Shown here: piece by piece, positions 1 to 64,000 of the stretch
Numbering within the stretch: position 1 is the first letter of the stretch
Layout: every line of letters begins with the position of its first letter
Origin: Macrostomum lignano
Taxonomy: Eukaryota
NCBI GenBank assembly: GCA_002269645.1
Contig: NIVC01000514.1
Location: 1-64,000 of the forward strand
Direction of reading: 5' to 3'
Length of the DNA: 64,000 bases
The notes under the pieces: model-generated
The model's database searches: none
What the model saw: the letters and a program-made list of their open reading frames with translations, nothing else
What the model was told of the DNA's origin: nothing
Made by a program: the position numbers and the translations under genes

Positions 1-1399
1 AATTATCGAATCGGCCCCTGTTTGAGGCTTCTAAGTCGCAGCTTGAATATATTTTGAAAAAGTTAGGCAACACTTTGAAATTTGTAGTCTAAACTTTATT
101 TAGAATTTCATTCTAGTGCTATCATTAAGAGACGTTATAAAATCACTATTGGTGCCATTAGTTTTTGCATGACGTGATTACTTTCAGAACACTGAATGTA
201 GCTTCTTTAGGCCTGGTACCAGTACGCAGTAGAAGCCAGAGCTGAAATCCTGCTAATGAGCAGATCAACTGACCGGCAAGCCCAGAGCAGTCCGGGCCTG
301 CAAGACCTTAGCAACCAGCTGCTCCCGGTACCGCAGCATCAGCGGATCCCGCACGTAGTCGTCTCGATGCATTTCTCTGGACCCGCCAATCGAATAGTGA
401 TGTAGGCCAGCTACGTTGTACTTTATAAACTCCGTGTTTCGCTCGTTCAAATACTGCCATACATAGTTCACGCCATGCATTAGCACAAAGTGTGGCTTGA
501 TGATCATCTTTGACCGGGAGCCATGGACGTGCACCTCAGCCTCGCGGTTCAGCTTCAGCAGAGTGTGTTCAGCTTCAGGCCGGAGATTGTAGTGTTGGCC
601 GATACCCCGGGATCGCTGGGCCATTCAAGACGGAAAAAAGAGTTCTGAAACAACAGACCACCGATGCTACTGTCCGACATGAAAGCTCGGGTCAGGTCCC
701 GCCAGCTGCGAAACCCCTCACCTCTCGGCACAATCACTTCGTCCGTATCGGTGGAAACCACGAACTCGTACTGTGCTGCAGTTCGCAGTACACAGTCCTG
801 CAGCATTACTATGGTACCGTAGTACTTCACTTCTTCTGCGGAATCCGACGATTTGGTCTTGCCGTCAACTTTTAGTGGTGGGTGGAAGGGAAGTACTGTG
901 ACGTCACTGGCGAACTGCAGGTGAAGATGTTTGTTATGATGGTTGGCTTCATACACTTGTAGGCGAAGTAATATAAGAGGTACGTGTAGCCATGGATATA
1001 CAGAGCTACAAATGTATGCATATTATGTATATTATTCTTCAACTTTTGAGGGAAAACATTGGAAGTCAATATTTATAAAGTCAAAATTACATGTTTTGTT
1101 TGAATAAACAGTTAGGAAGCACTGCAAAGGTTTCAAGGCCACTCACATGATTATTTGAAAGCAGCTCGGTCACTCGCCTGCTCGTTGAGTGCTTGTACAC
1201 AAAGAAATGGTCGCACCGAAAAGGCGGTTCAGTTCCAGCGTCTGCACCAGCTCGTCCACCTTGTCGTACTTGGACTGAAGAGGTGACATGCACACAGCGA
1301 ATCTGCCGTTGCGCACCGGCTCGGACGGCAGCGGAATCACCGGGTGCACTGCGTGGGGCTGACCACAGGCCGACCTGCGGGCAGATGCGACCAGTTGAG

Positions 1400-1508
1400 G
1401 TTCTGAGCTTCAGTTTGTATTCTGAGCTTCAGTTGGGTTCTGAGCTTCAGTTGTATTCTGAGCTTCAGTTTGTATTCTGAGCTTCAGTTTGTATTCTGAG
1501 CTTCAGTT
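1400..1508. repeat. 19-bp minisatellite (AGTTTGTATTCTGAGCTTC), left part, split by the gypsy insertion
   Basis: Tandem units visible directly; the array resumes at 5595. Confidence 0.95.
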
Positions 1509-1714
1509 TGTAGGGTTGCGTTTGGTTTGGGCCGTCGGGGGGGGGCTGCTCTATTAGTATATGTACTTGCATCTCGCTTTCTTCTCTGTACATGCCCACC
1601 ACCCCAGTTGGGTGAGTCACTTTAATCGATCTATCATCGCTGACTATTTAATCGCTCGTAAATTATCGTGCATCAAAATATACTTCGTAAACTTACTCTA
1701 AATTCTCTCTTACA
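1509..1714 (+). repeat. 5' LTR (206 bp)
   Basis: Matches 5386-5594 except for 2 substitutions in the G-run and a short difference near the 3' end. Confidence 0.95.
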
Positions 1715-1748
1715 TTGGTGGCAGCGAGAACCCAGTGCAAGTGCACTC

Positions 1749-2559
1749 ATGGCCCAGAACACCCTTCTACCGCCAAAGTTCAGTGGAACAGACGTGAGAA
1801 AGTGGCTGCGCATCTTTGAGGAATTCGCCAACGATGCGAAATGGGATGACGCGACCTCAGCGTCGAAGGTGAAGCTGCTGCTCACGGGAGAAGCCCAACT
1901 GGTCGTCTATGACCTGGCCGAGACAAGACAAGAGTTTTAAAAGTATAAAGGAGGACCTCACAAAGTTTTATGGAGGCGAAGCGGACAGCTTTAAGGCCAT
2001 GAGCGACTTCTACGCGAAAAAACGTGGAGATGCCGAGACACTGCGTGAGCTCTGCTTTAACCTGAAGCTGCTACACCAGAAAGCCAGACCGGAGGACTCA
2101 ATTGTTCAGCGAGACCGAGATGTGCGCTTCAAGCTTCTGAAGCTGCTCAAGGCCGAAATTCGTGACAACCTGCTTAAGGCAGAGGTCGCAGAGACCCCCA
2201 GCCTGGAGACTCTGCTGCAGCGGGCGGCTCGGCTGGAGGAGCTGGCTGGGCGACAGTCGGTGGCGGCAGTCGGAGCCGTCAGCGCTACATCATCGGCAGA
2301 ACCAAGCGAGGACCGCCTGGACCGACTGGAGAAACGCATGGAGGAGCTCATCGCGAGGGTCAGCGTACAGTCGGGTACCGACACTCGGCGTCGCCGTCAA
2401 CAGCGAGGAGGCGGCTGCTTCAACTGCGGCCAGCTCGGACACCGTGCAGCGCAATGTCAGCAGCGAGAGAAACAGCCGGGTCCGATCATCTGCCACAAGT
2501 GCTCTGGGCGGGGGCACAAGGCCTCTGTCTGCCCATCGAAGGCTCCGGGAAACTTTTAA
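1749..2559 (+). CDS. gag: gag (one frameshift near 1935)
   Basis: MAQNTLLPPKFSGTDVRKWLRIFEEFA... continues in a shifted frame to CFNCGQLGHRAAQC and CHKCSGRGHKASVC. Confidence 0.85.
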
Positions 2560-2594
2560 GGGTTGGTGCAACGGGTGCGGGCCCACACCAACCC
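2547..2594 (+). promoter_or_regulatory. Probable -1 programmed ribosomal frameshift signal, gag to pol
   Basis: Heptamer G GGA AAC at 2547-2553 in gag phase, 6-nt spacer, then stem GGGTTGGTG (2560-2568) / CACCAACCC (2586-2594). The pol frame is -1. Confidence 0.75.
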
Positions 2595-5277
2595 CAAGGA
2601 GCAATCCCGTGCTTCATGCTATTTTTATACCTGGAGAGGCAAACGGCAAGCCGTGCCGCTGGCTGCTGGACACCGGAGCGCAGACCTCGCTGATCAGCGA
2701 CGTTGCTTTGAGAGAGCTGGACGGTCGCTGCGAGCTGAAGCCGGCAGATGTCAGGCCTGTGTCCGTGGACGGCTCCGTTCTCGAGCTGTTAGGAAGCGTG
2801 AGCATTACGGTGCGACTCAGTCATCAGCTGCGCAGACAAATGGACGTGCTGGTGGTCAGAGGGATTCGCCCAAACTTCATCCTGGGGATGGATTTCGTGA
2901 GCAAGGCGGCCAGATCGCAGTTCAGCATCGACCAGGGTGCCAAGACAGTCGCATTCGATGGTGAGGCGGTTCCGTTCAGTAACTGCGATTCCAAGCAAGA
3001 TGGCCCGCTGTCTTGTTGCTTGGTACCCACAGTGATCATCGCCAGAGTTCAGGGCGCCGTCGTGGTACCGCCAAGGTCAGTTAAAGTGGTGGACGTGACG
3101 ACCAAGACCAAGCAGGCACATGGCTGAACCCAGGCAAGAGCTTCTTTGCCTACCGGAGCGTCACGTACCTGGGTCACCAAGTCTCTGAGAGCGGCATCGC
3201 ACCTGCCGCGGAGAAGGTCGAGGCGATCAGGCGGATGCCGGAGCCGCAGTCTGAGGAGGATGTTCGACGCATCATCGGCATGCTCAGCTTCTACCGCAGG
3301 TTTGTGCCCAACTTCTCTGACATTGCCAAACCGCTGCATCACCTGGCTCAGAAAGGCGCGGGCGGCGGCTTCGTGTGGACGTCAGAGCATGCTGCGGTGC
3401 TGGACAAGTTGAAGGACGCGCTGACCCAGGCCCCGGTGCTCCAGCTGCCCGACTTCAGCAGGCCTATCGTCATCAGCTGTGACAGCAGTGCTGTGGCCTT
3501 GGGTGCGGTGCTCAGCCAGGAGCGCGACGGCCAGGAGCTGCCAGTGGCCTACGCTTCCCGGACGCTGAGCAAGGCAGAGCGCAACTACAGCACCACGGAC
3601 CGGGAGCTGCTCGCGATTGTTTGGAGCCTCAAGCAGTTCCGCATGTACCTGAGCAACAGCTGCAAGATCCAGGTGTTCACCGACCACAAGCCGATCACTG
3701 GGCTGCTCAACGCGAAGGAACCAACCGGTCGGCTGGCACGTTGGCTACAGCTCATTCAGGAGTTCCCCCTGGAAATCCTGTACCGGCCCGGCAAGGAGAA
3801 CATCGTGCCAGACACCCTCAGCCGAGCAGCGGCGGTGCAGTTCCAGATCGCTAATCTGCCTGACGAGCAGGACCAGGACCAGGTTCTGCACGCGGGTTCG
3901 GCACGCGATGCTCCAGCCCAACTTTCAAGTTCCGGCGGCGGTGAGTGCATCGGTCCAGAAGCTGCTGCCCTATCTGACGCTGTCACCGGACGGCGCACTG
4001 CTCCACAACGGGTTGCCGGTGATCCCTCAGCACATGAGAGCGGAGCTGCTGCAACAGGCGCACGACCGGCCGAGCGCGGGTCACCTCGGACAGCGGCGGG
4101 TGCTGCAGGCTCTGCGCGAGCGTTCCTGGTGGCCGGACATGCGCGAGGACGTGCGGGACTGGGTGCGGAGCTGCCTGGTCTGCCAACGACGCAAGGGAGC
4201 GCCAAAGCGAGCGCTCGCTGAGCTGGTGCGGCAGCCGCTACCGGCCAAGCCGTGGGCTGTCATGCAACTCGACATCAAGGGCCCACTGCCAGTCACCGAG
4301 TCTGGCAAGCGCTACATCATCTGCTTTGTCGACACATTTTCAAAGTGGGTGGAGGCGGCGGCCCTCGGCCAGATCGACGCCAAGACGGTAGCCGAGGCTC
4401 TGGTGACCTGCGTGGTGCTGCGGCACGGAGTTTCGGAGGTCGTGCACTCGGACCAAGGTCGCCAGTTTGAGGCCGAAGTTTTCAAGCAGACCTGCGCGCT
4501 GCTCGGAGCAGAAAAATCGAGGACCTCACCGTTTCACCCAGCGGCAACGGGAACGTCGAGAGGTTCAATAGGACGCTGGGCAACATGCTTTCCGCATTCT
4601 GCTCAGAGAATCAGGCCAGCTGGGATGCCCTGCTGCCATATGTCGTGTGGGCCTACAACAGCTCTGAGCACAGCTCCACGGGCGAGTCGCCGTTCAAAGT
4701 GCTCCGCGGCATCGAGCCCAGACTGCCGGTCGACTTGGCACTCGGTGGGCAGCGCGACCAGCCGCAGGACTGCGCGGACCTGCAGGCGAGAATCAGGCGC
4801 GGCTTTCAGGTAGTGCGGGCGCACCTGCACACGGCCCAGAAATCGCAGCACGAGTTCTACAACCTAGGGGCAGAGACTACCGACTTCAAGACCGGTGACC
4901 GAGTGATGCTGACGCACCATGCGATGAAGCGCGGCCAGTGCAAGTCGCTGTCGAACCGGTGGTCCGGCCCGTTCATCGTCCTTAAGAAGATCAGCCCTGT
5001 GAACTACCGGCTGCAGGCTGTGAACGGCAGGCGCCGCTTGCTGGTTCACCACGACCGCTTGAAGCGCTTTATCGACCGACCGAATCTGAGCGGCAGGCCG
5101 CCAGCCAAGCCGGCCACCGAGGACGACTGTCAGAGCGTCCAGGACGCCGCGGGCCAGCTGGCCGGCCCGGACGCCTGGGAGCCGCTGCGCAACCCGGACG
5201 CGGCTGAACCCGGCAACACGGTGCGCCGGTCGGGCAGGCAGCGCCGGCGGCCGGATTTTTACACGGCGACCTGTTGA
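2560..5277 (+). pseudogene. pol: pol (PR - truncated RT - RH - IN), disrupted
   Basis: WLLDTGAQTSLI; LNPGKSFF..YLGH..; CDSSAVALGAVLSQ..NYSTTDRELLAIV..FTDHKP; AHDRPSAGHLG..CLVCQRRK; DIKGPLP..DTFSKW..HSDQGRQFE; NRWSGPF. No YxDD motif. Frame changes near 3124, 3890 and 4547. Confidence 0.9.
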
Positions 5278-5385
5278 CGTGCTTTATTTCTGATCGGGAC
5301 TTTTTTCGCGTTGCATGAACTTTTTTTTGTTTGCTTTTGTTTTATCCCGTTTTTTATCCCATGTATTTTTCTTGGGGGAGAGTGA

Positions 5386-5594
5386 TGTAGGGTTGCGTTT
5401 GGTTTGGGCCGTCGGGTGAGGGCTGCTCTATTAGTATATGTACTTGCATCTCGCTTTCTTCTCTGTACATGCCCACCACCCCAGTTGGGTGAGTCACTTT
5501 AATCGATCTATCATCGCTGACTATTTAATCGCTCGTAAATTATCGTGCATCAAAATATACTTCGTAAACTTACTCTAAATTCTCGGCTTTTACA
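5386..5594 (+). repeat. 3' LTR (209 bp)
   Basis: Direct repeat of 1509-1714, preceded by the PPT. Confidence 0.95.
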
Positions 5595-6147
5595 AGTTTG
5601 TATTCTGAGCTTCAGTTTGTATTCTGAGGTTCAGTTTGTATTCTGAGCTTCAGTTTGTATTCTGAGCTTCAGTTTGTATTCTGAGCTTCAGTTTGTATTC
5701 TGAGCTTCAGTTTGTATTCTGAGCTTCAGTTTGTATTCTGAGCTTCAGTTTGTATTCTGAGCTTCAGTTTGTATTCTGAGCTTCAGTTTGTATTCTGAGC
5801 TTCAGTTTGTATTCTGAGCTTCAGTTTGTATTCTGAGCTTCAGTTTGTATTCTGAGCTTCAGTTTGTATTCTGAGCTTCAGTTTGTATTCTGAGCTTCAG
5901 TTTGTATTCTGAGCTTCAGTTTGTATTCTGAGCTTCAGTTTGTATTCTGAGCTTCAGTTTGTATTCTGAGCTTCAGTTTGTATTCTGAGCTTCAGTTGGA
6001 ATTCTGAGCTTCAGTTGGGATTCTGAGCTTCAGTTGGGATTCTGAGCTTCAGTTGGGATTCTGAGCTTCAGTTGGGATTCTAAGCTTCAGTTGGGATTCT
6101 GAGCTTCAGTTTGTATTCTGAGCTTCAGCTTCTATTCTGAGCTTCAG
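5595..6147. repeat. 19-bp minisatellite, right part (about 29 units; TTTGTA and TTGGGA variants)
   Basis: Tandem units visible; reverse complement of the array at 16965-17822. Confidence 0.95.
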
Positions 6148-6159
6148 TCGAAATGCACT

Positions 6160-6243
6160 CAGCCGACTGAGTGGGTCTCCGATTTAGTCATAGTCTGGAA
6201 ACCAGATAGGACACTACGCTTGTTCCTTGACCCCAGAATCTCA
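6160..6243 (+). mobile_element. Short gypsy-type RT N-terminal remnant from a different family
   Basis: Manual translation QPTEWVSDLVIVWKPDRTLRLFLDPRI resembles the PTxWVSPxVxVxKxxGxLRLCLDP motif. Confidence 0.6.
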
Positions 6244-7544
6244 GCGAATTCATCATTTAGGACCGTTACCCAAGACTATCAGAGGATCAATAAAAACTGA
6301 TATGTAAAATGTTGGGACCAAAATTTTCTCTCTTCACTTTCCCTTTGATACAATGTGAGGCTTTCCCTGTATGGACTGCTAACAGCTTTTTATGCACCTT
6401 ATACATGTACGTGATGAATAAACTGCCGTTCGGTCTGAAAGATTATCCGGAGCAACAACAACAAGATACTCTGTCAGGGTTATTAGAAGGAAGCGTCACA
6501 GGGCGCGCCTCTGCGCGAGGTAGCGAACGAATGGCAGTCGCCGAAATGCCAAGTGCGCGCCTGTTGCCGCCGGTAGGGTGTCTGCAGCGTCAGCAGCAGC
6601 ATCTCCTGCATCGGCTGTGGGCAGTACGACGGCGTGGACGATGTGGCCTGCCATTTAGAGTCGCTGACGGCGCAAAAGGTCGTTTGGACGGACCAGGCAG
6701 GCGCGGTGAAAAAAGTGCCGCGTTTGAAAAAAAAATTGCTCGTCGCTGATCCTGAAAGTGGCGAGCAGCAGGCCAGCATGGGCCGCATCTACTTTTCATT
6801 CGAGCGGGTCCGTCAGCGTCTCTTCATGTACCATTTATTAAAAATCGGTTCAGGCATTCAGGCTGTAGACTGAAATACCGGTCGGATCTAAGAGATTTAG
6901 TATATTGTGAATGATGTTTGACGTAGCCCTAATCAAAGATTTTTATATTAGCTTTTCATATCGAGGTTTCAGTAGGTCTGGACCATAGACTGTTGATATG
7001 AAGTGGACTTTGTCGAAAGTGGGAGTGAAGTCTTTAATCTTTTAGACATGTGCCTATCTCTGTGGTGTAATTTCGTTTTCCAAAATTTTAGTTTGCTTTG
7101 GTGCGAAGCTATCCGTACAGAAAGGAGATTCTGATTGTACACTGCTTTAATGAACAACTGTATAGATTTGGTACAAATTTGAACACAGAGAAGCATTTTG
7201 TAGAGGTTAGAATTGACCTTCACTTTCAGTTGTGATGAAAGGGAGTTTGTCTGAAGTGGATGCAGTTTCAGAGATGCTAAGCTTGAAGTGTGGAAGATGA
7301 AGTTCTCACTGTCGAAAGAGGAACTGAGTTTGAATGAAAATTGAGGTAAAATGGTGTACCTTCAAGCGGCAAACAGTGGCAGGACCAAGCTAGGGCAGCG
7401 GAGCGAACGAACGTGCGTCGGCGTGAGCGAAATCGGCGCGGTCGGCTACGTGGTGCCGCCCGACGAGCTGCTGCTGCGCTGGCCCATGCCGATCTTCTGG
7501 TTGGCGCCAGCGACTGTAAAGCTTATTTCAACGGTACCACAAGG

Positions 7545-7990
7545 CACAAGGTCGGGATGCTGAACACCCTCAAGGTCGCCTTGCGGAGAGGAGCTCTGAC
7601 AAAGCTAGCGCTCGACCTAAGCTGTGATATAATCTCTGCAGGAGGTGTATCAAGGCTGACCCGGGGATTCACTGTAAGGACCTGTGTGCCGGATGGATCC
7701 TTTTCTACACATCGGCGGACCAACCAGACGTGGAGGTGTTGGAGCGCTGATAGGACCAAAGCTGCAGCAGAGCTGTCGCTGCGTGACACAGCGGTCGCCC
7801 TCGGAGACCTAAACGCGGTTTTTGTAGGTCGTGACTGTTTGTGACGTCTCGTGAGAACGGCAACAGCAGAGCACTGGAGGACTTCCTGGAGAGGCAGGAC
7901 ATGGTGTCTGCCAACACCCGCTTCCGCAAGCCACTGCCACATTCGTGGGCTGCAAGCGGAGACGGCGGAACTCGCATGCGCGAGTAAAAA
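7545..7990 (+). mobile_element. Decayed APE endonuclease (EEP) fragment of a non-LTR retrotransposon
   Basis: Fragments VGMLNTL..., VALGDLNAV and NSRALEDFLERQDMVSANTRFRKP, in broken frames. Confidence 0.6.
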
Positions 7991-8544
7991 TGACTCATCG
8001 TCTGTTCTGTTTTAGCACAGAAAAGCACGTGACTGCCACATACGCAAGTGACCCTGAGTCACGCGACCAATGTATGACAATCCTACTTTATTTAGCATCT
8101 GACCTTGGATCACGCAGGCTCCCATGATTTTCAGGTCCAAATAGGTAAGTTTCCTTAGGCTAATGGCGCGATTTTCATGCGACTTACGAGGATCTTGACG
8201 CTATCAATGCGGGCTAGCTGAGCTCGATTCTTCCACCGTGAACTCTTACCCGCTACTAAGGAGAGCCAGCCGCCTCTTTCTCCATTTCACGCTTTTGAAG
8301 GTTTTACAGATTCGAGAAGCGCTCAGCACTTCAACAAGAGAGCGACTGCTTCGAAAGATTTTTTCTACTCGTCAAAGTCTTCGTCGAGTCAGTCAGTCAG
8401 TCCACATTTCAATATCGAATTTAGTAATTGCAGTGTCCTACGTGTCGAAATTGTGAAACGCTTAGTAGCAAGGAGCATTGGAAAGGGTTTACGAGCTATT
8501 TACCATCTATTTACAAATTTTACAAAAATCAATTTCAATGCACT

Positions 8545-9514
8545 TGTAGTGAGCCGCTAGTTTAATGTTAGGCGTCGCACTTAGGCAGCAGTTTCCCTCG
8601 CCCGCGCCCTCGCCCTGGGTTGCTGTCTGCCGCTGGTCAGCTTCCCGCCTCCCTTTTGTCTGTCTGTTTGCTGCCCTCTCTCTCTTTGCTGTTCGTTTTC
8701 TGTGCTCCAGTTCTCAGCCTCCAGCTTCTCTGCTGCGGGCTGTCCTTGTTTCGTTCCAGTCCCGTTTCTCCTGTCATGTGACTTGCTCACATGACAGGCC
8801 TTGTTTTCTTGGAGTCCTAAAGAAACTCGCTGGTCCTGTTTACGGGAGAATCACGTGCCTAAGACCCTTTCCTAAGGAGAGGAGTGACTCATGTTTCTAA
8901 AAATAGACACTGAGTCACAGCCTGGCGCACTGTGCCCGCAGACCTCAAGTGACGTCAATTCTAAGGTCTCGTGCGGAGGTCTTGTGCGAGGTCTTGTGCG
9001 GAGGAGAATCCCGCTCTATAAATAGGACCCTTCTCCCCTTGTTTCCGTCAAGGAGTTTTCCGAGACTTGGTCTTCTGAGAGTTTCGTCTTCTAAGACCCC
9101 GTGTGCGCCCTTGTCTGAGATTGAACACCCGTTCTCTGTCTGCGTACATTGAGTTCTCTGCTATTGGTCTGACTGAGACCCATCTAAAGCAAACCCCAAG
9201 CCTGTGAGAGGCTAACAAAGCCCTCCCATCCACCAACCAAGCCTGGCAGGTACTGCTGACGAAACGCCCTGCCGTGTACGTTGAGCTGCAAATCTGCACG
9301 TTGTGCTGAGTTCGTTGACTTCGTTATTTCGTTCCGACGGGAAGCTCACCTCATCGAAGGCCGAGACCTGAAGGAACTGGTGGCAGCACCACCTACGCGT
9401 CTGAGAGCTACGAAGAAGGCTTACGAGAGAAGAGGCTCATGACTTAAGGTAAACTTAAGTGCCTAAACCGGGAAGCAGAAGCTTTGTACTTCACTGGTGG
9501 CAGCGGTGGGATTC
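8545..9514 (+). mobile_element. LTR followed by a tRNA-Leu PBS, internal region absent (5' boundary uncertain)
   Basis: CTATAAATAG near 9017, LTR-like end ..TACTTCA at 9493, then TGGTGGCAGCGGTGGGATTC at 9495-9514, complementary to the 3' end of tRNA-Leu(AAG/TAG type). Confidence 0.65.
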
Positions 9515-11169
9515 AAAGACCTACCAGACCACCTCGAAACAACCCTAAGTACTTCACACTTGACATCTTGGTATTTTTGAATTTAATACAGAGTCTAAAA
9601 TAAGATTTGGTCAGTTTTTTCATCAAAATGGAACCGTGTTCAGTTTGGTCACTCACCTGACGAATGACACGGCATACGGCACCTCCCCATCAGCGGCCGG
9701 GTTCTTGCAGCTAATTAGCCACGATTCGTAGCTCTGGCCCTCACCATCGGGCATAACTTCGATTTCAGCCGGCACGGCCGCCATGACTGAGGCCGCTCGC
9801 CGATACCACAGCTGGCAGAGCACTTTGCCTCCGCCTCCAAACGAAGCAACGGCAAGCACTCGGACCACTGGCCTGCTCGAGCTGTCCCTCCGGTCATGGA
9901 AGGCTGAGTAGGTAAACAAGTTCTGATCGCCTGGTCTGATGCTCTGGAAGCGAAACTCCTTCATTGGGTGCGTGAGGGCGATGGTCTTGTGTTAGGAAAC
10001 TGAATTGGCCTTTGAAATGAATTGATGGAACATGCTTCAATTTCTATGGGGGATGATCTTAAGCTTCTGGATCGCCAGAAAACTTGGCTAGTCAATATTT
10101 TATGGTGGCTAATTTTGATCACCTGCTTTAACAGAAACTGGCAAGCATCCTGCTATGCAAGACAGTTATAGAAGCTATCAATTCAAGAGGACTCAATTAG
10201 CCGCTCAAATCGTCTTAATTTTAAGCCACTGTTACAGGCGTCAGAGCTTCTAAACCTCACTGGCCCGAGCGATTGAGCCTAGAAATCTGATGCGGTTTCC
10301 GGTTAAAGACTGCAGTGGCCTGCACTGTATGAACTCTGCGCAAACTTGAATAAATCGCTCGAGTGAAAGAGGTATAAGCAAGGAAAGCCACAGAAAACCT
10401 TCAATTCACATGTTATAAATTAGATGCTGCATAATTCTAAGAAACACTCAATCTTTTAAAGTATAGGTACACGTAATTAGTGTCTGCGATTGCGGTACAG
10501 CCGCAGAATCGCATGAGGGGGCATTCTAAGGCGCTGTCTGCATATTGTGACGCGATTTAAATGTGTAAAAGCGTGCTCAAACGGATCGTGGTCGCGTATT
10601 GGCTGGAGTCAGTTAATGCACGAGAAATACGAGCGTATAATCAAGATTACAATGTAACAATGTATACTGATGTGGGTCCATGAGAATTGTCCGCAGACGA
10701 ATTGCCCGTCGAGGTTTTCCCGCAATGCTTTGTTGCTGCAGCAAATTTGGCAGCTGGATTCTGTCTGCATTGCCTCCCCCCCCCCCAAAAATATGCATTG
10801 GATATGCAGTTACTATCAAAACGTTTTGATCGGGTAAATCTCTTTATTAAGACTTACTGAGCAATGGGGAGGCAATCAGACAAAATCTGCCTCGTGGCTA
10901 AATGCGCTGCAGGAAAAAAGCTTTGCGGGCAAACCTCGGCGGGAAAAAAACTCGGCGGGCAATTCGCTCGCGGGCAAATTGCACTGCGGGCAAATCTCGG
11001 AGGGAAATTCTCGGCGGGCAACTTGCACTGCAGGCAATTCTCGTGCTCCCGTACTGATTATTTTTCGGCAGCAATTGGCAGCTACGCGGCTTCAGCTCAG
11101 TAAAGCAATTGCTGCCGTTAAAAAATCTGTCCATGTCGTTATTGTAACCCTTTAAAATAAGCTACACTA

Positions 11170-11450
11170 AAGTGCTGCCTGAGCTAACGAAGATCTGCAA
11201 ATGCTGGACCGGATTGAGAATGAATGTGTGCCTGAATCGACCGAGACTCGACGAAAACTTCACGTGGCAAGGTTCCGCCAGTTCCTCAATGAGAAGGGGC
11301 TCTGCCAGGAGTTTGAGCGCGTACCACGGATCGATTCCTGAACGATTACCTGAGGCTTTTCTATTTGTCTCTTCAAAAGCAGAATGGAACATACTACGCG
11401 CCGAAGTCTCTATCTGTTTTCGTGGGGCCATTCACGGCACCTGGAATCCC
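11170..11450 (+). mobile_element. Crypton-like (DUF3504-associated) tyrosine recombinase N-terminal remnant
   Basis: Broken frames read QFLNEKGLCQEFERVPRID / LNDYLRLFYLSLQKQNGTYYAPKSL / ICFRGAIH, resembling LxxxLxxFYxxxRKxxGxxYxxxSL of CryptonA/ZMYM/KCTD1. Confidence 0.5.
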
Positions 11451-12027
11451 CGTCCGTCAATCGCTAGGTGAACATCATTACCGGAGAACCGGAGCCAAAT
11501 ACATTCGTTATTTTCCGGTAAAAATCTAAAACTGCCGGCAAGCAATTAAGTTGTTTTCGAAAGTCTTACTGCCGAAAACCATAGACAAAAGGGTACAATA
11601 CTACTCAATACTTGGCTCTTCTTACTGAAATGCCTATGGCACTCAAAACCAAGTATTGAATCATATATCTACGCTCGTACAGCATAACCACAACCATCCT
11701 TCGAAGGAATAGATGGGCTGCAATCATTGATGAAAGAATAGAAAGGATCGCTCATCTTCACGATGTTTAACGTTAATCGGGCCTTTGTAATTTCCCCCGC
11801 GTACAAGCTGCAGCCAGTAAGAACTTAGGGGGGGACTATTATTAAACTCCACCAGCCAATGAAATTCATGGGGGGAATATCCCAAATTTAAGGAAGTCTT
11901 GTCCAGACTCGCTTTCAGATGAGCGATCCTTTCTATTCCTTCATCCATGGCTGCAATCTGTGCGCAATTGAAATGGGAAAGTTTGTTTGTCAGGAGAAAG
12001 TAAAAAAACTTAACACTTCTTAAGAGT

Positions 12028-13289
12028 TTACCTGGCCAAGTACAGGAGAATACAGCCAATTTATGCTGCACCATGGCACACGACGCACCTCATGCGTCTC
12101 AGCCATGGTCACGTGACTAACGTCCGCTAAAGAGTCGCTAGCCTTGTTCAGTGGGCTGATGAAGCGCAGACCCGCTATTAAAATCATTAATACTGCGAAA
12201 CACAGAAGGCAGTGACGCCCGGAGTTGCCAATCGAGTGTCGGCCCAGCCTGATTGAGAAGAGCATTTCTGCCGATTAGGAATTCCAAACAGCTGATAGCG
12301 AAGCTTGATTCTGCCGTGGCTCTCTGCGAAATCTGTTGAGCACCAGCTGTGATGCTGTGAGCTAGCCTCTCTCGGTGTGCTGGGTTTGGTCAGAATAGCC
12401 ACTAATATATAGTGAATGTAAGCCTTGCTGTAAGTGTTGCGAAGTTCTCAAGCTGCCGCTGCAGCGAGGCTGTCCTGACCAATGGTTCGGGAGAACAATG
12501 CAGACTCTACCTTCAGTACGTTTAAATTCTTGCGGTGGATTTAGCAGTACAATAGCGAGAACAGAGAAAAATTGCTTTGATAATTTAGCACAGTTCTTTG
12601 GCCCCAAAACCCGTACGCCAATATACTCTGCTGCTCACGACAACTGCGCAGCGAATTTCAAATCGTTGTGGCCAGTTTAGAGGTTTGTGGCAAGATAATA
12701 TAGAGCCAATTCACACAAGGGCCGTTGCATCTTTCATTGTGCTTCTCTGAGAGAGTAAAAAACGTACTGAGAAACTCCACGCATTAGAAGGCTGACTGGA
12801 AATAGGGTAGAGTCTGCATTGTTCTCCCGAACCATTGGTCAGGACAGCCTCGCTGCAGCGGCAGCTTGAGAACTTCGCAACACTTACAGCAAGGCTTGCA
12901 TTCACTATATATTAGTGGCTATTCTGACCAAACCCAGCACACCGAGAGAGGCTAGCTCACAGCATCACAGCTGGTGCTCAACAGATTTTGCAGAGAGCCA
13001 CGGCAGAATCAAGCATCGCTATCAGCTGTTTGGAATTCCTAATCGGCAGAAATGCTTTTCTCAATCAGGCTGGGCCGACACTCGATTGGCATCTCCGGGC
13101 GTCACTGCCTTCTGTGTTTCGCAGTATTAATGATTTTAATAGCGGGTCTGCGCTTCATCAGACCACTGAACAAGGCTAGCGACTCTTTAGCGGACGTTAG
13201 TCACGTGACCATGGCTGAGACGCATGAGGCTCGTCGTGTGCATTGGTGTCGCACAAATGCATCGCGTTCTCCTGCCTTTGGCCAGGTAA
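12028..13289. repeat. Long inverted repeat (about 484-bp arms, 294-bp spacer); foldback-like
   Basis: 12028-12511 is the reverse complement of 12806-13289. It is nearly identical over most of its length (mirrored ORFs 12187-12402 and 12915-13130) and more diverged at the outer end. Confidence 0.9.
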
Positions 13290-13763
13290 TTTTTTACCCT
13301 TTAAAATAATTTTTGAATCACACGCACTGGGGTTTGAAATTTTGGCTGAGACTTGGTATGACTTTAAAAGCTGACATATAAATTTAGCAAATCACTATTT
13401 TTGCTAAAAAGCTTCTGAGAAATATACATCACTTCAAAACGACTGTCGAAGTCATGTCAGGTAAAAGCCGTGTTCAAGAATTTGTGGCCTAACAAAAATA
13501 ATTCGGTAATAAATATCAGAAAATCTGGCTTAGAGAGTACGGAAATTGCAAACATGTTCAGAAGTATCGCGAAAACTGGAACTTTTGCTATTTCAGTATA
13601 GTGTTACAGCCAGAGTTACTTTTTACGTCCCCATGTAGCTTCAGCTCTGGTGGAATTTACCGTGGCGATCGATCCACGCCCTTAAACTGGCATTGCGATT
13701 CTCCGAGGACTCCAGAGCGCTTCTTTGCTTCCCCCCGGGGCGGCAGGCAAATGGTGTTGCGAT

Positions 13764-14708
13764 TGTAATGCATGCGCCCTTGTCGGTTGGCAGGGCGCGT
13801 TGCACTTTGGGGCTGGCTAGGGGGGGTTGGCGGGCGTGGCAGGGTCTGGCCGGCGGCCGGGCTTTGCGCGTGCTCCTCCCCAGCCGTGCCCCTGGCCCGT
13901 GCTCAGGGCTGGTTGGCTGCGGCCGGGCCAACTTTGGCGCGGGTGCGGCCCCTCCCCCCCTAGGCGGGGTTTTGATTGGCTGGCCGGCGCGGCCAGTCTA
14001 TTTTTGTTGGGGTAGTTTGTTTTGGTGGGCTTAGCCGGTGGGGCCATCGGCTCCAGGGTTTGGTTATTATTTAGTGCGGCTCTGGGTCTTGCTCCTGCCC
14101 TTCGTCCCGGTTTGTGCTGTTTGTGTTTTTCTGTTTTGGTGTGCTCGGAGAGTACAAGTGCAGGACTCGACATATAAACAGCAATACTAGTTATTGAATA
14201 CAGCGAGAAAATAACACAAGAGCCTTAAGAAGAGCTTTGGAGAATTCAGAACCTGCACTGACCAACGAGCAAACCAATAGACGTGAGAACGGCGATTTGG
14301 CCACTGTACAACGAGCGAATCAATAAACGTAACGGCGATTTGGCCACTGGTACGCCGCCTGCTGCTTGAGTTCGTTATTTTCTGGGAGCTTGTTAGGCTG
14401 AGTTCTTGCCAGAGCGTCATAACGCCGGGAGATCATATAGCTTTTTGTAGTACTGTACCGTCTACTCTATTATAGTGTGTACAACCTACAGTATCGAAAC
14501 TAGAAGCACCCGAGAGTGTCACCACACCCCGAGCCGCAGCGTGAACTCTGAGTGTCACAACACCAGAGGGATCGAACTATTATCGCAGAGCGTCGTCACG
14601 CCTGCTCGTATCCATAAAAGTACCGACAGAGCGTCACTACGCCTGTTATATTACGTGTAAAATAATTGTACTCGGGACTGGGTACCCAAACCGACCCGGG
14701 TTACAACA
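13764..14708 (+). mobile_element. Solo LTR (945 bp), family A, copy 1
   Basis: TGTAAT...ACAACA with a perfect 4-bp TSD CGAT (13760-13763, 14709-14712). The 3' ~230 bp are nearly identical to 23197-23428. Confidence 0.85.
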
Positions 14709-15261
14709 CGATCAAAGCGGAATATTTGAATCCGCATCAGCGCTGCGCTGGTGTGGGCTTGTGAGCTAATAGGACAATTGCCGGTAAGTACGAGCGATAT
14801 GCCAGAAGCAGTTGGATATTTTAGTACAGCGTACACTGTGTCCTACGCGCATACTCCCTGCTCATGATCCACTCCTCCCCTCGAAAAAACGCGTGTTTAT
14901 TTTATATCCATTTGCGACAACTTCCCTTAACGTACACGCAACCCATGGGTGCATAACGTTACACAGTGTCTTATTACTCTCTGCTCGTGACACTCGAGTC
15001 CTTGATCGGTGCGGGTGTATCCGGGATCGCTCGTCCTCCCCCGTACGTAAACAGGTAGCCCAGCTTTTGCCCTACTTTCAACTGCATGAGGAGCTGATAC
15101 GCTCGTAAGCAGACGTTCGCTCGTAGTTCTGAGTTAACTAATCATTCTGCATAACTCTCTGTTTATTTCACCTGCGAATAACTCTGGACGAGTCGGAGCC
15201 TCAAATTAGAATATTTTCAGGTAACGTTTTCAGCTGTTTTGAACTTTGTTTCGGCAATAAA

Positions 15262-15570
15262 TATAATAATAATTAATAATAATTGATTACACCTGACTTA
15301 ATGGGCAGATGTGCAACCGACAGCTCAGCCGCAGCTATTGCGCGGCGCATCTGAATGCTGCGCACGGCTGTTTAGTCCAAGGACTGGGGGTCGCCACACA
15401 CACCCTCAATTACCCCAGCTAATGCTGGCACCCATTTTACAGCTGGGTGAACTGAAGCAATGCAGAGTTAAGTGCCTTGCTGAAGGACACAAATTGTTCC
15501 GAGTAGGTCGAGAATCGAACCCTCGACCTTTCAGTCGTGGGTCCGATGCCCGAACCTCTAGGCTAAAACC
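15262..15570 (-). mobile_element. tRNA-derived SINE with a CORE/Meta-like central domain
   Basis: Minus strand: A-box-like TAGCCTAGAGG, B box GGTTCGATTCTC (15510-15521), then GTGTCCTTCAGCAAGGCACTTAAC..CACCCAGCTGTAAAATGGGT and an AT-rich tail. Confidence 0.7.
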
Positions 15571-15689
15571 CCTCTAAAGGTAGACAACAACCCGCGTATT
15601 TACATGGCTAACTTTGAAAGGTCAGTGAATGTCAAGGCAGGCAAGCATTTCATCTTAAAGGAAATATGATGCTCCCTTGTCCAATACAG

Positions 15690-18600
15690 GAGCATCAGTT
15701 TCTGAGCAGCAATCCCGCGGACAGAAGTTTGTTTACCTACTCGGCCTTCTATGACCGAAGAGACAGCTCCAGACGGCCTGTGGTCCGAGTGGTCGGCATC
15801 GCCTTGGGTGGCCGGGTAGACGGCCAGCTTTGCCAACTGTGGTATCGACGAGATACATCGGCGTGGTATCAGCGGTCGGCGATGGTGGCCGTGCCAGCCA
15901 CTGCGGAGATTGTGCCTGGGGGGCACGCCTGGCCCTACGACTATGTGGTCATCAGCTGCATTAATCCGGCCAGAGATCGGGAGGTACCGTATGGCGTGTC
16001 CTTTGCTAGGTGAGTACACAGATACTGGAATAAACGGATAGGTCACTTGAAAAAATGATTTCATCGATTCTTTCTTCAGTAGCAAAATTAGTTTTTGCCT
16101 TTAGAACAAATATATATATATTTGGTTATTCTGTTGTACAAGATATGTAAAGTTTTGGAAGCTGCAAAAATTGCCTTTCCACAAGCAGACCCATCAAATG
16201 AGCATCAGATCTCTTCTCTGTTGACACTGAGCTCTCGACTGCCCCAATCGGATGCACTGAAACCGAACTGGCGGGATGTTTTGTGGACCTGGCACTAACG
16301 CGAGACCTCTGATCCTCAGGTCTCTCGCTGTCCGTCTTGGTACATTCTAGATCCACCAGCTTCCTAGACGCCTGGTGCAGATAATCGGCGCTCCAAGGCA
16401 GTGTTGGCCCGACGTAGATACCATTTCTCGTAGTTTTCAACCACAAGCTAGCTTGATCAAGGAGTCCGTGTTTGCCTACCTCCGCCATCACACTCCTCCG
16501 CTGCCACAGCTTACTTTTCGGGTCGTGTAGAACCACAATCGAGCCGATTCGGATTCGGTCGAGACTCTTCTTAGACTTGTGGCACTGCTGCATCACTCAC
16601 TGTCTTGTGAATTTCAGATGCGGTCTGCTCAATCTGCTGAATTGTGCTGTGCCATTGGGGGTTACAGCTTCGTCAATGAACAGGGAGGGAATTCCTCCAT
16701 CATCGGATGTCCATACAGAATGATGAAGGGAACAGTATGCCTTTTGCCATCTTTTCCTGTCTATGTCATATTTCGATAGTCCCAGGATCAACTGATATTC
16801 TTTTTTTGGCAGACTTAACTGCAGATTCAGTCCTTCCATTACTTTGGTGATGGTAAGGCGATGAGAATCTGGACTCAATTGACAAAGGCGTTGACTTTGA
16901 ATGGAGGGCCTGAGAACCCGAGTCTGATAGCTCACGGCACGCGTTGATAAACTTGTGAGCCGGAGCTCAGAAGCTCAGAATCCCAACTGAAGCTTAGAAT
17001 ACAAACTGAAGCTCAGAATACAAACTGAAGCTCAGAATCCCAACTGAAGCTCAGAATCCCAACTGAAGCTCAGAATCCCAACTGAAGCTTAGAATCCCAA
17101 CTGAAGCTTAGAATCCCAACTGAAGCTCAGAATAGAAGCTGAAGCTCAGAATACAAACTGAAGCTCAGAATACAAACTGAAGCTCAGAATCCCAACTGAA
17201 GCTCAGAATCCCAACTGAAGCTCAGAATCCCAACTGAAGCTTAGAATCCCAACTGAAGCTTAGAATCCCAACTGAAGCTCAGAATACAAACTGAAGCTCA
17301 GAATCCCAACTGAAGCTCAGAATCCCAACTGAAGCTCAGAATCCCAACTGAAGCTTAGAATCCCAACTGAAGCTTAGAATCCCAACTGAAGCTCAGAATA
17401 CAACTGAAGCTCAGAATACAAACTGAAGCTCAGAATCCCAACTGAAGCTCAGAATCCCAACTGAAGCTCAGAATACAAACTGAAGCTCAGAATCCCAACT
17501 GAAGCTCAGAATCCCAACTGAAGCTCAGAATCCCAACTGAAGCTCAGAATCCCAACTGAAGCTCAGAATACAAACTGAAGCTCAGAATCCCAACTGAAGC
17601 TCAGAATCCCAACTGAAGCTCAGAATACAAACTGAAGCTCAGAATCCCAACTGAAGCTCAGAATCCCAACTGAAGCTCAGAATACAAACTGAAGCTCAGA
17701 ATCCCAACTGAAGCTCAGAATCCCAACTGAAGCTCAGAATACAAACTGAAGCTCAGAATCCCAACTGAAGCTCAGAATCCCAACTGAAGCTCAGAATACA
17801 AACTGAAGCTCAGAACCCCAACTGGTCGCATCTGCCCGCAGGTCGGCCTGTGCTCAGCCCCACGCAGTGCACCCGGTGCTTGCTCTGCCGTCCGAGCCGG
17901 TGCGCAACGGCAGATTCGCTGTGTGCATGTCACCTCTTCAGTCCAAGTACGACAAGGTGGACGAGCTGGTGCAGACGCTGGAACTGAACCGCCTTTTCGG
18001 TGCCGACCATTTCTTTGTGTACAAGCACTCAACGAGCAGGCGAGTGACCGAGCTGCTTTCGAATAAGCACGTGAGTGGCCTTAAACCCTGGTTGTGCTTC
18101 TCAAGTATATACTTTCTGGTGTATAGTTTATGAAAAAAGCATCATCCTATTAGATGTGCGTACAAACATCATCCACCTAGACTTGTCCAACTGGCCATTT
18201 CTTGATTTTAGAGTTGTGAGCCTTCCTCCAGTTCTTAGTATGTATCTTCTTTTCTCGACCCTTGGTGATTTTAATGTGTACATGTATGTATACGTTGTTA
18301 TAAAACCTACCGCGCTGATGATTTGTCATGCCGGCGGCTTGGCGGCTGTCTCCTGGCCGGGTGCCTGAATCCGGCGCCCTATAACGATGGGAAAAGCACT
18401 TATGTACTTGTATCTGTGATTCTGACTCCTCAAAAATAATGTTTCTCTTTGTTTACTCACCTTTTTATTAATATATCTTCACTTACACCAGCCTCATACT
18501 CATATCTCGCCCATTCGCACCTGCAGTTTGCCAGTGACGTCACCGTCCTTCCCTTCCAACCGCCATTGAAAGTAGACGTCGACCCGCAGCCTCCCGGCTA

Positions 18601-19168
18601 CGTTGTAGAATTGAAGTATTTCGGCCAGTGCGCGATGCTGCAGGACTGTCTGATGCGCGCTGCGGCTCAGTACGAGTTCGCGGTTTTCACCGACATGGAC
18701 GAAGTGATTGTTCCGAGAGGAGAGCGGTTTCGCAGCTGGCGGGACCTGACCCGAGCTTTCATGTCGGACGGTAGCATCGGTGGTCTGGCATTTAAGAACG
18801 CATTCTTTCGGCTTGAATGGGCCAGCGATCCCGAGGTCTCGCGTAATGCCACCATCACTGGTCTGAAGCTGAGCGCTCTACTCAAGCTGCGCCGCGAGGC
18901 CGAGATCTATTCGCCGATATCCAGGTCGAAGATGATCGCCCAGCCCCATCATGTCCGCATTCTGGGGGTGCACAATGTGTGGCGCTATTTTAATGGGAGA
19001 AGCACCGAGTACGTTAAATTCGAAACAGCAGGACTGCACCACTACCGCAGGTGGGGCCGGGGTCTGGAGAAAAAGTCCGTGCGGGATCCAGCCATGCTGC
19101 TCTACAAGGAGCAGCTGATTGCCAGGGTGTTGCGAGCCAGGATTGCCCTGCGTCTGCCAGTGCAGTGA
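15690..19168 (+). CDS. Glycosyltransferase family 92 (DUF23/GALT-1-like) gene, copy B; intact over the visible exons
   Basis: Exons 15690-16009, 17842-18070 and 18527-19168 join in frame through GT-AG introns (phase 2, then phase 0). Motifs YSAFYDRR, FAVCMSPL, FTDMDEVIVP, RSKMI, GVHNVW, LHHYR. The N-terminal exon(s) were not located. Confidence 0.85.
16300..16935 (-). mobile_element. Decayed gypsy integrase C-terminal fragment within a GT92 intron
   Basis: SLDRIRIGSIVVLHDPKSKLWQRR..EVG..RN pattern, plus degenerate upstream SP..QSN-like sequence. Confidence 0.45.
16965..17822. repeat. 19-bp minisatellite (CTGAAGCTCAGAATCCCAA / ..ATACAAA), about 45 units
   Basis: Same unit as 1400-1508 and 5595-6147; ends about 20 bp before the acceptor at 17841. 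Confidence 0.95.
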
Positions 19169-19313
19169 TTTCACTTTCTAATATACTTTCAGCGAATTTT
19201 TATTGCTGGAATTGTGATCGTACCTTGCTCTTACTGACTTACTCAGCTTCTAAAAGCGTTGAATACTCTCACTTGAATTTAAGACGAAACGTTAATTGAC
19301 AAACGTTTTTAAA

Positions 19314-19350
19314 GCTAACGGGTTTCGACGCAGACCGTCATCTTCAGAGC
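19314..19350 (-). ncRNA. Minimal type I hammerhead ribozyme-like motif
   Basis: GCT CTGAAGA T GAC GGTCTGC GTC GAA AC CC GT T AGC: core CUGANGA/GAAA with stems I (3 bp), II (3 bp) and III (2 bp). Confidence 0.55.
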
Positions 19351-19700
19351 ATGCCATAATAATCACAACAATTATTTAAAACCAAAACAGAAACAGGGTA
19401 ACAGAATGATAATATCAGTTCAGTCCGGTCCGGTCAATTAATAAGGGTACGAGTACCATATAATAAGGAAAGAAAGTCACCACAGCAGCAGAGCCAACTC
19501 ACAGCACTCTGAGTTTGTGTCCCCCCACCGCTAGCAAGCTGAATTCATTCAAACTAGGCTTAATTAATTTGATGTACATGTAGGCAAGCTTCAATAATTC
19601 CTAGCTCGTGGTTTAAAATTGTTTAATTAGTCATTAATTTATCAGTTACTATGTTATTTGCCACTCAATAGTTCTCTCGGAATATTATTTGTTGTTGATT
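19314..19700 (-). mobile_element. Penelope-like element 3' remnant
   Basis: Minus strand 19540-19605 reads IIEA..YIKLIKPSLNE (typical GIY-YIG C-terminus), followed downstream by a hammerhead-like motif. Confidence 0.55.
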
Positions 19701-20660
19701 TTAGTTCAAGTGCACCCTTGCCACCCCAGCATCGGGGATTGGAGTTATCCAAATTAATTTACTTCTCAAATTGACTCTCTCTCACTCTCGGCACCCGCCA
19801 CCCCTAATCTCTGTCTATTACTCGTAATTTATGCTGACTCGAAGAATTCAATTTAAATAAAAACTAAAACAACGCGCACAAGGGTTTAGCGTGTTTTTCC
19901 AACTTCCAATTGCAAATATTCGTCTCTTCTCAGAACCCATAATTTCACACTGTGGGGTCGTACAACGCTCGTATAAAGCTGTCGCAGTAGGCTGGATCGT
20001 ACGTCGGAACTTTACACTGCGGAGAAAGGAGCTAAGAACGATATTATCTTACGATGGCTTTATAGAACGGGCCGTTTCGTAACCGCGTTGCGGTTATGAA
20101 GTCAATAAGTCGCGTTTCTGCCGGAAGCAATGCCCCATTCTCTCGCGAACGTGCATTCGGGACATTTGCTGCCCGATCTGCTTGCTACCTGCGGAACTGC
20201 TGAAGGTACCCGGTGAGCACTTGTAACAGCTTGACGACCCAGTGCGGTTCCATTGGTCTGCAGGACACTGTGGTGTCTGGCCTGTTGAGTGCTCTTGCAC
20301 TTTTTGAGTTGTTTTTGCATGCGCCCAAGGCGGCCATCCCCAGACCAGTTCTGGCTGGTTGGGAGGGGGGCGCTCGGCCCAGCTTGAGTCTTTCCCCGCG
20401 GCGGCCACTGATTGGCTGGGCTTGTGTTTTTGTGTTTTTATTGTCTGGCTCCCAGTCAATCAGATCTGCTCGGCGGGCACGCTGATTGGCTGAGGGGTCG
20501 TCTCTTTTGTTTGGCGTCTCTCTCTCTCTCTCTCGCGCTGTCTGCCCCTCTACCCTGTTAAGTGGTATATAGTGCTCAAGCCTGGCCCAGCCAGCTCCCC
20601 ACTCTCCGCTCCGCGCCCCGTGCCTAGCTCTTCAAACTAACCTAGCGATATTCAAGCGAG

Positions 20661-20761
20661 CCGTAAAGACGGCCTCTTACTGCGAAGACTCTTAATTTTG
20701 CATGCGATACTCAAGCGAGCCGTGTCTATACAGTCTCTTACTGCGAGGACTCAATTGATTG
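20661..20761 (+). other. Two spliced-leader-like sequences inside the LTR
   Basis: 20661-20704 CCGTAAAGACGGCCTCTTACTGCGAAGACTCTTAATTTTGCATG and 20733-20761 GTCTCTTACTGCGAGGACTCAATTGATTG. These match the M. lignano SL as recalled at 38/44 and 27/29, and show the flatworm-type CCGT..ACGG 5' stem and GCATG end. Confidence 0.75.
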
Positions 20762-20987
20762 GGAGCAAATAAAGCGGTCAAGTGGTGGCGATCCTCGAAC
20801 GAGCTCCACAGTTTCTGGCACCGGTAAGACACCCGAGTTCATTCGCTTCTTTAGCTTTTCCGAGGCCTTGCCGTAGCAGTGATTCCATAGCTAGAGCGTC
20901 ATCACGCCTGCGACTGTGACCACTGCAGCACAGCAGCGTTGTATATTGTGTATTATTGTAGTACTGTACCGGTTACTTTATATAGTG

Positions 20988-23192
20988 TGATGTAACCGCC
21001 CTTGTCGCCGGTCCGCTCCTATTGAGAGACGAACGCTTGGCTAGAGGGGGCAATGACCGTAGGCTGCCTATGACCGGGCAATGACCTGACGGACCTCCAG
21101 CACCAGACTGTCCCGCCCACATGATTGATAGCTTTGGTAGCGCTTTGTGACCAGAGGGCCAAAGACCCACATGGACCCCACCTGTAGCCAAGGTGCAATA
21201 GTTGGTCACTCGGTCATGGTATGACAGAGTGGCTGCCACCACTCTATGTGACCTGGCGAACCTGGATCTTTCTAACCAGACCTCTCGAGGCTAGAGCCCC
21301 GCTGGGATGGTTACCAGGAGATTTAGGCTAACAGGGGAGACACATGCAGCCGAGTACAGGGACTCTGCTTGGGGCATGATCGAGAACTCTGGGCTCAATC
21401 TGGAGGATTTTCAGCAGGGGATCCTTTGTGGCTGTGAGCGAGGCTGACTTGCGACTTTGATTACTAAGAGTAGTATGAGGCGAACATGTACTGTCTACAG
21501 TTTAGATTGCTCAGGGCGAAGGGACGCGTCAGCATGGGGTTGCAACCTTCCTACTGCCATTCTGTGCCAAGAGTCGCTAATCCCTCTACTGCACGCACAC
21601 ACGGCCCCGCAGCACGCACTCACAGGCGAGCTTTGCACAGTGAGAGGCCATTAGCTTACCCAAACTTCCCTATGCTTTGCCACCCCAGGAGAAAGGCTTA
21701 GCAAGCCCTGGGTGAAATGATGGTGAAAGAGTGAATCATGATGAGGTTAGTTAATAATTAGGCCCTTAGGCAAATAATCAGGCAATAGGCGGCTTCACTA
21801 TTGAGTAAAAATACAGCAAAAGGTACGGTATCACAACTGGCTCAGCTCTCTAATCAGACAATGGACAAATAGGCAAACTCCGGATAAGCAAAGGCAATTA
21901 GAGCACAAATCAGTAACAGGAACTTACCGGCAGCTGCACAGAGAGAGAGAGAGAGGCGGAGTGACCGAGGGCGGCTGTAGGCTGCAGTCAGGCGGACAGT
22001 GAAGCGGCGATGCGCTGAAGCGACGAGGCGCTGGTGTAGATCAGGCGAAGCTGATGATGCTGGGCGGTGTCAGACCGCTGGCCAATAGGCGAGCTCACTT
22101 AAGGAGCTGAAGATAACTTGGCGGTAACAGACCGCGGACCGGCAGGGATTCGTCTTATAGACGAATGGGTCAGAACTCAGTCTGACGGCAAGTCTAAGGA
22201 AAGACTAGGAGCCCGAAGGTGGGCAAAAGTTGAGCATTCTCATGCCGAAAACCGCCTCCTTTTATAGCCTTCCCAGCCGCCGCTCCAAGGTCGTTTCCAT
22301 GACTCCCTCTCTCTGATTGGCTGCCGGCCGAATGACGTCAGAATGAGTCATGATGAGAAACACGAGACCGGCATAGCAACATGAGAAATAGGGAAATTGC
22401 GCAATCCGGAGGTGGGGTGGGGGGATAATTGGCGCAGCGGGTGGTCGCGAAAGTGTTGCGCAAGCAAACATTGAGAACAATAGGGCTGGGGTCGAGAACA
22501 AAGGAATTGGAAATCGGGGATAATTGGGGAGAATCGAGAACAATAGAAAAGCAAACATTGGAGAAAAGGTGATAATTAGGTGCGAAAACGAGAACAATAG
22601 AAAGAGAAAATCGGAGAAAATGTGATAATTGGTGGGGGTAAAGAGAACAAAAGAATAAAAAACGAGAACAATAGAAGCGGAGGTGGGGTGGGTGTCGCAT
22701 GAGAAATTTGGGGAGGAGAATAATAGCATGAGAAAAGGTTGCACAAGAGAGGGGGATGAGTCATCGATGAGTCATCGAGGGGAAGAAGGGGTCACACGAC
22801 TTGCGTCACCGTTTGGGAGTTTGGGAAGGGATGGGAGGTCGGTGAGCACACAAAATAGACGCAGAGAAAGAGGGGACAGCGCAGTAAAAGAGTGCAGAGA
22901 GAGACAAAAAGAGGGGGAATGGGGAAAGTACAAGAAGACTAGGGTGGAGCGCAGGAGAGATAAGGTAGAGGGGGGGGGGTACAGAGAGGGGTAGGGAGCT
23001 CCGGAAAGGCAGGTGTGGCGGCAGGGGAGACGGAACCAAGGCAGCAGGGGGGTGCAGCAGAGCGGGAGTCTCTAGGCCTGGTCGGAGACCTGGCCGAGTC
23101 TCGACAGCTCTGTGCAGGGGGGTACACGGGATAGGAGGCACTTTCGAAAAAGTTCCCATGCCCTATCCCGCGACCAGAGCGTGGTTACATCA
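20988..23192 (-). mobile_element. Nested 2.2-kb solo LTR (family B)
   Basis: Perfect 10-bp terminal inverted repeat TGATGTAACC/GGTTACATCA, TSD AGTG (20984-20987, 23193-23196). The empty site TATAGTGTGTAC is seen in copy 1. Minus-strand TATAAA at 22261-22266. Confidence 0.85.
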
Positions 23193-26100
23193 AGTGTGTA
23201 CAATCTACAGTATCGAAACTAGAAGCACCCGAGAGTGTCACCACACCTCGAGCCGCAGCGTGAACTCTGAGTGTCACAAACACCAGAGGGATCGAACTAT
23301 TATCGCAGAGCGTCGTCACGCCTGCTCGTATCCATAAAAGTACCGACAGAGCGTCACTACGCCTGTTATATTACGTGTAAAATAATTGTACTCGGGACTG
23401 GGCACCCAAACCGACCCGGGTTACGACAACAATTTGAGCACGAGCTGCTGCCTGAACTGCTGGACTAAGTACCAGCCGAGCAGTCCTGACAGCTTGAAGA
23501 CCCAGCACCGCTCCGCATGCCAGCGGTACAGTTTGATCACGAGCCGGCGCTGATGAACTGTCAGAGTAATTTCAAGCTGCACAATGACTAAAACTTGAAG
23601 ACCTGGTGATACTCCACGAGCCGGCTAAGCAACTACTCAAGCCGTTCTGACTGGAAAAGCTGCCGACAGGGCACGGAATGAAGCCATCTGCTCCTGCAGT
23701 GACTGAGATCGTCCCAACGATGCAACGTTCGCACACAGCAGCTCCCGGTCCGCTCCAGCGAGCGGCAGAACACACGAGCTCGAGCCAATCTTACTGGCAT
23801 CGTACGGACAGAGTGCGGTAGCAACGGAAAAGGTAGCCAGTGAACAGGTCTTCTGTCCCGACTGAGCTTCAGAGTCCTCAAATTTGCAGGGATCGGCGCT
23901 TCCGTCTGACCTGCATTGGGCTGGTGCGAGCGAAGTTCTCCTGGGGCACCGAGTACACACTGAGGTCCGAGAAGCTCCCGCAGCGCACGGCACGCAGTCA
24001 CACGGGCCAGTTTTGCCTCTGAATTCTACCTAATTATGGCCGGACTGAACTCGACCTTCTTGCAGTTTTTTCACAGCTCACTGATCCCTCATCACTCAAG
24101 GAGGGATTGGGGACACGCATTGCAAAGGCTGCTTCCCGAATTTTTCGAGTAAAAACCCACTGAGCACGGTTGGCATTGAGACCGGCCAGTGTTTGTTACT
24201 GAACTGGCCTATGGTACAATGCGTCCGACCAAGGAGGGAAAACGAGCCGGGACTGCATGCTGAACACACACGTTCAAGCTGGTTGCAGTGCCTTCAACGC
24301 ACTTTCACTCGTACTTACGGAGCTGAGTCGGCAGTAAAACACTATGTGCACTCAAATGCCGTCGATGTGCTAAAAGTACAAGGGGAACACAGCTTGCAGT
24401 TTTGGTTTCCTGTTGAGTTCTTGAAGGTGCCAGCTTGACTGGGAAGGGACAGAAACTCTGAATTTTTGCTCATCTTGTAGCCTCTCGGACATTGAGGCAA
24501 AAATCTCACTATTTGCCGCATGCAGAGTTTCTCTGCTTGATCCGCACATTGCGACAATCAAAGCTTTTGGTATCGTCGTGAGCCAGTCGATGCATTCCTT
24601 GTGACAGTCCAGGATGCAGTGCCCATCCAGCAATTACATGTAGTTTGTGCTCAGGCATCCACCCTGGTCAGTCTTATGTCCATCAGAGACTCGGACCTGG
24701 AGCTCACTCCGAATGTGTAGAAAGGCAAGCGGCTGTGCTGGCTGTCCTGTGGGAACTTTTAGTTTGAGTAGACTGTGCCGATGTCGCTGATGGAGCCGGC
24801 CGCCTTCCGAAACTGCATCAGCATCAAGCCTTTGGTCCACGCGTACGCTTCATTGCCTTGTAGTAAACGACGCGCTGCATTTTGAACTGCATAGATACAT
24901 GTAGTACCACGTCATGCGGTCTCTGGCAGCCGTAAATTGAAGGCAATTCTTCTCCTTGCCGGGATCGAGTTAGGCCACTTTAAATTACCTCCAGTGAAAG
25001 GGCGGAACCGGCCGAAACGTCCAGCCTTGGAGCTCTGGCCACGGTGGAGCCAGACAGCCAGACTGGGATTATCGCGGGTTGTGCCACTGAGACGCCAAAT
25101 TCGCACCCATCGATATGCGGAAGAAACCGCTCCTCTCATCGCAGGTGAGGATCGTGATGTTCCAGATGCAGATCTTGGTCTCGACTGGCTTGTAGCTTTC
25201 CAGCTGGCATCCATTGGACAGGCGAGCGCGATGGTGTCCTGGCTCCGTAGAGAACCAAATGACATCGTGTATACTTGACCTGAATCTTCAACAAGTTCGG
25301 AACTGAACTCGATTATATTGTAAGTAAATAAAAGGCGGTCTTTGAGCTCCACAAAACTAAGAGGCCGAGTCCCGTTGCTGAAGATGTTGATCTGAACCAA
25401 AGTAGATCGCTCACAGCCAGACTGACCAGCTTTCAACTTGTGGACTGAGACGGTTTGCTGGGGTGGCCATGCAGCTGCTTGCAACTGCAGTATTTTGCCA
25501 GCGAGATAAGGGCGATCGAGTAGGAATGTATATAGAATGAGCGTGAGTTCCTAATCACTATTGTAGGTAGGCGAAAATGAAGGCAGTCGAGCCGAGCTCA
25601 AAGCTGCTCAACAGATCTCAATGCCAAGTTGGTCTCTGTGAGCCGTCAGCCGTGTCGCAGAGCGCAGAATTTTCCTGCTGTTGGGGCTGCTGCATTTATC
25701 AGGAATTACAAGCGGAAATTTCCGCATTCCCAGCTGCTTGAAAAGTTTTCAAGACTTTTCATACACTGCTTGAACAGCTAATTAGTTGGTCTCGTTTTAA
25801 ATGCCGACTTAATTATTTAGAATTTTTAAAACAAAAGTTTTTTAGCCAGAGAACAATCGCTGCGTTGCCAATGTATATGATATCCAGACTATAAATTATA
25901 TTTGAGAGCCTTCATGCTGCTGCGAGCTACAACAGATGAGCTGACTTCCTCAACATCTAGCCTGCAATCTTCCACACGTTTAACCAACGATATACAATTC
26001 GTTGATCAAGCAACCATTCGTTGATCCAATTAGGCTGCTACAGCAACAGGCAACGCTGTCGCAGCTTCAGTATGCAAATTTCAACTTCACAAGACCGCTG

Positions 26101-26747
26101 CATCGGTATCACAAAGGTACAGTGGCGCACAGTATACAGAGGGGGCGCACAAATAATCTCTCCCACAAAAATTGCCCCACCATGAAAAGTGCATGCTCAT
26201 CAAAGACGGACAGGAACTTAACTTTTGCCACCCATTAAACGGGGCGCACACCTACACGTGGGATGTTGGGGCGCCAGCCACGACAGCAAATAGCTACATG
26301 TACGAGTGTTGCAGCTGCTCTAATACGAGTACATGTTAAATTCCTGCGTATGCCACTGCTAGGATACATGTGGGGGTCGAAGCTAACGCGTACAAATGTA
26401 GAAGCAGCCCATGTATGCTCGTACATGTACATGTATAAGCAGAGCTCCAGCTTGACCCTGATTTCTGTAACTACTGTATCCGAACGCAATTTCACACATT
26501 GTGTTTAGTTGACCCTGCGATGCGGGCTGGCTTGTGCCAAAGCAAATCAATCGCCTTTGAAGTGAAAAGCAAGAAACTCAAAAGCTCTGACTGAAATTCG
26601 CCGATGAAAGTCACGAAACGGCTTGTCACCGCTTTACTGTATTGCATGCAGCTCGGATCGAGAGGTCCAACAAGTTAACAAGACAGAAATTCTCTGTGAC
26701 AAAATGCGCATGGAAACCCAGGATAGTAAATATTTGGCATTTATTTA

Positions 26748-28466
26748 GCTCAGGCTTGGCGAACCTGGCCTGCACCCACACTCTGAGCATCCCCAGGCCA
26801 CTCTAATCCTCAGGCTTGGCGTACTTGGCCTGCACCCACACTCTGAGCATCCCCAGGCCAATCTAATCCTCAGGCTTACCGCACCTGGCCTGCACCCACA
26901 CTCTGAGCATCCCCAGGCCACTCTAATCCTCAGGCTTGGCGTACTTGGCCTGCACCCACACTCTGAGCATCCCCAGGCCAATCTAATCCTCAGGCTTGGC
27001 GTACTTGGCCTGCATCCACACTCTGAGCATCCCCAGGCCACTCTAATCCTCAGGCTTGGCGTACTTGGCCTGCACCCACACTCTGAGCATCCCCAGGCTA
27101 CTCTAATCCTCAGGCTTGGCGTACTTGGCCTGCACCCACACTCTGAGCATCCCCAGGCCACTCTAATCCTCAGGCTTGGCGTACTTGGCCTGCACCCACA
27201 CTCTGAGCATCCCCAGGCCACTCTAATCCTCAGGCTTGGCGTACTTGGCCTGCACCCACACTCTGAGCATCCCCAGGCCACTCTAATCCTCGGGCTTGGC
27301 GTACTTGGCCTGCACCCACACTCTGAGCATCCCCAGGCCAATCTAATCCTTAGGCTTGGCGTACTTGGCCTGCACCCACACTCTGAGCATCCCCAGGCTA
27401 CTCTAATCCTCAGGCTTGGCGTTCTTGACCTGCACCCACACTCTGAGCATCCCCAGGCCACTCTAATCCTCAGGCTTGGCGTACTTGGCCTGCACCCACA
27501 CTCTGAGCATCCCCAGGCCACTCTAATCCTCAGGCTTGGCGTTCTTGACCTGCACCCACACTCTGAGCATCCCCAGGCCAATCTAATCCTCAGGCTTGGC
27601 GTTCTTGACCTGCACCCACACTCTGAGCATCCCCAGGCCAATCTAATCCTCAGGCTTGGCGTTCTTGGCCTGCACCCACACTCTGAGCATCCCCAGGCCA
27701 ATCTAATCCTCAGGCTTACCGCACCTGGCCTGCACCCACACTCTGAGCGTCCCCAGGCCACTCTAATCCTCAGGCTTGGCGTACTTGGCCTGCACCCACA
27801 CTCTGAGCATCCCCAGGCCAATCTAATCCTCAGGCTTACCGCACCAGGCCTGCACCCACACTCTGAGCATCCCCAGGCCACTCTAATCCTCAGGCTTGGC
27901 GTTCTTGACCTGCACCCACACTCTGAGCATCCCCAGGCCAATCTAATCCTCAGGCTTGGCGTTCTTGACCTGCACCCACACTCTGAGCATCCCCAGGCCA
28001 ATCTAATCCTCAGGCTTACCGCACCTGGCCTGCACCCACACTCTGAGCATCCCCAGGCCACTCTAATCCTCAGGCTTGGCGTACTTGGCCTGCACCCACA
28101 CTCTGAGCATCCCCAGGCCAATCTACTCCTCAGGCTTACCGCACCTGGCCTGCACTCACACTCTGAGCATCCCCAGGCTACTCTAATCCTCAGGCTTGGC
28201 GTACTTGGCCTGCACCCACACTCTGAGCATCCCCAGGCCACTCTAATCCTCAGGCTTGGCGTACTTGGCCTGCACCCACACTCTGAGCATCCCCAGGCCA
28301 ATCTAATCCTCAGGCTTGGCGTACTTGGCCTGCACCCACACTCTGAGCATCCCCAGGCCACTCTAATCCTCAGGCTTGGCGTACTTGGCCTGCACCCACA
28401 CTCTGAGCATCCCCAGGCCAATCTAATCCTCAGGCTTGGCGTACTTGGCCTGCACCCACACTCTGA
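26748..28466 (-). repeat. 60-bp tandem array (about 28.6 units) made of the METTL2 C-terminal codons plus stop
   Basis: The unit translates to MLRVWVQAKYAKPED*SGLG; the first unit is the true gene end. Confidence 0.95.
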
Positions 28467-28900
28467 ACATCTTCAGCTGCCTGGCCCGGTTCACAATCAG
28501 CCGCCTGTCTGTCAGCAGCTGCCGCCGGACAAGGCCGGCCTCCTCCCCGAACAGGCGGTGGCAGTCGGGCTCGCTGAAGAAGTACACCCGGGTGCCGTCG
28601 CCCCTGGCGTACAGGTGGTCGGCGATGCACCGCCCCGCCGGCAGCCGGGTCTGCGCGAGGTCCAGCCGGCCGTAGTCGCGGAACAGCAGAGAGCCGCCTG
28701 GCCGCAGGAGAGGCGTCAGGCGGCTGACTGCGGCGGACATTTGATCTGGCGGCATGGCGGATAGCACGAAGACCAGCAGCACCGCGTCCAGCGAGCCCGG
28801 CTGCAGCTGCGGCGTCACTGAGGCCGGTAGCTCCTCGTTGGCGACGTCCCAGACGAAGGGAACGCATCTAGGTGGGCAGAGACGAGAGGGGATCTGCACT

Positions 28901-28986
<86 letters not shown>

Positions 28987-30890
28987 GTCAGTCAGAGGCA
29001 GGCAGGCAGGCAGGCAGGCAGACAGACAGACAGACAGACAGGTTCCATGAAAGATCTGGGATCTGGGTGACGGGAGGCCAAATGAGCAAGGTTCGGCCTG
29101 CTGGAACGCGCCCGTTTCCTTGCAGAAGTTAGCAGACATCCGGTATTCCGGTGACTGCCCAGCCAGAAAGCAACTGCGCAAAGCGAATCAGAGAAGCCGA
29201 GTTTTTAATGGGCTAAAATAAATTTCTAAACGAAGACCAGCAGGCAGCAGCCTGAACTCGCCTGTCGTCCCGCTGGCACTCTGGCGACTCGGCCAGCAGC
29301 TGGACCGCCCGCGGCGAAAAGTCGCAGGCAAAGAGGCGCTGCAAGCCGCGGCCACCGCTGGCGCCTGCTGCATCCTCGGCAGAGGCGGCCGCGGCCTGCA
29401 GCAGCGGTAGCGCGGAGTTGCCGGCACCGCAGCCGACTTCCAGGACGCGGCCAGCTGTGCGCAACTCGTCGAACTCGGTGAGCAGCCAGTGCCGGTCCTT
29501 GAAGAACCGGTCGCGGTGCAGCGAGTAGAACCTGCGGTGGCGGGTCAGCAGTCATAAAAGCATTGAAAATCGGTAGTCGTGTTGTGGGGCGATTCTCATT
29601 GGGACTGCGGCGATTCTCAATGGGGCTGAGGCGATTCTCATTGGGGCTGAGGCGATTCTCAATGGGGCTGAGGCGATTCTCAATGGGGTGAGGCGATTCT
29701 CATTGGGACTGAGGCGATTCTCATTGGGGCTGAGGCGATTCTCATTGGGACTGCAGCGATTCTCATTGGGGCTGAGGCGATTCTCAATGGGGCTGAGGCG
29801 ATTCTCATAGGGACTGCAGCGATTCTCAATGGGGCTGCAGCGATTCTCATTGGGGCTGAGGCGATTCTCAATGGGGCTGAGGCGATTCTCATAGGGACTG
29901 CAGCGATTCTCAATGGGGCTGCGGCGATTCTCATTGTGGCTGAGGCGATTCTCATAGGGACTGCTGCGATTCTCATTGGGACTGCGACGATTCTCATTGG
30001 GGCTGTGGCGATTCTCAATGGGGCTGAGGCGATTCTCAATGGGGCTGAGGCGATTCTCATTGGGGCTGCGGCGATTCTCATTGGGGCTGAGGCGATTCTC
30101 ATTGGGACTGCGGCGATTCTCATTGGGACTGAGGCGATTCTCATTGGGGCTGAGGCGATTCTCATTGGGGCTGAGGCGATTCTCAATGGGGCTGAGGCGA
30201 TTCTCAATGGGGCTGAGGCGATTCTCAATGGGGCTGTGGCGATTCTCAATGGGGCTGTGGCGATTCTCAATGGGGCTGTGGCGATTCTCATTGGGGCTGA
30301 GGCGATTCTCATTGGGGCTGAGGCGATTCTCAATGGGGCTGAGGCGATTCTCAATGGGGCTGTGGCGATTCTCAATGGGGCTGTGGCGATTCTCATTGGG
30401 GCTGAGGCGATTCTCATTGGGGCTGAGGCGATTCTCATTGGGGCTGAGGCGATTCTCATTGGGGCTGAGGCGATTCTCATTGGGACTGAGGCGATTCTCA
30501 TTGGGGCTGAGGCGATTCTCATTGGGGCTGAGGCGATTCTCATTGGGGCTGAGGCGATTCTCATTGGGGCTGTGGCGATTCTTGAAGTTGGGAGCCTCAA
30601 GACCGATAGCCCAAGAAAGGACGGCAGCTGCCTCACTTGTCCCAGTTGCTAGCCGCTTCTTCGTCCAGCTTCTGCGCCTCATCGGCCGGCATCTTCTGAG
30701 CCGCCTTGGCCTCGACCGAAGCGGCCAGGGCCGCCTCCTCAGCCGGGCTGCAGGCCGCGTTGTCCCAGGCGTTCTGCTCGAACACGCGCGACTCGTCCGT
30801 GAGGAAGCGGCCGCCGAAGCCGCTCGGCCGGCTGCCGCACGCGGCCGCGACCGCCTCTGATTGAGCAGCCGGCGATGGGGTGGTGGGGTT
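28423..30890 (-). CDS. METTL2: tRNA N3-methylcytidine methyltransferase METTL2 homologue
   Basis: Exons 30890-30637 (FGGRFLTDESRVFEQNAWDN), 29531-29262 (FFKDRHWLLTEFDEL..VLEVGCGAGN..FACDFSPRAV) and 28867-28423 (FVLSA..LLFRDYGRLDLAQ..YARGDGTRVYFF..DRRLIVNR..MFRVWVQAKY). No ATG was found for the first exon; intron 2 is GC-AG. Confidence 0.9.
28902..29041. repeat. (GACA)n microsatellite in METTL2 intron 2
   Basis: Direct observation. Confidence 0.95.
29587..30580. repeat. 21-bp minisatellite (GAGGCGATTCTCATTGGGGCT), about 47 units, in METTL2 intron 1
   Basis: Direct observation; it explains the SPNENRL/APMRIAS repeat ORFs. Confidence 0.95.
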
Positions 30891-30939
30891 CTGGAGGGAG
30901 AGGGGAAGGAGGTTGAAAGTGTGCAAGGCTGGCTGCCTA

Positions 30940-31320
30940 GCAACTGAGGATCTGGAAGGCTGGCCCAGCAACTGAGAATCTAAGAGGGTAGCCCAGCAAC
31001 TGGGGATTTGGAAGGCTGGCTCAGCAACTACTGGGAATTTGGAAGGCTGGCTCAGCAACTGGGGATCTGGGAGGCTGGCCCAGCAACTGAGAATCTAAGA
31101 GGGTAGCCCAGCAACTGGGGATTTGGAAGGCTGGCTCAGCAACTACTGGGAATTTGGAAGGCTGGCTCAGCAACTGGGGATCTGGGAGGCTGGCCCAGCA
31201 ACTGAGAATCTAAGAGGGTAGCCCAGCAACTGGGGATTTGGAAGGCTGGCTCAGCAACTACTGGGAATTTGGAAGGCTGGCTCAGCAACTGGGGATTTGG
31301 AAGGCTGGCTCAGCAACTGG
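30940..31320. repeat. Compound repeat (CAGCAACTGGGGATTTGGAAGGCTGGCT-based, higher-order period about 120 bp)
   Basis: Sequence lines 30961/31081/31201 and 31021/31141/31261 repeat. Confidence 0.85.
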
Positions 31321-32031
31321 GGAAATGGGACAGTGGCCCAGAATCTAAGAATCTGGGAGAGCGGTCTGGCAGCTGAGGATCTGGGAGGGCAGCCCAGCAA
31401 CCGAGGATCTGGGAGGGTGGTACGGCAGCTCAGAAACCGTTAGCTTTTAGACTCGGCAACCCAAGAGCTGCTGCAGAGCTCCTTTAACTGGAGTGCTTTA
31501 AACAACTGCAGCAATTTAGAACAACACGCTAGTAAAGAAATAACACAAGTCAGCAAAAAGTATTAGAGCCAACCCAGCAGAGGCAGTTGCAAGGAATCGG
31601 CAGTATTGCATTTTTATTTGATCACGTCATCAGAAGCACAGAAATGAAAATATCCAAAGAACAGCAGGGCTGCATTGTGAACAATTAGGAGGCAACTGCA
31701 CAACTGGCTGCAGAAGTTAGGAAAGTCAAATTCGAGTACACAGTCGACTCGGCAGTGAAATTTTCAATTGGCTACTCGGAGCTCCGGCGAGCCGCATCTA
31801 CTGAGCCGCTTTCACAAGTTTCACAAAAAGACCTGCTGGTCTGTCACATCTCAACCCGTCACACGATTTCCACGATATAAAATTTGAAATATTATTCACG
31901 CTTATAAAAGCGTGAAAGCTGTTGAATTTGCAATGCAATCAAATAACTGTGAGCTGCAATAGTCACAGAGCAGCCATTGGCGGCACTGAGCACTGGGACA
32001 CAAAAGTACAGAGAAGGCCGTCACTCAGCGC

Positions 32032-44955
<12,924 letters not shown>

Positions 44956-47900
44956 CGGCGCGGGTGTGCTCTTAGCCCGGCTATGGGAAGCTTGCTAGCC
45001 GCCTGCAACAGCAGCCAAATGAAGATCACAGGTGATAACTGACGCAAATGCGAAGCCGCTAAACTGCAGATTCCTCAGCCTGAGCCCCGACTTGGCCCAG
45101 AGCCGCCAGTCTAATAGGACGGCCTTATCTGCCAGGGGGTGTGGGCGCGGGGAACGAGCCGCCAATCTCTGCTGAGCGGCCTCCCCCAGAGCCCAGCTTA
45201 TCTGCTTTCTATCCAGCACACAATCAACTCAATACGGTCATTGTCTACTTTATTGTGGCGTGGAGCTGCTATAATTGGCATTGACAGTGTGATTCGTGAG
45301 CACTATTCTCTCGAGTTCTCACGAGCACGAAGCTAATGTGTCAGGAGTGCCTGGTCAGAGGGGACAGAGTAGTAAGCACACAGTTACACACTGATACAGA
45401 AGAAACAACTGGGCAATTTGAATAGCTCAAAGCTCAATTTCTGGCATGTTTTCCTGAGTTGTGAAAACATTTAGGGCCTAATTACAAGCCGTTACAAGTG
45501 AACAGCAGAGATTAGGTATTACAGAGAATTTTGACAGGTAACAGGTGTGTCTATACTCAATAAGTGGAAAGCATGAAACAGCCTACTGACAGTACGCATG
45601 CTTGGATTGCCATGCCATACTCGCAGTTGATTCTATTTAAATAGATTCTAGACTAGGATTTAGAATAATTTTTTAGTATATAGAAAAGTTTTAAAGATTT
45701 TAGATCATGCAGATAGGCAGATATTTTGCTGGAAAGATCAGCTAAAACTTTACAATTCAGAGCTTACTAACATATTGACCAATGAGTCTGCATTATCTTT
45801 AATTTTAGTAGCCTTCTAGATTAAGTCACTTGTGCAAATATTGCAGACCTTTAATATACTAAAGCTAGCTTTAATTATTAGAACTTTATTTTAGAAGACT
45901 AATTAACAAAATAATACTTAATAACTAAGGGAATCAAAGGGCCCCCTAGGCACATTAAAATTAAATTCTTTTATTTAATAAAAGCCTAAATTCTAACTGA
46001 CAGATTGGCTAATATATTTGATCCAATATTCCAATCTTCAATGAAAAAGTAAGCAACTTTTGTTTTAGATTGAACATTGGCTATTGTTACTATAAAATTT
46101 TCTAGCAATCTCTAGTTAGATTTTATGAAATTTTTTTTAGGAAAAGACACTATCAACAATAATTTGATTTATACTTTTTAAGTTTAGAGGGTATATGTAC
46201 TTTGTTGCACTTTAACTGACATTGTCACATAACTAGCAAAAGGCATAATTGGCCATATTTTATATCTTTATATAAGTATCCCTAATAAGAGAACTAGTAG
46301 GAATTGTGTCTAACACGCATTCTACCATGCAGTGGCTGGCCAAGTACCATCTGATACATAATTTGTTTAACTACGATGCTTGTGCAACTCCAATGAGCTT
46401 GCAGCACTGCGCTCATTGAAACTATATCAATGGATTTTGTTATTATCAATTATTATCATTATTATCAATGTTAAAGTGAACTTTTAACTTCTTTTTAGCT
46501 TTGTGACATTTAACAATCTATAATAATTCCCTTTAATACATTAATATTGTGTAACTTTACAAAAAATAATTTAACGTGGAAAACTATACATATGCCAATA
46601 AGTCTATATTAGAAAACACTTATAGAAGTATACAATGAATGGCCTTAAATTTATTTATTATCAAGAAAAGATAAAACAAGATAAGATAGGCCCTAACTAA
46701 GATCTATTATGCCTTTGGCTTTGGGGATAGTACTAAACTATAAAGGGTATTTATAAATTTAACAAATAGATAAAAACTCACAATTCAAATTTATTGATTG
46801 CTCCACATTAATATGCCACACTAGACATATAGGCTATGGCTACGGGTCACAAAATCCCAGATTCTGTCAATCTTGGAATTAATATTTTTCTAGTACCATC
46901 CTTGTCGTAACATTGTTATAATGTTATAACAACGCTGCAAATTACTTTTTTATTGCGTGACTAACATGAGAACATCTGCAAGTTGCAAGTAAAAATAAGC
47001 AAACACTATGCAAAGCAAAATAAATGTATATACATGTATTACATACTATGTAGTAGCACTAGCAGTATGCACATTGCAAAACAAATGCACATGACTCATG
47101 GACATGGTTGTGGAGTTGTTAGCCCATGGTATGAGACACACTCACAAAATCACAAGGACTCACAAGGACTCACAGTCACAACACAAGTCACAACCTACTA
47201 CTGCCTAGGCATTCATGTTGTCACTTGTCAGCCTGGAGTCTGGACTGGACTCACATGTCCTATGAGTTCAAACTTTAAAATCGAATCTCAATGTTAAATG
47301 ATTTAAATAAGACTCGACTCAAACAACATTAAAGACCTTACAAAGTGGGCAACAGAGAATGGACATGTATGCATATAAATATATTCCATATTTGAACTAA
47401 CTGCTATTTTATGATAAAATACTTGCAATTATATCAGACATTATAAAAACATAGCATTGACATTCTGGGATTGAATCCTGACCCTGTGAATCCTGGAATC
47501 CTGGAGAAAGCGCTAAATTATGACCCCTAGTTATGGTCCCTTTAGATTTCTATATTAAAAAAATATTCATGTAATGTATCTCTTTATCTATTTTAAAAGG
47601 AAACATATTTTGTACTTATTTCTCACTGTATTATTTGTATTTCATATTTGTATTCTGTTTCTGCATTTACTGTACTTTTTAGTGTATGTACTCGTATTTA
47701 TATAATTTTGCATAATTGTTTTATAATGTAGTTTGTTTTATTGCTCAATGTAACTAATATATAATAAATATTGCTTGTAAGAGTTTGCCGCGCTCTGATT
47801 TGGCATTTTCAGACTGATCGACTGATCATGATAATTCAAGTGATAGTCCTCGGCATTCATTTCGTTACATTCATTATAAGCCTGGCTTATATCTTACATT

Positions 47901-50617
47901 GCTAACAAAACTATGACTAACAAGACTATGTTTTAGCTTTTATAAATATAGGCTATACAAAGGCATAGCCCTTGGCCAACTAAGACAATCTAGATAGGTA
48001 AAAATACTAATAGCCAAGGTAAGTTGCAAAAATTATATTCCCAAAATGCAAAGAAAAAAGGATAAGAAAGAAGCAAGGCAAGAGAACTAAGAACAAAAGA
48101 AGAAAAAAATGAAACATAAACTAAATAAGAGGGGTAAGAGCCAATGAAACAAAGCAAAAAAGGAAATATAAGAAGCCAAAACAGTCTTATTTTTTAACTG
48201 AGTTGCATGGAAAAATAGGTAGGAAGGTTGAGTATGCATCATGCATCATGTTCATGCTCATATATTGATGCATGCCACGATCACAATGCCAGCTCTGAAT
48301 CTGTATAAAATTTATGTAGAAATTCCTTAAAAATTAAATGCCTAGTAAATCATTGACTATGTATTTTGCAGTAGGATAAAGCAGGAAACAAATATTTTTT
48401 ATTATCAATGACTTATGGGCATGGCAATATAACCAATATAATCAATATGTATAAATAATAAAAATACCAGGCACATCTCTGTCCTGCCTTTTCAGTTTTT
48501 TAAAATACAGTTATATAATTCAAATACCGCGTGACACGAAGTTAAAAAGTTTAATGTATATACTATTGTTTTTGAAATATAATCTAAAATTTTAATTCTT
48601 TTAAAATAAATCATGTTTGCACAGTTGTGCAAACATACTTAAACTTTATTATTTACACTGAAAGTGTTAAAATTTGTTTAATAATTTTAATAAAAAAATC
48701 CGGTATAGTTTTTGAATTTATTTTTGCGAATTCGCTGAATTGACACGGCTCATTGTCACTTGTCATAATCAATTTATTGAAGGTCGGCATTCTTTTCGAA
48801 TGCTTTCATATCTATAGGCCTAGTCTAGTACGTAGTGCTAGATTCGAAATGTACTAACCGGTATTTTCAATAACACGATATAAATATAAATTAGGTATGC
48901 TGCCCAGCTGCCTTACGATAGGCCTTACTCGGGTGGGTACTAACCATAGACATAAATCAACTGATTGACTCAGTCAGTGCAGTGCACACTGTAGTCTGTA
49001 GGCATAGGCCTAATAGCCTATATTTTTAAAAATGTTATTAGTTCATCTGCCGTCTCTTAGTCTTATTACTAATACCACATTTGTTTATTTTTTAATTTAG
49101 AATTAGATCTATGCATAGGCCCTAGGCCTACTAGTAGCTAGTACTTGCTTTTTGTTTTGAGCATTGGATTTTAAACATGATCGGAACACCGGATTTCAGC
49201 CTATAGACACACTTAGCAACCTTTTCAGTGTGAAACACAACACAGATTTGAGTGTTTAAGTCTTTATGAAGCAGCTTTTCAATATTCTCTTTGACTTTAA
49301 ACTCAATAGGGGCCTAGAATAAACAAATTCAACCCACTTCGCAAAAGTCAATAATGGTGAAAAAGACTTTCACAATGACCATTTTGGTGAGGAACTGCTT
49401 ATCCCTATTGTCCCGTACCAATACCAATAATTCCAATTTTATCCGCACAGATCTGTGTTGATAATTTCTAGGCCTAGGGCCTAGCTTATCCCCAAGGCAG
49501 CTTATTGGAATTGGAATTATTGGCACGATACCATGGGGATAAGCACTTACTTTTGGCAAAATATTTGTTCTAAGCTATTGGTGATGAGTTTTGTTGTTTT
49601 AGGAGAAAGTTAAAAAGAAAAACAACAAACTTTATAAATATAAAGCCTAATTTTATTATAACATGTTTTAGTTCTGTCACAGTTTAATTCAGTTGTTTTA
49701 TTAGTAAGTGCCATTCCATTACAGGGATTTCAAAGTAGAATTTTGGGAACTAGAACTGAAAAACCACACCATTGGCGTCATTATCCCTAATCTATTGATT
49801 GCATAAGCCCTATTGATAGAATACATGTATATAACATAGCTACAAGGAAAGTCGTGAGTTTTTAATTTTCTAACTGCAAATAATTTGCAGTAATAAATAA
49901 TTTATTAAAAGCTTCTCAATTATGTAAAGGGCCCCTCCCGATTTCTTTCTAAAAATAGCTATCGTTTACACTTTAAATTCACGCCAAAAACTACAACGCT
50001 TTTTTGTTTTAATACTCGTGTTTTGTATAATATTTTACGCAAATAAATTTTTGTTTAAAATCTACTAGAATTTTACTATAAATACAGGCAAATTCGGCGG
50101 AAGAGAGAATAACCTCGCGCATCGCGGTTCACTAATAATACAGTTATAACGAATAGTAAGAGTTCCGAGAAAATAAGAATTGAAGAAGTGTTTTCTGTGT
50201 TAATTCCTTTCAAGAAGTAAGAGTGAAGTAGACGGAAGTGTGGACCATATATACTACTGAGAAGAAAGTGTTGAGTAGCAAGAAGTTGCAAAGTAGATCT
50301 GAAGTAATAAGTGTAAGAATAACCGGAGGCTATGACCCTCTGATCTCGGTAACGCCCAAGGACTTGCAAAGTACATGAAATACATATACCAGTAAGCCAA
50401 AATACCGCTCAGGCCATTATTAAGTAGAACGCTACCAGAATAATAGAACGCTACCAGAATAATCAGAAGTGTAAAATCTTTCAGGGCTAACAGTTTTTCT
50501 AAGAATAATACTCAGACTAAATACTCAGACTAAATACTCAGACTAAATACTCAGACCTATTCTAAGAAACATTTCTCGGATTATTCTAAGATTGATAAAC
50601 TCATAATTTATTAATAG

Positions 50618-50900
50618 GATAATCCTGGTGGCAGCTACCAACCTAAGAAGAACACTGAAGAGATTAGTAAATTAGCCCTGTGATAGCTTTTGGTGACAGT
50701 GTGAAATTATTATTAAGAAGAAATAATCACCCCTGGTACAACTTGGTGGCATAACGGTGGAATTCTTATAGAGAGCCAGAAGGCCTGTAACAACTTAGTG
50801 TCTCAGCGGTGGGATTCTCAGTGTATAGGAATCACCACTGTAACAACTTTGGTACCAGCAGTGGGATAACTAAAGAGGGAAGCAAACCCCCTGTAGCAAT
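50618..50900 (+). repeat. Array of TGTAACA + tRNA-Leu PBS-like motifs with variable spacers, 52-54 bp period
   Basis: PBS-like starts at 50626, 50691, 50744, 50796 and 50850; CCTG/CACTG-TAACAACT leaders at 50677, 50732, 50784, 50836 and 50890. Confidence 0.6.
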
Positions 50901-53194
50901 TACCAAATTAGTCACTTTCTTTCATCGAAATGTATATCTATTTAAACTGAAAATTCACTTTGGCCATAAGTATCTTTTGCCAAAATTTCCTTCACTAAAA
51001 TGTGCTGCACCTGAATAAACACTACCAATAAAGATAAAGTGATCAAGGGACAATCTCTCAAGGTAGAGCTGCTCCATAAAGCTGTTCCATAAAGTCTTAA
51101 ATGCTCAAATCCATGTTTCATATTGACCTAAACGGTTGCTTAGTTTATTGGCTGAAATCTAATGTTCCTTGTCTTCTCACAGTTGCGGCAAGTGTTGTAT
51201 ATAAATTTGTTTGCTTTGAGGACCAGAAAAGCTCCTATATTGGAAAAACTAAATGACACTTTTATATAAGAGTTAGAGATCACTGGTTAAAAAAACTCTG
51301 CCATTATTAAATAGCTACTAATATAGGCTTATATGCGGCTTATATGCAATAATTTTGTTATAATGTTAACTTATATGATATGATTAAGGCTATTGATTTT
51401 TGCAATAGAGATCATATAGTCTGCCTATTAGAAACCCTATACATTAAAATTAAAGCCCAAATTAAATAACCAAATTGCAATGGGTAGGGGCAGGGCTAGC
51501 TATCAACTCTGCATATTTTAGTTGACCTTGCAAATAATTGTATTGCAACAAAACCAAAATGCATTCTTCCTCCACCATTATTGTTTTTTTACTTTCTATT
51601 AATAGAGCCTATGTATAAGTTTTTCAAACCATCAACATTTAATCAAATAAAATGTACTTTTATATTTTCTCTTCACTTACTATATAAACTGTTGTTTGCT
51701 TGGTAAATGCTTGGTTGGTTCAAATAAATTTTGACCTTAAAGATATTTTATAGGCCTTAGTTAGATAAAATATATCTTTTAAGTTGAAATTATTAATAGG
51801 CATTAGGACCTAGGCTGTCCTAGGTTTTATTATAGCCCATGGGACCTATAATAATATGACAATTATATAATGACATACATAATATAAATAATAAAATTAG
51901 GCCTAATCTTATATAGGCCTACTTAGGCCTATATCTGATACTATTATAAAAACAAATTATATGAATTTATATTAATCAGTTGTATATAGCTATTTTCCAT
52001 TAACCTTTAATTTCAAAGGTTATACCAAAAGGATAAAAATTCTCAATAAAGAAACAAAATTTTAGAAGATAATATAGGCTTTAAGCTAAAATGCAATTTT
52101 AAACCCTTAGAACAATTTGTATTTTTTAAATAAGATACAACTTTGCATTGCATTGATTCACTTAACTATAAATTAACTATTAGCATTAGCTAGAATTATT
52201 GAAGATATATTGTGATTTGTAACCTCCTAGTATTTAGGCTAAATAGCCATATGTAACCTTTTAAATATACTATATAATATATATAGCTAAACTATTACAT
52301 CATCTTTTAAGGCAAGTATAATCCATATTATTATAATAAAATACTTTTAACCATTGTTAGAGTAATATTACCTTCTATCTTCTAGCAATCAAAAGGTTAG
52401 GCCACAATCATAACAAATTCTTTATATAGAACATACAAAAATTATAAGGTTCATTAGATTCCAAAATTTTGTTTAAGGGTTAAACTGAAATACTTAGATA
52501 TTTATCAATGACTCTAGTGATGTATATTTTAGTTTAATAATAAACTAAATTTATCTAAATTTATTTTATAGTCTATTTGAACAAGTTATATACATTTTGT
52601 TCATCCCAAAATTGCAAAACCCAATATAAAAAAACAATTAAAGCATATACACTAGCAATCTAATGCCCCCCATACATGCGCAACCTCCAAAATTTGGTTG
52701 GCCATGTGACTTAGTTTTAACAAAAATGCAACATAGTTTTTGGCCAAAAATGCGACTTACATGTAAAAAAACCCTAATGCAAAATTAACGCAACTTTGGG
52801 TAAACAGCAGAAGTAACTATAACTGTCTTATTAAGTCAAAATGCCTCGTCAGCTACTTAGTACAACACTAGTTTTTTTTCGGGTGGGCATTTTTGTGACT
52901 TCCTTGGTTGGCTGCCAAATCGGTTGGCCGGATCGGCCGACTTGGCTGACTGTTGCACATGTGTGATACCCCCCTTTGGATCGCTCAATACAAAAGGAAC
53001 AAAAAATATTCATAGAAAACAGTTGAAAAAGCATCTTTTCTTAAGAACCAATTTCGTCTTCAGTTTTATAAATCACCTTATCAAGTACAATTGTCACGGA
53101 CAAAGATGTTTACTATGAATGTCTTTTTTTTCTAAAGTTAACAGAAAGATAATAAAATAAAGATAACAGACACTCCAACTAAATAGAAAACATC

Positions 53195-53580
53195 CCCAAG
53201 ATAGCAAGCATCCCACCAGATAGCAAGCATCCCCCCAGATAGCAAGTATCTATCTAGATAGTAAACACCCCCCCCCTCCCCAAATACCAACCATCCTCCC
53301 GGATAGCAAGCATTCCCCCAGATAGCAAGCATCCCCTAGATAGCAAGCATCCACCCAGATAGCAAGCATCCACCCAGATAGCAAGCATCCACCCAGATAG
53401 CAAGCATCCCCCCAGATAGCAAGCATCTACCCAGATAGCAAGCATCCCCCAAGATAGCAAGCATCCACCCAGATAGCAAGCATCTATCCAGATAGCAAGT
53501 ATTCTGCAGATAGCAAGCATCCACCCAGATAGCAAGCATCTATCCAGATAGCAAGTATTCTGCAGATAGCAAGCATCCCT
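53195..53580. repeat. 19-20-bp minisatellite (CCAGATAGCAAGCATCC(A/C)C); inverted homologue of 62305-62790
   Basis: Direct observation; about 90 bp of flanking sequence is also homologous. Confidence 0.9.
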
Positions 53581-53589
53581 GGATAGAAA

Positions 53590-54340
53590 GAATCATTGGT
53601 TTATCAAGTGCAGTAATCCTTAGTTTATTAAGTGCAATAATCCTTGGTCTATCAAGTGCAGTAATCCTTGGTTTATCAAGTGCAGTAATCCTTGGCTTAT
53701 CAAGTGCAATAATCCTTGGTTTATCAAGTGCAGTAATCCTTGGTTTATTAAGTGCAGTAATCCTTGGCTTATCAAGTGCAATAATCCTTGGTTTATCAAG
53801 TGCAATAATCCTTGGCTTATCAAGTGCAATAATCCTTGGTTTATCAAGTGCAATAATCCTTGGCTTATCAAGTGCAATAATCCTTGGTTTATCAAGTGCA
53901 GTAATCCTTGGCTTATCAAGTGCAATAATCCTTGGTTTATCAAGTGCAATAATCCTTGGTTTATCAAGTGCAGTAATCCTTGGCTTATCAAGTGCAATAA
54001 TCCTTGGTTTATCAAGTGCAATAATCCTTGGCTTATCAAGTGCAATAATCCTTGGTTTATCAAGTGCAGTAATCCTTGGCTTATCAAGTGCAATAATCCT
54101 TGGTTTATCAAGTGCAATAATCCTTGGTTTATCAAGTGCAGTAATCCTTGGCTTATCAAGTGCAATAATCCTTGGTTTATCAAGTGCAGTAATCCTTGGC
54201 TTATCAAGTGCAATAATCCTTGGTTTATTAAGTGCAATAATCCTTGGTTTATCAAGTGCAATAATCCTTGGCTTATCAAGTGCAATAATCCTTGGTTTAT
54301 CAAGTGCAATAATCCTTGGCTTATCAAGTGCAGTAATCAA
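53590..54340. repeat. 24-bp minisatellite (AATCCTTGGTTTATCAAGTGCAAT), about 31 units
   Basis: Direct observation. Confidence 0.95.
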
Positions 54341-54739
54341 TTTCAATTGAAGTTAGGTGTTTATACAAAGTATCCCAGTTTTAAAAATTATACCCTTTTA
54401 GTTATCTTTTAACTTAAAATGCAGTTTGCGTATATACAGCACTTAGTGATCTAAAAAATCAACAGTCATTATCTTAACTTTTGTCATAGGTATCATAGAA
54501 AATTGGCATAATGCTTAACAGAGGGTGGCATCATAAGTTTATTGCATTGATTTCAAGAAAGTTGCCTGTAGAAACCTGTTCAATATGCAGAATTGGAATA
54601 AAGATACCATTCCTCATATCTCTTTAACAGTAGGGCCTTTTAGCCTTTTAGCCTTTTTATCAGGATATACATTGAATTTCTCAAGTCTTAAGGCCCTGCA
54701 ACTTGCTTTTTTGAGAGGGGGGGGAGCACAACAACCCTC

Positions 54740-54925
54740 TTCGAGTTCGTGTGCTGGTGTTTCTCTGCTCCAATGCAGCTGGGGGGAGCACAACAGATAG
54801 TTCTACCCTCTTCTTGAGTTCGTGTGCTGGTGTTTCTCTGCTCCAATGCAGCTGGGGGGAGCACAACAGATAGTTCTACCTTCTTCTTGAGTTCGTGTGC
54901 TGGTGTTTCTCTGCTCCAATGCAGC
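54740..54925. repeat. About 72-bp tandem repeat (about 2.5 units) upstream of CPSF4
   Basis: GAGTTCGTGTGCTGGTGTTTCTCTGCTCCAATGCAGC occurs three times. Confidence 0.85.
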
Positions 54926-55048
54926 AGCGAAAATTGCTAAAGGGGAGATTCCTCAGTTCATCACGGCTTCCATTATTGCATATTCTGTTTGCCTTGGCGC
55001 TGCCTATCTGTATCCAGCTATCAACCGCCTATTGGCACTGAGCCAGCC

Positions 55049-57303
55049 ATGGAGGATCTCATATCCGAGGTCAACGACATCGATTTTTACATCGAAACGC
55101 AGCTGGAGCAGCAGATCGGCCTGCAGCCGCTGCCCTACCCCGGCATGGACAAGTCCGGCAGCGGCGTCTGCACCTTCTACCTGCGCGGCGGCTGCCACAT
55201 GGGCGCCACCTGCCCGTTTCGGCATATCAAAGGCGACCGAACTGTCGTCTGCAAGCACTGGCTGCGCGGCCTGTGCAAGAAGGGCGACGACTGCGAATTC
55301 CTGCACGAGTTTGACATGTCAAAAATGCCCGAGTGCTACTTCTTCACCAAGTTCGGCCAGTGCCTCAACAAGGACTGTCCGTTTCAGCACATCGACCCCA
55401 ACAGCAAGGTAGCTTTATCTACTCAACTTCGGGTATTGCTGTATGCCTGACCAGGGGGAGCAAGGTAGCTTTATCTACTCAACTTCGGTATTGCAGTATG
55501 CCTGACCAAGGGGAGCAAGGTAGCTTTATCTACTCAACTTAGGGTATTGCTGTATGCCTGACCAGGGGGGAGCAAGGTGGCTTTATCTACTCAACTTCGG
55601 GTATTGCAGTATGCCTGACCAGGGGGAGCAAGGTGGCTTTATCTACTCAACTTCGGGTATTGCAGTATGCCTGACCAGGGGGAGCAAGGTGGCTTTATCT
55701 ACTCAACTTCGGGTATTGCAGTATGCCTGACCAGGGGGAGCAAGGTGGCTTTATCTACTCAACTTCGGGTATTGCAGTATGCCTGACCAGGGGGAGCAAG
55801 GTGGCTTTATCTACTCAACTTCGGGTATTGCAATATGCCTGACCAGGGGGAGCAAGGTGGCTTTATCTACTCAACTTCGGGTATTGCTGTATGCCTGACC
55901 AGGGGGAGCAAGGTGGCTTTATCTACTCAACTTCGGGTATTGCAGTATGCCTGACCAGGGGGAGCAAGGTGGCTTTATCTACTCAACTTCGGGTATTGCA
56001 GTATGCCTGACCAGGGGGAGCAAGGTGGCTTTATCTACTCAACTTCGGGTATTGCAGTATGCCTGACCAGGGGGAGCAAGGTGGCTTTATCTACTCAACT
56101 TCGGGTATTGCAGTATGCCTGACCAGGGGGAGCAAGGTGGCTTTATCTACTCAACTTCGGGTATTGCAGTATGCCTGACCAGGGGGAGCAAGGTGGCTTT
56201 ATCTACTCAACTTCGGGTATTGCAGTATGCCTGACCAGGGGGAGCAAGGTGGCTTGGGTTCGTCGTGCTTTTCACACCCACAAGGGCAGCCCTCAAGACA
56301 GAGGGTGCATGACGATGACGATTAGAAAGTCGGGCCGCTGTGCACCCTGTGTGAGCGGGTGTGTGCGTGCTTGTAGCTGTTAGGCTTGGTCCCCACTGCA
56401 GGATCGCTTAGTGTTGTCAATTCACTGCCAATCAACTGCTCACAGGTGCGTCAGTGCGAGTGGTACGACCGCGGCTTCTGCCGCAACGGCCCCAGTTGCA
56501 AGATGCGCCACGTTCGCCGAGTGGCCTGCGTGAACTACCTGAACGGCTTCTGCCCCGAGGGCCCCGACTGCCAGTTCGCGCACCCGCGCTGGGGCCAGAT
56601 GCAGCTTGAGAGCAGCCTGGAGCGCAGGCAGAGCTGGCTGTGCCGCCACTGCGGCGAGCGCGGCCACAAGGTGCAGTTCTGCTTCAAGCTGTCCGAGGAG
56701 GAGCGCCGCGAGGTGCTGGAGCAGATCATGGCCCGCAAGGCTGCCGAGCAGCAGGCCTCCAACCCGCTGCTCAACCCGCAGCTCAAACAGCCGCACGCGC
56801 ACGCCAACCCCGCTCTCATGGAGGCCGCCGCAGCTGCCGCCGCGGCCACTGGGCGAAGCCACGCCCAGCCAGTGCGGCATCACCATGGCTACCGGCATAA
56901 CCATGGCGACCACCAGCACAGGCTGAGCCAGCACCACCCCTACCACCGGCCCGGCCTCAACCGGAACCGGCGCTACCACCGTGGCGGCGGCGGCTTCCAG
57001 CGGAACAGCTACAACAGGTCCCGGCAGCAGCAGCAACAACATCAGGCAGGTGGAGTGGCCGCCGCTGGCGGAGACGGCGGTAGCGAAGCCGGCGGAGGCG
57101 GCGGGCCGCGGCCCCTGTCGGAGGTGACCTGCTTCAAGTGCGGCGAGAAGGGCCACTACGCCAATGCCTGCCACAAGGGCCACCTGGCTTTCCTCAGCAA
57201 GGCCGACCAGGAGGAGCTCAAGCAGCAGCAGGAGCAGCATCATCAGGTTGAGCAGCCGCAGGAGGAGACCGCGATGTCGGAGGCTGGAGAGAATGCTGTC
57301 TGA
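55049..57303 (+). CDS. CPSF4: Cleavage and polyadenylation specificity factor subunit 4 (CPSF30/clipper)
   Basis: Exons 55049-55408 ([40 protein letters not shown]) and 56446-57303 ([32 protein letters not shown]; two CCHC knuckles including [14 protein letters not shown]). AATAAA at 57473. Confidence 0.95.
55403..56254 (+). repeat. 56-bp minisatellite containing the CPSF4 exon 1 donor (about 15 units)
   Basis: Unit AGCAAG|GT(A/G)GCTTTATCTACTCAACTTCGGGTATTGCAGTATGCCTGACCAGGGGG. Confidence 0.95.
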
Positions 57304-57612
57304 TTGATCAATAACAGCTCGTGTTCTGTATTTGTCTGTTTATTTCCTCAATGCAGTTTTTATCTATTGTGCTGTTGAACACCGCTAGCAGTACAATTAT
57401 TGCTATTTCAACTGAATGAATTCGTCAGATTTTGGACAAGCTGATGGCATTACGCATGTTTCAGTTCTGTTAAATAAATTATAATATAATGAATTGTGCG
57501 CTTGAGTCGTTATTTAACAATGTTATACGTGTTTTTATTTACGAGTATGTTGATTTAAGTGGCAAATAAGATATTCAGACATAAATTCCCGAGTTCATTT
57601 GGTTTATTTGTG

Positions 57613-58112
57613 ACGGAGGTCCCGAACTAGGGGCGGAGGTCCTGATCTAGGGGCGGAGGTCCTGATCTAGGGGCGGAGGTCCTGATCTAGGGGCGGAGGT
57701 CCTGATCTAGGGGCGGAGGTCCTGATCTAGGGGCGGAGATCCTGATCTAGGGGCGGAGGTCCTGATCTAGGGGCGGAGGTCCTGATCTAGGGGCGGAGGT
57801 CCTGATCTAGGGGCGGAGGTCCTGATCTAAGGGCGGAGGTCCTGATCTAAGGGCGGAGGTCCTGATCTAGGGGCGGAGGTCCTGATCTAGGGGCGGAGGT
57901 CCTGATCTAGGGGCGGAGGTCCTGATCTAGGGGCGGAGGTCCTGATCTAGGGGCGGAGGTCCTGATCTAGGGGCGGAGGTCCTGATTTAGGGGCGGAGGT
58001 CCCGAACTAGGGGCGGAGGTCCCGAACTAGGGGCGGAGGTCCCGAACTAGGGGCGGAGGTCCCTAACTAGGGGCGGAGGTCCCGAACTAGGGGCGGAGGT
58101 CCAGATCTAGGG
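57613..58112. repeat. 20-bp GC-rich minisatellite (GGGGCGGAGGTCCTGATCTA), about 25 units
   Basis: Direct observation. Confidence 0.95.
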
Positions 58113-58534
58113 AGTTCGGGCAACTGCGGGTGCGTGCAGGGCCAGGGACGGCTGGGTAAGCTGATGGCCGCCTACTGCCAGCAAGTGGCAGGACAGACAA
58201 CATGTGCGACGAATGTTCAGATCAGATTGATCAATATTATCTCTATTTTTATATTTCCCGATCCGACTGGTTCTTGAGAAGAAATCCTGGCCCAATCTTA
58301 TACTTGATAATTGCAATCTCTTAGCATTATAAAAGCCCCTGTCACAAAACCCAAAACTCGTTACATTCGATCTAAAAAACCTTAACGGCCCGTTCTTAAT
58401 ATGTGCAACCAGATTCCCTAATCCCCACCGGAGCGATCCAGTTCTGCTTTGATGGCGCCAACTTTCACGAGACTGACACCCGGCATTGCTGCAATTGGAA
58501 GGGGTTGCTATACTGGAATCAGTGGGTTTTTTCC

Positions 58535-58832
58535 TAAAATCATTGGTTGCTATGCTGGAATCAGTGGTTGCTATGCTGGAATCATTGGTTGCTATGCTGG
58601 AATCAGTGGTTGCTATGCTGGAATCATTGGTTGCTATGCTGGAATCAGTGGTTGCTATGCTGGAATCAGTGGTTGGTTGCTATGCTGGGATCAGTGGTTG
58701 CTATGCTGGAATCAGTGGTTTGCTATGTTGGAATCAGTGGTTGCTATGCTGGAATCAGTGGTTGCTATGCTGGAATCAGTGGTTGCTATGCTGGAATCAG
58801 TGGTTGCTATGCTGGAATCAGTGGTTGCTATG
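58535..58832. repeat. 21-bp minisatellite (TGGTTGCTATGCTGGAATCAG)
   Basis: Direct observation. Confidence 0.92.
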
Positions 58833-58982
58833 TTGTATCCGTGGAATTTTATGCTGAAGTTAAAAATTGCTGTACTGTGATGGTGGTTGCTATGCTAATA
58901 TGGATAGTTTGATGTTGGAACCGTGTGTCGCTACATGTATGCTGGCGCTCGAACAGAGGGTTGCCATGCCAATTACTTCCAG

Positions 58983-61900
58983 GACGCCGGCAGCGACTCC
59001 GACTCCCTGGACGACTGCCCGATAGTCTATGGGCCGACTACTGACTGGAGCCGGTTTGCCCGACCCACTGTCAGCTGCCAGTGCCGACCGTTGCCAAGCA
59101 ACGATCCGTCCTCGTCCTGCTGCTCCAGCGCCGACTGCGCCTGCCTGAGCGCTTGTGGCTCGGCCCCGGCCTGGTACTGCGGCAGCTCGGGACGCCTTCG
59201 GCAGGCCTACCTCGGCGGCGGGGACAGGTGCGGACTTTTACATTTGAAATTGGAAAATAAAGTAGAAGGCACTGCATGCATTTAGGCCGGCTTTGGCTGC
59301 AAAAACACTGGCGATATAGGATACAAATTTTCAATCCTATATACTAAAAATGAAATGTCTGTAACTAACTAGCTATGCGATAGATTTCAGAAAAAATGGC
59401 TCAACCGATTTTCTTCAAACTTGCACCATTCGATCAGAAATGTTCCTGGGACGGTACATGTATCTTGGCTAAGAAATTGCTCAATGTTAAAGGGATTAAA
59501 TATTCGAAAAACATGCTTTTTTGCAAAGGTCAAGCCAAATTTTTGACTTGAAATGCATTGTAAGAATGCTAGAGAAAAAACTGACTGGCTGAATTACGAT
59601 TGTGATAAAGATTGCATCACAACAAGGTGAAAACAGTGCCACAGAAACGCACACAAGACTTCATTGAAATTGCGTAACCATATTGCTAACTTGAATTGAG
59701 ACTGATACTGGCTGACTGAGAAATTGATTATGTCATAACTTTTTACTCTAACCGACTTGCTATAAGTATTGAATTATAAGGGCCACAAGTCATGTTCTCG
59801 ATTTGAAAAGAGATAGCCGGATGCAAACAGACTGGAATGCTAATGTAGCGACCTTGGTTCGAATCTTAGTGGTGAAAAATGTTTTTTTTATTAAAACACG
59901 TTAAAAAACACAAAATTCTCAACATTAAAGAGCCACCATATCGAAACATTAAAGAGCCACCATTTCAAACATTAAAGAGCCACAATGTCAAACATTAAAG
60001 AGCCACCATGTCGAACATAAAAGAGCCACCATATCAAACATACAAGAGTTACCATGTCAAACATTAAAGAGCCACCATGTCGAACATTAAAGAGCCACAA
60101 TGTCAAACATTAAAGAGCCACCATTTCAAACCTAAAAGAGCCACCATGTCGAACATTAAAAAGCCACCATGTCAAACATTAAAGAGCCACAATGGCAAAC
60201 ATTAAAGAGACACCATTTCAAACCTAAAAGAGTTACCATGTCAAACATTAAAGAGCCGCCAGGTCAAACATAAAACAGACACCATTAAGAACATTAAAGA
60301 GCCACCATGTCGAACATTAAAGAGCCACCATGTCAAACATAAAACAGCCACCATTTCGAAAATTAAAGAGCCACCATTTTAAACATTAAAGAGCCACCTT
60401 GTCAAATATTAAAGAGCCACAATGTCAAACATTAAAGAGCCACCTTATCAAACATTAAAGAGCCACCATGTCAAACATTAAAGAGCCACCATGTAAAACA
60501 TTAAAGAGCCACCATGTCGAACATAAAAGAGGTACCATGTCAAACATTAAAGACCCACCAGGTCAAACATGAAAGTGCCACCATGTCAAATATTAAAAAG
60601 CCACCATGTCAAACATTTAAGAGCCACCAGGTCAAACATGAAAGTGCCACCAGGTCAAACATATACATGACTCCATGTCAAACATTAAAGAGCCACCATG
60701 TCGAACATAAAAGGGCCACCATGTCAAATATTAAAGAGCCACCATGTCAAACATAAAAGAGCCACCAGGTCAAACATGAAAGTGCCACCATGTAAAACAT
60801 TAAAGAGCCACCATGTCAAACATTAAAGAGCCACCAGGTCAAACATATACATGACTCCATGTCAAACATTAAAGAGCCACCATGTCGAACATAAAAGGGC
60901 CACCATGTCAAATATTAAAGAGCCACCATGTCAAACATTAAAGAGCCACCAGGTCAAACATGAAAGTGCCACCATGTAAAACATTAAAGAGCCACCATGT
61001 CAAACATAAAATAGCCACCATATGAAACATATAGGTGACTCCATGTAAAACATTAAAGAGCTACCATACCAGACATATACATGAATCCATGTCAAACATA
61101 TACGTGACTCCATGTTAGACATTTAAGAGCCACCATGTCGAACATTAAAGAGCCAACGTGTTAAAAATACAAGAGCCACCAGGTCAAACATATATATGAC
61201 TCCATGTCAAACATTAAAGAGCCACCATGTCGAACATAAAAGGGCCACCATGTCAAATATTAAAGAGCCACCATGTCAAACATTTAAGAGCCACCATGTC
61301 AAACATATACATGACTCTATGTCAAACGTTAAAGAGACACCATGTCAAACATTACAGAGCCACCATGTCAAACATTTAAGAGCCACCAGGTCAAACATGA
61401 AAGTGCCACCATGTAAAACATTAAAGAGCCACCATGTCAAACATATACGTAACTCCATGTCAAACATTGAAGAGACCCCATGTCAAACATTAAAGAGCCA
61501 CCACGTCGAACATAAAAGAGCCACCATGTAAAACATATACGTAACTCCATGTCAAACATTGAAGCGACACCATGTCGAACATAAAAGAGCCACCATGTCG
61601 AACATAAAAGAGCCACCATGTCGAACATTAAAGAGCCACCATGTCGAACATAAAAGAGCTACCATGTCAAACATTAAAGAGCCACCATGTTAAACATAAA
61701 AGAGCCATCATGTCAAACATATAAGTGACTTTATGTCAAACATTAAAGAGCCACCATGTCTAACATTAAAGAGCCACCATGTCCAACATTAAAGAGCCAC
61801 CATGTCAAAAATTAAAGAGCCACCATGTCTATCATTAAAGAGCCATCATGTCAAACATTAAAGAGCTACTTTGTCTAACATTAAAGAGCCACCATGTCAA

Positions 61901-64000
61901 ACATTAAAGAGCTACTTTGTCTAACATTAAAGAGCCACCATGTCAAACATTAAAGAGCCACCATGTCAAACATTAAAGAGCCACCATGTCAAACATAAAA
62001 GAGCCACCTTTTTGAACATTAAAAAGCCACTTTGTCAAACATAGAAGAGCCCCCATGTCAAACATAGAAGAGCCCCCATGTCAAACATAGAAGAGCCCCC
62101 ATGTCAAACATAGAAGAGCCACTATGTCAGACATTGAAAAGCCACCGTATCAAACATAAAAGAGTTACCATGTACGAGCGTAGAACATAAAAGAGCCACC
62201 CTGTTAAACATAAAAAGATACACAATTTCAAACGTAAAAGTAAGCGAATTTTAAAGGAGCCGCTATAATGCTAAGGAAATTGTCGCACTAGCTACTTATT
62301 GTCTGGTGGATGCTTGCTATTTGGGGATGCTATCTATCTTGGGGATGCTTGCTATCTGGGGGATGCTTGCTATCTGGGGGATGCTTGCTATCTGGGGATG
62401 CTTGCTATCTGGGGGATGCTTGCTATCTGGGGATGCTTGCTATCTGGGGGATGCTTGCTATCTGGGGGATGCTTGCTATCTGGGGGATGCTTGCTATCTG
62501 GGGGATGCTTGCTATCTGGGGGATGCTTGCTATCTGAGGGATGCTTGCTATCTGGGGGATGCTTGCTATCTGGGGGATGCTTGCTATCTGGGGGATGCTT
62601 GCTGTCTGGGGATGCTTGCTATCTGGGGGATGCTTGCTATCTGAGGGATGCTTGCTATCTTGGGGATGCTTGCTATCTGGGGGATGCTTGCAATCTGGGG
62701 GATGCTTGCTATCTGGGGATGCTTGCCATCTTGGGGATGCTTGCTATCTAGGGGATGCTTGCTATCTGGGGGATGCTTGCAGTCTTGGGATGATTTCTTT
62801 TTGCAATGCACTTCATTTGAGCAGTTTGTCTGTTGTCTTTTTGAAGGATTTTTGGCTGTCTTTTTGTTACTTTAGAAAACAGAGATTCTATCCAGATGTC
62901 CCCCATCGGGGGGCGAAGATTGCTAGTTCTGCACTAAACTGACAGAACTTTGTATTTGGCATGGGGATTTGGATTGTGCACTTATTCGTAGGTTGTCACA
63001 AGTTTCTCGGGCTAAAAGCTTTAGTAAACCCTATTGGAGACCGAGAATCCGTTGAGGGAGCACGCATAGACGCATTGTGCGCGTTACCGTTCAATATTAG
63101 TTTGATCCCAGATTAGACCTGTGATTCGAACCACAGTAGAGCAACTGTTACCCCATTCGCAATTCACAGTGTGTATTGTGATTGTGTATTGAACATGGCC
63201 TCGTTCTCACAGACCAATCAGCAGACATGACATAAACAGCAGCCAGTCAGCGAGCGAGTGAAAATAGTTAGTACATGTACATGTAGTTCAGGATTTGCTG
63301 AAACCCGCAGCCGGCTGCCGCTGCCCCGTGTGCGCGAGTGCGGCGCCAGCTGCGCCTGCATGGACGCGGCGCACGCCTGTTGCAACCGCACGGTCGGTCG
63401 GCAGCTGCTCCGTCGGCCCGATGACCTGCTGGAAGTGTTCAACATCGGCACTCCAGCCGGACGGGGAGTGCGATCTCGCGTTGTTCTGGAGCTCGGTGAC
63501 TGCGTCGGCGTTTACCCCGGTGAGGTCATCAGCTCGGCCGAGATGCTGCGCAGGGAGGCCGCCCGGGGCCCCGACAGCGGCAACTTCATTTTTGTGCTGC
63601 GAGAGCAGGAATCTGCGCACAAGCTAACTCAAGGTCATCAGCTGACTCAAGGCCATCAGTCGGATCAGCTGACTCAAGGCCATCAGTCGGATCAGCTGAC
63701 TCAAGGCCATCAGTCGGATCAGCTGACTCAAGGCCATCAGTCGGATCAGCTGACTCAAGGCCATCAGTCGGATCAGCTGACTCAAGGCCATCAGTCGGAT
63801 CAGCTGACTCAAGGCCATCAGTCGGATCAGCTGACTCAAGGCCATCAGTCGGATCAGCTGACTCAAGGCCATCAGTCGGATCAGCTGACTCAAGGCCATC
63901 AGTCGGATCAGCTGACTCAAGGCCATCAGTCGGATCAGCTGACTCAAAGGGCTCTAACAGTCAAGGAGCAGGTGACCATCGTAGACGCCAGCGAGTCCGG
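58983..64000 (+). CDS. SETMAR-like pre-SET/SET histone lysine methyltransferase (partial; continues past the window end)
   Basis: Exon 58983-59227 (YGP..SCQC..CCSSADCACL) and an exon from 63311 (RVRECGASCAC..CCNRTV..LEVF..GRGVRS..GVYPGEVIS..NFIFVLRE ... TIVDASESG), matching pre-SET/SET motifs. The start codon is uncertain (in-frame ATG at 58935). Confidence 0.8.
59925..62215. repeat. 23-bp satellite (AAACATTAAAGAGCCACCATGTC), about 100 diverged units
   Basis: Direct observation. Confidence 0.95.
62305..62790. repeat. 19-20-bp minisatellite (GGGGATGCTTGCTATCTGG)
   Basis: Reverse complement of the 53195-53580 unit. Confidence 0.92.
63621..63947 (+). repeat. 27-bp minisatellite (CAGCTGACTCAAGGCCATCAGTCGGAT), 11 full units, in frame within the SET domain region
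   Basis: Units start at 63639+27n; no stop codon in the SET frame (QLTQGHQSD). Confidence 0.95.

What the first reader, a model, noticed from the sequence alone, without database searches (positions are those of the whole stretch)
20640..20775. An LTR carrying two copies of the host spliced leader in its R region
Seen: between the LTR TATA (20566) and its AATAAA (20768) is a tandem duplication, each half starting GCGATA(T/C)TCAAGCGAG. Copy 1 (20661-20704) is CCGTAAAGACGGCCTCTTACTGCGAAGACTCTTAATTTTGCATG; copy 2 contains GTCTCTTACTGCGAGGACTCAATTGATTG. Knowledge (from memory, to verify): the M. lignano SL is CCGTAAAGACGGTCTCTTACTGCGAAGACTCAATTTATTGCATG, and flatworm SLs share a CCGT..ACGG 5' stem and end in ATG. 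The matches are 38/44 and 27/29, and together the two copies rebuild almost the whole SL. No GT donor follows, so this is not an SL RNA gene. The sister LTR at 13764-14708 lacks it. Inference: a retrotransposon lineage captured the SL, for example by reverse-transcribing a trans-spliced genomic RNA during strand transfer, and its transcripts now carry SL-like sequence near both ends. This could be SL mimicry affecting translation, stability or silencing, or a source of antisense SL small RNAs. I know of no description of SL-bearing LTRs.
Basis: partly seen in the sequence, partly recalled or inferred. Interest (0 to 1): 0.85.

Follow-up and report, generated by a model that had tools for sequence, protein, structure and literature searches.

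The report
Decayed spliced-leader copies inside a solo LTR
A dead retrotransposon end (solo LTR) in the flatworm Macrostomum lignano carries two decayed tandem copies of the host's spliced-leader sequence, most likely a fossil of a retroelement RNA that picked up the leader before being copied back into DNA; similar cases have already been reported in passing in parasitic flatworms.

Summary
Window 20646-20765 holds two tandem units. Each is a 15-nt prefix (CGATAyTCAAGCGAG) followed by a decayed copy of the Macrostomum spliced leader (SL), which I verified against published SL sequences. The window is M. lignano. The block lies in sense orientation between a TATA-like box and an AATAAA. It sits in a ~950-nt LTR-like repeat with TG..CA ends and 4-bp target duplications, split by a 2.2-kb nested LTR-like insertion. 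It is not an SL RNA gene: no donor follows either copy and there is no Sm site or hairpins.

The rest does not align, so "lacks the block" is misleading.

The most likely explanation is a fossil of SL acquisition by a retroelement RNA, written into R by reverse transcription and then duplicated. The junction anatomy (AG|prefix upstream, SL-ATG|prefix internally) fits this. Nothing supports a present function: the predicted RNA is no more structured than shuffled sequence, and this copy is dead.

The decisive test, a genome-wide count of copies with and without the block, could not be run with these tools.

This is not the first description. A 2025 study found 597 SL-bearing loci associated with LTR and LINE elements in parasitic flatworms and proposed the same origin. 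Interest is modest.

The parts
20269..20987 (+). LTR2, 5' part of a solo-LTR-like repeat (putative U3, R and start of U5). Begins TGTGGTG.
   Evidence: Left flank ...GGACAC|TGTGGTG. The antisense translation in M. lignano protein P0001 stops matching exactly at this end. Motifs shared with LTR1: GCATGCGCCC, GATTGGCTGG, AGAGCGTCnnnACGCC.
20566..20573 (+). TATA-like box (TATATAGT), the putative LTR promoter.
   Evidence: Read directly. Function is inferred only.
20646..20660 (+). P1, a 15-nt prefix (CGATATTCAAGCGAG). It is preceded by ..ACTAACCTAG, so an AG lies directly upstream.
20661..20704 (+). S1, SL copy 1. It is 44 nt, keeps the 5' CCGT..ACGG stem and ends in ATG.
   Evidence: 38/44 ungapped to the published 44-mer. 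It folds like the canonical SL.
20705..20719 (+). P2, the second copy of the prefix (CGATACTCAAGCGAG). It is joined directly to the ATG of S1.
   Evidence: It differs from P1 at 1 nt.
20720..20765 (+). S2, SL copy 2. It is 46 nt. The core is 30/32 identical to the SL, while the 5' stem and terminal CATG have decayed.
20768..20773 (+). AATAAA, the putative polyadenylation signal marking the end of R.
   Evidence: Read directly. LTR1 has CAATAAAC in the corresponding part of its sequence.
20823..20833 (+). GGTAAGACACC, a donor-like site. It is identical to the exon-intron junction of a genuine Macrostomum-type SL RNA gene (L004).
   Evidence: 2 of 500 shuffles reach the score. It matches the M. 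lignano cis-donor motif GT[G/A]AG. No similarity continues into the rest of the intron. Significance is unresolved.
20988..23192 (+). Nested 2.2-kb LTR-like insertion that splits LTR2. It has a TGATGTAACC...GGTTACATCA 10-bp inverted terminal repeat. The target duplication AGTG is at 20984-20987 and 23193-23196.
   Evidence: LTR1 supplies the empty site (TATAGTGTGTACAA). Its first 22 nt resemble the start of LTR1 (82%).
23193..23428 (+). LTR2, 3' part (end of U5). It ends GGGTTACGACA and the right flank starts ACAA.
   Evidence: 97.9% identical to LTR1 14474-14708.
13764..14708 (+). LTR1, a related solo LTR (TGTAATG...GGGTTACAACA) with a perfect 4-bp target duplication, CGAT. It has no SL and carries its own ~46-nt tandem duplication around its AATAAA (about 14263-14352).

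Best explanation
The block is a molecular fossil. It consists of two decayed, exon-only copies of the Macrostomum spliced leader that became part of the leader (putative R) of an LTR retroelement lineage through an RNA intermediate.

The proposed path has four steps, all inferred:
1. Element RNA acquired the SL. This happened either by trans-splicing at an AG in its own 5' leader (the site now seen as ..CTAACCTAG|CGATAT..) or by reverse transcriptase switching onto an SL-capped RNA.
2. Reverse transcription wrote the SL into the LTR.
3. The 59-nt unit (prefix plus SL) became tandem. One route is ordinary slippage. The other is a second round in which minus-strand strong-stop DNA, ending in SL complement, annealed to the SL copy already present in the 3' R. 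That route yields exactly prefix-SL-prefix-SL.
4. The copy in this window is a dead end. It is a solo LTR, later split by another LTR-like insertion, and is decaying.

I see no sign that the block does anything now.
For: Shown:
- Both copies derive from the SL far beyond chance, judged against published SL sequences.
- The host is M. lignano.
- The carrier has LTR hallmarks: TG..CA ends and 4-bp target duplications at LTR1 (perfect), at the nested element (perfect) and at LTR2 (3/4). An independent M. lignano copy shares the same 5' boundary.
- The SL is in the sense of the TATA-to-AATAAA axis.
- Only the exon part of the SL RNA is present. No donor, Sm site or hairpins follow, as expected for a spliced product.
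- The internal junction is SL-ATG|CGATAC, while the first prefix copy is preceded by AG|CGATAT. That is the anatomy of a trans-splice product next to its acceptor.
- No poly(A) tail or target duplication flanks the block itself, which argues against a separate later retro-insertion.
- The two units differ by about 20%. The 236-nt 3' module of this LTR differs by only 2.1% from that of the independently inserted LTR1. Most decay of the block therefore probably predates this insertion.
- LTR1 also has a tandem duplication in the same part of the LTR, so this region is prone to such rearrangements.

Precedent: 597 SL-bearing loci associated with LTR and LINE elements in parasitic flatworms were given the same interpretation (PMC12582326).
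Against: - No second SL-bearing copy was found, and no genome-wide DNA search was possible.
- Two protein-level searches with all reading frames of the LTR and of the block found no translation of the block in M. lignano gene models.
- No full-length element is in the window. There is no gag-pol, PBS or PPT between or next to these LTRs, so 'LTR' and 'R' rest on termini, target duplications and signal motifs.
- The SL starts about 95 nt after the TATA box, so it is not at the predicted transcription start.
- The AG in front of P1 is TAG, not the common [T/C]TNCAG trans-splice acceptor motif.
- A non-homologous SL tail on strong-stop DNA is not easily extended in the textbook strand-transfer scheme, so the first capture needs an unusual event.
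- The dating argument fails if the 98% module identity comes from gene conversion between the two nearby LTRs.
Confidence: 0.55

Rival explanations
1. One-off, post-insertion event. After this LTR copy had integrated, a short SL-containing cDNA or SL-RNA pseudogene fragment was pasted into it (repair-mediated or template-switch insertion) and then duplicated locally. The lineage never propagated it.
For: No other SL-bearing copy was seen in anything I could reach. LTR1 and the nested LTR-like element have no SL. The copy is old and rearranged.
Against: - The block is in sense orientation and placed between the TATA box and the AATAAA.
- No target duplication or A-tail flanks it.
- About 20% divergence between the units, against 2.1% in the LTR's 3' module, suggests the duplication is older than the insertion.
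- The absence of other copies is absence of data, not of copies.
Confidence: 0.22
2. DNA-level or unspliced-RNA capture of an SL RNA gene. The LTR picked up part of an SL RNA gene or of the unspliced SL RNA. GGTAAGACACC at 20823 would be the remnant of its exon-intron junction.
For: GGTAAGACACC is identical to the junction of the genuine SL RNA gene in L004, and only 2 of 500 shuffles reach this score. In the real SL RNA this stretch pairs with GGTCTCTTAC of the SL.
Against: - The 11-mer is separated from S2 by 57 nt that resemble LTR1 sequence by eye (AATAAA..GGCGAT..GGCAC).
- LTR1 has GGTACGCCGCC at about the same place, so the GGTA looks older than the SL capture.
- Seven of the 11 nt are simply the donor consensus.
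- No further intron, Sm-site or hairpin similarity follows.
- The upstream flank of the L004 gene does not resemble the prefix.
Confidence: 0.1
3. Functional SL mimicry. LTR-driven transcripts carry an SL-like leader followed by a donor, so that cis-spliced or element mRNAs resemble trans-spliced host mRNAs in translation, stability or escape from silencing. Alternatively, antisense transcription yields SL-directed small RNAs.
For: The layout of promoter-like box, SL-like sequence and consensus donor (20566, 20661-20765, 20823) would permit it. Solo LTRs that act as promoters and splice to former trans-splice acceptors are known in Echinococcus (PMC4558846).
Against: - Both SL copies are decayed, and in different places, which is not the pattern of a conserved functional sequence.
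- The SL is internal, not at the RNA 5' end, so it could not carry the SL's trimethylguanosine cap context.
- There is no structure signal.
- This copy is interrupted and lies antisense in decayed host repeats.
- No expression data were available.
Confidence: 0.06
4. Chance resemblance or low-complexity artefact.
For: None.
Against: Two adjacent matches against 0.01 expected, with 0 of 100 shuffles reaching two. S1 matches 38/44 and the S2 core 30/32 to a verified SL.
Confidence: 0.01

Closest known systems
SL-bearing loci associated with LTR and LINE elements in parasitic flatworm genomes (PMC12582326, Mol Biol Evol 2025)
   Same: These are partial SL exon sequences without other SL-RNA features, lying in or next to LTR and LINE elements of Platyhelminthes. 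[quoted passage not shown]
   Different: They were reported only as discarded false positives (597 loci) in cestodes and trematodes, with no anatomy given. Here the case is in a free-living macrostomid, inside the putative R of a solo LTR, as a tandem pair with a repeated 15-nt prefix and a junction that looks like acceptor versus product.
Relict SL tandem repeats from mRNA recycling in dinoflagellates (Slamovits and Keeling 2008, as described in PMC3229502)
   Same: Genomic, DNA-encoded SL copies arise by reverse transcription of trans-spliced RNAs. Copies lie in tandem and the more 3' copy is more decayed.
   Different: In dinoflagellates the relicts are directly adjacent and truncated at an AG inside the SL, and they sit at the 5' ends of retroposed host genes. 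Here both copies are full length, are separated by a repeated 15-nt prefix, and lie inside a transposable-element LTR.
Genuine Macrostomum SL RNA gene (109 nt in M. lignano, PMC8629364; example L004:615-723 from a JGI metagenome)
   Same: The same 44-nt exon sequence.
   Different: The real gene has GTAAG directly after the ATG, then two hairpins and an Sm-like site. Its fold has z = -3.46, with 0 of 200 shuffles as stable. The window copies have none of these features.
Site-specific non-LTR retrotransposons of SL RNA genes (SLACS, CZAR and CRE in trypanosomatids, NeSL-1 in nematodes). This is from my own knowledge and was not checked here.
   Same: A physical association between a retroelement and SL sequence.
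   Different: Those elements insert into SL RNA genes, so SL sequence flanks them. Here the SL sequence lies inside the element's terminal repeat, and the carrier is LTR-like, not a non-LTR element.
ta-TRIM solo LTRs of Echinococcus acting as promoters that splice to former trans-splice acceptors (PMC4558846)
   Same: A flatworm solo LTR with a promoter and a chance donor, interacting with the SL trans-splicing system.
   Different: The Echinococcus LTRs compete with the SL but do not contain it. No transcription data exist for the LTR here.

Membership tests
SL RNA gene | SL exon sequence at the 5' end of the unit | tested here: met
   S1 matches 38/44 and the S2 core 30/32 to the published SL, but both copies are decayed.
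SL RNA gene | 5' splice donor (GTAAG) immediately after the SL's terminal ATG | tested here: not met
   S1 is followed by CGATAC and S2 by CAAATA. The genuine gene L004 has ATG|GTAAGACACC.
SL RNA gene | Downstream hairpins flanking an Sm-like site, giving a three-hairpin fold | tested here: not met
   There is no similarity to the L004 intron beyond an 11-mer 57 nt away. The fold of 20600-20850 has z = +1.41, against z = -3.46 for L004. The Rfam result is uninformative, because the positive control L004 is also not detected.
LTR of an LTR retrotransposon | TG...CA termini with short inverted ends | tested here: met
   LTR2 is TGTGGTG...TTACGACA, LTR1 is TGTAATG...TTACAACA, and the nested element is TGATGTAACC...GGTTACATCA.
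LTR of an LTR retrotransposon | 4-6 bp target-site duplication | tested here: met
   LTR1 has CGAT/CGAT and the nested element AGTG/AGTG, with LTR1 providing the empty site. LTR2 has ACAC/ACAA, only 3 of 4.
LTR of an LTR retrotransposon | Occurs as a pair flanking an internal region with PBS, PPT and gag-pol | tested here: not met
   Between and around the copies there is no gag or pol, only GT92 exons and a 19-bp satellite. Both copies have their own target duplications, so they are solo LTRs. The cognate internal region is unknown.
LTR of an LTR retrotransposon | Repeated at other, non-allelic places in the genome | tested here: inconclusive
   One independent copy of the first ~165 nt is embedded in M. 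lignano gene model A0A1I8HKT0, with the same boundary. The 3' module is shared with LTR1. No genome-wide count was possible.
Retroposed relic of a trans-spliced RNA (SL relic) | Exon-only SL joined to sequence that elsewhere follows a splice acceptor AG | tested here: inconclusive
   S1-ATG|CGATAC corresponds to ..CCTAG|CGATAT 59 nt upstream. However, TAG is not the common [T/C]TNCAG acceptor motif, and a simple tandem duplication gives the same picture.
Retroposed relic of a trans-spliced RNA (SL relic) | Evidence that the carrier's transcripts are SL trans-spliced | not testable with these tools
   Needs RNA-seq or SL-read tracks of M. lignano.

The most novel reading that the evidence does not exclude
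An active LTR family of M. lignano may repeatedly recycle the host SL through its R region. Its RNA would be SL trans-spliced at AG|CGATA, and SL-to-SL homology would guide strand transfer, adding a unit each time. The resulting leader (SL-like sequence followed by GGTAAGACACC, the same junction sequence as the SL RNA) would work as an SL-RNA mimic. It would then either donate an SL-like exon or give element mRNAs the translational or silencing-escape properties of trans-spliced host mRNAs.
Probability: 0.04. Interest if true: 0.85.

Novelty: new member of a known kind. Interest (0 to 1): 0.33.

Why it matters
If the block proves to be shared by many copies, it would show two things. First, that LTR-retroelement RNAs in a flatworm are substrates of SL trans-splicing. 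Second, that such processed RNAs can still complete reverse transcription and integration, leaving a datable tag in R. That would be a convenient natural marker for studying strand transfer and retroelement RNA processing in a transgenic model flatworm.

There is also a practical point. Such relics are a source of false SL RNA gene calls and of mis-mapped SL-containing reads. An earlier 'SL RNA' of M. lignano was later reassigned to the 5' end of a trans-spliced protein-coding gene (PMC8629364). As it stands, this is one decayed copy of a phenomenon already noted in other flatworms.

Tried and rejected
- **Rfam:** no hits at gathering threshold on the whole window or in E-value mode on the LTR. 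The control on the genuine SL RNA gene L004 was also negative, so Rfam cannot judge this.
- **Copy census through proteins:** a chimeric query of all open frames of LTR2 and a cleaner one of the six frames across the SL block gave only one M. lignano gene model, which carries the U3 start (P0001). Nothing covered the block. P0001 has no DNA on record.
- **Exact look-up:** ten window ORFs were not in the collection.
- **Third protein search:** the flanking GT92 and Cys-rich exons were used to reach homeologous loci. Only paralogues at 89% or lower came back, and only one had DNA.
- **M. lignano DNA fetched:** L006 (36 kb, homeolog of window 47.8-62 kb) and L007 (24 kb) contain no LTR1, LTR2 or SL sequence.
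- **Collection scans:**
  - The metagenome scan with the SL core gave SL-capped transcripts and one genuine SL RNA gene, but no LTR.
  - One viral-contig scan gave nothing.
  - The other gave a single hit, which I did not inspect and take to be chance.
- **Supplements:** those of the M. lignano LTR and SL papers are not held, and Wasik et al. 2015 is not held.
- **Coding reading of the block:** rejected, because all six frames are full of stops.
- **LTR1 plus LTR2 as the two ends of one element:** rejected. They have different target duplications, unalignable 5' parts and no gag-pol between them.
- **Structured-RNA reading:** rejected.
Full report

Yes. Window 20646-20765 reads as two tandem units. 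Each unit is a 15-nt prefix followed by a spliced-leader (SL) copy.
- P1 is CGATATTCAAGCGAG (20646-20660).
- S1 is CCGTAAAGACGGCCTCTTACTGCGAAGACTCTTAATTTTGCATG (20661-20704).
- P2 is CGATACTCAAGCGAG (20705-20719).
- S2 is CCGTGTCTATACAGTCTCTTACTGCGAGGACTCAATTGATTGGGAG (20720-20765).

- PMC8629364 gives the M. lignano 35-mer CGGTCTCTTACTGCGAAGACTCAATTTATTGCATG.
- Table S3 of PMC10468722 gives the longer form GCCGTAAAGACGGTCTCTTACTGCGAAGACTCAATTTATTGCATG for M. cliftonense, and the same sequence as a 43-mer for M. hystrix.

S1 matches the 44-mer at 38/44 without gaps, or at 41 positions with two 2-nt indels. The S2 core matches 30/32. The 19-nt SL core with up to three mismatches occurs only at these two adjacent sites in 64 kb, against 0.01 expected. 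The TATA-like box at 20566 and the AATAAA at 20768 are present. Neither SL copy is followed by GT.

**2. Whose genome is this?**

It is M. lignano. A CPSF4-like exon at 56386-57303 is 99% identical to NCBI protein BOX15_Mlig010436g1 of M. lignano. A homeologous contig of assembly GCA_002269645.1 aligns to window 47.8-62 kb at 80-96%. So "host SL" is justified.

**3. What carries the block?**

Self-comparison, a global alignment and the junction read-out give the following anatomy.

- **LTR1 (13764-14708)** runs TGTAATG...GGGTTACAACA and is flanked by a perfect 4-bp duplication, CGAT. It is a solo LTR.
- **LTR2, the carrier of the block,** is 20269-20987 plus 23193-23428. It runs TGTGGTG...GGGTTACGACA and is flanked by ACAC/ACAA.
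- **A nested 2.2-kb element (20988-23192)** splits LTR2. It has a 10-bp inverted terminal repeat (TGATGTAACC/GGTTACATCA) and the target duplication AGTG. LTR1 provides the matching empty site.

The 5' boundary of LTR2 is confirmed independently. M. lignano gene model A0A1I8HKT0 (P0001) contains an antisense translation of LTR2 20269-20432, and the similarity stops exactly at 20269.

Nothing between LTR1 and LTR2 is retroviral. That interval holds GT92 exons and a 19-bp satellite. The two LTRs also have different target duplications, so they are independent solo LTRs and not the two ends of one element.

LTR1 and LTR2 share only their last ~270 nt. That comprises 236 nt at 97.9% identity plus 38 nt at 87%. 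The first ~680 nt do not align, reaching about 40% identity in a forced alignment, although they carry the same short motifs. LTR1 does have its own ~46-nt tandem duplication around its AATAAA, so this part of these LTRs is prone to duplication.

**4. What the block is not**

- **Not coding.** Stop codons occur in all six frames.
- **Not an SL RNA gene.**
  - A metagenome scan with the SL core recovered a genuine Macrostomum-type SL RNA gene, L004:615-723.
  - That gene has ATG|GTAAGACACC, two further hairpins and a U-rich Sm-like site.
  - Its fold is far more stable than shuffles (z = -3.46).
  - The window copies have no adjacent donor and no similarity to that intron apart from one 11-mer.
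- **Not a structured RNA.** The region 20600-20850 folds no better than shuffled sequence (z = +1.41).
- **Rfam cannot decide.** It also fails to detect the true gene in L004.

**5. Most likely origin**

The block contains only the exon part of the SL RNA. It is in sense orientation relative to the LTR's TATA-to-AATAAA axis, and it has no A-tail or target duplication of its own. That points to an RNA-mediated origin within the element's own transcript rather than a separate insertion.

The junctions fit a trans-splicing fossil. The first prefix copy is preceded by AG (..ACTAACCTAG|CGATAT), whereas the second is joined directly to the SL's terminal ATG (..GCATG|CGATAC).

This suggests a model. 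An element RNA already carrying one SL copy downstream of the prefix is trans-spliced again at AG|prefix. Its strong-stop cDNA then ends in SL complement and can anneal to the older SL copy in the 3' R. Extension from there yields prefix-SL-prefix-SL, which is what is observed. Simple slippage gives the same product, so this step is inference.

Three points weaken the model.
- TAG is not the common [T/C]TNCAG acceptor motif of M. lignano.
- The uneven divergence between the units (prefix 1/15 versus SL at least 9 substitutions plus 3 indels, counted by eye) is not significant.
- The SL starts about 95 nt after the TATA box, so it is not at the predicted transcription start.

There is also an age argument. 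The two units differ by about 20%. LTR2's 3' module differs from that of the independently inserted LTR1 by only 2.1%. Most decay of the block is therefore probably older than this insertion, which would mean the source element already carried it. Gene conversion between the two nearby LTRs would void this argument.

**6. Function**

I found no evidence for any. Both SL copies are decayed at different positions. The SL-like sequence would be internal to any transcript. The RNA shows no structure signal. This particular copy is a solo LTR broken by a nested insertion. It lies antisense among weak, sub-threshold Ephrin_rec_like cysteine-rich repeats on the minus strand.

One detail remains unexplained. 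GGTAAGACACC at 20823-20833, 57 nt after S2, is identical to the exon-intron junction of the L004 SL RNA gene. Only 2 of 500 shuffles reach that score. In the real SL RNA this stretch pairs with the SL's GGTCTCTTAC. Three things argue that it is mostly donor consensus plus chance.
- Seven of the 11 nt are the donor consensus (GT[G/A]AG).
- LTR1 has GGTACGCCGCC at about the same place.
- The 57 intervening nucleotides resemble LTR1 sequence by eye.

The M. lignano SL RNA gene sequence would settle this.

**7. The decisive test could not be run**

None of the DNA collections holds the M. lignano genome for pattern or similarity search. I tried several indirect routes.
- Two protein-level searches with all frames of the LTR and of the block found no translated copy of the block.
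- A third search, with the flanking genes, gave no homeologous locus with DNA.
- The 60 kb of other M. lignano DNA that I could fetch has no related sequence.

This is absence of data, not evidence of absence.

**8. Comparison with what is known**

The claim that SL-bearing LTRs are undescribed does not hold.
- PMC12582326 (2025) found that 597 of its candidate SL loci in cestodes and trematodes were associated mainly with LTR and LINE elements and carried only partial leader sequence. [quoted passage not shown]
- Tandem relict SLs produced by reverse transcription of trans-spliced RNAs are classic in dinoflagellates.
- The recent survey of 137 M. lignano LTR-RT families does not mention SL.

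What is new here is the anatomy. The SL lies in the putative R of an LTR in a free-living flatworm, as a tandem pair with a repeated prefix and an acceptor-versus-product junction.

**9. Verdict**

- I rate it a new member of a known kind, with modest interest (0.33).
- The most novel reading that the evidence does not exclude is an active family that recycles the SL and mimics the SL RNA. I give it about 4%.

Noticed in passing
window 13764-14708 versus 20269-20987 plus 23193-23428: The two solo LTRs are modular. Their last 236 nt are 97.9% identical, but the first ~680 nt do not align. This suggests recombinant LTR subfamilies (template switching between co-packaged RNAs) or gene conversion between LTRs 6 kb apart.
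   Followed up: partly
window 14263-14352: LTR1 has its own ~46-nt tandem duplication (CAACGAGC...GGCCACTGTAC) spanning its polyadenylation signal. The first unit has CAATAGAC and the second CAATAAAC.
   Followed up: partly
window 20988-23192: A 2.2-kb LTR-like insertion with a 10-bp inverted terminal repeat and the target duplication AGTG. Its first 22 nt resemble the start of LTR1. It contains a long purine-rich stretch (about 22400-23000), a CCAAT-like GATTGGCTG and a TGACGTCA site.
   Followed up: partly
window 20823-20833: GGTAAGACACC is identical to the exon-intron junction of the genuine SL RNA gene found in L004. It lies 57 nt downstream of SL copy 2 and is unexplained.
   Followed up: partly
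L004:615-723 (JGI metagenome contig Ga0302322_100095745): A complete Macrostomum-type SL RNA gene with a three-hairpin fold, next to an intronless ORF that I judged by eye to be Na/K-ATPase beta-like (no domain search run). The SL exon is 100% identical to that of M. lignano, M. cliftonense and M. hystrix. Rfam 15 has no model that detects it. L001 and L002 (Ga0316592) are SL-capped transcripts from a metatranscriptome.
   Followed up: partly
window 1509-5584: A Ty3/gypsy element with 206-bp LTRs (TGTAGGG...CTCTTACA), the PBS-like TGGTGGCAGCGAG, and frameshifted gag (zinc knuckle), protease, RNase H and integrase. No RT domain was detected. It sits inside a 19-bp satellite (1392-1512 and 5595-6148), which recurs inverted at 16832-17815.
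   Followed up: partly
window 17867-19168 (+) and 535-923 (-): Glycosyltransferase family 92 exons. The best match is only 89% to annotated M. lignano GT92 proteins, so this is probably a pseudogene or an unannotated paralogue. A diverged inverted fragment lies at 535-923.
   Followed up: partly
window 20097-20267 and 23575-24557, minus strand: Cysteine-rich repeats (C..C.PG.F....G...C) on both sides of LTR2, with weak Ephrin_rec_like hits below Pfam's cut-off. LTR2 appears to have inserted antisense into a decayed repeat-containing host gene.
   Followed up: partly
window 34074-36929: A non-LTR retrotransposon remnant with endonuclease/exonuclease/phosphatase and reverse transcriptase domains.
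   Followed up: no
window 26629-28608, 29552-30943, 39368-41112, 59917-62240; AT-rich block 46000-54000: Long tandem arrays with periods of 60, 21, 21 and about 23 bp. One is read as an ORF of IRDQDCR repeats. There is also an 8-kb AT-rich block (31-34% GC) in an otherwise 45-60% GC window.
   Followed up: no
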